Source: a virus (taxonomy: Duplodnaviria; Caudoviricetes). Taken from it: 64,000 nucleotides of DNA. Position numbers and translations under genes: made by a program. The stretch covers positions 1,328 through 65,327 of IMG/VR virus record IMGVR_UViG_2757320360_000002. One strand, written 5' to 3'. Positions 1-64,000 of the stretch are shown here, piece by piece. Positions within the stretch are counted from its first letter, which is position 1, and the number at the start of each line of letters is the position of its first letter. The notes below the pieces were generated by a model. That model ran no database searches. It saw only the letters and a program-made list of their open reading frames with translations, and was not told where the DNA came from.

Positions 1-1
1 C

Positions 2-919
2 GGGACTCCGGGGCACTCTAAGGATGACAGTCCATTTCGTTACTGGCTGAGAGATAAATGCCTATACGTGACCCCGGATCGAGAAGCTCCATTTAAGAAA
101 TATGATCTTGCATTAAAGAAAATTCAAGCCGGAGACCATGTTTTTGCTTATGAAAAAAAGGTTGGCTTTGTAGCTGTCGGTCGGGTTAACTCACCAAAAA
201 TTTTGCTCACTGACCAGGGCGGAGAGGACCTATACCCAGATCAAAGCAAAATAGTAGTGAGATCGATTTCCGTTGAATGGGATAACTCGACACGTCGAAA
301 TTTAAGCGAAATTAAGGGCTTTATTTTAGTAAAAACCTTGTGTCAATTAAAGGATAACCAGACCATATACAATGATGTGCTCGAACTGTTTCAAGAGTAT
401 GAGAAAAAGCGGCTCATTGCGCAACTGCCAAGCGAACGGCAGCAGATAGAGCGGATCCTTACCAGCCCGAGCTATGACAGCAAGACGCGCGAACAAATAA
501 TACAAGCTCGCGTTGGCCAAGGCGCGTTCCGCCGCGCAGTCTTGCTGAGGGAGCCAATTTGCCGACTAACCAAAATTGGCAATCCTAGCCACTTGGTCGC
601 CAGCCACATCAAGCCTTGGGTGGCCTGCGAACATCAGGAGCATATTGATGGCAACAATGGAATCATGCTTGCGCCGCATATCGACCATTTGTTCGACAGC
701 GGCCAGATTAGCTTCGAGGACAATGGCGGCTTATTGCTGGCAGCAGGACTTGACCGATCCGTGCTACATGCATGGAACATTCCAGAGGTCGCAAACGTTG
801 GTGCATTTTCGGCGGACCAGGCCCAATATTTGGCGTACCATCGGAAAAATGTCTTTGAACGAAAAAGTTCACGCAACTGTCGTAATTTAATCGGGGATTG
901 CGACATTCTGGATTTGTAG
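2..919 (+). CDS. HNH endonuclease with N-terminal PUA/EVE-like domain (5'-truncated by window edge)
   Basis: Frame is open from base 2 (GTPGHSKDDSPFRYWLRDKCLY then the listed GTG at 68); C-terminal ARVGQGAFR..C..LVASHIKPW..NGIMLAPHIDHLFDSGQISF is typical of HNH_2 restriction-type nucleases; AT-richer than neighbours. Confidence 0.8.
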   Translation, partial: GTPGHSKDDSPFRYWLRDKCLYVTPDREAPFKKYDLALKKIQAGDHVFAYEKKVGFVAVGRVNSPKILLTDQGGEDLYPDQSKIVVRSISVEWDNSTRRNLSEIKGFILVKTLCQLKDNQTIYNDVLELFQEYEKKRLIAQLPSERQQIERILTSPSYDSKTREQIIQARVGQGAFRRAVLLREPICRLTKIGNPSHLVASHIKPWVACEHQEHIDGNNGIMLAPHIDHLFDSGQISFEDNGGLLLAAGLDRSVLHAWNIPEVANVGAFSADQAQYLAYHRKNVFERKSSRNCRNLIGDCDILDL

Positions 920-1156
920 GCACCCAGCAATAACCACCTCCAACTCCCCCTCATATTTCCGCCCACGCGGCCAGTCCCGCGCCAGCGCCAGGACGATCTC
1001 TCCGTCCGTCGCCGCTGGCGCCAGCTGGTCGAACTCGTAGACCGGCCGCTGCGGCACCACCTTGACACATGGTGTAAAGACGGGAACTTCGACCCGCTGC
1101 GGCGCCGGCGGCGCGCTGCCGCAGCCGATCAGAACCAATGCAAGCATCCATTTCAT
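887..1156 (-). CDS. o-spanin (Rz1-like lipoprotein)
   Basis: Lipobox LIGC, Pro-rich, last gene of lysis cassette, 4-nt overlap with i-spanin. Confidence 0.8.
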   Translation of the reverse strand: MKWMLALVLIGCGSAPPAPQRVEVPVFTPCVKVVPQRPVYEFDQLAPAATDGEIVLALARDWPRGRKYEGELEVVIAGCLQIQNVAIPD

Positions 1157-1548
1157 CGCACACCCTCCAGCAACAGCCTCACGGCTGGCATAGCCTCGTC
1201 GCAGGTATTGGCGCGCGCTCCAGCGATCTGCGCCAGGGCAGCGTCGTACTTCTTGCCCTTGGCAGCGGCGGCCGCCTGCGCCGCGGTGCCGCGCTCCTGC
1301 GCCGCCAGGGTTGCCTTGGCCATGCCATCGATGGCGCGGTTTTGCTCGCTGATCGACGCGCGCAGCGCAGCGCTGACGCCCTGCTCCCGCACCAGCGCAG
1401 CGCGCGCGGCGTCACGGTCGCCAGCGGCCAGCCACCAGCCCGTGCCGGTGGAGCTGGCCACCAGCATCAGCGCGGCGGCCAGCACGATGGCGGCCACCTT
1501 CCAGATGCAGCTGACGGCGGCGCCCGCCAGCGTGCCAAGGGCGCTCAT
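1153..1548 (-). CDS. i-spanin (Rz-like)
   Basis: ATG at 1548 overlaps endolysin stop (ATGA); N-terminal TM then Ala-rich coiled coil ending in TCDEAMP. Confidence 0.8.
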   Translation of the reverse strand: MSALGTLAGAAVSCIWKVAAIVLAAALMLVASSTGTGWWLAAGDRDAARAALVREQGVSAALRASISEQNRAIDGMAKATLAAQERGTAAQAAAAAKGKKYDAALAQIAGARANTCDEAMPAVRLLLEGVR

Positions 1549-1982
1549 ATGATGCCCGCCACGTAGCTGACACCGGCGCCGGCAAACTTGGCCGTCAACA
1601 CCTGGCGGCGTGGCGCGCCCGTCGACAGCGCGATATGCACCCACGTTCCCTCGTAGATCAGCTGGTCGAAGGCGATATCGCTTTGCCGGATCAGCAGGGC
1701 CAGCGCCTTGGGCGTCAGCTTGGCCGTGCTGATATCGGCAGCCAGGCCAAGCACATGGGCGCTGTTGCTGGCGCCGCCCACGGCCTTGTTGAGCGCGGGC
1801 GAGCGGTAGCCGCTGGAAATAGCGATGGGCGCACCGACCAGCGCGCGCACCTGCTCGAGCAGCGTGGCCAGGCGCGTGAGGTTGGCGACGATGGCGGGCG
1901 CCGGCGCGTTGTCGATGCCCTTGCGGGTGGACACCTGCGAGGCGACCAGTTCGGCCAGGCTGAAATGTGGACTCAGGTTCAC
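1545..1982 (-). CDS. Endolysin, peptidase M15A family
   Basis: SPHFSLAEL..ISSGYRSPALNKAVGGASNSAH..AADI..WVH zinc-peptidase motifs. Confidence 0.9.
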   Translation of the reverse strand: MNLSPHFSLAELVASQVSTRKGIDNAPAPAIVANLTRLATLLEQVRALVGAPIAISSGYRSPALNKAVGGASNSAHVLGLAADISTAKLTPKALALLIRQSDIAFDQLIYEGTWVHIALSTGAPRRQVLTAKFAGAGVSYVAGII

Positions 1983-2407
1983 AGGCCACCCCGCACGTCC
2001 TTGACGACGGCGGCCGCATCGCGCGCCAGCTCGCCGATGTCCTTGTCGCGGCGCTTGTCAAACCAGCGCACCGTGGCGCCCAGCACCCACCAGGCAGGCA
2101 AGCCGGCTGCCACCATCAGCGGCGCGGCAATGAACAGGAAGCCCAGGGCCGGATCGCTGCCGTACAGCACGGCGACGGCGCGCGCGCTGTCGAACAGGCC
2201 CGGCATCCAGTTGCGCACGACCACGACCAGGGCCGGGCCCATCAGGGCGGAGAAGAGAATGGTGACGAAGAAGCGCACGCCCGCTTCCTTGGCAGTTTTT
2301 GGCCACATGAACATGAATCCCAGTGAGGTTGCGGCAGCGCCGGCCAGGACCGGAATGCCAAAAATTTTAATCAGTGCGCCGCCAGCGGCGGTTGTTTCGA
2401 TGGCCAT
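1979..2407 (-). CDS. Holin-like membrane protein
   Basis: Three hydrophobic segments, charged C-terminus, directly upstream of endolysin. Confidence 0.75.
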   Translation of the reverse strand: MAIETTAAGGALIKIFGIPVLAGAAATSLGFMFMWPKTAKEAGVRFFVTILFSALMGPALVVVVRNWMPGLFDSARAVAVLYGSDPALGFLFIAAPLMVAAGLPAWWVLGATVRWFDKRRDKDIGELARDAAAVVKDVRGGL

Positions 2408-2430
2408 GAATGCCTTTCAGGTGGTGGAAA

Positions 2431-2455
2431 TAAAAAAACCCGCCGAAGCGGGTTT
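2431..2455 (-). terminator. Intrinsic terminator between tail and lysis genes
   Basis: AAACCCGC-cgaa-GCGGGTTT hairpin with adjacent A tract (U tract on minus strand). Confidence 0.75.
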
Positions 2456-2479
2456 GTGGTGATGCAAGCGGTACAGGGG

Positions 2480-4495
2480 TTAAATCTCCTCGATCTCCAG
2501 CGGCATAGCGTAGTTTTCGTAGTACGGAATGCTCATCGCCGAGACCGACGACAGCTTGCCGAAGATGGTGTGGTCACGTGCCAGCTCCAGGTCGGCCGAT
2601 TCCGGGAACAGGCTGACCAGCATGGCGCCGGACATGCCATTGCGACGCACGATGCCGAACAGCGCCGTGCGGTCGGCCGCCGGCAGTGTGCTCAACTGCA
2701 GGGGCATCTTGCGCGAACGCGGGCCAGCGTCGGTCCACAAGTCGCCAGCGCCGGTGCGGGTATGCGTGCTGGCGTCCATGGGCGTCACGGACGCGCCATA
2801 GTCCGGGTTATTGGTGGGCGACCAGTAAGCACCCGTCACCAGGCGACAGGCCTCGACATACCCTTGCAGGTTGGCCGGGTCCTTGATGTCAATCGCCAGG
2901 CCCAGCGCCGGCATCTGTGCCGACAGCCAGTGACGCGCATAGGCACCACCACCATTGCTGTAAGCGCTGGCCGCCTGCAGGGGCGTGAAACCGTCGACCG
3001 CTGCTGCTGCGGCCGGACATGCCGGCAGCATGCCGCTGTCGTAGCTGTAGCTCTGCCAGGCGTCGATGTAGCCAGCCGGGCGCACGCCTGGCGCGGAGGG
3101 GGCGACGTCGGCTGCGCGCGTCACGGCGGCGGTCGTGGTCGGAATATATGAATCCGCATACAGCCCTACCTGGACCTGCCCGCAGGCGCACCATAAAGAA
3201 TCGCCGACGAAGATGCCCTGCAGCCCAAAATAATGCACTGCGGTGGTGGCGGCCGTGTACGTGACGCTGTAGCGCGCCATCGGCGAATTGGCAGGAATTG
3301 TCGAGAACGCCAATACGGAACCGGAAGCGGGCCAAACCCCCAAGCTGCGCGGCGCCGTTCCAGCGGCGACCCACATGCTGAACGTGTAGGTGACGCCAGC
3401 TGTCAGGGAAATGCCTTGGCCAATGCCGGAGCCGCCGGAAGTCGGGCTGACCTTGTATGTCGGCGTGCCGTCTGGCGCAAGCACGGCGGGATCGGCCGCC
3501 ACGGTAGCCGCACCACCCCAGCGCATGTTCCAGTTCGCGCTGGCGATATTGCCAGACTGCAGGGCAAGGTTCGTCGCGGCCGGCTCCAGCAGCAACTTCG
3601 GTGGAGCAGACAGATTTGCTGGGTTGTACTGCATCCTGGCCACGTTCGCTGCCGCCGTTTGCAGCAGGCCATTACTACCAAAGAAAGTACCGATGGAGGC
3701 ACGCGACGTGAAGGTATCCAGCGAGGGGTAATAACTGCTCAACGCCGACCCCTCCACCACGCTCAATCCCCAGTATTTGGTGCTCAAGCCGCCGTTGGAC
3801 AAATCCGGGTAATTCAAGACCGCCAATCCCGCAAATTCGCGGCTGTTCACCACGCCAGCCAGCCGATATACGCCAGGAACGGAGGTTGCCGACAACGTCG
3901 GCGCCATCACCCATCCAGCGCCGCCATTTCGAATGGCCGGCACACCGTTCGCCCAGTCAATGATCGCTGACGCCGTGTTCAGGGAAATCGCCGGGTCGTA
4001 AATGCTGAAACGAGATCCTGTCGCGCTGCCGGCCTTGATGAAGAGCGACACGACATAATTGGTAAAAGTCGCGCCCGCGATAACTTTCTGGCAATACGAT
4101 GTCGTGCCCGGAGTCGATTTCAAGGTGCTCATGGTCAAGGAACCATCTGGCGCGACATCCGTATTGGGCAACACAACAGTCGGCCCAGGCCTGCTGTAGC
4201 CTGGTGCCCAAAAATCGGATGAATAGGTGTTCAGGTTCGTTGCCGCCGACTCATTCGACACGCGCACGCGCATCGTCGCCGTCGGCGACAGGTTGCAGAA
4301 CGGTAGGAACACCCCGCCAATGCGCTCGGGCACGGCCCAGGTAGCGCCCAGGCGCGCCGTGGTACCGGTAGCGCGCCAAGGACGGCCCTTGCGGTTGTTT
4401 TGCAGGTTGGCCACGCCCAGCGTACCGGCCGTGGTGCTGGCCGTCAGCGCAGCACGGTCGGCGGCGTTGTCGTAGATAATGCGAAGATTGGTCAT
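2480..4495 (-). CDS. Distal-tail-like protein with about 400-aa inserted carbohydrate-binding-type modules
   Basis: N- and C-terminal parts resemble small tail-tip proteins; middle holds two AATNL..APDG beta-sandwich-like repeats; lies in tail-tip cluster. Confidence 0.65.
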   Translation of the reverse strand: MTNLRIIYDNAADRAALTASTTAGTLGVANLQNNRKGRPWRATGTTARLGATWAVPERIGGVFLPFCNLSPTATMRVRVSNESAATNLNTYSSDFWAPGYSRPGPTVVLPNTDVAPDGSLTMSTLKSTPGTTSYCQKVIAGATFTNYVVSLFIKAGSATGSRFSIYDPAISLNTASAIIDWANGVPAIRNGGAGWVMAPTLSATSVPGVYRLAGVVNSREFAGLAVLNYPDLSNGGLSTKYWGLSVVEGSALSSYYPSLDTFTSRASIGTFFGSNGLLQTAAANVARMQYNPANLSAPPKLLLEPAATNLALQSGNIASANWNMRWGGAATVAADPAVLAPDGTPTYKVSPTSGGSGIGQGISLTAGVTYTFSMWVAAGTAPRSLGVWPASGSVLAFSTIPANSPMARYSVTYTAATTAVHYFGLQGIFVGDSLWCACGQVQVGLYADSYIPTTTAAVTRAADVAPSAPGVRPAGYIDAWQSYSYDSGMLPACPAAAAAVDGFTPLQAASAYSNGGGAYARHWLSAQMPALGLAIDIKDPANLQGYVEACRLVTGAYWSPTNNPDYGASVTPMDASTHTRTGAGDLWTDAGPRSRKMPLQLSTLPAADRTALFGIVRRNGMSGAMLVSLFPESADLELARDHTIFGKLSSVSAMSIPYYENYAMPLEIEEI

Positions 4496-5067
4496 ACAGT
4501 ACCTTCAGTGAGGTCTGGTAGTTGAGAAGCCGCTGCAACCACCATGCGCACATCGGCTGCCGACGTAGCAGCCACAATAGCTGCCTTGAGCTCACGGCAG
4601 CGAGCATGATGGTGCGCCACAAATCGAGCTTTCGCCTCGATCATTGCCGCCTCCAATTCGATCACCTGCGGTGCCGTCAGCAGTAAATCCGTATTGTCGA
4701 ACACACGCCACACAGCGCCATCTGGCATCAGTCCCAATGCTGCGCTGCGTGCAGCCAGCTTGATGGCCGCTTCGGCGCGCAAGTCACCGTCGTACAGCAC
4801 GCCGCCGTAAGAGAAGCGGTCGAACCCTGCGAGGCGCCTGTCGCGTTTGGCATTGGCATCCGCGATGGCGCCTGCCTGCACGTCGACCAGCAGCACCTCA
4901 GGCGGATACGACACCAGTGCGCCATCGATCATTCGCAGGCGCGGGCACACCAACTCACCAGGCAGAAGCTGATGTAACGTCAGGCCTTCCACTGCGGGGG
5001 GGCAGTCGCCGGCCGCCCATTGCTGCACGTAACCGGCTTTATCGAGGTATGCGTATTTCAAACTCAT
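4492..5067 (-). CDS. DUF4376-like tail fibre assembly protein
   Basis: NAKRDRRL..FSYGGVLYDGD..WRVFDN..LTAPQV pattern; follows tail fibre. Confidence 0.65.
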   Translation of the reverse strand: MSLKYAYLDKAGYVQQWAAGDCPPAVEGLTLHQLLPGELVCPRLRMIDGALVSYPPEVLLVDVQAGAIADANAKRDRRLAGFDRFSYGGVLYDGDLRAEAAIKLAARSAALGLMPDGAVWRVFDNTDLLLTAPQVIELEAAMIEAKARFVAHHHARCRELKAAIVAATSAADVRMVVAAASQLPDLTEGTV

Positions 5068-8000
5068 GCTGTTGGGTTCTTTATGTTGGTGCTGATTTGC
5101 AGGGATGCATCGGTGCCGCTGGTACTGCTGCCCGTCCGGGTGGCGAGGGCTTTGAAATAGGCGCCAGACCCTGTGCGGGACGCATCAGCAGGAACGGAAA
5201 CAGTCACCTGCTCAACGAACGGTAGTATCTCGTCCTCCCAGACGCCACTGCCGAGGCCTCGCGCAGACGCCGTCCAGGATTTTATGAGCGTCGTTTCGCT
5301 GCCTGCGGCGCTACCCCAGTACAGTGAAATGGTAACGCTGGAGCCTGATGCGGCCGCCGTAGTCACCTGCCCATCGAGCTGCACGGTGACCTTGTGCGCC
5401 GCAGCAATGCCGGTAGCACTGCCCAGCGTTACTAATACGACGGGATAGCTCGTCATGTCGCTTTGCCCATACACCGGGCCCGTCGGGCGCCCTGTGATCG
5501 ACAGAGCACTAAACTCAGCGGTGCCATCAGCGTTGATCATCCAGCCGTAGCTGCCCGGGTTGTATGTCTGCGAGCGGATCACGGTGCCGATAAGCGCCAT
5601 GTCCGTGGCCAGATTCTCGGCCGTGACGTTGCGGCCGGACAGCGCACCTCGGAATGTGCCGCTGTTCGCGTAAAAATTCCCGTTCCTGTCCAGCAACCAT
5701 CCCGTCGTGCTGCCGTTCCAATTGCTGCTGTAAATGTCGCCGCCGATCTGCGCATTCACGATAGCGGCATTGGCGATGTAGGTCGGAGAATTGCTCGGCG
5801 TGATCTGGCCATAGATGTTATCTCCAAAGCCGGCTCCTGGGCCATCCGCCCAGGCTGAGGGCACAGTCTGCGCGGACAGCGCCACGCCGAAGTACCAGAG
5901 AGACGTGAAAAGGTAAGCGTTCGTGCCTCCATTGCCAAAAAGCACGGCGCGCACGGCAGCGTAAGCAGCGCCGGCCGGGGCGGTGGCGAACACTACGGAT
6001 CTAGGCCACGCGCTCAAGGGGCCGGTAGACAGGGAATTATCTACGTTATTCCCGGTAAATTCCGCGATGTAGGCCCCGCTCGCAGTATAGAAGGCAAGGT
6101 TTACAGCCCCCTTGCAGCGATGCGAGCTCACGTACGCGGTAAGCTCGTAGCGCACGCCAGCAGTCACTGGAAATTTTCGGAAGCCAGACCCCTGTTTGGC
6201 GGCTAGAGTAGCGACAGACCCCGCTGGGACGACTCCAGAACACTGTATGAAGACCCCACCCGCGCCGGTAGGAACGTAAGCTGTGTCGCTCGCCCCGAAG
6301 GTAGTCGTACCTGGGGAATACGTTTGTACCAGGCCAAAGCCTCCAACGGTCCCTGGATAGGGGCCAGAATTGCTGATCAAATTCCCTGCACCAATGCCGG
6401 CGTTCAAATAGTCCGCCGTCAGGGGCGCGCCGGCGCCGAGGATAACATTGCCCTCAGGGTCCTTGATAACCAGCCCGCGCGCGTCAATTTTAGCTGCCGT
6501 AACGGACTCCGCCCCGAGTGCTTGGGTGGCGATGCTGCCCTGCACCAGCAGGTGGCCGTCGATGTAGGTGCCCAAAACATACCAGGAGCCGCCCTGATAA
6601 TACTTCGTCACCGCATGCGTGGCGTCGTGCAAGGTCACCACGTCGCGGTTAATCGGCGCACCGTAGCCTGCATGACCCAGTTCATACACGGCCGAGTCAT
6701 CCGACCAGGTGGAATAGCCGGGCGCCGTCACCGTCACGGTGCCGCGCTGGCCGGTGGCGCCATCGGCCGCCAGGCGCGCGGCCGCCGACCATTCACTGGC
6801 CAGAATGTCATCGGTGGCGCCGCGCGACGCGGCCGTGGCGCCCGATGTGAACAGGTATGCACCGCCCGCCGTCGGCACCTGCGTCGACCAGCCGTTGTTA
6901 AGGCCTGTCAGCGCGCCCGTGGCAAAGGTGAATGTGCATGCCGCGCTCGGCAGCTCCGGCGCCACATTGGCGGCGGCACGCTGATAGATACGCACGGGCG
7001 CCACATTCAGGCCATCCAGACCAGCTGCACCGTCGGCTGCCATGCGTGTCGCCGCAGCCCATTCTGCCGCTGGGATGTCATCCGTAGCGGCAATTGACGC
7101 GGCCGTGGAGCCCGACGTGAAGAGGTAGGCGCCGCCCGCCGTCGGCACCTGCGTCGACCAGCCGTTGTTAAGGCCTGTCAGCGCGCCCGTGGCAAAGGTG
7201 AATGTGCATGCCGCGCTCGGCAGCTCCGGCGCCACATTGGCGGCGGCACGCTGATAGATACGCACGGGCGCCACGTTCACACCGTTCTGTCCAGGCAGGC
7301 CATCCTGGGTCAGCAGCACGGCAGCCGTCCATTCGTTGGCGGCAATGCCATCCGTGGCGCTGCGCGAACTGGCCGCTGCTACGCGCACGTACAGCGGTGC
7401 CGTGCCGGCCGGGATGGTCTTGGTCCAGCCATTGGCCAGGTCGTTGTCGACCGGCGTGGTGATGGCTGCACTGGAGAACGTGTAGACCACATCGCCGGGC
7501 GAGTCGACAGGCGCGGATGCCGCCCGCTTATAAGCGAAGGCCTGTGCCGTGTTCGTGCCATCAGCACCGGTGGCGCCGTCCCTGACCAGCAGCACGGCCG
7601 ACGACCATTCGTTGGCGACAATATTGTCCGTGGCATTGCGCGAGCTGGCAGCGGCCACGCGCACGTACAAGGGAGCCGAACCAGCCGGGATATTCTTTGA
7701 CCAGCCATTCGCTAGGTCGTTGCCGGCAGGCGTCGTGATGCTGCCCGTGGCAAAAGTAAAGATCACGTCACCCGGCGAATCAGTAGGGGCGGCCGCCGCG
7801 CGCTTGTAGGCGAAGGCCTGGCCCGTGTTCAAGCCGGCCAGGCCGGTGTCACCCCTGGCGCCGTCGAAGACCTTACTGATGATGTAATTGGCAATATAGT
7901 CGACGCCGAATTCGCGGATGCGCGCCTGCACCAAGGCCGTATCCGTGGTCATGCTGGCAAAGTCAACGGTGGCCACGTTGCCGTCGACTGCGATCTGCGT

Positions 8001-8210
8001 GCCGGCGGATACCGAAAACACGATATCGCCCACCACGTTCACGGGCTTGGCCGTGATGGCAATCGAGCCGGGCGCGCCGGCGCCGGCGCTGTTCACGCGA
8101 AACACGGGCGTGGCGGCGGACATCAGGAGGGCCTTGCCGTCGGCGGTGGTGCTGAAACGCTCGGCCGACGCCTGCAGGCGCTTGTCACGCGTACCTACGA
8201 TGGCGCTCAT
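5064..8210 (-). CDS. Tail fibre / host-specificity protein with four about 90-aa repeats
   Basis: ATG at 8210 overlaps upstream stop; repeats separated by collagen-like G-X-X linkers; AT-richer C-terminal module. Confidence 0.8.
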   Translation of the reverse strand: MSAIVGTRDKRLQASAERFSTTADGKALLMSAATPVFRVNSAGAGAPGSIAITAKPVNVVGDIVFSVSAGTQIAVDGNVATVDFASMTTDTALVQARIREFGVDYIANYIISKVFDGARGDTGLAGLNTGQAFAYKRAAAAPTDSPGDVIFTFATGSITTPAGNDLANGWSKNIPAGSAPLYVRVAAASSRNATDNIVANEWSSAVLLVRDGATGADGTNTAQAFAYKRAASAPVDSPGDVVYTFSSAAITTPVDNDLANGWTKTIPAGTAPLYVRVAAASSRSATDGIAANEWTAAVLLTQDGLPGQNGVNVAPVRIYQRAAANVAPELPSAACTFTFATGALTGLNNGWSTQVPTAGGAYLFTSGSTAASIAATDDIPAAEWAAATRMAADGAAGLDGLNVAPVRIYQRAAANVAPELPSAACTFTFATGALTGLNNGWSTQVPTAGGAYLFTSGATAASRGATDDILASEWSAAARLAADGATGQRGTVTVTAPGYSTWSDDSAVYELGHAGYGAPINRDVVTLHDATHAVTKYYQGGSWYVLGTYIDGHLLVQGSIATQALGAESVTAAKIDARGLVIKDPEGNVILGAGAPLTADYLNAGIGAGNLISNSGPYPGTVGGFGLVQTYSPGTTTFGASDTAYVPTGAGGVFIQCSGVVPAGSVATLAAKQGSGFRKFPVTAGVRYELTAYVSSHRCKGAVNLAFYTASGAYIAEFTGNNVDNSLSTGPLSAWPRSVVFATAPAGAAYAAVRAVLFGNGGTNAYLFTSLWYFGVALSAQTVPSAWADGPGAGFGDNIYGQITPSNSPTYIANAAIVNAQIGGDIYSSNWNGSTTGWLLDRNGNFYANSGTFRGALSGRNVTAENLATDMALIGTVIRSQTYNPGSYGWMINADGTAEFSALSITGRPTGPVYGQSDMTSYPVVLVTLGSATGIAAAHKVTVQLDGQVTTAAASGSSVTISLYWGSAAGSETTLIKSWTASARGLGSGVWEDEILPFVEQVTVSVPADASRTGSGAYFKALATRTGSSTSGTDASLQISTNIKNPTA
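6862..7274. repeat. 143-bp perfect direct repeat (6862-7004 and 7132-7274), 270-bp period
   Basis: Base-by-base identity read from sequence; encodes NVAPVRIYQRAAANVAPELPSAACTFTFATGALTGLNNGWSTQVPTAGG twice. Confidence 0.95.
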
Positions 8211-9676
8211 ACCAGCACTCCCACCGTCACACGGCAATCGAGCCACCGGCGCGAAAGCAGCACCACCACACCAGGCACGCCGTCCTGCAGGCCGTAGCGC
8301 CGATGGCGCAGCACGACAGCTTGTCCCAGTTCCAGCATCATCATCTCGGGCACCCCTTCAAATTCGTAAGTGGTGCGCTGCACCTTGTTCAGCGCCAGGC
8401 GCCGAGCCGCTTCCGCCGCCGCATCCGACTCTTGCTTGAGGCAGGTTTCGATCTGCGGCGGGTCATCGGTCAGGCGGTAGCGCGCGCGCACCGCCTCGTC
8501 GACCGCCGTGACCGTCATCCATTCCGTCGCGTACATATCGGCATGCTCGGCCGGGATGCTGGTAGTCAGGCTGGGCTGCAGCGTGTAGTTCCGGTCGTAG
8601 GCGATCTTGACGGCCGCCACCACAGGCAAGCGCGCGACCTGCCGAAGCGAACCTTCGATCATCTGCGCAGGGCCGATTTCCACCGGAATGCCGGCAGCCG
8701 GTAATGCGATCTGAACCAGGCGCAACTGGCCGGTGCTCGACATGACCGCCTGCGCGCCGACACTCGCCGCCAGCTGCTGGATGGCCTGCGCCTGGTTCAT
8801 CCGATCCGCCACATACAGACCCACCGGCTGCTGGTGGGCAGCATCGAACGCTGCCAGGTTGGCCAGGTCCAGGTCGGCCAGCGTGAAGCGGTCGGCCGCC
8901 TTGCCGTAGGCGGTGGCAATGCGCTGCACCAGCGGCGCGATGCGCGGCACGTAGCCTCCGCCCTTGTCGCCTTGGACGCTGACCGTGATCGCTGCCGAAT
9001 AGGGTGGCGTGGTCAGATTGAAGCGCCCGGCCTGATCATTGAGTGCCACGGCAATCGGCTTGCCGTTGGTGCGCACCTCGAAACTCGACTCGACAGCGCC
9101 GAGAAAGCCGTATTCCAGCGTGGCCGGGTTCGTCAGCAAGGGCGTGACGTTGTGGCACTCACCAAACGGCACTGGCAAGGTCACGTCCTTGTTGGGCGTG
9201 GTGCCACCCAGCTTGGCCTCGGTGATCGGCGTGTCCAGGCGCCCCATCTTGTCGCGCAGCGCCAGATTGATCGATTCGGGGCCGGCACTGCTGACATCGG
9301 CGACCAGGCCGTCGAAGCGTAGTTGGAATTCTCCGCGCGCCCAGCGCACGTCACCGAACCAGACCTTGATCGGCTGATTGCGCCAGACGTCGGCCAGCCA
9401 GCTGTCGAGCGAACCGTCCGTATTGGCCAGCTCGATATCGCCGCCCGACAGCCCCGCCTCGCTCGTCAGGCTGATCTGTTCTGTAAAGGCCAGACCGTCC
9501 GTGACCAGCGCCAGATACGCCGTGTTGGGCGGCACATCCAGCGGACCGGTGACATACGAACGGGAGGCAATGTACCGCGTCACCTCCTCGCCTGCTACGT
9601 TCACCTGTACCTCGACCAGGGCCGTGCGATGGGCTGTATCGTCCTGCAGCCATTCTAAAAATTGCGCATCGGTCAC
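8207..9676 (-). CDS. Tail tip / baseplate hub protein
   Basis: GTG at 9676 overlaps TMP stop (GTGA); lies between TMP and fibre. Confidence 0.7.
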   Translation of the reverse strand: MTDAQFLEWLQDDTAHRTALVEVQVNVAGEEVTRYIASRSYVTGPLDVPPNTAYLALVTDGLAFTEQISLTSEAGLSGGDIELANTDGSLDSWLADVWRNQPIKVWFGDVRWARGEFQLRFDGLVADVSSAGPESINLALRDKMGRLDTPITEAKLGGTTPNKDVTLPVPFGECHNVTPLLTNPATLEYGFLGAVESSFEVRTNGKPIAVALNDQAGRFNLTTPPYSAAITVSVQGDKGGGYVPRIAPLVQRIATAYGKAADRFTLADLDLANLAAFDAAHQQPVGLYVADRMNQAQAIQQLAASVGAQAVMSSTGQLRLVQIALPAAGIPVEIGPAQMIEGSLRQVARLPVVAAVKIAYDRNYTLQPSLTTSIPAEHADMYATEWMTVTAVDEAVRARYRLTDDPPQIETCLKQESDAAAEAARRLALNKVQRTTYEFEGVPEMMMLELGQAVVLRHRRYGLQDGVPGVVVLLSRRWLDCRVTVGVLV

Positions 9677-12600
9677 TTCGAATACTCCTCTTGTTTTCCC
9701 CACACATCGGACTTGGTTGATTTTTCGACACCTGCCACGACGGTCTTGGCCGCTTTGTCGTTCGATTCGACGGTGCCTCGGATCAAGGCACCGGTCTGCT
9801 TGTCTTGATCGGCGCGCAGCCCTTTGACCTCTTCCCGCAGGCCCTTGATCTCAGCCACCAGGGCGTCGGTGTTGCCGCCGCCCTGGCTCGGTGCGCCGCC
9901 GAAGTAGCGGCGCATGGCAGAGGCAGCTTGCGCATCCACCACCACTTCACCGCGGTGAAGCTCGGCCGCGTAGCCATCAAACGGTACGTTGGCCAGGCCG
10001 CCGGAATGGGAACCGTCGAACTTGACGCCCAGCCCAGTGGCCGTGCCCATCGCCGCATGCAGGTTGGCGATGGCTTGCGCCACCGTCAGCACGCTGTCGT
10101 TGATGGTGATCAGGCCCGACACCTGGGCCTTGAGGGCATCCAGGCTGGCCTGCTGCACGTCGACCTGCGCCGAGGCCCATTTCAATGCCTCTTCATTGGC
10201 CGCCAGCACGCGGGCGTAATCTGCCGTGTAGCGGGCGTCCGAAGCGTTGACCACCTGTGAGGCAGCCAAAAAGGCTTGCTCGACACTATCCAGCTTTGAT
10301 CTCGCTGTCGTGTCGCCCGCATTTGCCGCCGCCAGGGTCTTCTCGAACTGGACCCGCGCTTCGGCATATTTCTGCTGCGGCGTCAGGATGGACTGGCTGC
10401 CCAAGGCCATGCTGGCGTTCAGGCCGTTGAGGGTGTCCACCCACGACTTCGATTTATCCAGCGCCGTTTGGGCCGCTGCAGCCTCTCTGTCGTAGGCCTT
10501 GCCCAATGCGTCCTTGGCTGATACCACGGCTTTGGCCGCCTGCACCTGGTCGAAGAGCGCCTTATTGACGTCGGCGATGCCAGCGCGCTGAATGGCCAGC
10601 AACGCCGTTTCACTTTTCGTCAATTCGTTCAACTGCTGCAGCAAGTCCTTGCGCTCGCTGGCGATTTCGCTGGCAGTCTTGTTCACTGCTGCGAGGTCGC
10701 CGGTGGCAGCCGCCAGCTCAGCCGCGTAGTCAGCTGCTTTCTTGAACGGCTCAGCGATGGCGATCAGCTGCGCATACATCGCCTGGCCAGCGGCCGTGTT
10801 CAGGTCCTGCGCCAGCACCAGGGCCTTGAACTGGTCGACCGTGGTCACGCCTGAAACGCCCAACTTGCCCATGGCATCGTTCACCGACTTGGTGATCGGC
10901 GCCATGCGTTCCGCTTCCGTCAGGAAGTTCTCGACGAAATAGCCGGTATTGGTCGTCAACGCCTCCAGGCCGCCGGTCGCCAAGATCAGGCTTTCGCTGA
11001 GCGCCACAGCGCCCAGGCCGGTGGTGTTGAAGGACTTGCCCAGGACGGCCAGCACGTCGGACACCTGCATGAAATCATTGGTGACGCGCACCAGCGTTTC
11101 CAGATAACCCTCGCCGACAGCCTGGTATTGCGCCAGCCCAGCCACGCCGAACTTGGCCATGTCGTCGCCCATCTTGGAAAACGCCGTCTCCAGGGCTTTC
11201 TGCTGCTCTTCGCCCGACAAGTCCTTCAGCGAGATCTTGCCCAGGTCCACCACGAACGAATTGAGGTGCGCATTGAACGCAGCACCACCCAGGCCCAGCA
11301 CGTCGGCTGCGCTGCGGATGGTGTCGCCCATGCTGGTGATGATCATGGTGAACTGGTCGTTCATTTCGTCCGACAGCGCAGCCGTTTTGGTGCTGTCCTT
11401 GCTGCTGTAGCTGATGCCGAACGCCTTCTTTTTGACGTTGATGTCGGCATACGCCTGGGCATTGAAGCCCAGCGCGTCGACGTTGCCCAGCGATGTGGCC
11501 GCGCCCGTGATCCCGGAGTCCTTGACCGACACGGTCGTTTTGATCAATTTCGACACCACAAAACCGATGGCGGCACCGATGGCCATGCCGATGGGGCCGG
11601 CGACTGCGCCCATCATGGTCAGGCTGCTGCCGATGGTGCCCATGGTCATGGCGCCGGCAATACTGCCGCCCAGCACAGCGCCGCCATACGTCGCAGCACC
11701 CGTCAACACGCCTTGTCCGACCTTACCCAACGTGGGCGTGCTGCCGGTGGCGATGCCCGCCGTCGCGCCAGCGCCGGCGGCGGTGATACCCGAGCGCGCC
11801 AGCAGGTTGCCCAGGTTACCGATGCCGGCCACCATCTGTTTCAGTGACTGGTCCATCGAAATGGTGTGCGCCAGGCCCAGGCCGGAGTTCTTCTCCATGA
11901 TGGCCAGGCTGTGTGCGATCGATTCCGATTTCGCGGATGAGTCGCCCAGGATGGATCCGGTACCGGTGGCGGCCTGGCGATCCTTGGCAGTCGTGTCCGA
12001 TCCACTGCCACCAGAGACGGCGAAGCCCAGGGCCGCCATCGCAGCTGCCATCGCCGCCATGCGAATCCAGGCACTGTACGGATCGCCCTGAGCCTGGGTT
12101 GCAACTGCCACCGCTGCAGCGGACGTGCCTTTGACGGTATCGGCAGTCAGCTGCGTCGCCACGCCGGCTTGAACCGCAGCCGCTTTTGCCGCCTCGCCGC
12201 CCACCGTAGCTGTCGTGACAGCGGAAACGGTGAACAGTTTTTTCACCATCGACTCAATCGCCATCGCCATTTCCACGGCACGATAGGCTTTTTCCGCCCC
12301 TTCCAATGCACGGTAGCCGGCGGTGTTTTCCTTGAAGAAGCCCTTGGCGGCGCTGGCCATGTCTCCATAAGACTTGATCTGCGCCTGCGCGCCCTGCTGG
12401 GCCGCAGCGGCCTGGGCTTTGGCGACTTTGGTCGGGTCACCATACGCATCTTTAGTAGCAGCGGCCAACTGCGCAGCGATAGCCTGCTGCTGCACGGCAT
12501 AGCCAGACAAGGCCGTCGTCAGCCCACCGATGGCAGTGCCAACCGCGCCGAACGACGCAGCCATGCCTTGCGCTGCCGACTTCGTTGCAGTGTCAACAGC

Positions 12601-15261
12601 CGTCAGGATATCCAGCAGCTCTTTGGCCTTGGCCACGTCGCCGCCCTGCTCTTGCGTCGAAGCCCTGCCTTGCACGATGCCAAGGCGTTTCATCGCTTCA
12701 ATCTTGCGATTGATGCCATCGATGACCTTCTCATTGCCCTCGAAACTTGCAAGAGCAGCTTTTTGCTCTTCAAGGTCAGCGACAGCCAGTGCCGTCTTGG
12801 CCGCCGGCAGCATGCCGTATGTACGGATCTGCTCTTCGACGGCAGCGACTTGCGCGTTGATGCTGGCGATTTCCTTGTTCGCAGCATCGGCGGCTGCCGT
12901 CGCGGTTGCCGCCTGGCGCAGGCGCTCTTCCTCGTCGCGGGTAAAGCTTGCATCGAAGAATGCCTTCTCTGTCGCATCTAGCTTGCCGCTAATTTCGTTT
13001 AATTCTTTTGCATGCTTTGCCTTTTCTTCCTTTGTTGCGCTGTTGTGGTTATTCAATGCGTCGATTTGAAGTTGATAAGCGTCAATCTCTGCCTCGTAGG
13101 TTTTTAGCGCGTAGTCGCGCTTGTTCGCGTAGGCCTGCTGAGCCGACAGCTCGCCACCCTTGAGGTACATGTCATCAAGCTTGCCCAGGGCATCGTAGTG
13201 GGCTTTGGAAGTCGCGGCTTCCTTCGCGTACTGCTTGATCTGGTCGGCGAGCTGCGTGTTTTCGACCTGGTCGGCTTTTGGCTTTGGCTCGCGGCCTTCG
13301 GTATCGCGATAGGTGGGCGTGCCGACATAGGTTTTCTCGTAAAGAGCGAGAACTTTCTTGCGCGCCGATTCTTGAGCGACCGCGCCTTCTGATGCTGATT
13401 TCAGGAGAATGTCTGACGCGGCTTTGGCATAGTCTGCATCTACCTTCAAACGCGCGTCGGCTTCCGATTTGCGCCTTGCTGTCCGGGTTGCATTGCGCTC
13501 TGTCTCTGCGATCGCAAATCTATCGAACTCACCTGTTAGTTTGGCCTGATGACTCACATAGTCGACATACTCTTGCGCCAACTCGCTTTGCAAGCCTGAC
13601 TCAATTCGCGCCGCGCGACGCACGCGCTCCGGCTCTTGAATTGAGCTGTCGGCATCATTTGCCCGCGCCTGGAGGCGAAACTTGCCCACCAGGTTGTCGC
13701 GCGCCTCACGGTGATCTGCCCATGCCCACGCTTTAACCAACACTGTATTTGCATTGCTTACAGTATTCGCAAGCCAAACAAAGGTCGCGGCAAGGTTATG
13801 CCCCCAATCCTCTAATTGATTGTTTTTAGATAACTCGCTTACCTCTCCGTTGGCATCTTTCAGGGAGCGCGTAAGTGCCATCACAGAAACGGTGAGCACT
13901 TCGTTGAACGTTTCGCCAAAGCGTGTTTTCAAGTCCGTAACGTAGCGTTGCATCGAAGTGATCTGCTTACCGGCTGTATCCATACTTGCGGCATAGGTCC
14001 CAGCAATATCGGAACCGCGATCAATCACAGCATTAAGACGCGCCTGCACGCGCTCGTTCTCCGTCAGCTCCTTGGTGGTCTTGCCTAGCTCATCGGCCAT
14101 CTGGCGATATGCGCTTTGCAAGTTCACGTTAATACCGATATTCCGCAAGATCAGCACGTTGCCCCGCGCGATACCATTGACCAGGCGATCAAATGCGTCG
14201 GAAGAATTCAGGTGTCCGATTACCGCCGCATCTTGGGCAATGCGCGCCAGCACGGTGGCGTTTTTCAGGTCTACGTGCGCCTGCACCAGCTTGACGGCCG
14301 ACTCGCGCGACTCGATCATCGTGATGCCCTGCGCCGCGATTGCCTCCGTGGCGGTGATCATCTGCGTCTTGGTATATCCAGCATTGCGGCCCACTACTGT
14401 CATCACGACGCCAAGAGTCTCATACCGTGCCGCCAGGAGAGCCGTTTCCTTCACGTAATCCCATACCTTCAACGCTGCATACGCCGCGCCAAGCATTTTG
14501 AGTCCATCAGCGAGAACGCCGGACGAGCGTGCCGCATCCTCTTTTGCCTTGACGGCGGCTTTGAGCGCATCCTCATGCGCCTTGATTGTTGCAATTGCTC
14601 GCTGTGTCTCTTGAGTGACGCCCATCTGCGCAGCCTGGTAGGCAAGCAGCTGGGTGCGGCTCATGCCAATCGTGGCCGCCTGTTCACGCATGCGCTCGAT
14701 CAGTTGCTGCTGGCCCAGCGTCAATTGCGTGGTCGAGCCGCCCAGCGCCTGCGTGGCCTGGGCCGCCAGGCGCGCCTGCTCGGCCTGCGCACGCATGATT
14801 TTGGACGTATCATCCATCTGGCCATTGCTGATGGCTGCACGTTGGCCGGTGCGCTGCGTGGCATCGCCGAGCGCTTCGACGCTTTTGGCGGCATCGCTGC
14901 CGCGGCGCCACACACCGGCCGACGAATTGGTGAAGTTGTCCAGCGCGCTGACGCCCTCGGTCGATGTCGAGCGCACGCGCGCCGTCGCCGCGCTCAGCGA
15001 ATCAACGGACGTGGTCGCGCCACTAACCTTTGGCGCAACGCGCGCACCCGCATCACCCAGCGCATCGACAGCCGCAGCACCTTCAGTTGCCTTAGCCTTG
15101 GCGCCAGCGCTGGCCTCGCCCAACTTGTCAACGGCAGCAGTGGCGCCAGCAGTCTTCTGCTCGACTCGCACCGCCGCCTCGCCGAGGGAATCCAGGGCTT
15201 TGCTGCCCTCGACAACCTGGCGCGTATCGATGGAAAGTCCAAGTTGGGCGATATCAGGCAT
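9673..15261 (-). CDS. Tape measure protein
   Basis: 1862 aa, Ala-rich helical, MPDIAQLGLSIDT start, follows tail chaperones. Confidence 0.95.
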   Translation of the reverse strand: MPDIAQLGLSIDTRQVVEGSKALDSLGEAAVRVEQKTAGATAAVDKLGEASAGAKAKATEGAAAVDALGDAGARVAPKVSGATTSVDSLSAATARVRSTSTEGVSALDNFTNSSAGVWRRGSDAAKSVEALGDATQRTGQRAAISNGQMDDTSKIMRAQAEQARLAAQATQALGGSTTQLTLGQQQLIERMREQAATIGMSRTQLLAYQAAQMGVTQETQRAIATIKAHEDALKAAVKAKEDAARSSGVLADGLKMLGAAYAALKVWDYVKETALLAARYETLGVVMTVVGRNAGYTKTQMITATEAIAAQGITMIESRESAVKLVQAHVDLKNATVLARIAQDAAVIGHLNSSDAFDRLVNGIARGNVLILRNIGINVNLQSAYRQMADELGKTTKELTENERVQARLNAVIDRGSDIAGTYAASMDTAGKQITSMQRYVTDLKTRFGETFNEVLTVSVMALTRSLKDANGEVSELSKNNQLEDWGHNLAATFVWLANTVSNANTVLVKAWAWADHREARDNLVGKFRLQARANDADSSIQEPERVRRAARIESGLQSELAQEYVDYVSHQAKLTGEFDRFAIAETERNATRTARRKSEADARLKVDADYAKAASDILLKSASEGAVAQESARKKVLALYEKTYVGTPTYRDTEGREPKPKADQVENTQLADQIKQYAKEAATSKAHYDALGKLDDMYLKGGELSAQQAYANKRDYALKTYEAEIDAYQLQIDALNNHNSATKEEKAKHAKELNEISGKLDATEKAFFDASFTRDEEERLRQAATATAAADAANKEIASINAQVAAVEEQIRTYGMLPAAKTALAVADLEEQKAALASFEGNEKVIDGINRKIEAMKRLGIVQGRASTQEQGGDVAKAKELLDILTAVDTATKSAAQGMAASFGAVGTAIGGLTTALSGYAVQQQAIAAQLAAATKDAYGDPTKVAKAQAAAAQQGAQAQIKSYGDMASAAKGFFKENTAGYRALEGAEKAYRAVEMAMAIESMVKKLFTVSAVTTATVGGEAAKAAAVQAGVATQLTADTVKGTSAAAVAVATQAQGDPYSAWIRMAAMAAAMAALGFAVSGGSGSDTTAKDRQAATGTGSILGDSSAKSESIAHSLAIMEKNSGLGLAHTISMDQSLKQMVAGIGNLGNLLARSGITAAGAGATAGIATGSTPTLGKVGQGVLTGAATYGGAVLGGSIAGAMTMGTIGSSLTMMGAVAGPIGMAIGAAIGFVVSKLIKTTVSVKDSGITGAATSLGNVDALGFNAQAYADINVKKKAFGISYSSKDSTKTAALSDEMNDQFTMIITSMGDTIRSAADVLGLGGAAFNAHLNSFVVDLGKISLKDLSGEEQQKALETAFSKMGDDMAKFGVAGLAQYQAVGEGYLETLVRVTNDFMQVSDVLAVLGKSFNTTGLGAVALSESLILATGGLEALTTNTGYFVENFLTEAERMAPITKSVNDAMGKLGVSGVTTVDQFKALVLAQDLNTAAGQAMYAQLIAIAEPFKKAADYAAELAAATGDLAAVNKTASEIASERKDLLQQLNELTKSETALLAIQRAGIADVNKALFDQVQAAKAVVSAKDALGKAYDREAAAAQTALDKSKSWVDTLNGLNASMALGSQSILTPQQKYAEARVQFEKTLAAANAGDTTARSKLDSVEQAFLAASQVVNASDARYTADYARVLAANEEALKWASAQVDVQQASLDALKAQVSGLITINDSVLTVAQAIANLHAAMGTATGLGVKFDGSHSGGLANVPFDGYAAELHRGEVVVDAQAASAMRRYFGGAPSQGGGNTDALVAEIKGLREEVKGLRADQDKQTGALIRGTVESNDKAAKTVVAGVEKSTKSDVWGKQEEYSK

Positions 15262-15618
15262 TTATTTGTCCTTCTTGTTTTGGTGATAAATGAACAGCGC
15301 ATCAAGGCGATCGATGGCGGCTTCTTCGAACGGATCGAAGCGGATGCCGTGGCGCACCTGCCAGGCCAATATCTCGGTGCTGGTCAGCGAATTCACAGCC
15401 ATGCCGCACTGGCGTTTCTGGTTCAGCTGGGTGAACCAGGCCCAGATATAGGCCAGTTCGGGCGGCAACTGCGGCACCGCCGACGCCTCGGGCGCCCGAT
15501 AAAGCGGGTTTTGCCGGGCGGTGTCCAGGTGATCGCCCTTCGCGTTGCCGTCGCCTGCCGCTGCCGCACGATCAAACAGGTGATCGGCGTACAGCAGCAG
15601 GGCCTGGATTAGACCTTC
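15262..15618 (-). CDS. Frameshift-read extension of tail assembly chaperone (gpGT-type)
   Basis: -1 frame is open from the slippery site to the stop at 15262: EGLIQALLLYADHLFD..PQLPPELAYIWAWF..EEAAIDRLD. Confidence 0.85.
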   Translation of the reverse strand, partial: EGLIQALLLYADHLFDRAAAAGDGNAKGDHLDTARQNPLYRAPEASAVPQLPPELAYIWAWFTQLNQKRQCGMAVNSLTSTEILAWQVRHGIRFDPFEEAAIDRLDALFIYHQNKKDK

Positions 15619-16082
15619 AAAAAATTGACGTCGTTTTCCAGGGCGGTCGTCACGCGGTCCTGCCAGGTCGGATACTTGTCGAACGCAGCGGCGATCATGT
15701 CCTTGTCGAACGCAGCCGGTGCGCCGTTGCTGGTGAAGCCGTACCAGTCGACGGCCACGGCCACGGCCAGGCGCTTCTGGTTGTCATCGATGACGTGCAC
15801 CAGCTGATCTGCACCCTCATCCGTCGAGGCATCGATGGCGGTCTTGCGCTTAGCCGACTTCTTGTAGCCTTCGGCGCGCACGGCGTGGCTTTCCTTGCGG
15901 TACTCGTCGGAATTCTTGCCGACGATCTTGATGCCGGCCACGGGCTCGCCGTCGGCGTCGAAGATCACGGGCACGTCGAAGGTCACGCGCGCGGCAGGCG
16001 CGGACAGGTTGGAGATATCGAAGCCAGCGACGGCCAGGGCTTGAGCGGTGTTCAGGACTGCAGGTGCTTTGGTGGTATTCAT
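15609..16082 (-). CDS. Tail assembly chaperone (gpG-type)
   Basis: Between major tail protein and TMP; ends ENDVNFLKV over the slippery site. Confidence 0.85.
   Translation of the reverse strand: MNTTKAPAVLNTAQALAVAGFDISNLSAPAARVTFDVPVIFDADGEPVAGIKIVGKNSDEYRKESHAVRAEGYKKSAKRKTAIDASTDEGADQLVHVIDDNQKRLAVAVAVDWYGFTSNGAPAAFDKDMIAAAFDKYPTWQDRVTTALENDVNFLKV
15618..15624 (-). other. -1 programmed ribosomal frameshift heptamer T TTT TTG
   Basis: Codons AAT TTT TTG put the X XXY YYZ heptamer in the correct phase. Confidence 0.85.
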
Positions 16083-16212
16083 GGGTAGTGCCTTTCGTGG
16101 GTAATAAACAATGCCCGTGCCGGCCGCCGCGCCCACGAAGGCGACAGCGACCGGTCGGTGCTGGGGTTGGCTTGCGCCAAAAAGGAAGCCCGGCGCGTGG
16201 CCGAGCAATGGA

Positions 16213-17415
16213 TTACAGACTGGTGTCTTGGAAGGCCACGGTGGTTGCTTCGTGCTGCGCGTCAGCGCCCTGGTAACGCAGGATGTCGAAAGCGCAAGTG
16301 ATAATTTTGTTTTTCTCGCCATCATCGACCTTGGCCGAGGTGATCTTGATGCGGCCCATGGCGATCGCCATGACTTCGGCCAGCGGCGCCGTGCTGGCTG
16401 CCATGGCGTAGGCCAACGGGAGTTCGACTTCCTGTTTGAAGTAATCGATGTATGCCGAATCCTGCATCAGCACCGTGAACTGGCCGCTGCCCAGTACCTT
16501 GCCGCGCGAGGCGGCCGTGGCGAACTTGGAACCGATCACCGGATCGATCTTGACTTGGCCATCGAGGGACAGCGACATGCCGGTGCAAATCTGCGACGGG
16601 ATGCCGGCGACCGACAGCATCGCGGTGGCGCCAGAGAACTTGCCGGTACCGGGCGTGGCGGCTGGCGCCGCGAAGTACGCCGCTGGCGTGGTCGCGCCTT
16701 CCAGCTTGCCCATCAGGGTGAAGTCCATGCTCGTGATGCCGTTCGGCTGCACGGCGATATCGACCTTGCTGACCAACTGGTCGATGAAGCAGCGGTTGAC
16801 GGCGATGCCCGGATCCTGAACTTCCGCGGTGAACCAGTCCGTGGTGTGCCCGGTCAGTGGCGTGAAGCTGCGCTTGCCGGTCGCGGTCACGGTCACAGGA
16901 TCGCCGGCGGCTTTGACCGTCATCGCCGAGCCGTCCATGAACTGACCTGCCAATACCAAGGCAGTCACCGAGGTCACGAAGAAATTCTTACCGTTGTTGG
17001 CGGTGCCAGTGGTCAGCAGGCCGCTGATGCGCACCACGGTACCGGCGCGGTGGCCGTCGGCCAACCAGGAGCCAGCGGTGCGCGTCAGGCCCGTTGCGCC
17101 CGATGCGACCGTATTCTGCGCCGTGGTGACGCCTCCAGCGGTGAAGTCGCGACGCAGCAGCGCGGCCAGCAACGCGGTGTAGGTGCCGCAGCTCGCCTCG
17201 CCCTTGATGGCGCCGGAGGTGCGGAAGTTGCCCAGGCGGGTATCGCTCTGTTGCTGGCTCGGGTCAATCTCATTGCTCGAGTACTTGTCGGCGTCCGTGT
17301 CGAACGTCGCGGTCACGCGTGGATAGAGACGGCCGGCGGCGGCCAGCGCCTTCGTGCCTTCCGCTGTTTGCTTGCCGATAACGAGGAGGCTGTCGATTCC
17401 GTTTGCAGTGGTCAT
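16213..17415 (-). CDS. Major tail (tube) protein
   Basis: 400 aa, SNEI..D.R.G..G.I.GE motif, position after tail terminator. Confidence 0.85.
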   Translation of the reverse strand: MTTANGIDSLLVIGKQTAEGTKALAAAGRLYPRVTATFDTDADKYSSNEIDPSQQQSDTRLGNFRTSGAIKGEASCGTYTALLAALLRRDFTAGGVTTAQNTVASGATGLTRTAGSWLADGHRAGTVVRISGLLTTGTANNGKNFFVTSVTALVLAGQFMDGSAMTVKAAGDPVTVTATGKRSFTPLTGHTTDWFTAEVQDPGIAVNRCFIDQLVSKVDIAVQPNGITSMDFTLMGKLEGATTPAAYFAAPAATPGTGKFSGATAMLSVAGIPSQICTGMSLSLDGQVKIDPVIGSKFATAASRGKVLGSGQFTVLMQDSAYIDYFKQEVELPLAYAMAASTAPLAEVMAIAMGRIKITSAKVDDGEKNKIITCAFDILRYQGADAQHEATTVAFQDTSL

Positions 17416-17440
17416 GGTGTGGATTGCCTTTCTTTGGTCG

Positions 17441-17464
17441 AAAAAAAAGACCGCCGAGGCGATC
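17441..17464 (-). terminator. Probable intrinsic terminator upstream of major tail gene
   Basis: Minus strand GATCGC-ctcg-GCGGTC followed by T8. Confidence 0.55.
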
Positions 17465-17482
17465 TATGTGGGGTGATGCGGG

Positions 17483-17884
17483 TTACAGGTTGCAAAAATA
17501 CCTGATCTTGACAGGGACCATCCAGCGATCACTGTCCTCGCGGCCGTCGGCGATTTCAGGCGTGCGCTCGATCTGCACGGTCACATCGCCCTTCGTGAAG
17601 CTAGCGCCGCGGCGGAACAGCTCCTTGATCATTTCAGCGCGCGCGCCGGCGGCAGCAGTCCCCTGCCCCGGCGGATACAGCAAGCTGACCTGGAAGATGC
17701 CACGCTCCTGGCGCGAGCCGTCGCCCAAGGAATGATTGTCCGGTTCCGCCGGCAGCAAATAGGCCGCTTGATACGCTCGGCCGGTGACTGGCGTGTACGG
17801 CACGTTCTGCCAAGCGGTGTCGATGGCTGGCGCGAGGCTGGCCAGGGCCGCCTCCAGCGCCGCTCGTATTGTTGGTTGGCTCAT
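17483..17884 (-). CDS. Tail terminator protein (DUF4128-like)
   Basis: IRAALE..AWQNV..GIFQVSL..V.I.Y pattern; neck position. Confidence 0.75.
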   Translation of the reverse strand: MSQPTIRAALEAALASLAPAIDTAWQNVPYTPVTGRAYQAAYLLPAEPDNHSLGDGSRQERGIFQVSLLYPPGQGTAAAGARAEMIKELFRRGASFTKGDVTVQIERTPEIADGREDSDRWMVPVKIRYFCNL

Positions 17885-18378
17885 AATTTATAGCTCGAAT
17901 AGCCTTGGGCGAACTCGCTTGCGGTAGTGCCATCGCGCACGCCGTTCACAGCATTGTCCACAATGGTGCGGAATTCCACGACCGTCAGCATCACCACGCC
18001 GACGGGCGCCTGGCGGGACCAGCCCTCCTCGATGCGCTTCGCATAGGGCAGGTTGTTCACGAGATAGATCACGTCGCCCGCCTTCGCCGCACTGATCGTG
18101 CTGCCGTGGGCGGCGATTGTGGCGCTGCCGTCCTTGTCGATCAGGTCGCGCACGCCAGCGGTCGGCGAGCCGATGGAAAGTTGCCAGTTGGCGCGGAAGC
18201 GGCCGCCTGTGTAGCCTGGTGGCGGTTTGTGCTTCCAGTATTTGGCGTCACCGACCGGCGAGCGCTGCACCAGCTTGTTGTCGATCTTCATGGTGATGGC
18301 GCGCACCACCAGATCCTGGTTGGCCTTCGTCTTGGCGATGAACTCGGCAATCTGCATCGAAAACGATATGTTCGCCAT
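17881..18378 (-). CDS. HK97 gp10-like tail completion protein
   Basis: SPV..GRFRANW..IYLVNNLPYAKRIEEGWSRQAP.G motif. Confidence 0.85.
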   Translation of the reverse strand: MANISFSMQIAEFIAKTKANQDLVVRAITMKIDNKLVQRSPVGDAKYWKHKPPPGYTGGRFRANWQLSIGSPTAGVRDLIDKDGSATIAAHGSTISAAKAGDVIYLVNNLPYAKRIEEGWSRQAPVGVVMLTVVEFRTIVDNAVNGVRDGTTASEFAQGYSSYKL

Positions 18379-18752
18379 CAAAGCCCCCGCAGTTGCAGCG
18401 TGTGCAGCACGGCCACATCGACCGGTGCTGTGGTTTCGACGGCCTTCACTGTGTAGCTGGCGCCGCCGAACAGCACCAGATCGGCCGTAGTCGGCGCCGG
18501 CATCGACGCGACGTTGCGCTGCAGCGGCGACAGCAGCAGCTTCTGGTCGCCCGCCTGGATCAGCGTGCCGTCGATGTTCTCGGCCTCGTAGGCGATCTTC
18601 ACGCCCGTTCCTTCGTAGTCGGTGGTGATGGTGGGCGCCATGCCCAAGTCCGGATCGTACGCGCCGGTCACGACCTGGCGCAGCACCACAATGCCGCCCT
18701 TGCGACGCAGGGACTGGTCGGCGCGCGCGGCGGTTTTGCTGTAATCGGTCAT
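18378..18752 (-). CDS. Head closure protein
   Basis: GAYDP..IDGTLIQAGDQKLL motif; neck position. Confidence 0.75.
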   Translation of the reverse strand: MTDYSKTAARADQSLRRKGGIVVLRQVVTGAYDPDLGMAPTITTDYEGTGVKIAYEAENIDGTLIQAGDQKLLLSPLQRNVASMPAPTTADLVLFGGASYTVKAVETTAPVDVAVLHTLQLRGL

Positions 18753-18755
18753 AGC

Positions 18756-19127
18756 CTATGGCGCTTTCAAGTAGTCATACGGCGGCGTCTCCACGAAGCG
18801 CACGGCCTTGATCGTGGTCTTGCCGTCGATCAGGGCGCGCAGCACGCGATGCCAGCCATCCATGATGAAGCCCTGCTGGCACAGAATGATCGGATACTCG
18901 GTGTTGACGTCCAGCGCGCGGCGCACATGATGCGCAATGCCGTAAGCCGATCCCACTGCAGGCCAGACTTCCGACCCGCTGTAGATCGCGGCCAGCGGCA
19001 GGTCGAACGGCACCAAGTCCTTAGCGCGTGCGATCAGGTTGGTGACGATCCACACCTTGTCGCCCTCGCGGTAGGTGTTGTCTGCGACGAAACAACCGTC
19101 GATCTTCACTGCTGGATATGCGCTCAT
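18756..19127 (-). CDS. ParB/Srx-like nuclease-domain protein
   Basis: YPIIL..IMDGWHRVLRAL.DG..TIKAVRF motif. Confidence 0.7.
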   Translation of the reverse strand: MSAYPAVKIDGCFVADNTYREGDKVWIVTNLIARAKDLVPFDLPLAAIYSGSEVWPAVGSAYGIAHHVRRALDVNTEYPIILCQQGFIMDGWHRVLRALIDGKTTIKAVRFVETPPYDYLKAP

Positions 19128-19636
19128 CCTCGTATCACCTTGATCGAATTGCCGCCACCGGTCGAGCCGAAGTAAGGCGCCAGCAGCGCGTCCACGGCAA
19201 CGAAGCGCTCGCGCGCATCCGTGGTGTTCTGGAAGTACTCCGTTTCCAGTGGGCCGGTCTTGTCCTTCTTGATAGCGTTCGAGCCTGTATCGAGGTCGGG
19301 CAGCAGCTCCTCGCCGCGGCCGGCGCGCACGGCGAGGTCGATGCAGGCGTGGACCACGTCCGCCGGCACGATGGTACTGGGCACGATGAAGCCGTCGACG
19401 GCCACGTTGTAGCGCGGCCAGTCCAGCGCCTGGTGGTGATACACCCGTCGGCCGGCCCAGCGCGTGCGGTAGGTGGCCATGAAGATCATGGCCTTGCGCA
19501 GCGCGATTTCCTTATCAGCTTCGGCCAGCGCCGCCCAGGCAGTCAGGCCCAGGCTGACACAGCGCACGTCTGCTGCGGCAATGCTGGCGTAGGATTCGGC
19601 GTCAGACAGGCCTGCGCCGGTTTCGATTGTGAGCAT
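19124..19636 (-). CDS. Head-tail adaptor (often labelled DnaT-like ssDNA-binding)
   Basis: ETGAG..AESYAS..QALDWPR..VP.DV..AC.DLA pattern. Confidence 0.75.
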   Translation of the reverse strand: MLTIETGAGLSDAESYASIAAADVRCVSLGLTAWAALAEADKEIALRKAMIFMATYRTRWAGRRVYHHQALDWPRYNVAVDGFIVPSTIVPADVVHACIDLAVRAGRGEELLPDLDTGSNAIKKDKTGPLETEYFQNTTDARERFVAVDALLAPYFGSTGGGNSIKVIRG

Positions 19637-19652
19637 GTGGATCCTTAAAATT

Positions 19653-20339
19653 TCAGCGGGCAGGCAGCGTCTTCAGGACATCAGCTACATAACCGGCCAA
19701 CACGGCGTCGCCGGCCGCATTCGGGTGCGTGCGATCGCGCCAATAGGTCGACGGGAATCGAACGCCGTTGTGCGAGTCAGTGAAATCGAAAATGCCGCCT
19801 GGGCGCCGCGACTCTACGAGGGCTGTTGCGCCCATCGAGCGGTAGTCCGCCCGCAGTGCCGCGTTGGCGGCCTGCAGCTCCACCTCCCCGGTCTGCGCGG
19901 TATAGACGGCGCCCAGGTAGTCGCCGCGCGGAATGGCCGTCTGCACAATCACAGTCCACCGCTGACCTGGGTAAGCAGCAGCGACGTCAGCCTGCGCCGC
20001 GGCGATGTACTCGGCCAGATCGGCAATAGCTTGCAGGCCAGTTCGGGACACTCCGTTGAAAATACTGTTGGTGATCTCGAACGCGATCAGGATATTGCGG
20101 CGACCGGGCACAAAGGATGCCAATACATCGCTTCGCGTCGCGATCATTTGCCGGATGGTCTGGCCCGACTTGCCGATATTGGAAATCGTCAGGGCATTGC
20201 TGATGGGCGCCATGGCTGCCAGCTGCAGTACCAGATCGCCGGGCAACGTCGGATCAATAATGCTGTTGCCGTCGTAGGTGATGGCTGTACGGGACGGGTC
20301 ATAGATCGTGCGCGCCGTTCCGGTCGGGATGATCATCAT
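19653..20339 (-). CDS. SGNH/GDSL hydrolase
   Basis: Block I YDGNSI, block II GKSG, block III EITNS, block V DRTHPNAAG. Confidence 0.8.
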   Translation of the reverse strand: MMIIPTGTARTIYDPSRTAITYDGNSIIDPTLPGDLVLQLAAMAPISNALTISNIGKSGQTIRQMIATRSDVLASFVPGRRNILIAFEITNSIFNGVSRTGLQAIADLAEYIAAAQADVAAAYPGQRWTVIVQTAIPRGDYLGAVYTAQTGEVELQAANAALRADYRSMGATALVESRRPGGIFDFTDSHNGVRFPSTYWRDRTHPNAAGDAVLAGYVADVLKTLPAR

Positions 20340-22021
20340 GCGGCACCGACAATCTGGCTGGCGGTAAGTACAGCAGATTTCGCAGCCTGGATATGATATT
20401 TAACTGCCGATGCGGAGATGCCGCTCCATGAGTAGATGGTCGTCCACGTCATGCCGCCGTCCTTCGACACCTGTGCGTCAAGATTCGCCCCTGTGATACT
20501 GAGGCGCATGATATCGCCCACGGCGCAGGAAACAGCCACTGTTGCGGCCGTGCTAACTCCCCCAACGACTACACGATAGGTTCCCGTGCTTGGCGCGAAC
20601 ACCGCATAGTCCAGCGAAGTGTAGCCGACAGGGGTGGCAGAATTATCCAGCCCGAGCATTGCCTCGTGCGTCGCGTCGGTGGCCGCGCCAAGCACCACGG
20701 CGCAAGAGCCATCAGTCCCAACCACGCGAGATTTTGTTGCTATGCCGCCCATTGCAGTACCAAATGCTGTGCCATTACCTGTGTAGGCGTATGGATCGGC
20801 GCTACCGCTCTCGGTCGTGTTGACCAGGCTTGCGAACCGAGCATATCCTGCGGCCGGCACTGCTGGCGTAACAGCGGCCGATGGTGCCGACTCGGCGCTG
20901 TTGCCGATATTGTTCACGGCGTGCACGGTGAACGTATAGGCGAACCCGTTCGTCAGGCCAGGCACCGCAATCGGGCCCGATGTGCCGCTGCCAGTAAATC
21001 CGCCTGGCGTTGATGTCGCCACGTAACCGGTGATGGTCGAGCCACCATCGGCACCGGGCGCATAGGTTACAGTGGCCTGGCCATTGCCGGCCACCGCTGC
21101 AACCGCTGTGGGCGCAGCTGGCACGGTCACGACCACGCCGGCATTATTGGCAATCGCGCGGCCGCTAAACGACGCCACCAGATTGCTGGCCGCGTCACGC
21201 AAGCCGCCACTACCGGGCTGGGCATACGCCGCAGTGCGCGCGGCCTCGCCGCTCACAAACGCCGGGGCAACTGTCAAGTCTGCGAAGGCTGCGCGCAAGG
21301 CCACCGCAGTCACGGTGTGGCCGTCGACCGTGAATGCGCCTGCGGTTGGAACAAAGCCGCTGGCCAGCGCCTCGCTGAAGCCGATGGAGAGCACTCCCGG
21401 CGAAGCTGCCGCGACGATAGCTGACGCCACGGTCGGCGGCGTCAAATCTGGGGTCACTTGTACAAGGGGCTGCGAGACCGAAAAATAATTGCGGGTGCCG
21501 ATGCAGAAAAACTGCACAAGGTTCGTAAATCCTGCCGTATTCAGCCAGCCGGACGACGAGGAATGCTCTTCAAAAGCCGCGAAAGAAGGCGCATTCACGC
21601 CATCGGCCAGCAGCTCTGCAACGCATACGCCACCAGAGGTAGCGCCTGAAGGCACGAATGTCAGCGCCCCGTTCACCGCCTTCTTTTCCATCACGACGCT
21701 ACCACCAAGCGGAACAGCAGTCACAAATGGGATCGATCCAGCGGCGCCACCGCTCGATAGGCTCAACACCGCATTTGACGCACTCACATCCACACGTCCC
21801 ACAGAGCACGTCACTAGGAAGCGCTGCAGGCCGGCATAAGGCCCGATCTGCGCCAACGCACCAGCGCCGATGGCCCACGATTGCAGTGAATTCGTGCCAC
21901 CCAGCACTGGATCGAGGCGATACACCACGCCAGCCGCGCCGGCAGAACCGCTGACATTCAGAACTTGACCCTCGGACAAGTTGATGGTTTGCGGCGTGCC
22001 GCCGGCGGTGATGGTTGGCAT
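20336..22021 (-). CDS. Virion appendage protein with SwmB-like, fibronectin III and beta-sandwich domains
   Basis: PTVASA..LSIGFSEAL..F.VDG..Y.QP..LRD..GN-like repeat; PAAPT..GNGQATV..GG..ITGY..LTNG.AYTFTV.AVN FN3 motif. Confidence 0.75.
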   Translation of the reverse strand: MPTITAGGTPQTINLSEGQVLNVSGSAGAAGVVYRLDPVLGGTNSLQSWAIGAGALAQIGPYAGLQRFLVTCSVGRVDVSASNAVLSLSSGGAAGSIPFVTAVPLGGSVVMEKKAVNGALTFVPSGATSGGVCVAELLADGVNAPSFAAFEEHSSSSGWLNTAGFTNLVQFFCIGTRNYFSVSQPLVQVTPDLTPPTVASAIVAAASPGVLSIGFSEALASGFVPTAGAFTVDGHTVTAVALRAAFADLTVAPAFVSGEAARTAAYAQPGSGGLRDAASNLVASFSGRAIANNAGVVVTVPAAPTAVAAVAGNGQATVTYAPGADGGSTITGYVATSTPGGFTGSGTSGPIAVPGLTNGFAYTFTVHAVNNIGNSAESAPSAAVTPAVPAAGYARFASLVNTTESGSADPYAYTGNGTAFGTAMGGIATKSRVVGTDGSCAVVLGAATDATHEAMLGLDNSATPVGYTSLDYAVFAPSTGTYRVVVGGVSTAATVAVSCAVGDIMRLSITGANLDAQVSKDGGMTWTTIYSWSGISASAVKYHIQAAKSAVLTASQIVGAA

Positions 22022-22083
22022 AGTGGCTTTCGGGAATGCGGTTTATGGAATACCCCGGCGCGCGGGGTGGTGCTGGACAGGGA

Positions 22084-22452
22084 TTACGCCTTGGCGACTT
22101 TTGCTGGCTTTTCGGCCGTGGCCGTGGCTGGTGCAACTTGCGACTGTGCGGCAGCAGCGTCCTTGGCAGCCTGGAGGCTTGCCGCTTCGTCGCGCAGGCG
22201 CTGCGCTTCGGCCTCGTTGGCCCGCGCCTGCTCGGCAACGTGCTCTTTCTCGGCCCCCAGTTCGCGCTCGCGTTCCAGCAGCTGATCGCGGGCCGCCAGC
22301 AGTTCGGCCATGGTCGGCGCGCGCTCGGATGGCGCGCCCAGATCCTGGTCGCCGTACAGCTCGTGCACGTCGGGGTTGAAGTCGGATTTATTGATGACGA
22401 CGAATGGGCCCTGCGTGTGCGGGTCCGTCGATACGATTTTGAGGGTATCCAT
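22084..22452 (-). CDS. Conserved phage protein after capsid gene
   Basis: QGPFVVINKSDFNPDVHELY plus coiled coil; RBS present. Confidence 0.7.
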   Translation of the reverse strand: MDTLKIVSTDPHTQGPFVVINKSDFNPDVHELYGDQDLGAPSERAPTMAELLAARDQLLERERELGAEKEHVAEQARANEAEAQRLRDEAASLQAAKDAAAAQSQVAPATATAEKPAKVAKA

Positions 22453-22509
22453 GGTGAATTCCAGGTGAGGCCCGGCAGCACCGCAGTGCTGGACGGGCCA
22501 GGTTGATAA

Positions 22510-23877
22510 TTATCCCAGCAGGATGCCGAAGTGCTCGTCCTTGGCGGTGCCGCAGCCCCATACCAGTGCGATCTCGTACTGCACCTGACGGTACTGCATG
22601 TACATGCTCACCTCGAACGACAGGCCCGACACCGGATCGGTGATGATGGTGCGGTCAACAGCCGAGTCGCCTTGCGCTGGCAGCGCAGGCACGCGGGTGG
22701 CCAGCACGATCGCCGAACGGGCGAAGAACAGGTTGCGGAAGCCAACGTTGGCAACGGTGATCGCCGTTGCGGCAGCAGGGATTGCCTGCATCAGGCCGGG
22801 AGCAGCCAGGGTGATGGTGCCGCCGTTCGAGGCGTCCGCATCGCCGGAGGCAACCACGTATTTGTTTTCCGGGTCGCCAGCAATGCTGACTACATCACCA
22901 GCAACAAACGTGCCGGTACCAGCTGCCGCCATCGTGATAACCGTGGCGCCGAAAGCATAGCCTGCGGCATTGGTTGTGGCGCCGACAGCGGTGCCCTTGG
23001 CTGGGCGCTTGATCTGGGACGACTGGCGCAGCGCCAGATTCTGCAAGCGGTCTGTGATACCGTTGCGCAGCATGTCTTCGCGGCCAGCCTCATTGACCTT
23101 GAACAGGCCCGATTGCTTGCTGCGCATGTTTTGCATGGCGGCACTGCCCAGGACCAGCTGGAAGTCCAGGCCTTGGGCGCCGTTGTCTTCCAGAATGCGC
23201 AGCGCGCCGGCAGTGTCATTCAGCTCGTTGGCGACGCCAAACGGAGCAGTGCCTGGGGTGCCGTATGCGCGCGAGGCCTTGACGTGCAGCGCCGTCAGGT
23301 CGCTTTCGACCTCATTGGCCAGCGTGCGCATCGCTTGCGCGAACTGGTCGCGCAAGATGATGTTGTAGCTATTGCCACTGTTATCCAGCGCCAGTTTCTC
23401 TTCACCGTTCCAGCGGATTGGGACGCGGCGCGCTTTCGTCAGCGTGACGCCCTTGTTGCCGATGTTCTGGTTGCCGTCATCTGGCGGCGTAACGGCTGGC
23501 ACAATATCAGTCGCAGTTGCTGCTGGCGCAACTGGCGAAGTGACGGTCTGACCAACGGCGGCACGCGCGAAGGTCATGTCACTCGACACGGCCGGGATCA
23601 TACCGATCTGTTCGCGGGAAACCACATCCATCGCGTTATACAGCGTATTGATGAGGCCTGTCAGGTTGTTGGCGCCGAGTACCAGGCCGGTCTTGGCGGC
23701 GTAGTTCCAGACGTATCCATACGCCAGCTCGCGCGCCACGCGTGCGCAGAAGACTGCCTTGCTGATGGCTGGCGCAGCGAAGCCCCGCACAGCCTGGGCG
23801 CTGGCGGTTGCGGCCGAGGTGGCCGTGGACAATGCCATGGCGGCGAGCGCCACGGCAAAAGCGAACATTTTTTTCAT
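22510..23877 (-). CDS. Major capsid protein (P22-coat-like) with signal-peptide-like 68-aa leader
   Basis: ANNLTGLINTLYNAMDVVSREQIGMIPAV..QYRQVQYEIALVWG typical of this family; AAGG RBS before MKKMFAFAVALAAM. Confidence 0.88.
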   Translation of the reverse strand: MKKMFAFAVALAAMALSTATSAATASAQAVRGFAAPAISKAVFCARVARELAYGYVWNYAAKTGLVLGANNLTGLINTLYNAMDVVSREQIGMIPAVSSDMTFARAAVGQTVTSPVAPAATATDIVPAVTPPDDGNQNIGNKGVTLTKARRVPIRWNGEEKLALDNSGNSYNIILRDQFAQAMRTLANEVESDLTALHVKASRAYGTPGTAPFGVANELNDTAGALRILEDNGAQGLDFQLVLGSAAMQNMRSKQSGLFKVNEAGREDMLRNGITDRLQNLALRQSSQIKRPAKGTAVGATTNAAGYAFGATVITMAAAGTGTFVAGDVVSIAGDPENKYVVASGDADASNGGTITLAAPGLMQAIPAAATAITVANVGFRNLFFARSAIVLATRVPALPAQGDSAVDRTIITDPVSGLSFEVSMYMQYRQVQYEIALVWGCGTAKDEHFGILLG

Positions 23878-24047
23878 GTTGATTGCCTTAAAGGTAAGTG
23901 GTTTGGGATTTCCAGCAGCAGGCCATCCGGCCCAAAGCACCGACTTAGCCCATCCAGGCGCCGGCAAATGTATTGCGATGTTGCGGTAATGCCGATATGA
24001 AAAAGCCCGCGCACGGCAGGCCATTCGGTGGAACAGGGAAATCGGGA

Positions 24048-24860
24048 TCAGTCGACCAGCACGGCGCCGCCGCTCAGCAGACCGGCGCGTGCCGATGGGT
24101 CGGCCGCTTCGTACTGGGCGCGCGTGACCTGCTTGGCGTTTCCGCTGCCGCCCGAGCCACCGCCTTGCGCGCCGCCGCCAGATGCGCCAGAGCCCTTCAG
24201 GATCTGATCTTTGAATGGGCAGGCGGCGACCAGCTGCGCCAGACCTTCATCGAAGTCGGCCACTTCACCCGGGCGGGTCGGCGAGAAAATCTTGTTGCCG
24301 GCGGCGTCGTACGGCACCATCTTGCCGTCCTCGACCTTGAAATGGCTGCCGAAATAGGCTTTTGCCATCTCGGTCGGGATCGCCAGGCGGCTCGGGTGCT
24401 TGTCGTCGGTCAGCAGCTTCGAACTGGCGAAGCCGCCGCCGATCATGTGGGTGTTCAATTCGTTGGTGCGCTTATCCAGCTGCGCGGTCAATTCCTGCAA
24501 CTGCGTGGCGCTCGCCTTGGCTTGGGCGGCGACTTGCTCTTGCGCGGTCTTGGCTGCCGCATCTTGGATTTCCTTTACCTGGGCGGCCGTCTTCAGTTCG
24601 CCGGAGCTGAGGCTCTTCACCGTATTCAGGGCGGCCAGTGCAGCCACGCCGTCTTCGATGCCTTCAAAGGTCTTCAGCTTGGCCTCTGCAACCTCCTTCG
24701 CCTCGCGGTGGGTCTTGGCCTCGCCGTTCAGGCGGGTGATTGTGCCCAGCGTGGTATCCGCGTCGAATGGCGCTTCGGTACCGTTGGGATGAATAAAGAT
24801 CGGCAGCTTCTTCTCGCCGTCGATTGCAATGGTTCCGTCTGCGTTGAATTTGAATGGCAT
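24048..24860 (-). CDS. Capsid scaffolding protein (DUF6651-like)
   Basis: P.FIHPNG.EAPFDA..I.RLNGEAK.HRE..ILKGSGASGGGA pattern. Confidence 0.85.
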   Translation of the reverse strand: MPFKFNADGTIAIDGEKKLPIFIHPNGTEAPFDADTTLGTITRLNGEAKTHREAKEVAEAKLKTFEGIEDGVAALAALNTVKSLSSGELKTAAQVKEIQDAAAKTAQEQVAAQAKASATQLQELTAQLDKRTNELNTHMIGGGFASSKLLTDDKHPSRLAIPTEMAKAYFGSHFKVEDGKMVPYDAAGNKIFSPTRPGEVADFDEGLAQLVAACPFKDQILKGSGASGGGAQGGGSGGSGNAKQVTRAQYEAADPSARAGLLSGGAVLVD

Positions 24861-24925
24861 GGTTGTTTCTTTCTGGGCTCAATGGCCTTCCGGCCGTGCA
24901 CCGCGTCGCGTCCGCTGGCGGCAAT

Positions 24926-24946
24926 AAAAAACCGCCTCAAGGGCGG
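24926..24946 (-). terminator. Probable intrinsic terminator upstream of scaffold gene
   Basis: CCGCC-tcaag-GGCGG hairpin next to A6 tract. Confidence 0.6.
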
Positions 24947-24964
24947 CGTGTGAAATCGTTCGTG

Positions 24965-25369
24965 CTACATGCGCTCCAAGCGCTCGGCTCTCGACACATC
25001 GTCGGGATGGCTCGACAGCTTGCGCAGCGCGCTGGCCAGGTGTGCACCGTGCCCGCGCGCGACGGCGTAGTCATCGGCTTCGAGTTCTTGTCGGCGCCGG
25101 CGCTGCGGCCCAGGCGTCAAAAGCAGGCATCGCAACAGCAGGTTGGTCCAGATATGCAGGTGGTGGCCGTGGCCATGCTCATGAGCTACGACGGCGGCGA
25201 TCTCGGTCGGCGCCAGCAGTGTTGGGAGCAAGGCCGGTAGGCGCGCCCGGAATCCGTCGAAGTGCACCTGGTGAACCGGCAGAACAGTCGCCGCGAGAGC
25301 GACCATCAGCAGGTTGAGGACGACCCACGCGCCCCATACGCCAGCAGCGACTTGCAGTGCAATTTCCAT
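24965..25369 (-). CDS. Small membrane-anchored M48/M56-like zinc metalloprotease
   Basis: N-terminal TM, HEHGH (HExxH), QELEADDYA third ligand, SSHP..RAERL HtpX-like tail. Confidence 0.8.
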   Translation of the reverse strand: MEIALQVAAGVWGAWVVLNLLMVALAATVLPVHQVHFDGFRARLPALLPTLLAPTEIAAVVAHEHGHGHHLHIWTNLLLRCLLLTPGPQRRRRQELEADDYAVARGHGAHLASALRKLSSHPDDVSRAERLERM

Positions 25370-25384
25370 TCGCCCTCACTTTTG

Positions 25385-26605
25385 CTATCTGTACTTCGCC
25401 TGCAGTTCCTCCAGCGTAAGCTTTCGCCCCTTGAGGTTCATCAGGTCGTTCAGCGTAATCTTGCCCGCCTCGTACATCTCAGCGCGGCCTGGGCCCAGGT
25501 ACTCAGCCCGCCAGGCCGCGTCCTTGCTCGCCAAGAAGCTGGCAAAGTTCATCTTGCTACTGACCGGGCCGCCGTCGCTGGGGCGCGTGCTTTCGCCCGG
25601 TTCGTCCAACTCGATGCCCAGGTCCGCAAAGGACTTGGTGCGCGTGCTGAGCACACAGCGGCAGCTGAAATGAATGGCGCCAGGGCCACCTGCCCACTCG
25701 TGGGTGTGATTGATCGGCTCCTGGTCGTCCAGCGAGTACTCGTGCAGGTCACGCATGGCGCACAACAGGCATGTGTGCGAATCCAGCGTGGCCAGCCACA
25801 CCAGGCACTCGATCAGGTCCGCGTTCTGCTTGAACGAGGCCAGGCGCGCAGCATTGGCCACGGCCTGCACCGAGCTGTGCACCAGCGCGCGGGCATTTGC
25901 GGCTGACGTTTTCAAGATGCCCTGCTCGCCCGGCGCTACAGGATCCGGCGCGGCGCCAGGCGGCTTGGCGGCTGGATCAGCTGGCGGCGCACCCGGCTTC
26001 GTTGCTGGCCCGGCGGGCGGCGCCTTCGAATCTGGCATTGGAGGCGTGGCAGGCAATGCCGGCTTGTTGGCCGGCGAATCGGCCGCTTTGGCGCTCTTAC
26101 CCAGTACGCGCGACACGATCTGCGACGTCGTCTCACCCTGCGCAGCACCGAGCCGGACCTGGCTGGCGAAGCGGAATTGCGTGTCAAGTGCCTGGCGCTT
26201 CCACCAGTCCGCTGACGAGGCGCCCTTGATCAGGGTATCGCCGACCAGCTTCTCCAGATAGGTGGCCGGCGGCAGTTTGGCGCCCAGCTCGATCTTGAGC
26301 GCCTGCGTCAGCACTTTGGCCGTGTAATCGGCCTCGATGCGCACCATGCCGGTCAGGTTGCGGGACATTTCCGCCTGCATGCCGGTGTAATGCGACGAAA
26401 TCACCGCATTCGACTCGCGCAGCAGCGCGCCCAGGCGCTGCTTGCCATAGGTCGATATCTCGCCTTCGTTCAGCTTGGCCGTCAATTCCTTCGACATGGC
26501 GGCCATCAGCAGCAGGATCTTCTCTTGCGCACCGGATGAAAAGCGCAGCAGGTTCAGCGAATGCACGAGAAACATCTCGGCAATCCACTCTTCGAGCGCG
26601 CCCAT
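25385..26605 (-). CDS. Minor head morphogenesis protein (Mu gpF/SPP1 gp7-like) with Pro/Ala-rich insertion
   Basis: WLATLDSHTCLLC..HFSCRC motif; follows portal. Confidence 0.85.
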   Translation of the reverse strand: MGALEEWIAEMFLVHSLNLLRFSSGAQEKILLLMAAMSKELTAKLNEGEISTYGKQRLGALLRESNAVISSHYTGMQAEMSRNLTGMVRIEADYTAKVLTQALKIELGAKLPPATYLEKLVGDTLIKGASSADWWKRQALDTQFRFASQVRLGAAQGETTSQIVSRVLGKSAKAADSPANKPALPATPPMPDSKAPPAGPATKPGAPPADPAAKPPGAAPDPVAPGEQGILKTSAANARALVHSSVQAVANAARLASFKQNADLIECLVWLATLDSHTCLLCAMRDLHEYSLDDQEPINHTHEWAGGPGAIHFSCRCVLSTRTKSFADLGIELDEPGESTRPSDGGPVSSKMNFASFLASKDAAWRAEYLGPGRAEMYEAGKITLNDLMNLKGRKLTLEELQAKYR

Positions 26606-27970
26606 CTATGCCCCCATCAAGTCAGGTAAAGCGGACTGGATACGCTCCTGCTCCGTCTCCCAGTCCAGGTCCGGCGACAAGATGCCGCGGCGCTGCAGCT
26701 CGTTGAAGTACGTCTCGCCCGAGATTTTCCCGCCGGCGGCGCTCTTGAACAGCAGCTCGGCACTGGCCTCGGCGAGCGATGCGGCGCCGAAGTCTTTGAA
26801 AATGGTGATGTGACCGCCTTCGCCCTCCCCCACCCATTCAGCCATGAACTGCAGCGCCTGGTCGCCGGCGTCCTCGACGTTGCCCGCGATCTTCTGCAAC
26901 GCGCATGCGCCCTGCTCGTTGTCGGCCAGGGTCTGGCTCTCGGTCACGTTGCCTGGCTTGATCACCAGCAGTTCGGCGCCAGCCTGGCGCATGCGATCTT
27001 CCAGGTCGAGAATGGACAAGCGGCCGGCCTCGATGGCCTTGCCGCCGTGTTCCACGAATTTCAGGTCACCGTCCGGGCTCTCCGTCTTGACCGCGCTGCC
27101 GGCGCCGACCGTGATGCCGCCCTCGCCCAGCATCTTGGCAAACAGGATCGGAACCCGCGCGACGTGCAGGATGTTCTGCTGGTCGCTCTTGCTCTGCCAA
27201 TGCTCCACGTTGCTGTGAGCCAGCTCGAGCAGCGGCGGCGTGGCCTGCATGTAGCCCAGGCGCTTGCCGTAGACGGGCACGAATGGGATGATTTTCAGGC
27301 TGGTGACGCCCTCCTCATGCAGCACCCACTCCTTTTTGCTACCGGTTTCGCTCTGGCGCCAGGTCTGCCAGGTGCCCCGCCCCAAGACGCGTACCTGCTC
27401 GATTTCCTTGGTGTCGAAGTCACCATTCGGCTCGGACACGCTCTCCAGCAGCCGCAACTGGGTCAGCCCGTCAAGGCTGGTCGCATTCTTCGGTAGCCAG
27501 CCCAGCACGTTCTGCACATGCACCTGAACGAAGTACGGCCGCACGCCGGCTGCCTGCTCGTCGGCCTTCGTGACCAAGTTGCCAGCCTTGGGGAAGTCGA
27601 CCAGGATGCCAGCGAAGCCGTAGCCCATCGCCTCCTGGGTGATCTCCGACAAGAAGCTATGCAGGTCTCGGCCGGACAGGTCGACATTTTGCAACCAAGG
27701 CTTGAGCCGTTCCGGCACGTCCTCGCCCAGCGTCACCGGTTTGCTGAATGGCTTGGCCGACAGCACGTCGATGGTACGAGCATAGGCCGGGAACAGCGTG
27801 GCGACGGCCAGGCGCAGATCATAGCTTTCGCCGTCCTCGCCCGGCCACTGCGGCAAATACTTCTTGCCAGCGGCCCGCATGGTCTTCGTGCCGCCCAACA
27901 GCGCGGCGATCAGCGCGCAATCCTCGTTCAGCTTGGCCGCTTCGGCTGATTGTGTGCGTACATCGGTCAT
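26606..27970 (-). CDS. Portal protein (DUF4055-type)
   Basis: LLGGTKTMRAAG..YLPQW..PPLLELA..N..HWQSKSDQ..LHVARVP pattern; follows TerL. Confidence 0.9.
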   Translation of the reverse strand: MTDVRTQSAEAAKLNEDCALIAALLGGTKTMRAAGKKYLPQWPGEDGESYDLRLAVATLFPAYARTIDVLSAKPFSKPVTLGEDVPERLKPWLQNVDLSGRDLHSFLSEITQEAMGYGFAGILVDFPKAGNLVTKADEQAAGVRPYFVQVHVQNVLGWLPKNATSLDGLTQLRLLESVSEPNGDFDTKEIEQVRVLGRGTWQTWRQSETGSKKEWVLHEEGVTSLKIIPFVPVYGKRLGYMQATPPLLELAHSNVEHWQSKSDQQNILHVARVPILFAKMLGEGGITVGAGSAVKTESPDGDLKFVEHGGKAIEAGRLSILDLEDRMRQAGAELLVIKPGNVTESQTLADNEQGACALQKIAGNVEDAGDQALQFMAEWVGEGEGGHITIFKDFGAASLAEASAELLFKSAAGGKISGETYFNELQRRGILSPDLDWETEQERIQSALPDLMGA

Positions 27971-27984
27971 GGAAATCCTTGTTG

Positions 27985-29271
27985 TTACATGCGCAGCGGC
28001 GCGGTCGTCGTCGTGCTCTTCACGATTGGATAGCGCTTCACGAGGAAGTAGCCATTTGCATCGTTCGGGTGGTCATGGCCAGATTTCTTGTCTGGCTGGC
28101 CGTCGGAGCCCCATACCTGCTGCTCCAGCGCCTCGGTGGTGGTCGGGCACTGGTCGGTGTTGATCTTCCAGCGGCGCTCGCCCTGGGCATTCAGGATCAT
28201 TCCGTTATAGGCGTTGACCCGGTCCTTGACCGCAGGGTTTGAGTGGTTCACTTCAAGCAGGAAGCCCGCCTGGCGCAAAATGGACAGGTCGGACTCGCTG
28301 GCATTCTTGCTGCTGGTGTTCTGGCCGGAGGCATCCGGGAAAATCTTCACCTGGTGGCCTTTGTCCTTGAAGTCTTCTTTCAGGATCCGGGCCATGGCTG
28401 GCGTATCACGGACTTGCACGCGCTCGGCCAGCGTGCGCGGCAGGCCGTCACGCACCACGTTGACGCAGGCCGTCATGTTCTGGACGTTGAAATCGAGGCC
28501 CACCATCAACGGCTCGCCCGGCAGGATGATCTCGTTCGTGTGGTTCAGCGCGCGGTCGAAATCGGCATACACGCTGCCGCTGGTCAGGTTGGTGAACTTG
28601 CCGCGCAGGTAGGCGTCGATCAGCGCTGGCGGGTAGCTAGCCATCAGCGACGGGATATAGTCGTCTGGCAAATTCAACTCGTTGTCGAACGTGCTCGCCT
28701 GAATCAGACCGTACAGGCTGGCCAGCTCAGGCTTGTCGCGGATGGCCTTCACGAACTGCTGGTAGACGAACTTGAAGCCCTCGGGCGTCGTCGTCACGTC
28801 GATGCCGTTCATCAGCCCCGGCACCTTGTAGCGCATCCGGGCGATGATCTTGCGCCAGGCCATCTGCGCCTTTTTCAAGGGCATCACGTCCAGCTCATCG
28901 ATCAGCGCGTGGCCGATCTTGAAGCCGACGATGGTTTCCGGCTTTTCCATCGAGCGGCAAATAACCGTGCCCCGATAGCGCCGACCCTCGTACACCTCGA
29001 CTTCGTGGTCGCCCTGCTTCACCTTGATGCGCAGGCCCATCGCGTAGGCCACCTCCTCCATCGTCGGATAAAAGATGTCGCGGATCTGCGGATAGGTTGG
29101 CGCGAAGTAGCCCTGGTTGATGCCCGGCCACTGCCAGAAGTGAGCACAGATGCCAGCGCAGCCCACAAACGTCTTGCCGGAGCCGAACCCGGCCACGTAG
29201 GCCTTGAACTTGTGCGGCAGCTGCAGGAAGCTCGATTGCGGGACGTTCAGGTCAAACTGGATTGTCGTCAT
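27985..29271 (-). CDS. terL: Terminase large subunit
   Basis: Walker A AGFGSGKT, Walker B LIDELD, nuclease GLDFN and DHPNDA. Confidence 0.95.
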   Translation of the reverse strand: MTTIQFDLNVPQSSFLQLPHKFKAYVAGFGSGKTFVGCAGICAHFWQWPGINQGYFAPTYPQIRDIFYPTMEEVAYAMGLRIKVKQGDHEVEVYEGRRYRGTVICRSMEKPETIVGFKIGHALIDELDVMPLKKAQMAWRKIIARMRYKVPGLMNGIDVTTTPEGFKFVYQQFVKAIRDKPELASLYGLIQASTFDNELNLPDDYIPSLMASYPPALIDAYLRGKFTNLTSGSVYADFDRALNHTNEIILPGEPLMVGLDFNVQNMTACVNVVRDGLPRTLAERVQVRDTPAMARILKEDFKDKGHQVKIFPDASGQNTSSKNASESDLSILRQAGFLLEVNHSNPAVKDRVNAYNGMILNAQGERRWKINTDQCPTTTEALEQQVWGSDGQPDKKSGHDHPNDANGYFLVKRYPIVKSTTTTAPLRM

Positions 29272-29800
29272 GGCGCTTGGCGTCTTTCACGCCGAAGGTG
29301 ATGGCGACAGGTGTTGGTGCGTCGTCGTCCGGCTTCACGTCCTTGCTGGCTTTCAGCAGGTTCATGCCGATCTCGGCGGCGCCGTTGGCCATCCTGGTCA
29401 GCACGGCGATATCACCCAAGGCCAAGCGGCTCTTGTCGTCCAGCGGCTCGGCGTCATCGATCTCGCCAGCCTTGTTGTGCGCAATGCCGGACAGCCGGTG
29501 CGCGGTGGCAGCGCCATATCGTGCGGCTCCAGCCAGGTGCATCGAGATTTCTTTCAACTCATCGGCCAAAGTGCGCGCACTTATCTGCGCACCAATCGGT
29601 AGCGCACTAAATGCAGACTCTGCTGCAACCAATTGATTTGCAACATCTTTTATTTGTTTCGTCTGCGCACCAAAGCGTTTTCTGATCGCGGCTTCGGATA
29701 CGCCGAACTCTCTGGCAAGCGCTCTGGCTGCCTCCCCCTTGAGGAGGCGCTGCCCTATCGATGCCCACTGCTTTTCGGTCAGTGCTGATTTGCGCCCCAT
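29252..29800 (-). CDS. terS: Terminase small subunit
   Basis: N-terminal HTH (MGRKSALT..LAREFGVSEAAIR); overlaps TerL start. Confidence 0.85.
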   Translation of the reverse strand: MGRKSALTEKQWASIGQRLLKGEAARALAREFGVSEAAIRKRFGAQTKQIKDVANQLVAAESAFSALPIGAQISARTLADELKEISMHLAGAARYGAATAHRLSGIAHNKAGEIDDAEPLDDKSRLALGDIAVLTRMANGAAEIGMNLLKASKDVKPDDDAPTPVAITFGVKDAKRHDDNPV

Positions 29801-29818
29801 GTATATTCCATTTCTTTG

Positions 29819-30067
29819 CTACGGGGATGGCTCCACGTCGAGCATCACGGGCGGCATCGTTGCGCCCACCACCCACAGCCGCACGGCGCCGCCGGCGTTC
29901 AGCGCGGCCAGTTCGCCGGCATCCGGCCGCCAGTACGACAGCACGGCAGGCAGGTCGCCTACGTGCGTGCGCGTGATCGGCAGCGCGTTGCACGGCAGTT
30001 CGGACTGGTCCCAGCCTGCAGGTGCGCCGAGCACGCCGTTATTCGATGGGTGTTGGATTTTCTGCAT
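29819..30067 (-). CDS. Conserved phage hypothetical protein
   Basis: GAPAGWDQ..C.ALP..SYWRP..EL..LNAGG pattern. Confidence 0.7.
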   Translation of the reverse strand: MQKIQHPSNNGVLGAPAGWDQSELPCNALPITRTHVGDLPAVLSYWRPDAGELAALNAGGAVRLWVVGATMPPVMLDVEPSP

Positions 30068-30214
30068 GGCTGCTTTCGTTGTGCCACCGCCCGCCCCCCC
30101 CCCAGCAGGCGCCGCAGTGCATCGCGGCTGGAGTCCTCTGGATCTTTGCTACGTCGGTGAGCTGCGCCCGTTTCTTCAAGCTCTGCCACTGGAGCGCGCT
30201 GGCAGGTCGCGTCG

Positions 30215-30724
30215 TTACTCTGCTTGCGAGACGTCGCAGCGAAGCAGGCATTCCATGGGGAATGAATCACCCATAGCCAAGCCGTCAATATGCCATGTGC
30301 AGGCGACTGCCCTTCCGTCATACGTCATACCGATCACCGTCATTACAGGTCCGCCGGAATTCAGCACAACTTGAGTGCCGGGAATCGCTAACCGTAGCGC
30401 GCATTTTTTCGCTTCGTAGTTGATGCCGCCGCGCCGGGCATGCTTCATCATGGCCTGGTGCGCAGCCTCGGTGCGCTCGCGCATCCAGGCATCGAAGCCG
30501 TCGTCAGCGTGGCATTGGGCGATAAACACCGACACGCTTCCGTGCGCGGTCTCAGCCAGCGCATCGCCGGTTGCCTCGCTGATGAGAATGTGCCCGGCGC
30601 GATCCGTCGCGTAGATGATGACCTCGCCGAGCTCTTCATCGGCCATCGTGCACATGCTGATCGGGGCGCCGTTGAAAAATACCGTTGCCCGGTTTGCATC
30701 CGGGTCGCCTACTGTGATGCGCAT
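30215..30724 (-). CDS. Protein with C-terminal YodC/DUF2158-like domain
   Basis: G.QVVLNSGGPVMTV..CTW..F..E.L; GGAG RBS. Confidence 0.7.
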   Translation of the reverse strand: MRITVGDPDANRATVFFNGAPISMCTMADEELGEVIIYATDRAGHILISEATGDALAETAHGSVSVFIAQCHADDGFDAWMRERTEAAHQAMMKHARRGGINYEAKKCALRLAIPGTQVVLNSGGPVMTVIGMTYDGRAVACTWHIDGLAMGDSFPMECLLRCDVSQAE

Positions 30725-30733
30725 GGGATCTCC

Positions 30734-30856
30734 TTATGCAGTGAACGTGTGCAGCGCCGGCTTGGCCATCGCCCACAACCAGGGCCAGGCCAGCAGCACG
30801 ATGGCGACGATGGCGCCGTCGATCACGGCGCCCGCCAGAACGAAGGTGATAATCAT
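30734..30856 (-). CDS. 40-aa membrane peptide
   Basis: MIITFVLAGAVIDGAIVAIVLLAWPWLWAMAKPALHTFTA, read manually; below ORF-track cutoff. Confidence 0.5.
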   Translation of the reverse strand: MIITFVLAGAVIDGAIVAIVLLAWPWLWAMAKPALHTFTA

Positions 30857-30879
30857 CCGGCGAAGTCAATATCGTAGAT

Positions 30880-31077
30880 TTAACGCACCACTTCCGCATA
30901 GACCGTGCCGAATGGCTGGAATTGCAATATGAACTTGTCATCATCTGCGTGCTGCTTGTATTCGATAGGCAGAAGCTCCCCGGAGCCGTTGGTGTCGAAG
31001 ACGCGTACGATCTTGCCGTTTGCTTGGTACTCGAACTCGCCTGGATTCACTAAGGCTGCTGGGGTAATGACGTTCAT
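30880..31077 (-). CDS. Hypothetical protein
   Basis: 65-aa ORF with GAGG RBS. Confidence 0.55.
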   Translation of the reverse strand: MNVITPAALVNPGEFEYQANGKIVRVFDTNGSGELLPIEYKQHADDDKFILQFQPFGTVYAEVVR

Positions 31078-31092
31078 GATTTGCGTACCTCA

Positions 31093-31130
31093 AATAAGAA
31101 AGCCGCCAGCGCAGTGATGCGGCTGGCGGC
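31093..31130 (-). terminator. Hairpin terminator downstream of tRNA
   Basis: GCCGCCAGC/GCTGGCGGC 9-bp stem followed by TTTCTTATT on minus strand. Confidence 0.65.
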
Positions 31131-31158
31131 GAAACCCGGCGTGCCGGGCAAGGAGACC

Positions 31159-31233
31159 TGGAGCGGGTGACGGGCCTCGAACACGCGTCGGCGGCTTGGA
31201 AGGCCAGCGCTCTACCACTTGAGCTGCGCCCGC
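31159..31233 (-). tRNA. Degenerate tRNA-Gly(TCC) with encoded CCA
   Basis: 75-nt cloverleaf, anticodon TCC at 31200-31198, U73-CCA; mismatches C6xA67, C27xC43, U52xC62 and C at position 8. Confidence 0.85.
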
Positions 31234-31241
31234 GAAATCTG

Positions 31242-31421
31242 CTAAAAATCGGTATCGGCATCCAGCATGCGCTGGAACTGGCGCACCACGTCTACGTCGA
31301 GTTGGTCGATCACATCTTGGTGCGTTGGAGGCTCGGGCAGCACCACGTCAGCGACGATGGCGGCCACCTCATGCGGCGCACGGCGCCAGCGGAGGTACTT
31401 GAGGAATTCGGCTGCAGCCAT
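31242..31421 (-). CDS. 59-aa hypothetical protein, first ORF of late transcript
   Basis: MAAAEFLKYLRWRRAPHEVAAIV.., GAGG RBS, read manually. Confidence 0.55.
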   Translation of the reverse strand: MAAAEFLKYLRWRRAPHEVAAIVADVVLPEPPTHQDVIDQLDVDVVRQFQRMLDADTDF

Positions 31422-31449
31422 GCCTGCCTCGAAAGTGAACGCGCAATAG

Positions 31450-31480
31450 AAAAAACCACCTCAAGGGTGGTTTCGTTTTT
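31450..31480. terminator. Bidirectional terminator, likely the Q-overridden late-leader terminator
   Basis: AAACCACC-tcaag-GGTGGTTT with A and T tracts on both sides. Confidence 0.75.
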
Positions 31481-31513
31481 ACTCCCATGACAATCTGCAT
31501 GGTGAGCTACACA

Positions 31514-31519
31514 ATTTTA
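31514..31519 (-). promoter_or_regulatory. Possible -10 of late promoter (pR'-like)
   Basis: TAAAAT about 35 nt upstream of the terminator and downstream of Q; no convincing -35. Confidence 0.35.
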
Positions 31520-31683
31520 CCCCGAGCGAATCCATCAAAAGATGGGCGCTTAACGGAACCTTGCTATCGGTGGCGCTATCGCGCGCATTACGAGTGCAGG
31601 AAATGTCTCAGAATTTTAGGACATATCTTTATCCGACGCAATGCTTTTCTCACTGTTGCGTTAATGCTGCATCAATTATTGTG

Positions 31684-31712
31684 TTGACTTATAGATAATA
31701 TGAAACTACTAT
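31684..31712 (+). promoter_or_regulatory. Sigma70 promoter of moron gene
   Basis: TTGACT-17 nt-TACTAT. Confidence 0.75.
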
Positions 31713-31759
31713 TGGTATTCTTTATTTTTTAATAACGAAAACATTAAAATGAGGATATC

Positions 31760-32500
31760 ATGCGTATAACTTTCGCCGCAGTCATGATTTTTTTCGTATC
31801 AAATTTATCAGTTGCCGAGCAATTACAGATTACAGATACGCCAGCGGGAATTACAACAAATTCGGAAGAGAGTGACGCTGATGCGAAGGTTAAAGCTGCT
31901 GAAAAATTGTTAGCTGAGGCTAAAGCTGAGCAAGCGGCGGCGGCACAAAGAAAAGCGAATGCAAAGGCCAAGATCGAAACGGGAACGGCAGCGATCGAAA
32001 AAAAAAGCGAAGTGCCCCCTCCGCCGCCACCTCCACCTATAAATGAAAATGAGTTCTGGAACGATTGGGGTGTGGGCTTATCAGTATCAACGAAGCTTGG
32101 AAAAAAGGGGCGCGCCCTTGATGAGGCCCAACTTGTTAACGGAATTGTAAGGGTCACCAGTGAACGCGATGTCGTCCCTCGTTTGATGCTTGAGAGGCAT
32201 TGGTACCTACAAGATAGTGACTTTGCAGGTGGAATGGCGGGCGTCTTCGTGGGAACAAGCCTACTAGGAGATAAGAAACTATTGGACTCTGTTTCATTAG
32301 GTCTGATATGGGGCTTCAAGCCCAGGGGCGGAAACAAAGTCCGACACAATATAGGCGTGGGAATAGCAGTCGAGCCATACTCGAGAACTCTGGGCGATGG
32401 GCTCGAAATAAACGCTCCGCTACCAGCGGGAGAAACCTCAATAAGATACAAAGAGAGAAATAGGATGGCGGCGGTAGTATTTTATACCTTCACTCCATAA
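31760..32500 (+). CDS. AT-rich moron: exported protein with coiled coil, poly-Pro linker and amphipathic beta-strand domain
   Basis: Signal peptide, GAGGA RBS, own promoter, opposite orientation to late operon. Confidence 0.8.
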   Translation: MRITFAAVMIFFVSNLSVAEQLQITDTPAGITTNSEESDADAKVKAAEKLLAEAKAEQAAAAQRKANAKAKIETGTAAIEKKSEVPPPPPPPPINENEFWNDWGVGLSVSTKLGKKGRALDEAQLVNGIVRVTSERDVVPRLMLERHWYLQDSDFAGGMAGVFVGTSLLGDKKLLDSVSLGLIWGFKPRGGNKVRHNIGVGIAVEPYSRTLGDGLEINAPLPAGETSIRYKERNRMAAVVFYTFTP

Positions 32501-32502
32501 TT

Positions 32503-33051
32503 TTAGTCAAAGTTCAATAATAGCCGCTTTGCAGCGCGGCTATTATGAGACTGAACCAGACACTCTAGATCACTTACCATATCCTGAATGCGCTCGCGCT
32601 CAAACCCACCAGCGCATTGCACCTCCCCCTTGCCACCTCCCTTGCACGGCGCGCAGAACTGCCGATTGCTCGTCACGCCCGTTCCATGGCAAGCAACACA
32701 TTTCCCATCGAGCCAATGCGCAAGCGACGCGTGCGCCACGCGGTGATACAGGGCATGGGCGGCTTGTTGGTCCCATGCCGTGTTCGCCTTCACCCAGCCA
32801 CGCGAGCGACCTTTCTCTGCTACAGCCGCAGTCCAGATGCGCAGCAGCTGAGCCAAATTCGACGAGCCACTTTCGAAGAGCTGGCGCGCTGCACCGTCCG
32901 CGTACTTCACGCGCGACAGCAAGGCGCCCAGGCCAGCGCCCGACCGATCAGCCAGTGCCGCAGCCGCGAGCGCCTCCGTGAGGTGATGCCGCTCATCGTC
33001 TTTCAGGTTGGACGAGTTGATCGATGCGATATACTTTTCTGCGAAGCCCAT
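32503..33051 (-). CDS. Late antitermination protein Q-like
   Basis: Position before late leader; WLDGKCVACHGTG..CAPCKGGG zinc finger; AAAGGG RBS before ATG 33051. Confidence 0.75.
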   Translation of the reverse strand: MGFAEKYIASINSSNLKDDERHHLTEALAAAALADRSGAGLGALLSRVKYADGAARQLFESGSSNLAQLLRIWTAAVAEKGRSRGWVKANTAWDQQAAHALYHRVAHASLAHWLDGKCVACHGTGVTSNRQFCAPCKGGGKGEVQCAGGFERERIQDMVSDLECLVQSHNSRAAKRLLLNFD

Positions 33052-33128
33052 GAATTCCCTTTCGTTCCGTACGTCAACGTTAACACCCTTTTTAGCCCTG
33101 CGCCAGCCCTGCCACTCCTCGGAGCCGC

Positions 33129-33554
33129 TCATACCCGCAGCACGCCGGTTCGGTTGAATTCGCGCACGGCCGCCAGTCCAGCACGCGCAATCTCGACGTT
33201 CGACGCGCCACGCAGGAAGACCATGGTCTTGCCGACGCCCTCGCGCAGCACACGCATTTCATCGCCGTTGACGCCGAAGGTGCCCGTGCGCTGTGCGCGC
33301 GCCTGGATTTCTGCGATCGCTTCGACCATGGCCTGAGCCACCGGCAGGATGACATGGCCGTTTGGCGCAATGCGGCGCGCCATGTCGGCGTTGCTCAGCA
33401 GATCGTAGACGTGCTGCTCCTGGAAGTGCCCCTTCCCCATCGCCTCGCTGGCCTGGAAGCCTGGCATTTCGAATGCCATGGCCGGGCGGGCGCCTGGTGG
33501 CAGCACGGCCGGCTTCGGGGTGTACCGCTTGCGCGGCTTCTTGTTCGCGGCCAT
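33129..33554 (-). CDS. Hypothetical protein
   Basis: MAANKKPRKRY start coupled to upstream stop (TGATG). Confidence 0.7.
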   Translation of the reverse strand: MAANKKPRKRYTPKPAVLPPGARPAMAFEMPGFQASEAMGKGHFQEQHVYDLLSNADMARRIAPNGHVILPVAQAMVEAIAEIQARAQRTGTFGVNGDEMRVLREGVGKTMVFLRGASNVEIARAGLAAVREFNRTGVLRV

Positions 33555-33901
33555 CAGAATTCCTCCACTTTCCAACCGCCGCCCGCCTTCTTCGGCAGCG
33601 CCTGCACGGCGACGAAGCGCAGCGGATACATGTCGGCTGCGATCTTGATCTTTGCTCGAGCATCCTCTTGCCAGTAGCCTTTCACTTCGTGCGCCTCCAG
33701 CGCGCCGTCGGCCAGCTGCACGGCAAAATCCGGCGTGTAAAACGTGTTGTCCGCCAGGCGGAATTTCAGGCCTTCGAACTTGTACCAGGCCACCTCGCCG
33801 GCGGCCTTGCGCAGTTCTAGCGTCTGCGCATACGCGGCTTCGGTCTTGTTCATGGCGCCGACCTTGAGGCGACCCAGCGCCTGCAAGCCACGGGCCATCA
33901 T
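33554..33901 (-). CDS. DUF1064-like PD-(D/E)XK nuclease
   Basis: MNKTEAAY..YTPDF..HEVKG.W motif. Confidence 0.85.
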   Translation of the reverse strand: MMARGLQALGRLKVGAMNKTEAAYAQTLELRKAAGEVAWYKFEGLKFRLADNTFYTPDFAVQLADGALEAHEVKGYWQEDARAKIKIAADMYPLRFVAVQALPKKAGGGWKVEEF

Positions 33902-34251
33902 TGGCCCGCCTCCAGCGCACGGATAATTGCTCGCACGATGGCGACCCGCGCAGCCGCATCGGCTGTAGCGTGGTCCGCGATCGCCTCAAATGCCGCGCCC
34001 TTTTCGTAATCGCGTGCGGTCGCCACCGCGTCAAGCCCTGTGAAGCCGACGCTCATCGAGAACTGTCCGATCAACGGCCCGGCCGCCGCCCATTCGCCAG
34101 CCCAGTCGGGCACCAGTGCCTGGCCACGGCTTTCGGCGGCGCCCGCCGGCGGCGTGCCGACCAGAGCGCCGCCCACCTCGACAATGTTGGACCAGCCCAG
34201 CAGCTCGGCCAGGCATTTGTTTGCTGCGATTGTGTTTTCTTGATTTTGCAT
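33898..34251 (-). CDS. Hypothetical protein (NinX/ABA-sandwich-like)
   Basis: LAELLGW..VPDW..W.AAGPLI..A..AIVRA pattern; GAGG RBS. Confidence 0.55.
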   Translation of the reverse strand: MQNQENTIAANKCLAELLGWSNIVEVGGALVGTPPAGAAESRGQALVPDWAGEWAAAGPLIGQFSMSVGFTGLDAVATARDYEKGAAFEAIADHATADAAARVAIVRAIIRALEAGQ

Positions 34252-34356
34252 AGAGCCTCTGTATTCAATTCTTTTCGTATCGGATGAGGCTTGGTGGCGG
34301 CCCCACCACGTTCGTGCTGTAGCGAACCGCTCCACAAGCCTGAGCAGCTTTCTCCG

Positions 34357-35001
34357 TTATGCAGCGCGCCCATTGATGCGTGCCAGCGGCGCTGCGAGTG
34401 TGCCGACTGGCGCCATGGCGATGATTTGCTGCGACGTTCCACCCGCCATCACCTGAGCGGCCAACCTTTGATCGCCGATCATCATCGGCGGCTCCACACC
34501 AAAGCCGGCGCGCTGGTTTTGCGCTTCCGTCAAGCCCACCATCACCGGCGTGTAATCCGGCCGTTCGTTGCGCATGCGGTAGCCGCGGTAACGGTTTTCG
34601 AATTCCTTGCCGACGAATGGCCATTCGTGTTCCGTCTTTGCCCCCAGCGATACCCAGCCGCCCATCTCAACCAGCACGCGGTGGATCAGCGGGTCATCGA
34701 ACACGACGCTTCGGTATGGGCCGACGACGCGCAGTGCGCGGTCGACCTTCGACCAGGCCACGAGTGCCGAATCCTGCGTGGTTCCGCCCATCATCCGGAT
34801 CAGGTCGGCCGGCTTCGGCGCAAACTGGCCGGTATCGGGGTTGCGGACGTGGCGATCAAATGCCTGGCGCACAGCTGTCAGGTCGTACTGGCGCAGCGCG
34901 CCCCACCAGATCGTAATGGCGAACTCGCTTGCGGCCCTGCCGTACAGTTCGGTGATTGCGCCCACCATGCCCGCAAATTCCTCGTAGTCATCCTGCGTCA
35001 T
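34357..35001 (-). CDS. Replication protein P-like / DUF6475
   Basis: GQFAPKPADLI..GPYRSVVFDDPLIH.V...GGW pattern; follows initiator. Confidence 0.75.
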   Translation of the reverse strand: MTQDDYEEFAGMVGAITELYGRAASEFAITIWWGALRQYDLTAVRQAFDRHVRNPDTGQFAPKPADLIRMMGGTTQDSALVAWSKVDRALRVVGPYRSVVFDDPLIHRVLVEMGGWVSLGAKTEHEWPFVGKEFENRYRGYRMRNERPDYTPVMVGLTEAQNQRAGFGVEPPMMIGDQRLAAQVMAGGTSQQIIAMAPVGTLAAPLARINGRAA

Positions 35002-35794
35002 GCTTTTCTCCCTGCGGTGCTGCGTTACCGAAGATTCGGACTTTGGCGCGCTCAGCGGCGGCCATCGTTTGGGCGTAGACCGTACTGGAACCCGGCCCTG
35101 TTCGCACGGCGTGCTGGGTGATCCATTCGGCTTTGAACCCACGCCAGCCACGTTCGCAGCAAATGCGCAAAGCGCCTTCCAGGTCCAGTCCTGCCTTCTC
35201 GGCTTCGCGCACGATGCCCTGGATGGCCGTCCGCGTTATTGGCGCCTTGTGTTTCGTTCGCAGGGCCTTGAAATCGGCGACGATCTGCGGATCGACGTCG
35301 GGAAACAGGGAATCGGGAGCCGGAGGCGACTTGTCTTTTGTCTTTACTGGTTTATGGTTATTGGTTATTGGTTCTTGGTTAGTTTTTGATCCGGTTTCAG
35401 CTGGGTTGCCGGTAGCATCCGAATCAGAACCGGATGGAAACCCGCTGGGTTCTTGATTGGTTGCCGTTTGCTTGCGCGGGCGACCGCCCAGCTTGCCATT
35501 TGCTTTCGCTGTCTCTGCCTTGACTTGGTAGTCCGCAATCACCTGTTCGCAGACGTCGTGCCGGTAGCCCGCATCTGTCTTGAGGAACTTGAAGCGAAGC
35601 AGTCGCTCGACAATCGCGCGCTCGTCCGCCGCCTCGACGCCCAAGGCGTCGCACAGCACATCTATGTCGAGCGGGAGTGGTGCCTCGACGTCGTAGTAGA
35701 CGTCCATCATGTCGCGATATATCCAGCGCGCCTGGCGAGACATGTTCACTGTCCCAGAGCGAAAGTCGCCGATGTGGAAGGGGTAATAATTCAA
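34988..35794 (-). CDS. Replication initiator (YdaU/DUF1376, O-like)
   Basis: MNYYPFHIGDF..YRDMMDVYY motif; TTG start overlapping upstream stop. Confidence 0.85.
   Translation of the reverse strand: MNYYPFHIGDFRSGTVNMSRQARWIYRDMMDVYYDVEAPLPLDIDVLCDALGVEAADERAIVERLLRFKFLKTDAGYRHDVCEQVIADYQVKAETAKANGKLGGRPRKQTATNQEPSGFPSGSDSDATGNPAETGSKTNQEPITNNHKPVKTKDKSPPAPDSLFPDVDPQIVADFKALRTKHKAPITRTAIQGIVREAEKAGLDLEGALRICCERGWRGFKAEWITQHAVRTGPGSSTVYAQTMAAAERAKVRIFGNAAPQGEKHDAG
35348..35382. repeat. Five tandem 7-bp TGGTTNN units inside initiator gene; probable origin
   Basis: tggttta tggttat tggttat tggttct tggttag. Confidence 0.7.
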
Positions 35795-36552
35795 GGCCGG
35801 GCCTCCATAAACAGTGATTCTTGAATCGGTGCCGTCTTGCGGTTCCAGAAAGTGAGCGCCTGGTGCGACTCGATCCGCTCGCGCATGATCGCCGCCCTCG
35901 CCTCCTTGGTTGGCGGCGTGTAGGTGCCGCGCCAGGCCGAATCAATACCCACGTTTTGCCCGATGTTCGTGCTGTCGGCACTGGCGAACGGGAAGCGCGA
36001 GAAGATAGCTGGGTCGAGCATACGCAGGCCGTGCAGCTTGCAGGCAGGTCTGCCAGATTTATCGCAGATGACGTCCATAGCCTGCGCCATGCGCGTCCAC
36101 CAGGCAGGTGTGCCGATCTGCGCAAACTCGCCAGAGCTGCCCAGGCAGATGCGCGGCCATTCGCTGACGAGGCGATCCAGGCGGCCCATCGATTCGTGCA
36201 AATGCCACACCGGCGCGCCGACATGCGGCGCCGATGTGCGCCATGGCCAATCGGCCAGCAGCGCGTCGTTGTCGGCCTCACCGCCATCAATGACGTCGGG
36301 GATCACCGCGAAATCGAAGTTCGGGTAACGGTGCAGCTCACTTACCCATTCGTAGAAGAGCGACCAGTCGGTGATGGGCTGGCCGCTGCGCCAGGCTGAA
36401 AACGCCCCGTTGTCGACGGCGAAGGACTGTGCCACCTCCAGGGCAATGGTCAACTGCTCTGGATGGCGGAATGAAACGAAGGCGTGCCCGCCGCTGACGG
36501 CGCGCACGGCGGCCGTGGCCGGCGTGATGGGTAATCCGTGATAATGGATCAT
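35791..36552 (-). CDS. TGT/DpdA-like TIM-barrel transglycosylase-family protein
   Basis: FAVDNGAFSAW, IPDVIDG, PVWH, ICLGS, LHGLRML and ADST recall the DSG(A/G)F, PVxH/Q, HxLG and FDS motifs of tRNA/DNA-guanine transglycosylases. Confidence 0.6.
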   Translation of the reverse strand: MIHYHGLPITPATAAVRAVSGGHAFVSFRHPEQLTIALEVAQSFAVDNGAFSAWRSGQPITDWSLFYEWVSELHRYPNFDFAVIPDVIDGGEADNDALLADWPWRTSAPHVGAPVWHLHESMGRLDRLVSEWPRICLGSSGEFAQIGTPAWWTRMAQAMDVICDKSGRPACKLHGLRMLDPAIFSRFPFASADSTNIGQNVGIDSAWRGTYTPPTKEARAAIMRERIESHQALTFWNRKTAPIQESLFMEARP

Positions 36553-36956
36553 GGGCGCGCCTCCTGCACGCGCGCCGCGCCGAAAAGCGCAGCCACCAGC
36601 GGATCGCCCACGGCGCCCGCCTTGCGGATCCAGTACTTGCTGCGCCAGCGCGCCTTCATCGAGTCCCAGCGGCCGTCCTGCTTGGCCTTGGCCTCGAAGC
36701 GCAGGCGAATCTGGCGCTTGGTCAGGTGCTGCAGTTTGCATGGCGCGTCCGGCAGATCACCCACGGCATAAACCGCCATGGCGGCGCCGGCGCGCGGGTG
36801 CGGCTTCCAACTGGAAATGTAAATCTTGCGGTCGGCATGCAGCAGGTGCACCCACCGCAGCACGGCCGCTTGACTGACGCCCGACTTGATGACAATCTCG
36901 GCTTTGGTACCGGGCATCGCGCCCAGCACGAATTCACTGAAATTTGCGCGCGTCAC
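36549..36956 (-). CDS. Winged-HTH-like DNA-binding protein
   Basis: PGTKAEIVIKSGVSQAAVLRWV helix-turn-helix; coupled at both ends. Confidence 0.6.
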   Translation of the reverse strand: MTRANFSEFVLGAMPGTKAEIVIKSGVSQAAVLRWVHLLHADRKIYISSWKPHPRAGAAMAVYAVGDLPDAPCKLQHLTKRQIRLRFEAKAKQDGRWDSMKARWRSKYWIRKAGAVGDPLVAALFGAARVQEARP

Positions 36957-39580
36957 TTTGCATTCTCCTCGTCCATCAATTCCATATCGAACAGCGTGGG
37001 CATGCTCACCTCGCGCTCCATTGCCTGGCAGTAATGCACCTGGTCAGTGAAATACGCCGGGTTCAACTCACTGCCGGCGCCGCAGCGGCCCAGCTTCATC
37101 GCGCGCACTGGCACGGTACCCAGGCCACAGAACGGGTCATAAATCACTTCGCCCGGGTTGCTGTAGCGGCCGATAAGGCGGTCAACGATATCGATCTGGA
37201 AGGGGCAAACGTGCTTTTCGACAGCGCGCGCCGACTGCTCGCCGTTCAGGGTGCGCATGCGCACGATGTCGTGCCACACGGCCGGATCGGCGCTGCCCGG
37301 CGCCAGGCTGAGATAATCGGCAGGCAGTGCCTTATTGGCCAGCAGCGCCTCGCCGACCTCGACGTGGTATTCATAGTTGTAGACGTTGCCCATCGACATG
37401 CTGGTGAACAGCTTAGCCAGCTTGCCCGGGCCGAAACTGGCCAGCTCGGCCGCGCCCAGCAGGCGATCGCCACTGGAGCGCCAGAACGCATGCGCGTCGA
37501 CCTGCCAGCGCGCCACGCTGTAGCCAGTACCAGGAATCGGCGCGGCCTTGCGGTCAAACGGGATCCGGTCGCCGGCATCGTCCAGGCACATTGGCTTGGC
37601 CTTGGTCACAGGCGTATCGGCATAGCCACGGCTGCGGTCCGTCTGCGGCTTGTGGAACAGCAGGATGTATTCCGGCGAGCCGACGCCCATCTTCGTGCCG
37701 TCCTTGCACACCTCGGAATAGCCCAGGCGGTAGGTCTGGTTGTTTTCGCGCACCACGTCGGTCACTACCGTGATCATGCCCATATAGTCGAAGCCATGCT
37801 TTATGCCGTGGAACAGCGCCTCGGCATGAAACGGGCTGACCGTTGGCACGCCCGCGCCGGTGACGTTGCCGAAGTTGATGCGGTCCTTTACGTGGCAGGC
37901 GTAAATGCGGCCAGGCTGCAGGATGCGCAGCAGCTCGGGAGTCAGGAAGTCCATCTGCGCCCAGAAGTGGTCGTTGTCTTGGGTGTGGCCGAAATCGTTG
38001 TAGCTGGGTGTGTATTCGTAATGGTTGGCGAATGGAACGCTGGTGATGATCATGCCCACCGAGTTATCCGGTTGCTGCATGGCTTCCAGCACGCAATCGT
38101 TATTGGCCACCGAAAAACGCTCGCCGGCCACCACGGCGCGCTCGACGCCGATGGTGCGCGCCAGCGAATCCTGCATGGACAGCTGATCCAGGCCATAGGC
38201 GCGGATGATCTGGCCCATCTTGGCCTGCATTTCGTCGTGGCGACGCCATTTCTCCATCAGGTCGGCCAGCACCTTGCGTTCGACCTCCGTATGGATGATG
38301 TCGATGCGGACGGCGTGCTGCTGCTGGAAGCGCTGGACGCGGTGGATGGCCTGGATAAAATCGTTGAACTTGAAGCCGATCCCCGCGAAAATCTCGCGAT
38401 GGCAGTGCACCTGGAAGTTGCAGCCGCTGCCGGCGATGATCGGCTTGGTCGACAGATACTTGATCTTGCCGTCGCTGAAATCGGCGATGCGCTGCTCGCG
38501 CTGGTCCAGGTCCTGCGTGCCCCACACGCTGACCACGCCCGGCACGGCCGCCTGAATGGCGTGGCGCTCATCTTCCAGGTCGTGCCAGATCAGGAAATGA
38601 TCATCAGGATCTGCAGCTATGATCTCGGCCACCTTGGCGATGCGCGCGGCCATGCTGTCGCGCTTCTCGCCAGCAGCGGCCGACAGGCCCATGGCCACGT
38701 TCGGGATAAGCAGGCCCTGGCCGTTCTTTTCGGCGCCGGCCGTGCTGTAATTGCTCGGCACCTCATGAAAGCGCACGTCCAGCGCCGGCAGATCGTAGCC
38801 CTCATCAGAATGGCCCAAGTCGCTCGGGCGTTGGATGAAGACGGCCCAACTGGCCACCCACAGCCAGAATTCCTGTTCCTTATGCGGGTACAGCGTCAAG
38901 TTGCCCGCCTTCTCGCTGTCGCGTTGGAAGAACCGGGTCAGGGCCTGGCCGGTGTCCATCACGCCCAGGAAGCCGGCATAGTGGATCAATTCCTTGAAGC
39001 GGTTCGGCGAGGGCGTGGCCGTGTAGACGAACTTGAACTCGACTTGCTCGAACAGCGGCAGGAATTCTTGATACGTCTTGCTGCCGTAGCTGCGCAGCAC
39101 GCTGGCCTCGTCCAGGCCGACGGCGCGGAACTTGCGCACGTCGATCTTGCCCTCGCGCACCGATTCGTAGTTCGTCAGGTAGACGACGTCCTGGCTATCG
39201 ATCTCGGCGTCCGTCCGGATGAAGCGCACTTGCACCTCATATTCGCCCGTGAAGCGCTTCGCCGCCTCGCGGATGAACTCCTGGCGCACGCCCAGCGGCA
39301 GCACGATCAGGCGCAGGCCTGGCCGGTGAATACCGATCTGGCGCATGACCTCCAGGTTGGTACTGGTCTTGTGCAGGCCGAACGAGGCGAAGATGGCGCG
39401 CTGCCCGCCGGCCAAGGCCCAACGCACGATGTCACGGGTGTGCGGCTTGAGACCAGGATGGATATCGGCCAGTGGGACGTCGAAGCCCTTGCGCTGCGCC
39501 AGCTTGATCTTAGCGCGCAGGAATTCGCTGTATTCGGCTTCTTTCAGGTGTTTTTGCTCTTGCGGGCTAAAGGCGCTCAT
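36953..39580 (-). CDS. SNF2-like helicase fused to amino (N4C/N6A) DNA methyltransferase
   Basis: SFGLHKT, LDEAS, TATPSPN and QAIHRVQRF helicase motifs; ITSVPF (motif IV) and DPFCGLGT (motif I). Confidence 0.85.
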   Translation of the reverse strand: MSAFSPQEQKHLKEAEYSEFLRAKIKLAQRKGFDVPLADIHPGLKPHTRDIVRWALAGGQRAIFASFGLHKTSTNLEVMRQIGIHRPGLRLIVLPLGVRQEFIREAAKRFTGEYEVQVRFIRTDAEIDSQDVVYLTNYESVREGKIDVRKFRAVGLDEASVLRSYGSKTYQEFLPLFEQVEFKFVYTATPSPNRFKELIHYAGFLGVMDTGQALTRFFQRDSEKAGNLTLYPHKEQEFWLWVASWAVFIQRPSDLGHSDEGYDLPALDVRFHEVPSNYSTAGAEKNGQGLLIPNVAMGLSAAAGEKRDSMAARIAKVAEIIAADPDDHFLIWHDLEDERHAIQAAVPGVVSVWGTQDLDQREQRIADFSDGKIKYLSTKPIIAGSGCNFQVHCHREIFAGIGFKFNDFIQAIHRVQRFQQQHAVRIDIIHTEVERKVLADLMEKWRRHDEMQAKMGQIIRAYGLDQLSMQDSLARTIGVERAVVAGERFSVANNDCVLEAMQQPDNSVGMIITSVPFANHYEYTPSYNDFGHTQDNDHFWAQMDFLTPELLRILQPGRIYACHVKDRINFGNVTGAGVPTVSPFHAEALFHGIKHGFDYMGMITVVTDVVRENNQTYRLGYSEVCKDGTKMGVGSPEYILLFHKPQTDRSRGYADTPVTKAKPMCLDDAGDRIPFDRKAAPIPGTGYSVARWQVDAHAFWRSSGDRLLGAAELASFGPGKLAKLFTSMSMGNVYNYEYHVEVGEALLANKALPADYLSLAPGSADPAVWHDIVRMRTLNGEQSARAVEKHVCPFQIDIVDRLIGRYSNPGEVIYDPFCGLGTVPVRAMKLGRCGAGSELNPAYFTDQVHYCQAMEREVSMPTLFDMELMDEENAK

Positions 39581-40065
39581 GTGTGTTCCGATGTAGGTTG
39601 AATGGCGACGGGCGCTGCATCGAGCAGGCCCATCGACCGTAAAATTTCGTGCGTGGTGCTGACAGCCGCGCGAAACGCAGCCTCCAGGCCGGCCAGCGAC
39701 AGATCAGCCGGGCGCGGGCGCCTGCCGTCGAGCATGTCGTGGCAGGCGCTGCAGCCGAACGCTGCGGCCGTGTCTGGCGCTTTCAATCCCATGCCCTTCC
39801 CGTCAGCCAGGAAATTGCTGTGGCAGAGCACGGTGGTGTCAGGGTCGAAGTTGCAGACGGCCAGGCGCAGCGTGCAGTCCTGGCCCCGCGCTGCACGCCG
39901 GATCGGTGTCGAGATCGGGCCTTTTGACTTCATGCCGGCCTTGCGCTTCGGCGCCGTGCGCTGGTGCGACTGCACGGAGAGCATGCCGGTGCTGGGCATG
40001 GGCGAGGTGCGCTTGAATGGCGTGCGCGCCAAGGGTTTGCCTGGCTTCATGGGCGAGCGCTTCAT
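39577..40065 (-). CDS. DUF1364/YbcO-like nuclease-domain protein
   Basis: ARGQDCTLRL.VCN.DP.TTVLCH..GKGMGLK..GCSACHD..DGR. Confidence 0.85.
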   Translation of the reverse strand: MKRSPMKPGKPLARTPFKRTSPMPSTGMLSVQSHQRTAPKRKAGMKSKGPISTPIRRAARGQDCTLRLAVCNFDPDTTVLCHSNFLADGKGMGLKAPDTAAAFGCSACHDMLDGRRPRPADLSLAGLEAAFRAAVSTTHEILRSMGLLDAAPVAIQPTSEHT

Positions 40066-40355
40066 GGGGCCACGCTCCAACGTGTATGATTGACAATCAA
40101 AACCAAGCGAGGAGCATCAACAGTGTCCTTTCCACCAATGTTCGAGCCTACTGATCCTGCCGTCACAGCAGCAGCAATTGAACAAGCCGTGCAAGCCAAG
40201 CGAAGTGCGGATGCTGCCGTGTTGTCAGCGGAGGAGTCTGTTAAGTCTTCCGCGGCTGCGCAAATGTCAGCACGAGCATCAATATTTGCCGCCTTCGTTT
40301 CGTTCGCTGCGCTTATTGTTGCGATTGCAGCATTTTTTAAATCGCCATAGTTCAA
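40062..40355 (-). CDS. Bridge ORF 1 (97 aa), antisense to cargo gene
   Basis: TTG overlaps stop at 40352-40354; TGA overlaps DUF1364 ATG; protein itself is not family-like. Confidence 0.45.
   Translation of the reverse strand: MNYGDLKNAAIATISAANETKAANIDARADICAAAEDLTDSSADNTAASALRLACTACSIAAAVTAGSVGSNIGGKDTVDAPRLVLIVNHTRWSVAP
40123..40350 (+). CDS. Antisense cargo gene 1: 75-aa Ala-rich protein with C-terminal TM
   Basis: GAGGAG RBS 8 nt before GTG 40123; TATGAT -10 at 40085-40090. Confidence 0.7.
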   Translation: MSFPPMFEPTDPAVTAAAIEQAVQAKRSADAAVLSAEESVKSSAAAQMSARASIFAAFVSFAALIVAIAAFFKSP

Positions 40356-40480
40356 AGCTCGCCCTCCGAAAACAAACGCGGCTGCGCAGCGCCATTGGCG
40401 TATATGGAATCCATAACGGTCGTGGCGATAGGTTCGTCGCGGTAGCTACGCCGCTTGTCGCTGGTTAAATTCTTCATCAT
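40352..40480 (-). CDS. 42-aa hypothetical protein
   Basis: MMKNLTSDKRRSY.. starts in PAPS-reductase stop (ATGA). Confidence 0.5.
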   Translation of the reverse strand: MMKNLTSDKRRSYRDEPIATTVMDSIYANGAAQPRLFSEGEL

Positions 40481-41469
40481 TCGCAAAGTCCGTAAGCAGA
40501 GCTGCACGCCGTTGGCTCGTCCAACGCTGTGAGCAACGAAAATTGCTTGCCGCCGCGGCTGGTCTTCGACCATTCGACAACTGCTTCGATGGTCGAAGCC
40601 TGGCCCGAGTGCGCCTTAGTGCCCATATGGAAGAACGACACAGGTGAGCGCGGTCGGCATACCTCAGATACCAGGGCTTCCCATTCCGCGATTCGAACGA
40701 TGTGCTCAGGGAACCGGCGAGACACTTCGTGCAGCTCCCCTTTGCTGCAGTTGACGCAAGGCATGCAGCCGACGCGCGACATGCCTTGCTTGTAGAGCGG
40801 ATTTGGCTCGATGCCAGCCAAGCGATGGGCCTCGAACACGTCACCGACGTTCCAGCGCAAGATGGGCCGGTAGGTGAACAGGCCGCCGCCCACCACCTCA
40901 AAGTGCTTGACGCACGCGCCAGTACCTTGCAGCCGCTCGCGACGTGATTGGCTTTCATCGATACGGACGCCCTGCCAGGACCAGATCGCGTCGCACTCAT
41001 GATCAATCAATTCCATGGCGAACTCCGTCAAGGGTTTAGTCTTGAGGTATTCCGTGCAAAACTGCCGTTTGCGCGACGGGAAGCCGCCGCGCACCATGCA
41101 AAGGTCCAGGTATGGGTTTCCAGTTGGGTGAAGCAGGTCAAGGGCACGCTGGGCGGCCTCTGCCGTCCAGTGGTACATAAACTTGCGTTTTCCATATACA
41201 GCTGATTCAGGCTCGCCGGCCGCGATGCGTGCCAGGTTGGCTCGCTTGGTAGCGAACTCATCAGCGAAATCGGCTCGCACCACGTAAACCTTGATGCCCA
41301 GGGCCGCCGGCAAGTAGTCCAGCGCATATTCCAGCGTGCTCTCGTGCTCGTTGCCCGTATCGGCCATGACGAAGCGGCATGCGGCCGTACCGTGCTGTTC
41401 TAGGGCAAGAATGGCGGTAGCCGTGCTGTCCTTGCCGCCCGAAAGTGAAATCAAGTGGATCAGGCTCAT
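40477..41469 (-). CDS. PAPS-reductase-family (PP-loop) protein
   Basis: SLSGGKDS, ADTGNEH, CTEYLK..P, GVRIDES..R, NPLY..G.SRVGCMPC. Confidence 0.9.
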   Translation of the reverse strand: MSLIHLISLSGGKDSTATAILALEQHGTAACRFVMADTGNEHESTLEYALDYLPAALGIKVYVVRADFADEFATKRANLARIAAGEPESAVYGKRKFMYHWTAEAAQRALDLLHPTGNPYLDLCMVRGGFPSRKRQFCTEYLKTKPLTEFAMELIDHECDAIWSWQGVRIDESQSRRERLQGTGACVKHFEVVGGGLFTYRPILRWNVGDVFEAHRLAGIEPNPLYKQGMSRVGCMPCVNCSKGELHEVSRRFPEHIVRIAEWEALVSEVCRPRSPVSFFHMGTKAHSGQASTIEAVVEWSKTSRGGKQFSLLTALDEPTACSSAYGLCE

Positions 41470-41477
41470 GATAAAAT
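41466..41477 (+). promoter_or_regulatory. Extended -10 promoter candidate TCATGATAAAAT
   Basis: TGn-TAAAAT built on the reverse complement of the ATGA junction. Confidence 0.6.
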
Positions 41478-42104
41478 TGCCTTTTGACAAGAGGATATAT
41501 GTTGACTTGGTTTAGATGGGCGATGCTTGTAATTGCTTTGGGCGCAGCCGGCTACTACGGCTACCGAACGACTCCTTGGTCTTGTGTGGATGCGACGGTT
41601 ACTGCGTACTGGGTGCAGGCGATCGGTTCGATAGCAGCGATCTACTGGGCTGCACGCATTGCAAGTAGGCAGACTCACACAGCACGAATTGACCGGAAAA
41701 GAGCGCATCTTGAGACAGCAATGGCCACTCTTCTGCTCGCAGACCGCTTTCGCGAAGAGGCCATGAATGCGGCGCAACATGCGAGAAGTGCAATCATTTT
41801 TCATAGCGGATTGAAGCTCACATCTGCCAAAGACCGAGTTGAGCGCATCCACGCGAATATCGAGATTCTGTTTAAAAACAATGTTGATGCCGATGTATTG
41901 AGTATTGTTCTGAGAATCCACTCGCAGACTGGAGCAGCGCTCCGCAACATGGAGGCCGTGATCGGGGATAGTTCCAATCGAGATAACCACAAAGAGTCTG
42001 CCAGCACGGTGGTTGAGCATCTGAGTAACATTGCCCCTGATTTGAAGGCATGCACTCAAAGGATCGCGAGCGAACTTGCTAAAATTGACTAAATAAGTAG
42101 TCAC
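41466..42104 (-). CDS. Bridge ORF 2 (212 aa), antisense to cargo gene
   Basis: GTG overlaps MTase stop (GTGA); TGA overlaps PAPS-reductase ATG (ATGA). Confidence 0.45.
   Translation of the reverse strand: MTTYLVNFSKFARDPLSACLQIRGNVTQMLNHRAGRLFVVISIGTIPDHGLHVAERCSSLRVDSQNNTQYIGINIVFKQNLDIRVDALNSVFGRCELQSAMKNDCTSRMLRRIHGLFAKAVCEQKSGHCCLKMRSFPVNSCCVSLPTCNACSPVDRCYRTDRLHPVRSNRRIHTRPRSRSVAVVAGCAQSNYKHRPSKPSQHISSCQKAILS
41499..42092 (+). CDS. Antisense cargo gene 2: W-x-QAIG membrane protein
   Basis: GAGGA RBS; two TM segments, YWVQAIGSIAAI..SRQ, helical C-domain; AT-richer. Confidence 0.8.
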   Translation: MLTWFRWAMLVIALGAAGYYGYRTTPWSCVDATVTAYWVQAIGSIAAIYWAARIASRQTHTARIDRKRAHLETAMATLLLADRFREEAMNAAQHARSAIIFHSGLKLTSAKDRVERIHANIEILFKNNVDADVLSIVLRIHSQTGAALRNMEAVIGDSSNRDNHKESASTVVEHLSNIAPDLKACTQRIASELAKID

Positions 42105-44026
42105 GCCACCCTCACAATCTCGCGCTCATGCGCGAAGTTGGCGCGCATAGCAGAATCAATGCGGCGGCCGAGCCAAGCCACATTCGACACGGCCCAGCTG
42201 TTGCCGATGGCCTTATAGCGCGGACCGTCCGCTGCTGCGCGAGCAACCTGGTCGCGCGTCATCACCCCACCACGGAGCAGGTATTTGATCCAGTCCTGGT
42301 CAAGCTTTTCAGGGCGCATGGTGCGGCCGAAGGGTATGAGGGTGTAGTCGTCAGGGAACGCCTGAAGGCGCTCGCACTCGCGAGGCGTCAGGCGACGGAC
42401 TGCCATGCCCGCCAGCACCATTGGCATGCCTTGGCCAGGCTTGCCGCCGCCGGTCGACAGCGCGCCAGTGCGGCTGCCGTCGCCACCTTCCAGGCGGATT
42501 TCGGCGCGGCTATTCTCGGCGAATGCAGCCACAATTGGCTGCCCGCGCCCAGTGCCATCCTCGCTGGCATCGAAGCCTTCGGCTTTGAGGGTGTGCGTGA
42601 TGTCGCCCGTGATGCAGATAGCCTGCGCTTGGGGGCTGGATGTACTCAAAGTGCCGAAGACGCTGGTACTGCTCACGCAGTCCTGGCGCGCGTCGAAGGC
42701 GATAGCCGGTGGAATGCCGGCGTTGGCATGACTGCCAGCGTGGTTTCCAGCGCGTAGCGTCGGTGACAGGTCGTAGCAGGCGTCGCCACCGTAGTCCTTG
42801 CTGCTAAAGGCGATTGGCGCGAGCGCCACGCCGTGTTGCGCCCCGTTGTCTAGCGTGTACATCGGTGCGCCGGCGTTGCCGATACCCAGGCCGTTTTGAT
42901 CCTTGCCGCGGGTAGCGTTTTGGATTGGATACGCCACCTGCTGAACCAGGAATGTCTCGCTCTCAAAATCGAAATGTGGCCCGGCATGCGCGCGGCAGGC
43001 GGTGGCAACATGTATTTCGCCTGCCTGGTTATTGCCGCCGAAAGCCATAGGGATAAGCATGCCGGCTTCGGCATCTTGCTGCGTGGCGCTACCCGCAGCT
43101 TTTCCGTTCGCCCGCAGCGTACCGGCAATCAGCGTGTCCAAACCATCGCCACGTGGGCGCTCAACGCTGCGCGCCACTGGAGCGGCTACGGAAGCAGCGA
43201 AAGCAATGTCTTTCCCGTCGACCTGTCGTGCTCCGCCAATATCCTCGGTACTGACTGGCTGCAACCCGAGGCCGCATTCGTCCTGCACTCCGCCACGGCG
43301 CGCAGCGCTCGCTCTAACTGTGCCGGCAATGTCTTGCGGCGATTCTCGGCTCGGCGGAGAATCCCGGCGCACGCCGTCGAACTCAAAAAGTACCGATGCG
43401 GGATCGAACCCCTCTCCAGCACTTGCGACAACGAACACACGACGGCGTCGTTGGGCCACTCCGAAATATTGGGCGTCGAGGGTCCGCCACGCGACTGTTC
43501 GCGCGGGACCATACACACAACCAGCGTACGCCCACTTACCCCCTGGCGGCTCGATTGGATCATCTTCGCCGGCAAGGCCAGCAAGGAAGCAGCCGAAGGC
43601 ATTGTCTTTTGTGGAGAGAACGCCAGGGACGTTTTCCCAGAAGACAACGGCTGGAAGAAGTCCAGTTGCTGCGCGTCGTGCGTCAATTTCATCTGCAATC
43701 TCACAAAAAACAAGGGAAAGGTTGCCGCGCTCATCGTCGAGCGAATTGCGCAGGCCCGCAATCGAGAATGCCTGGCAAGGCGTACCGCCGCAAAAGACAT
43801 CGGGCGCTGGCACGAAGCCATCGCGAACCAGGGCGGCGACCTTGGTCATGTCGCCCAGGTTTGGTACGTCCGGATAGTGGTGCGCCAGCACGGCGCAAGG
43901 GAAAGGCTCGATCTCAGCCAACCAGGCCGCGCGCCAGCCGAGCGGGCCCCAGGCGACGCTGGCAGCCTCAAGGCCGCTGCATACGGAGCCGAAGGTAATG
44001 GGCATAGTGAAGGCGTCGCGCTTCAT
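42101..44026 (-). CDS. C5-cytosine DNA methyltransferase with long repetitive variable region
   Basis: FGSVCSG, GGTPCQAFS, WENVPG, QRRRRVF, RRLTPRECERLQ and YKAIGNS motifs. Confidence 0.92.
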   Translation of the reverse strand: MKRDAFTMPITFGSVCSGLEAASVAWGPLGWRAAWLAEIEPFPCAVLAHHYPDVPNLGDMTKVAALVRDGFVPAPDVFCGGTPCQAFSIAGLRNSLDDERGNLSLVFCEIADEIDARRAATGLLPAVVFWENVPGVLSTKDNAFGCFLAGLAGEDDPIEPPGGKWAYAGCVYGPARTVAWRTLDAQYFGVAQRRRRVFVVASAGEGFDPASVLFEFDGVRRDSPPSRESPQDIAGTVRASAARRGGVQDECGLGLQPVSTEDIGGARQVDGKDIAFAASVAAPVARSVERPRGDGLDTLIAGTLRANGKAAGSATQQDAEAGMLIPMAFGGNNQAGEIHVATACRAHAGPHFDFESETFLVQQVAYPIQNATRGKDQNGLGIGNAGAPMYTLDNGAQHGVALAPIAFSSKDYGGDACYDLSPTLRAGNHAGSHANAGIPPAIAFDARQDCVSSTSVFGTLSTSSPQAQAICITGDITHTLKAEGFDASEDGTGRGQPIVAAFAENSRAEIRLEGGDGSRTGALSTGGGKPGQGMPMVLAGMAVRRLTPRECERLQAFPDDYTLIPFGRTMRPEKLDQDWIKYLLRGGVMTRDQVARAAADGPRYKAIGNSWAVSNVAWLGRRIDSAMRANFAHEREIVRVA

Positions 44027-44034
44027 GCTAAGAT
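44023..44034 (+). promoter_or_regulatory. Extended -10 promoter candidate TCATGCTAAGAT
   Basis: TGn-TAAGAT at the same junction position as cassettes 2 and 4. Confidence 0.55.
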
Positions 44035-44766
44035 TCCTTTCAAACAACTTTGAATGCACTCGTGAAGAAATCCCATGTACTTCTTGGTATCGGACTGGTG
44101 GCGGGAGCGGTAGTTACCGGGTTCATTGGCAACTATGCAGGCCTGACGAAAGATAGCTGGCCTGGCTGGGTTCAGGCGATCGGCTCCATCGCTGCATTGG
44201 GAGTGGCGATATTCGTGATGAGCAGGCAGAATGCACATTCCGCTCGCCTTCTCGCCGAATCTGATAATCGCGTGATGACCCGCCGAGCTTCTGCAGTTTC
44301 TGCCCTTCTTGTCCGCGCCAATGAGCAACTGATAGAAGCAACTAAAAATCTCAAAGAAGCCGCGCGGGATGGCGACCAAACTAAATTTCACGTCACTTGG
44401 ATTGTTATTATTCCAGTGCTTAGGCAATGTCGAAGCGCCTTGGAAATGGTGCCTGCGCATGAGCTGGGTGCCTTCAAAATGGTAAGCGGGCTCCATTCCA
44501 TGATTGAGGCACTTGATTACTTTTTGGTGCTGGGTGAAGATTGGGAAACGATACCCTCTCCTTTGCACGATCCCATGTTCCAAATTCAATTTTGCGAAAG
44601 CCATCGAAATAGCGGCGCTAAAGCGCTCTCTGTTTTCAATCAAGGTGTTGACGAAATCACCGGTTAGCAACTTTTCCCATTCGACAATTGCCACGTTTTT
44701 TCCGTTAGCGGCATATTTTTTCTCGGTACGGGCTTTTGAGAAACAAGCAAACATTATTGGCTTCAT
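44023..44766 (-). CDS. Bridge ORF 3 (247 aa), antisense to cargo gene
   Basis: ATG overlaps stop at 44763-44765; TGA overlaps MTase ATG. Confidence 0.45.
   Translation of the reverse strand: MKPIMFACFSKARTEKKYAANGKNVAIVEWEKLLTGDFVNTLIENRERFSAAISMAFAKLNLEHGIVQRRGYRFPIFTQHQKVIKCLNHGMEPAYHFEGTQLMRRHHFQGASTLPKHWNNNNPSDVKFSLVAIPRGFFEIFSCFYQLLIGADKKGRNCRSSAGHHAIIRFGEKASGMCILPAHHEYRHSQCSDGADRLNPARPAIFRQACIVANEPGNYRSRHQSDTKKYMGFLHECIQSCLKGILA
44050..44667 (+). CDS. Antisense cargo gene 3: W-x-QAIG membrane protein
   Basis: Two TM segments, GWVQAIGSIAAL..SRQ; exact start uncertain (TTG 44050, no clear RBS). Confidence 0.78.
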   Translation: MNALVKKSHVLLGIGLVAGAVVTGFIGNYAGLTKDSWPGWVQAIGSIAALGVAIFVMSRQNAHSARLLAESDNRVMTRRASAVSALLVRANEQLIEATKNLKEAARDGDQTKFHVTWIVIIPVLRQCRSALEMVPAHELGAFKMVSGLHSMIEALDYFLVLGEDWETIPSPLHDPMFQIQFCESHRNSGAKALSVFNQGVDEITG

Positions 44767-45167
44767 GGGCGCACCTCGGCCGCAGGCCGGCGAACGACCA
44801 CGACAGGCATTGCGCCCACAGTACCGCGAAAGTGTGGAGTGGCCGCCTGGCCAGGCTGTTCCGGCTCGGCGCCCAGCAGCGCCGCCCGCGAGGCGTCTTT
44901 CAGTACGTAGCGAATGCCCGCCAGGCGCACATTCCCCTGGATGAAGCGCGAGAAGATCATGCGCAAGCGGTGCTCTATGCCCGCCTCTTCGATATCGAAG
45001 CCCGCGCGCTCGCAGATTTGGTAGAAGGTGCCGGGCCCGGCCAGCATCGCCTGCAGCAATACATACGAGCGGGAGCCCTGTTTAGGGAGCGTGATGCCAG
45101 AACGGCGGCGCTTCGTCTTATTTACGCCAAAAGTCGGGCGCGCGCGATCGTCAGCTTGGCCAGTCAC
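44763..45167 (-). CDS. Hypothetical protein, possibly HTH
   Basis: GTG 45167 overlaps KilA-N stop; stop overlaps bridge ORF 3 start. Confidence 0.6.
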   Translation of the reverse strand: MTGQADDRARPTFGVNKTKRRRSGITLPKQGSRSYVLLQAMLAGPGTFYQICERAGFDIEEAGIEHRLRMIFSRFIQGNVRLAGIRYVLKDASRAALLGAEPEQPGQAATPHFRGTVGAMPVVVVRRPAAEVRP

Positions 45168-45931
45168 AATGCCACCTCCGCCAGGACAGAATCGCGCCAT
45201 TTCACTTGCTGAATGGGCGTGCCGCTGGAGTGCGCCTTGCCCGTGTCCATCACGTAGGCGTGCTCCCGGCCCTTCTTCGTCGGCACCCAGTGCCCGGCGA
45301 TGTTCTCTTGCAAACCGGCCTGCACCAGCAGCTGGTTGAAGGCCTTTGCGCTCTTGACGAAGCGGCTGCCCAGTTCCGTAGGTGTGTAGTAAATCTCCTG
45401 GCTGGGCGTGGCCAGGTGCGTGCGCTCCATCAGCTGCAGCATGTTGACGCCGGTCAGGGCGGCCGTGCCCTGGTTTGCGCTGATGGCCGCAGCGTTCTTG
45501 TCGAGGCCGATCAGGCGAGCGATGCCGAAGATGGCGCGGAATTCCTTGGCGGGCGAAATTGCGCTGGCCTTGGGCGCGGTCGGCGCCTGGCCCGTGGCAA
45601 CGGAATGGAACGATTTATATACCTGAACTTCAAACTCAGGATCGATCCATGCCGCATAGCGCAGCACAATTAATTCCACGCCATAGCTCCCCTGCCTTGG
45701 GCCGCCACGAATCGTTTCGACCGATGCTATATTCGTAGCATCGCTCAAAATTTGTGCAAACGCCTCGACACCTGGGCTTTTGAGGAAATTCCCTGGGCGG
45801 TGCGAATCGGTTGCCTTGCCGCTTGCCATTGCGGCCTTGTGAAGGTCGTTGAGACAAAAGCGCCCAGCCTGATCGGTAGTGATCACCGTGTCTGCGATGT
45901 TGATGCTTTTCTGTTGTACAATTTGGTCCAT
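45164..45931 (-). CDS. KilA-N plus KilA-C/ANT antirepressor-type protein
   Basis: GRFCLNDLHKA..RPGNFL..GSYGVELIVLRYAAWIDPEFEV; YTPTELG..SAKAFNQLL..GLQ..WVPTKKG. Confidence 0.85.
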   Translation of the reverse strand: MDQIVQQKSINIADTVITTDQAGRFCLNDLHKAAMASGKATDSHRPGNFLKSPGVEAFAQILSDATNIASVETIRGGPRQGSYGVELIVLRYAAWIDPEFEVQVYKSFHSVATGQAPTAPKASAISPAKEFRAIFGIARLIGLDKNAAAISANQGTAALTGVNMLQLMERTHLATPSQEIYYTPTELGSRFVKSAKAFNQLLVQAGLQENIAGHWVPTKKGREHAYVMDTGKAHSSGTPIQQVKWRDSVLAEVAL

Positions 45932-45963
45932 AAATTCTTTCGCGGATTTATAGCGTTTCAAGG

Positions 45964-45989
45964 AAGCCCGCCTGCAAGCGGGCTTTTTT
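45964..45989 (+). terminator. Plus-strand intrinsic terminator inside the minus-strand early region
   Basis: AAGCCCGC-ctgcaa-GCGGGCTT followed by further Ts; T tract only on plus side. Confidence 0.75.
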
Positions 45990-46153
45990 CATTTCTGGCC
46001 TTGCAGTTCCCGCAGCATTGCTTCGTAGTGCTGGCGCGTGCGGACATGGCCTGGGTCGACCGGCAATTCGCGCTCGACGTGCTCTTGCTGCTGGGCGCCC
46101 TGCTCGGCCTGCGCCGGCGCGCCGCCTTCCCGCTGCATGGTCGTCCAGGTCAA
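45989..46153 (-). CDS. 54-aa hypothetical protein
   Basis: TTG overlaps upstream stop; read manually. Confidence 0.35.
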   Translation of the reverse strand: MTWTTMQREGGAPAQAEQGAQQQEHVERELPVDPGHVRTRQHYEAMLRELQGQK

Positions 46154-46413
46154 ACCGTCACCTCAGAGCGCGCGATGCGCTTGAGCTCGCTGATCGACAC
46201 GTCGAACACCTCGTGCATGCGGATCAACAGCGAGGCGCCGACCGGCAGGCGGCCGTGGCGAATCTTGGAGATCACCGGCGGCGCCACTTCCAGCGCGCGG
46301 GCCAGGGCGGCGTCGTTCTTTGGGCCCTTGGCCAGCAGCATGTCGAGCAATTCGTTGTTGCCGTGGGCGTCGTCCAGCGAACGGTACGGCTTGATTGCAG
46401 TTGTTTGCGTCAT
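46150..46413 (-). CDS. XRE-type HTH protein
   Basis: KNDAALARALEVAPPVISKIRHGRLPVGASLLIRMHE. Confidence 0.8.
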   Translation of the reverse strand: MTQTTAIKPYRSLDDAHGNNELLDMLLAKGPKNDAALARALEVAPPVISKIRHGRLPVGASLLIRMHEVFDVSISELKRIARSEVTV

Positions 46414-46489
46414 GTCATATTCCTAATTGATGGTGATTAAAGTGGCCGATTCCGGCCATGCGATGCTGTAGCTGTCGGGTGCGGGTTCG

Positions 46490-46705
46490 TTATGGCGGCT
46501 CGCGCCGCGGCACCTCATATTTCTTCGCCACCCTGTCGGTGGCATCGCGCCATTTCTGGCGCGCCTCCTTGTGCGCGGCCTTCGCCGCGCTCTCGCCCTC
46601 CCCGTCCTTGGCACCCTGCAGGTCCTTCTCGGCCTGGCGGTAGATCATCGAACGCTGGAAGATCAGCTCCTTCTCCTCGGCTGTGACCTCGGCTTGTTTA
46701 TTCAA
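46490..46705 (-). CDS. Hypothetical helical protein
   Basis: GGAGG RBS 6 nt before TTG 46705. Confidence 0.55.
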   Translation of the reverse strand: MNKQAEVTAEEKELIFQRSMIYRQAEKDLQGAKDGEGESAAKAAHKEARQKWRDATDRVAKKYEVPRREPP

Positions 46706-46722
46706 TAGCTGCCTCCATGCCG

Positions 46723-47013
46723 TTAAACCCGCATCCGCACGACGCGCGGGACGACGCCAAAGCACGGGCGCGGTGCCGGCACAATCTGGGCCCTGTTATT
46801 TATTGATTTGGGCCTAGCTCCGCTGGAAAACGGCGGCGTATCATTCCGTTTCGGCCTGGCGTCCAGGTGATTGCGGATGATTACGATCGTGCATTCGTTC
46901 AGCACATCGCTGACGCTCTTGCGCATCGCAGTGCACGCGGCTTGCAAGGCATCCTTGTTGTCGTCCGTGATGTAGCCCTTGACGAGCGCAGTGCGTTTTT
47001 GCTTCTGTTTCAT
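46723..47013 (-). CDS. Ribbon-helix-helix-like regulator in cII position
   Basis: RTALVKGYITDDNKDALQAAC..KSVSDVL; AGGAG RBS. Confidence 0.55.
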   Translation of the reverse strand: MKQKQKRTALVKGYITDDNKDALQAACTAMRKSVSDVLNECTIVIIRNHLDARPKRNDTPPFSSGARPKSINNRAQIVPAPRPCFGVVPRVVRMRV

Positions 47014-47217
47014 GGTTTTCTCCTGGTGGTCGGTGTTACAGGGTTTGGGTGCAGCGAAATACAGGTTGGTACTTGGTGCTGTTTTACGGTGGGCGCTCGC
47101 AGGCTGGCAATGCGCACTCCTCAAGCTGTACGCCGCGCGGCAACTGGTGCGGTTCGAGCAGAGGGATGCGCACGAAGTCATCCGCCGGGCGCGGCGGGGG
47201 AATTGGGATCACGCGGA

Positions 47218-47568
47218 TCATGGCTTGGCGCCCACGTCGATGCCGACGGCGGCCCGCGCAGGCACGGTGTCGGAGATGGCGTTGGTAGTCGGAGGCTGGC
47301 GGCCGACGTGGCCTGGCGCTGGGACCGAGTCAGTGGCGCGGCGAGGTGTGGACGCAGCAGCCAAGTCAGGCCAAATCTTGTGCCAGTCGTCAGGGCGCAG
47401 ATCTTTGCGGGAAACCTCCCCTGCGGTTGCCGTTTCGATAGCGAGGCAGTATTCGATGGGCACACTGCGCAAGCGCCAATTGCCGAGCCGTGCGGAGCTG
47501 ACGTCGATCTCCTTGGCCAAGGCTGAAAGGCCGCCGCACAACTGGATTGCTTTATCTAGTGGATTCAT
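47218..47568 (-). CDS. cro: Cro-like repressor (YdaS-type)
   Basis: GGLSALAKEIDVS..GNW..VP.EYCLAIE..GEVSRKDLRPDDW..IWP; divergent from cI. Confidence 0.85.
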   Translation of the reverse strand: MNPLDKAIQLCGGLSALAKEIDVSSARLGNWRLRSVPIEYCLAIETATAGEVSRKDLRPDDWHKIWPDLAAASTPRRATDSVPAPGHVGRQPPTTNAISDTVPARAAVGIDVGAKP

Positions 47569-47575
47569 GAAGATC

Positions 47576-47630
47576 ATATTACACGACTTGTGTATTTCGA
47601 TCAAACATTTTGTGTAACACACTCTGTGAA
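47576..47630. promoter_or_regulatory. OR region: pR (TTGATC-17-TAATAT, minus strand) and three ACAC-N5-GTGT operators
   Basis: tACACgacttGTGTa 47580-47594, AAACattttGTGT 47603-47615, ACACactctGTGA 47617-47629. Confidence 0.75.
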
Positions 47631-47647
47631 TGTTTAGCTATTCTTTG

Positions 47648-48337
47648 ATGATGAACAAAAAGGCAAACAATATTCCTTGGGAGCGCATTGAAGCGCGACT
47701 GGTGGAACTCCAAAAAGACCAGCAATGGCTGCGCGAAACGCTGGGCATTGCGCCCGCTGTATTGACGAACTGGAAATCACGCGGAGCGCCTGTTGGCAAA
47801 GCTGTGCCGGTGGCACGCGCCTTGGGTCTGACCACAGATCAGCTCTTGGGCCTCGACAGCTCATCCCATATTGCCGACGGCAGTCCCGTAACCGATGATG
47901 AAAGCATGGCACCTTCCACGGTCGCCATTCGCATGGTGCCAGAGCATGTGCGCGCCGGAATTACGGGCTTCGGAGCAGATCACATATTCGAGGACGGCGG
48001 CCACTTCCATATCCCGCGCCTTTGGCTGGAAGAGCGAGACTTGGCACCAGGCGCATTGCTGGCAATCAAAGTTAGGGGCGACAGCATGCGACCGCTGATG
48101 TTCGAGGGGGACGTAGTTGTCGTGAACGTCACTGACAAGAATCGGGTGAACGGCAGCGTATTTGCGCTGAATTTCAAGGGAGAGCCGGTCGTGAAGCGCC
48201 TCAAATATGAGCGCCGCGAGTGGTATCTAACATCTGAAAATCCAGACTTCCCGCAAGAGCCTTGTCGCCCTGGTGATTGCGACGTCATCGGTCGCGTCGT
48301 GCGCTTCGAGGCGCGCAATTTCAAGGATCGGCTATAA
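47648..48337 (+). CDS. cI: CI repressor (HTH plus S24 peptidase)
   Basis: HTH (LGIAPAVLTNWKSRG); V.GDSM.P and VVKRL autocleavage motifs. Confidence 0.92.
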   Translation: MMNKKANNIPWERIEARLVELQKDQQWLRETLGIAPAVLTNWKSRGAPVGKAVPVARALGLTTDQLLGLDSSSHIADGSPVTDDESMAPSTVAIRMVPEHVRAGITGFGADHIFEDGGHFHIPRLWLEERDLAPGALLAIKVRGDSMRPLMFEGDVVVVNVTDKNRVNGSVFALNFKGEPVVKRLKYERREWYLTSENPDFPQEPCRPGDCDVIGRVVRFEARNFKDRL

Positions 48338-48814
48338 ATGAAGGTCTTGATATTCGTCCTCGGCGCAATGCTTGCGCCGGTGGCCCACGCTGAGACTTGG
48401 CAATGCACGAACGTAGCATCTGGTCGCGTCTACACCGTCAGCCAGGCCGTGCCGGCCGACGCCTGCAAGCTGGTCAGCAGTACGAAGAATCCGCACTTCA
48501 CAGGCCCAGCAGTCAGTGAGCAGCCAGTTCCTGTATCCATGCGTACGCAACAGTCCTGCAACAAAGAAGCGGCTCAGGACGTACAGTTCGGCATCCGAGA
48601 ATTTGCCAAGTGGCACATCGAAGGCGATCACCTTGCCGTGCATTGGGTCTACGCAATCGAGAAGCAGCCTGAGGCGAAGCGCCTGCAGATGGTCACGACC
48701 TATGCGGATATGGATGCGTGCCTCGGTGGCGCTGCGCGGGAGATCATGTTCTACCGCAAAGGTAGGCTGATAGGGATTGCTTCGCCGGCGTCGGGTGTGA
48801 GGCTGATTAAATGA
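48338..48814 (+). CDS. Exported protein co-transcribed with cI
   Basis: Signal peptide MKVLIFVLGAMLAPVAHA; starts immediately after cI stop. Confidence 0.75.
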   Translation: MKVLIFVLGAMLAPVAHAETWQCTNVASGRVYTVSQAVPADACKLVSSTKNPHFTGPAVSEQPVPVSMRTQQSCNKEAAQDVQFGIREFAKWHIEGDHLAVHWVYAIEKQPEAKRLQMVTTYADMDACLGGAAREIMFYRKGRLIGIASPASGVRLIK

Positions 48815-48929
48815 TCTCTTAAAAATTGCATTAAATTCGTAGGTATGAGCATCTAACAATAGTGTAATCGCGATTTCAAGAAATTTAACAATTCTCAATT
48901 TCGCGTTGAGGAAATGGATCGGAACTTAT

Positions 48930-49247
48930 ATGAGCGAAGAAAAAAGTGGGCCAGCAGAATCTGGAAAGCTCAATTTTGCAGATGTTACTGAAGATGACTT
49001 CAAATTATTTTTACAAGAAAGAGTTAAAAGCCACGCTTGTCCTTCTTGTGGCACAAATGGCTGGGGAATTTTATCAGCGCCAAATATGAATTTTGGATTG
49101 ATCGCTCTTTCGAAGAGTGGGGCGTTTTCAATCCCGCCTCCAAACATTCCCACTATGGGGGTTGCTTGCAACAACTGTGGCTACATTCGTCAGCATGCAT
49201 TGGGCATCATCGTTCAGTGGAAGGCCGCCAAGAAAGTCGCCACATGA
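48930..49247 (+). CDS. Zinc-ribbon protein
   Basis: CPSC..CNNCG; AT-rich. Confidence 0.7.
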   Translation: MSEEKSGPAESGKLNFADVTEDDFKLFLQERVKSHACPSCGTNGWGILSAPNMNFGLIALSKSGAFSIPPPNIPTMGVACNNCGYIRQHALGIIVQWKAAKKVAT

Positions 49248-49843
49248 CATACACTGTACGGACAGATGAGATCCTTCGAACCATATACCAGAATCCTTCT
49301 TCAAATGATGTACACTTCGAAGAAACAGGGTTCCGACTGATTGACATTGAGGCAACCGCGAATCATGAGAAGAAAGACACTATGAGCGCGACAACAGATA
49401 AGGATTACATTGACGCCCGACTGAAAGCGATGAGCGACAGCCTCGATCAGCGGCTGGAGACGGCTGCGGCCAAGTCGGATGGAAGACTGGAAGTCATTGA
49501 GACTCGGATGGATGCCCGAATCGCTTCTCTGGACGTGAAACTTACCACTGGCATGGCGGCCATGGATGCCAAGTTCGATGCAAATTTCGCGCGCTTTGAG
49601 TCACTACTTCACAAAACGACGGCGGATATACATAAGGCCACCACGGATACTCTCTCAAGAGTCATCGCCATCGTGTCTGGCCTGGTTGGTGTTGGGATTG
49701 CCGTAATAGTGCTGGTAATTAACAATATGGCGCCGAAGCCCGCGTCAGTTGCGCCAGCGCCGGTCGTGATCTACGCACAGCCAGCGCCGCCGACGACTAC
49801 CGCCCCGCCTCAAGTGCTTCCGGCGCCTGCTGCCAAGCCCTGA
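49244..49843 (+). CDS. Coiled-coil protein with C-terminal TM and Pro-rich tail
   Basis: ATGA-coupled to zinc-ribbon gene; heptad region then VIAIVSGLVGVGIAVIVLVI. Confidence 0.7.
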   Translation: MTYTVRTDEILRTIYQNPSSNDVHFEETGFRLIDIEATANHEKKDTMSATTDKDYIDARLKAMSDSLDQRLETAAAKSDGRLEVIETRMDARIASLDVKLTTGMAAMDAKFDANFARFESLLHKTTADIHKATTDTLSRVIAIVSGLVGVGIAVIVLVINNMAPKPASVAPAPVVIYAQPAPPTTTAPPQVLPAPAAKP

Positions 49844-49848
49844 ATATC

Positions 49849-49872
49849 AGCCCGCCTCGCGCGGGCTTTTTT
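49849..49872 (+). terminator. Intrinsic terminator ending cI-cargo unit
   Basis: AGCCCGC-ctcgc-GCGGGCT plus T tract. Confidence 0.8.
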
Positions 49873-49971
49873 CCGCCTGTCACCGCAATTATTGAATATA
49901 TTTCCTATTGCTAATTTCACATATACTTGATGAGCGAAACGGCACGCCTCTATGCCGCACCAGGAATAAAA

Positions 49972-50259
49972 ATGAAAGCAATATTGGTTGCAGCACTGGC
50001 AGTTTCCCTAACTCTTTCCTTGCCAGCCTTCGCACGGGGTGGACATTCGGCCGGCCACGCAAGTCCATCTGGCCACAGCGCCAAAGCCGCAACTGGAACG
50101 GGTGCAAAAGCATCGCACGAACATGTCGGCGGCTATACAAAGAAAGATGGCACGGTCGTCAAAGGACATGACCGCTCGACCAAGGATGACACCTCGGCAA
50201 ATAACTGGTCGACGAAGGGCAATACCAATCCCGAGACTGGCAAGGCCGGGACGAAATGA
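49972..50259 (+). CDS. Small secreted protein
   Basis: Signal peptide; GYTKKDGT.V.GH.RS..NWSTKGNTNP.TGK.GT motif. Confidence 0.75.
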   Translation: MKAILVAALAVSLTLSLPAFARGGHSAGHASPSGHSAKAATGTGAKASHEHVGGYTKKDGTVVKGHDRSTKDDTSANNWSTKGNTNPETGKAGTK

Positions 50260-50420
50260 ACGCCCTTTTCCTTAGCTTCGCCTTGGCCGCCTCTGTCGCA
50301 TTGAGCGGCTGCGGCGGTGGCGGCATTGATGACAGCGACACCGTTACCTGCAAAGATGGATGGATTTCCCATTCAAAAGATAAGCAAGGTGCATGTTCCT
50401 CTCATGGCGGCGTGCGATAA
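50256..50420 (+). CDS. 54-aa lipoprotein (DUF3761-like)
   Basis: LSGC lipobox; CKDGWISHS..GACSSHGGV; ATGA-coupled; read manually. Confidence 0.7.
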   Translation: MNALFLSFALAASVALSGCGGGGIDDSDTVTCKDGWISHSKDKQGACSSHGGVR

Positions 50421-50525
50421 CTTTCTGTCGAATTTTCTTTAAGGCAGCCGCCGTGCGCGGGCTCATTAATGCCCTCGCATTCCCAATAACTTCCAAATTG
50501 GCAATATTCAAAGCATAATGCATAA

Positions 50526-50804
50526 ATGCAACTATGCGCCGCCATCATCAAGATTAAGCAAATCCAGTTGGCCGTGGTCCAGGTCGAGCCAGAACACACC
50601 TGGCCCAGCACTGGACCGGCCGCGCTGGTGCGTGCGCAACTGTTCTTCCCTACCCTCCCCATCCTGCTGCTATCGCAACGTGTCGGCGGCTTCTCCCGCA
50701 GCTACGCCACCTTCGATATTGGGCCGCTGATCAACCAGATCAACGCTGACGAGATCGAATGGCAAACCTACCGGCCGCCACCGCCACCCGAACTGCCCTT
50801 CTAA
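50526..50804 (+). CDS. Hypothetical protein
   Basis: 92-aa ORF followed by terminator. Confidence 0.6.
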   Translation: MQLCAAIIKIKQIQLAVVQVEPEHTWPSTGPAALVRAQLFFPTLPILLLSQRVGGFSRSYATFDIGPLINQINADEIEWQTYRPPPPPELPF

Positions 50805-50815
50805 GCAAACATACC

Positions 50816-50841
50816 AGCCTCGACGTTTCGAGGCTTTTTTT
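50816..50841 (+). terminator. Intrinsic terminator upstream of pL
   Basis: AGCCTCGA-cgtt-TCGAGGCT plus T tract. Confidence 0.8.
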
Positions 50842-50881
50842 CGTCCGTCAAATCCTATCGTCTCCCGACACAAAAAATAAT

Positions 50882-50923
50882 TACACAAACTGTTTGCTAT
50901 GAATACACAATATGTGTAATACT
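50882..50923 (+). promoter_or_regulatory. OL region: pL (TTGCTA..TAATACT) and two ACAC-N5-GTGT operators
   Basis: tACACaaactGTTT 50882-50895 and tACACaatatGTGTa 50904-50918, same consensus as OR. Confidence 0.72.
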
Positions 50924-50955
50924 TCATTCATCGAAAGCAAACACAGGAGTACGAC

Positions 50956-51138
50956 ATGTCCCGCACCCAAGCAATCGCACTGATCAAGGCCAATGCCGCC
51001 AAAGGTGACATCAAGGCATGCACGCGCCTCTTCGTGGAAAACCGCATCAGCCGTGCTGTGTATGACCAAGCTGTGGCCGACGGTCGCTCGCTGGGTGAAT
51101 TTGTTGCAAAGCGTGATGCAGCCCGGAGTGCAGCATGA
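50956..51138 (+). CDS. Early hypothetical protein, first gene after pL
   Basis: AGGAG RBS, 60 aa. Confidence 0.65.
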   Translation: MSRTQAIALIKANAAKGDIKACTRLFVENRISRAVYDQAVADGRSLGEFVAKRDAARSAA

Positions 51139-51229
51139 GCCCCGCCGAACTCGCAGCACTCGAAGCGGTCCTCGTCGCCCACGGCGAAGTGATCCCGGCA
51201 ATCGCAATCCCAGCGCGCGGCTAATCGCC

Positions 51230-51463
51230 ATGAGCGCCCGTGACGCCCTGCCCGGCCTGTTCACCGCCCCACCGGCGCGCGCAACGCTGCGCAAGTACAA
51301 CGTGTCGATCAAGTTTGAGGATGGGAATTTTAAGGCAACAGCCTGGGCAGGAAGTCCGAATCAGGCGCATGAGCTGGCGCGAGTAGATGCGCGTATGGCG
51401 TCTTGCACCGGCACGTTTTATGGCCGCGAGCTGGGCTGGTCTGCCGAGTTGGCAAAGGTTTAG
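51230..51463 (+). CDS. Early hypothetical protein
   Basis: MSARDALPGLF..; 77 aa. Confidence 0.55.
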   Translation: MSARDALPGLFTAPPARATLRKYNVSIKFEDGNFKATAWAGSPNQAHELARVDARMASCTGTFYGRELGWSAELAKV

Positions 51464-51608
51464 CGGTCGCCCGCGCCGTAGTTCAAGGCGGGACAGGCCG
51501 GCGGGCCGGATAAATGCCCTGTGGGATCAGCATGCCCCGATTGATCTTCGTGAGGATCAGGCGCCCGGGGAAGCCCGGCGCCGCAACCAACCTTGAAGGA
51601 AATACAGC

Positions 51609-51788
51609 ATGTCGAATTTCAATGAAAACCAGAAGGTGAATGTGAAAGGCACGAAGACCGACCCGGCAGCGCGCCCTGGCAAGTTCGTGCAGACGCACCC
51701 AGGCGCGCGCGGCGACTTCCTGGAAGTGCTGCTGGACGGCTCGACGCAAAGCCAGCGCTTCCGCCCTTCGCAGGTGTCGGCAGCCTAA
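51609..51788 (+). CDS. 59-aa hypothetical protein
   Basis: AAGGA RBS; MSNFNENQKVNVKG..; read manually. Confidence 0.6.
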   Translation: MSNFNENQKVNVKGTKTDPAARPGKFVQTHPGARGDFLEVLLDGSTQSQRFRPSQVSAA

Positions 51789-51790
51789 TT

Positions 51791-51991
51791 TCACCCCGGC
51801 CAGTCGCCCTGGCCCGTTTCGCCGGCGTAACCGGCGGCCAAGACATGACCATCGAATCTGCCGGGGTGATTGCCGAGCAGGTACGGCCAGATTAATCACC
51901 TGGTGTCGGCGTCCCACGAGGGATTCTCGATGGTCATGTGTTGGCGGCCCACCAGCCGCAGGAATCACACGCCCGACGGATTTTCTCGGGT
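51791..51991 (+). ncRNA. Candidate structured RNA in early operon
   Basis: 13-bp perfect stem ACATGACCATCGA/TCGATGGTCATGT enclosing further hairpins; alternative 10-bp pairing 51791-51800 with 51860-51869. Confidence 0.45.
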
Positions 51992-52024
51992 CGCCAGCAA
52001 CCAATTAACCAGAGGAGCAGAACA

Positions 52025-52339
52025 ATGAATTGCGACTGCGTCAAAAGAATCGAAACGAACCTGGCCAGCTCGCCATTCATCGTGGCCAAGGCCGGCAGCG
52101 ACATCCAAGTCGAATGCCAAGCCACCGGCTTTGCCATGACGGACGACATGGGGCTGCTCAGCACGATCAACATCCCGTTCCGCATCCGTGGCACAGGCAA
52201 GGGTTTCACAAGCGCCAAGGGCAAAGAAATGCCTTGCGTCGCCAGTCATTGCCCGTTCTGCGGCCGCACGACCGGGCGCTACGTGGTCGGCGAGGACGCC
52301 GGCATCGCAGCTGCAATGCACCCAGCAGGTGCAGCATGA
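52025..52339 (+). CDS. Cys-rich, probably zinc-binding protein
   Basis: CDC..HCPFCG; GAGGAG RBS. Confidence 0.7.
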   Translation: MNCDCVKRIETNLASSPFIVAKAGSDIQVECQATGFAMTDDMGLLSTINIPFRIRGTGKGFTSAKGKEMPCVASHCPFCGRTTGRYVVGEDAGIAAAMHPAGAA

Positions 52340-52467
52340 GCTACATCATCACCATCCGCACCGCCAGCACGGTGCACAGCTTCGCCGCCATCGGCAATCT
52401 GGCCGCGCTGATCGATGCCGCCTACGACGACGGCGCCCTGGGCGTCACGGCAATGGTGCGGCCATGA
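52336..52467 (+). CDS. 43-aa hypothetical protein
   Basis: ATGA-coupled at both ends. Confidence 0.55.
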   Translation: MSYIITIRTASTVHSFAAIGNLAALIDAAYDDGALGVTAMVRP

Positions 52468-53177
52468 TCGGCGCCATGCAAAAGGCGCTGATCGAGATTG
52501 GCATGCTCAAACCTCGCAGTGGCCCGGTCACGCCACAAAACCCATCGCGCCGCGCCGTGGCGCGTGTCAAGAACCCATTGCCAGCACCGACCGAATGCCC
52601 GAACTGCGGGGCACCCGTCGAGTTAATCAATAACAGCGCGATTTACGCCGGCCGCCAGTTTGGCGAGTGGCCCTGGGTCTACAAATGCACGTGCAAGGAA
52701 TGCGACAGCTACGTGGGCCTGCATCCTTTTACGGCAATCCCGCTGGGCACGCTCGCCGATGCGCGCTTGCGTCGAGCGCGGAAACAAGCAAAGGACGCGT
52801 TTAACCCCATGTGGCAAAGCGGCGAAATGACGCGGGATGCTGCTTACGCATGGCTGGCCGCCTCGCTGGGGATTGGCGACGTGAACGAGTGCCACATCGG
52901 CTGGTTCGATGTTGCGATGTGCGCCCGGGCAGTTGCGGTTTGCGATCCCGATGGAAGCGGAAAGCAAACCGTGGCCACCGACGATCTGCTGGCCCTTATC
53001 GCGAAGGTGCGCCAGATGCAGCGGAATTTTGAACTGTGCCTGACGAGCAAACAGGACGACTGGCTCGAAGACATTCTCGATAGCGCCGAATCTGGCGCGC
53101 CGCGAGTCTCCGCAAATGGCCGCAAGTTTTTGGAAACCTGCGCAAGCGGCTTTTACTCGGATGGAGTCGCGCCATGA
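52464..53177 (+). CDS. DUF3268-like zinc-finger protein
   Basis: CPNCG..C..CDSYVG.HP.T..PLGTLA..LR..R..CHIGWFD. Confidence 0.8.
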   Translation: MIGAMQKALIEIGMLKPRSGPVTPQNPSRRAVARVKNPLPAPTECPNCGAPVELINNSAIYAGRQFGEWPWVYKCTCKECDSYVGLHPFTAIPLGTLADARLRRARKQAKDAFNPMWQSGEMTRDAAYAWLAASLGIGDVNECHIGWFDVAMCARAVAVCDPDGSGKQTVATDDLLALIAKVRQMQRNFELCLTSKQDDWLEDILDSAESGAPRVSANGRKFLETCASGFYSDGVAP

Positions 53178-53419
53178 TCGCCCTCTTCCATCGCCTGCTG
53201 GCCGCCCACCGCCACTACCAGGCGCAGCACCAGCACAGCATGAACAAGATGCGCCTGGCCGGCGTGCGCCGCGAACTGGCCGGCCTCGAAGAAATGCGCA
53301 AGGAATTGATCACTGCACAGATCGAAGCGCTGATCGACCTGGACGCATCCGCCGCGCGCGTGCAGCGCCTGGGCCGCGCCCGCCGGGAGGCGCAGTGGAC
53401 GTCGTCAGCCAAGCCGTGA
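53174..53419 (+). CDS. Hypothetical coiled-coil protein
   Basis: ATGA-coupled; 81 aa. Confidence 0.6.
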   Translation: MIALFHRLLAAHRHYQAQHQHSMNKMRLAGVRRELAGLEEMRKELITAQIEALIDLDASAARVQRLGRARREAQWTSSAKP

Positions 53420-53531
53420 TCGACGTGGCCAGCCAGGCCCTGCGCAACTGGCATGCCGGCCACGCCATCGTCTACGCCGTCCGCCTGGCGCTGTTGAAGG
53501 CAGAAATCATAAAACTCACAAGGAAAAAGTC

Positions 53532-63107: not shown

Positions 63108-64000
63108 CTGAGGCAGAGCTGCGCGCAGCGGTTGCGCGAGCTCCGAAAAGCCAGCAGGTGCACATTCCCGGCGACCCGCCCATGGCCTTCATCCTCGCAC
63201 TCTACGTCGAGCACGCCGCCAGTTTGCGTAGTAGCGACACGTCGAAGCATCATGCGAAACGGCTTGGACCTTGGGCGGAGCGCTACAAAGCAAGCCAGGC
63301 CCAGGAGTTTGCCGATCATGTCATCCGTGACATGAGCAAGCTCATACCAAATAAGAAATCCGGCAAACTGGAGCCTGCCTATGCGCCAGCAACGGTGAAC
63401 CGGTCATTGGCCTGTGCAAAAAAAGGATTGCAGCTGGCATGGCGCCAGCGCCTCATTCCTGAAAACTATGGCTTGCGGATCGATAACGTGGCAGTCAATA
63501 ACAAACGCGAGGTGTTTCTCACGGTTGAGCAAGTAAGGAAGATCGCATCCTTCTGCACGCCGATTGCGCAGGCCGCGATATGGGCAGCACTGCTGACTGG
63601 GGCGCGCCGCGGTGAACTGTTCCAGATTCAGCGTGAGCATATTGGAAAAGATTCGATCACCTTCCCCGCCAGCAATACTAAAACACTTCGCATGCGCGTG
63701 GTGCCGATCATCCCGGCCTTGCGGCCATGGCTGAAATATTTTCCATTGGAAATGACGTTGTACGGCGTGCAATCGTCCTGGCGCCGCGCGCGCGTGAAGG
63801 CTGGCATGCCTCATGTGAATTTCCATGACCTGCGCCATTCTTGCGCAAGCATCATGCTGGGCCTGGGCGTGGACCTGTACACCATCAGCAAAATTCTCGG
63901 CCATGCCAATGTGCAAACAACCCAGCGCTACGCACACTTGCAGGTTGATGCTCAGCGCCTGGCGCTGGATAAGTTATCGGCACTGGTGGTGGCGAAGTAA
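62996..64000 (+). CDS. int: Tyrosine integrase
   Basis: TGARRGEL, FHDLRH, LGHANVQTTQRYAH catalytic motifs; AAAGGAG RBS. Confidence 0.95.
   Translation: MSIWDDKKGRKHVGIMVDGKRIHRKLPEGATTSDAKLAEAELRAAVARAPKSQQVHIPGDPPMAFILALYVEHAASLRSSDTSKHHAKRLGPWAERYKASQAQEFADHVIRDMSKLIPNKKSGKLEPAYAPATVNRSLACAKKGLQLAWRQRLIPENYGLRIDNVAVNNKREVFLTVEQVRKIASFCTPIAQAAIWAALLTGARRGELFQIQREHIGKDSITFPASNTKTLRMRVVPIIPALRPWLKYFPLEMTLYGVQSSWRRARVKAGMPHVNFHDLRHSCASIMLGLGVDLYTISKILGHANVQTTQRYAHLQVDAQRLALDKLSALVVAK

Follow-up and report, generated by a model that had tools for sequence, protein, structure and literature searches.

The window, by which we refer to the whole stretch of 64,000 nucleotides that was analysed, belongs to a dsDNA provirus of Janthinobacterium. 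Within its early operons are found three genes (cargo A, B, and C) that lie antisense to the genes around them, each of which is covered on the operon strand by a stop-free ORF (bridges A, B, and C; Table 1). The DNA methyltransferase gene adjoins two bridges, preceding bridge A and following bridge B, and the 145-aa early gene that precedes bridge B has orthologues, 81–93% identical and in the same position, in five related proviruses. The coordinates and the GTGA and ATGA junctions that were specified for the three bridges in the original prediction proved to be exact.

Table 1. Genes, bridge ORFs, and promoter-like motifs at the loci described in this work.
Feature	Position	Strand	Description
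Fourth claimed bridge	40062..40355	-	97 codons; TTGA and ATGA overlaps
PAPS reductase-like early gene	40477..41469	-	phrog_424, E = 1.6e-63; downstream of bridge A
Bridge ORF A	41466..42104	-	212 codons; codon-aligned with cargo A
TGATAAAAT	41469..41477	+	extended -10-like motif for cargo A, fused to PAPS reductase ATG
Cargo gene A	41499..42092	+	197 aa; two-TM protein, motif WVQAIGS; antisense to early operon
DNA methyltransferase gene	42101..44026	-	641 aa from ATG 44026; phrog_116, E = 2e-85
Bridge ORF B	44023..44766	-	247 codons; codon-aligned with cargo B
TGCTAAGAT	44026..44034	+	extended -10-like motif for cargo B, fused to methyltransferase ATG
Cargo gene B	44050..44667	+	two TM helices, then four-helix bundle
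145-aa early gene	44763..45200	-	upstream of bridge B
Recombination-associated exonuclease-like (exonuclease/RdgC-like) gene	58267..59736	+	phrog_724, E = 3e-79; upstream of bridge C
Bridge ORF C	59733..60401	+	222 codons; codon-aligned with cargo C
Cargo gene C	59739..60383	-	214 aa; third paralogue, motif WMQAIGA; antisense to rightward early operon
TGCTAATAT	60390..60398	-	extended -10-like motif for cargo C, fused to phrog_874 gene ATG
phrog_874 gene	60398..61042	+	E = 3.9e-70; downstream of bridge C

The three cargo genes are paralogues, and each encodes a two-TM protein. Cargo A and cargo B match each other directly (BLASTP E = 1e-6), and an HMM of the family matched cargo A and cargo C with E values of 1e-36 and 5e-29, respectively. 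Cargo B, which is 205 aa long when read from TTG 44050 and 201 aa in public gene calls, where it begins at GTG 44062, has 41 database homologues in Janthinobacterium, Massilia, and metagenomes, and its AlphaFold2 model shows a confident fold (mean pLDDT 86). Between homologues, substitutions at cargo codon position 3 (0.58–0.69) are far above those at positions 1 and 2. Because of the paralogues with a conserved motif, the 41 homologues, the confident fold, and the concentration of substitutions in codon position 3, the sequence evidence indicates that it is the cargo strand which encodes a protein and is under protein-level selection. With regard to the function of the cargo, searches with Pfam, PHROGs, PADLOC, and fold comparison yielded only weak matches to phrog_33632; the fold search gave no match at E <= 0.001, PADLOC no match to the cargo family, and SieB (PF14163) was not matched at E <= 0.05–0.1 by any of 29 family members.

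The triplet boundaries of cargo and bridge coincide in all three pairs (coordinates modulo 3; the -0 frame), and each bridge extends exactly from the stop codon of one operon gene to the start codon of the next. The GTG with which bridge A begins overlaps the TGA of the methyltransferase gene (GTGA, 42101–42104), and its own TGA shares bases with the PAPS reductase ATG (ATGA, 41466–41469). Bridge B is joined through ATGA to the 145-aa gene's stop where it begins (44763–44766) and to the methyltransferase start where it ends (44023–44026), and it also covers a 99-nt spacer 3' of the cargo B stop. Similarly, ATGA overlaps join bridge C to the stop of the exonuclease/RdgC-like gene (59733–59736) and to the start of the phrog_874 gene (60398–60401). 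A Shine-Dalgarno-like GAGG is present 5' of the bridge A GTG and, at a distance of 7 nt, upstream of the bridge B ATG. The downstream genes carry Shine-Dalgarno sites of their own (AAGGA, AAGG, or GGAG, 8–10 nt before the ATG; for the methyltransferase ATG at 44026, AAGGA at 8 nt), and hence coupling is not obviously required for their initiation.

It had been proposed that four of four cargo genes within operons share this arrangement. The cassettes at 41499–42092, 44050–44667, and 59739–60383 are solid cases, but the fourth is not. The frame at 40062–40355 is staggered rather than codon-aligned with the plus-strand ORF 40090–40350, no homologues were found for either strand of this locus, and the frame is stop-free in 26–29% of synonymous shuffles, which is no better than chance; it may represent an ordinary small operon gene. 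A staggered frame in the exonuclease/phrog_874 slot of G006 was stop-free in 8% of such shuffles, which is likewise not significant.

The openness of the bridges corresponds to the absence from the cargo genes of the three stop-complement codons TTA, CTA, and TCA, none of which occurs among the 61 Leu and 43 Ser codons of cargo A, B, and C. The GC3 of these genes is 0.53, 0.50, and 0.51, and the frequency with which each gene uses A-ending codons in other codon families leads one to expect 7.1, 7.9, and 9.0 such codons, respectively [P(0) = 1.5e-4, 2.2e-5, and 1.1e-5]. AT-rich control genes of the window do contain them, including the three outside coupled operons for which this had been stated earlier (68–919 with 11, 31760–32500 with 16, and 48930–49247 with 5) as well as 49037–49843 with 8. 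Limitation by tRNAs was considered as a cause acting on the sense strand and was ruled out, because other genes of the lysogen region use these codons. They are also lacking from 20 of the 53 called genes of the window, an 875-codon helicase gene included. Since end-to-end aligned antisense frames are thus common in its GC3-rich genes, the signal resides, as the original prediction had cautioned, in the combination of cargo with a GC3 of about 0.5 and double coupling. In a larger set of 16 non-redundant genes with an open antisense frame (3305 codons, GC3 0.53), CTA accounted for 0/239, TCA for 0/128, and TTA for 0/94 codons, i.e., 0/461 of the Leu (CTN, TTR) and Ser (TCN) codons, whereas other A-ending four-fold codons made up 19–34% and other A/G pairs 49–62%. 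As trinucleotides, the three are found in frame 0 times in 3305 but 187 and 107 times in 3289 in the other two frames. Judged by these counts, the stop avoidance in the cargo is specific for these codons and for the frame, in agreement with the depletion that had been anticipated.

Examination of 53 non-redundant genes of the family revealed that 25 of them have no TTA, CTA, or TCA, where 0.23 such genes would be expected, and that the distribution is bimodal, with either 0 or 2–13 of these codons per gene. On the family tree the open and broken states interchange at least 11 times, at least three of these changes are forced by well-supported branches, and sister lineages with a broken frame lie nested within open ones. 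These patterns indicate that the stop-free state is maintained by ongoing selection. In 10 related proviruses, 16–17 of 19 family copies possess an ATGA at the downstream end together with an NTGA that overlaps the stop codon of a preceding ORF (at least 50–60 aa long). In diverged filled alleles the aligned antisense frame has remained open and both overlaps have been kept, as was expected from the original prediction. A Shine-Dalgarno-like motif is found 5' of the bridge start at 10–13 of 16 loci, in comparison to 11% of random sites. The coupled copies occur in at least six different flank contexts, these being drawn from related loci and whole IMG/VR records, with flank genes in the related loci called by a crude codon-score caller that misses AT-rich and small genes. 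Because one phage lineage contributes many of the open loci as orthologous slots, about 6–8 contexts, not 25, count as independent.

The bridge design is, however, not universal. The third-slot alleles of the family in the closely related proviruses G007 (at 60296–60952) and G004 contain 6–9 antisense stops and have no bridge, and about half of the distant homologues are also broken, although most of them are likewise flanked by opposite-strand genes; taken together, these broken alleles carry 6–13 antisense stops. In view of their existence, the bridge is dispensable in some phages and the design is conditional. Frequent interruption of homologous frames was to have counted against the original prediction, and the frequency found here comes close to that; however, the bimodal distribution favours conditional selection instead of none. 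Empty junctions had also been envisaged, but no empty U-ATGA-D junction was found in the orthologous slots of the 10 related proviruses, every one of which is occupied, either by a cargo gene or by GC-rich ORFs on the operon strand.

The start codon of the gene downstream of each bridge is fused to an extended -10-like motif directed toward the cargo (Table 1). The reverse complement of TGATAAAAT constitutes the spacer between the Shine-Dalgarno site and the ATG of the PAPS reductase gene, and the junction aaggaatcttagcATGA is kept in six related proviruses. The motif TGnTAnnAT is present ~30–36 nt upstream of the cargo start in 19/27 open-frame homologues versus 0.3% of random 70-mers, and the fused junction TCATGnTAnnAT in 14/27 open but only 1/26 broken genes (Fisher p = 1.3e-4). 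Within this family, the open state goes with tight embedding, and the cargo probably has its own, predicted, extended -10 promoter. A scan with the sigma-70 consensus performed no better than on shuffles, and after cargo A or B no terminator-like site was found beyond shuffle expectation. In a small RNA-library run from the same strain, contigs 41423–43375, 44056–45412, and 59276–60365 cover all three cargo genes, in keeping with the proposal that they are expressed in the lysogen, these being contigs of a single run from which strand, level, and transcript ends are not readable. The contig edges nearest to the cargo starts lie at 41423, upstream of the motif, for cargo A, at 44056 for cargo B, and at 60365 for cargo C, and at their other ends the contigs continue past the cargo stops for 0.46–1.3 kb into the upstream operon gene. 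Other regions, e.g., 53006–57000 and 41000–41422, have no contig cover, which is not evidence of silence.

At the level of sequence, these comparisons demonstrate selection for an open and coupled frame without selection on its peptide. We consider it rather probable that the operon-strand ORFs are pass-through bridge frames over real cargo genes, which are kept open against polarity. The bridge frame would then be translated and its benefit would be anti-polar. During lytic growth, the early-operon transcript would have to traverse each cargo gene backwards; a ribosome terminating at the upstream gene would restart in the overlapping NTGA, translate a meaningless peptide over the whole cassette, and terminate in the ATGA of the next gene. 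In this manner, some 650–750 nt of otherwise untranslated and slightly C-over-G RNA (C/G ratios in the operon sense are 1.19, 1.04, and 1.23 for the bridges versus 0.85–1.00 for the flanking genes) would never be bare, and the covered RNA would escape premature (probably Rho-dependent) termination or decay, with translational coupling retained. Whether temperate phages with backward accessory genes in coupled early operons follow this as a rule seems to us evenly balanced. Under such a rule, the operon strand would be a translated, sequence-free relay ORF running from NTGA to NTGA, a translational alternative to N/Q-type antitermination, combined here with a 12-nt dual-use junction that would provide the Shine-Dalgarno spacer and ATG of the next gene on one strand and the extended -10 promoter of the cargo on the other.

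A second, rather unlikely explanation is that selection favours translation of the bridge on grounds unrelated to polarity, viz. blocking of pairing with the convergent cargo transcript (and thus RNase III cleavage or antisense silencing), protection from RNases, or passage of RNA polymerase through the cargo promoter. This would account for the same sequence evidence, and the extension of the contigs into the upstream gene with no terminator-like site makes a long antisense RNA plausible; protection of RNA by ribosomes has also been proposed for narnaviruses (Retallack et al., 2021, PMC8316113). The contigs are strandless, and nothing in the present results separates this explanation from anti-polarity.

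It is considerably less likely that cargo and bridge form a true antisense overlapping gene pair, in which the bridge would encode a functional product, e.g., a fast-evolving or disordered early protein that counters or partners the cargo. The bridge frames are open, have start codons and often Shine-Dalgarno-like motifs, and lie within an operon, and in narnaviruses mass spectrometry can detect the product of the reverse ORF (Retallack et al., 2021, PMC8316113). However, conserved four-fold sites differ in codon equally in open and broken homologue pairs (0.696 vs. 0.685), and so does the identity of the antisense frame (0.240 vs. 0.238). The third positions of the cargo codons, with which the first positions of the bridge codons coincide, are saturated, and a test for purifying selection on the proteins of both strands was positive for the cargo but not for the bridge. 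The bridge peptides, that of bridge A included, have no family match, they are rich in Cys, Arg, and Ser (3.6–6.6% Cys), and relatives with a broken frame exist. These results indicate that the bridge peptide is under no sequence constraint, showing no excess conservation over broken-frame homologues, which fits the earlier description of the bridge as a dummy ORF. Lastly, a shadow-ORF artefact, in which codon bias or avoidance of TTA, CTA, and TCA on the sense strand (rare tRNAs) produces the frames and the overlaps are coincidental, is very improbable, for although GC-rich hosts rarely use TTA and CTA and 20/53 ordinary GC3-rich genes of the window are open in the aligned antisense frame, it is disfavoured by the GC3 of ~0.5 and free use of other A-ending codons in the cargo, the frame-specificity of the avoidance, the use of these codons by other AT-rich genes of the same prophage (49037–49843 among them), the excess of zero-stop genes, the nesting of broken among open lineages, and the recurrence of double NTGA coupling in several contexts.

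If the pass-through bridges are translated as we propose, they would represent selection on the openness of a reading frame alone in a DNA genome, and they would explain, in a concrete and testable way, how a prophage can carry lysogen-expressed genes in reverse orientation within lytic operons that remain unbroken. They would also link the operon design of phages to the unexplained ambigrammatic narnaviruses. It would also follow that long 'shadow' ORFs discarded by annotators can function without a functional protein, that the codon usage of accessory genes (no TTA, CTA, or TCA) can betray their genomic context, and that antisense payloads are feasible in engineered phages or operons when recoded in this way. 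Should the relay-ORF rule be true, DNA phages would use ambigrammatic coding as a general device, and it would no longer be an oddity of narnaviruses.

The design had been put forward as one without a known description. Our literature searches retrieved nothing relevant on DUF4760 and antisense overlapping ORFs in prophages, and among the matches listed for 'ambigrammatic' there was no phage or bacterial subject; the stop-free coupled bridge is not described in print for phages, but a close analogue is, the narnaviruses being the closest. The shadow ORFs of GC-rich genomes are also long, codon-aligned antisense frames, and they are common in the ordinary genes of the window. In contrast to them, the bridges occur in DNA with a GC3 of 0.5, where the three stop-complement codons are absent and other A-ending codons are used, and they end exactly in the stop and start codons of their neighbours. 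Phage morons are accessory units that are autonomous, each having a promoter and a terminator of its own. The cargo genes resemble them in being AT-richer, in their conserved promoter-like motif, and in lying under RNA-library contigs of the lysogen strain, but they differ in that no terminator-like site follows the cargo, intergenic spacers are lacking, the start codon of the neighbour lies within reach of the promoter-like motif and overlaps it, and the other strand is kept open. Excludon-type regulation would involve a long cargo-sense transcript that overlaps the opposing operon gene and has a regulatory effect; the strandless RNA contigs span both the cargo and its upstream operon gene.

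The sieB gene of lambda and P22, a lysogen-expressed exclusion gene with an accessory or lysogenic role, is, similar to the cargo, a backward membrane-protein gene of ~190–200 aa within an early operon. In lambda (34482–35036), it is antisense in the pL operon between early genes, next to N, and abuts the stop of the upstream gene. However, lambda sieB has nine aligned antisense stops and no bridge, unlike cargo A, B, and C, and the cargo family has no detectable homology to SieB. Lambda relies on N antitermination, and we count this contrast in favour of the anti-polarity explanation.

The ambigrammatic narnaviruses have a reverse ORF over their RdRp gene, which is full-length and codon-aligned through avoidance of UUA, CUA, and UCA; no reverse protein is recognizable, and translation as such is the proposed function (DeRisi et al., 2019, PMC6884476; Retallack et al., 2021, PMC8316113). 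The cargo/bridge pairs share with them a gene-spanning, codon-aligned reverse-complement ORF and an absence of UUA, CUA, and UCA that is kept across diverged relatives. However, narnaviruses are eukaryotic RNA viruses with genomes of ~3 kb, and the dsDNA prophage operon described here is an analogue and not a member of this group. Whereas the benefit proposed for narnaviruses is protection or persistence of the RNA, that of the bridges is likely to be continuity of the transcript (anti-polarity), and, unlike the narnavirus reverse ORF, the bridge covers only inserted backward genes and is coupled stop-to-start to both neighbours.

The junctions of the three bridge ORFs, the stop-free operon-strand frames over cargo genes A, B, and C, were read directly from the sequence, and all agreed with the coordinates given in the original prediction. 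Bridge A starts with a GTG overlapping the TGA of the methyltransferase gene and ends in a TGA overlapping the ATG of the PAPS reductase gene; bridges B and C have ATGA at either end, and all three are codon-aligned with the cargo gene on the opposite strand. The window represents 64 kb of an IMG/VR provirus of 65.3 kb, and its overall GC content is about 61%. The leftward early operon has the order regulator, 145-aa gene, cargo B, DNA methyltransferase, cargo A, PAPS reductase, 73-aa gene, HNH, and helicase, and cargo C lies in a rightward operon with a recombination-associated exonuclease-like gene on one side and the phrog_874 gene on the other.

Positions of the features discussed in the text (in the window unless another genome is named)
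Feature	Position (strand)	Remarks
Cargo A	41499-42092 (+)	
Bridge A	42104-41466 (-)	
Cargo B	44050-44667 (+)	
Bridge B	44766-44023 (-)	
Cargo C	59739-60383 (-)	
Bridge C	59733-60401 (+)	
12-mer TCATG(A/C)TAAnAT	41466-41477 (+), 44023-44034 (+), 60401-60390 (-)	dual-use; extended -10-like on cargo strand
Fourth proposed cassette	40062-40355	
Helicase gene	36953-39580 (-)	GC3 0.83
ORF opposite helicase	36944-39601 (+)	885 codons, aligned
RNA contig	41423-43375	spans cargo A, extends into methyltransferase gene
RNA contig	44056-45412	spans cargo B and 145-aa gene
RNA contig	59276-60365	spans cargo C, extends into exonuclease gene
RNA contig	47662-49840	longest and deepest of run (depth 87); plus-strand genes 47630-48337, 48338-48814, 49037-49843
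Third-slot allele L095	G007, 60296-60952	
Third-slot allele L097	G004, ~32741-33400	
Backward gene L098	G006, ~3306-4073	exonuclease/phrog_874 slot
sieB (L112)	lambda, 34482-35036	

The cargo strand carries real genes. The paralogous cargo proteins A, B, and C share a pair of TM helices at the N terminus and the motif W-x-QAIG. For cargo B, 41 database homologues were found, with relatives from Janthinobacterium and Massilia and one protein, encoded on a 6.17-Mb contig, that matches it at 100% identity; its confident AlphaFold2 model (mean pLDDT 86) shows a four-helix bundle in addition to the two TM helices. Differences among homologues are far more frequent at codon position 3 (0.58-0.69) than at position 1 (0.25-0.43) or position 2, which is likewise far below position 3, and this points to purifying selection on the cargo protein. 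Family-profile, PADLOC, and fold searches of the cargo proteins gave no assignable function.

It had been cautioned that open antisense frames are frequent in this GC-rich genome, and indeed 20 of the 53 called genes in the window, including the 875-codon helicase gene, lack any TTA, CTA, or TCA codon. The GC3 of these ordinary genes is 0.7-0.87, and the ORF opposite the helicase gene is an ordinary GC-rich shadow ORF, useful as a negative comparison. The three cargo genes have a GC3 of only 0.50-0.53, yet none of their 61 Leu and 43 Ser codons is TTA, CTA, or TCA. Judged by how often each gene uses A-ending codons in its other codon families, 7.1, 7.9, and 9.0 such codons are expected (probability of none 1.5e-4, 2.2e-5, and 1.1e-5). 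In AT-rich genes from elsewhere in this prophage, taken as controls, there are 5-16 each; that AT-rich cargo outside coupled operons contains such codons had been noted originally.

The comparison was extended to 55 loci encoding members of this family and to ten related proviruses (G001-G010) taken whole. Counts of aligned antisense stops were bimodal, with zero in 25 of 53 non-redundant genes (0.23 expected), here referred to as open, and 1-13 in the remaining, broken genes. The proposed codon depletion was borne out in 16 non-redundant open genes (3305 codons, GC3 0.53), where CTA (0/239), TCA (0/128), and TTA (0/94) are all absent, although A-ending codons have shares of 19-34% in other four-fold families and of 49-62% in other A/G pairs; in broken homologues the three account for 19%, 34%, and 26%, respectively. 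The depletion is frame-specific, with 0/3305 stop-complement triplets in this frame against 187/3289 and 107/3289 in the other two. As roughly 70% of the conserved four-fold sites have different codons in open-open pairs (35-70% identity), the absence of these codons is maintained rather than inherited. The state changed at least 11 times on the family tree, at least three of these changes being forced by well-supported branches, and the broken homologues L018 (12 stops) and L020 (9 stops), for example, sit nested within open lineages.

In 16-17 of the 19 family copies in the ten proviruses, the zero-stop frame ends in ATGA with the downstream operon ORF, and its ATG, GTG, or TTG overlaps the stop of the upstream ORF. 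The genes flanking these doubly coupled frames differ, giving no fewer than six contexts (about 6-8 independent ones). Upstream of the bridge start, a Shine-Dalgarno-like motif is present at 10 of 16 loci (13 when an ATG located 5 nt downstream of a TTGA also counts), compared with 11% of random sites. The expectation that filled alleles keep the frame open with both overlaps thus holds for most copies but fails for the third-slot alleles of G007 and G004, which have 6-9 aligned antisense stops, a GC3 of 0.40-0.51, and no spanning operon-strand ORF. These two alleles are natural bridge knock-outs. Among the distant homologues, roughly half are broken too, though most are likewise flanked by opposite-strand genes.

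Three insertion slots (before HNH, methyltransferase/PAPS reductase, and exonuclease/phrog_874) are occupied in all ten proviruses, and the empty junctions with direct NTGA overlap that had been envisaged were not found in any of them. The slots contain family copies (1-4 per provirus), other cargo, or, as in G001 and G002, GC-rich operon-strand ORFs, and they look like cargo hot spots. In G006, one holds an unrelated backward gene (~237 aa, TM helix and HEPN-like R-x4-H motif) under a 252-codon operon-strand ORF with GTGA and ATGA overlaps; this ORF is staggered and stop-free in 8% of synonymous shuffles, hence only suggestive of a bridge. The original prediction included four cassettes of four. 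Cargo A, B, and C conform to it, but the fourth is staggered and stop-free in 26-29% of synonymous shuffles, and a search for its homologues found none.

The sequence TGnTAnnAT, located about 30-36 nt upstream of the cargo start in 19/27 open genes and 6/26 broken genes (present in 0.3% of random 70-mers), fits a putative extended -10 promoter belonging to the cassette. It is fused to the neighbor's start as TCATGnTAnnAT in 14/27 open but 1/26 broken genes (Fisher p = 1.3e-4); thus, open frames accompany tight embedding. Read on the operon strand, the 12-mer contains the bridge stop together with the SD spacer and ATG of the gene that follows. No terminator-like site was found after the cargo genes. 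In a single, small RNA-library data set from the same strain, contigs identical to the window cover all three cargo genes, each joined to the upstream operon gene, with strand, level, and transcript ends not readable from them. The deepest contig is probably from the lysogeny or immunity region.

The bridge peptides, rich in Cys/Arg/Ser, matched nothing in family searches. Antisense-frame identity is 0.240 in open pairs and 0.238 in broken pairs, and codon difference at conserved four-fold sites is 0.696 and 0.685, respectively. The bridge peptide is hence not under purifying selection; selection targets openness and the junctions, not a protein. In the best-supported reading, the bridge is a pass-through ORF that would be translated: ribosomes leaving the upstream gene would restart at NTGA, traverse the cassette, and terminate at the ATGA where the next gene starts. 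Their passage would keep the operon RNA covered, preventing Rho-type polarity or decay; the C/G ratio of this RNA is 1.04-1.23 over cargo versus 0.85-1.00 in flanking genes. As the downstream genes possess their own Shine-Dalgarno sites, transcript continuity seems more likely than initiation coupling to be the selected benefit.

Lambda sieB, which lies on the strand opposite N and directly adjoins its stop codon, is analogous in position to the cargo genes, but it is unbridged and has nine aligned antisense stops, whereas cargo A, B, and C are bridged and have none. Lambda uses N antitermination. Our literature search found no account of this design for phages or bacteria. The cargo/bridge pairs resemble the ambigrammatic narnaviruses, which need their reverse ORF intact, in their codon signature, aligned frame, and lack of a conserved reverse protein (PMC6884476, PMC8316113).
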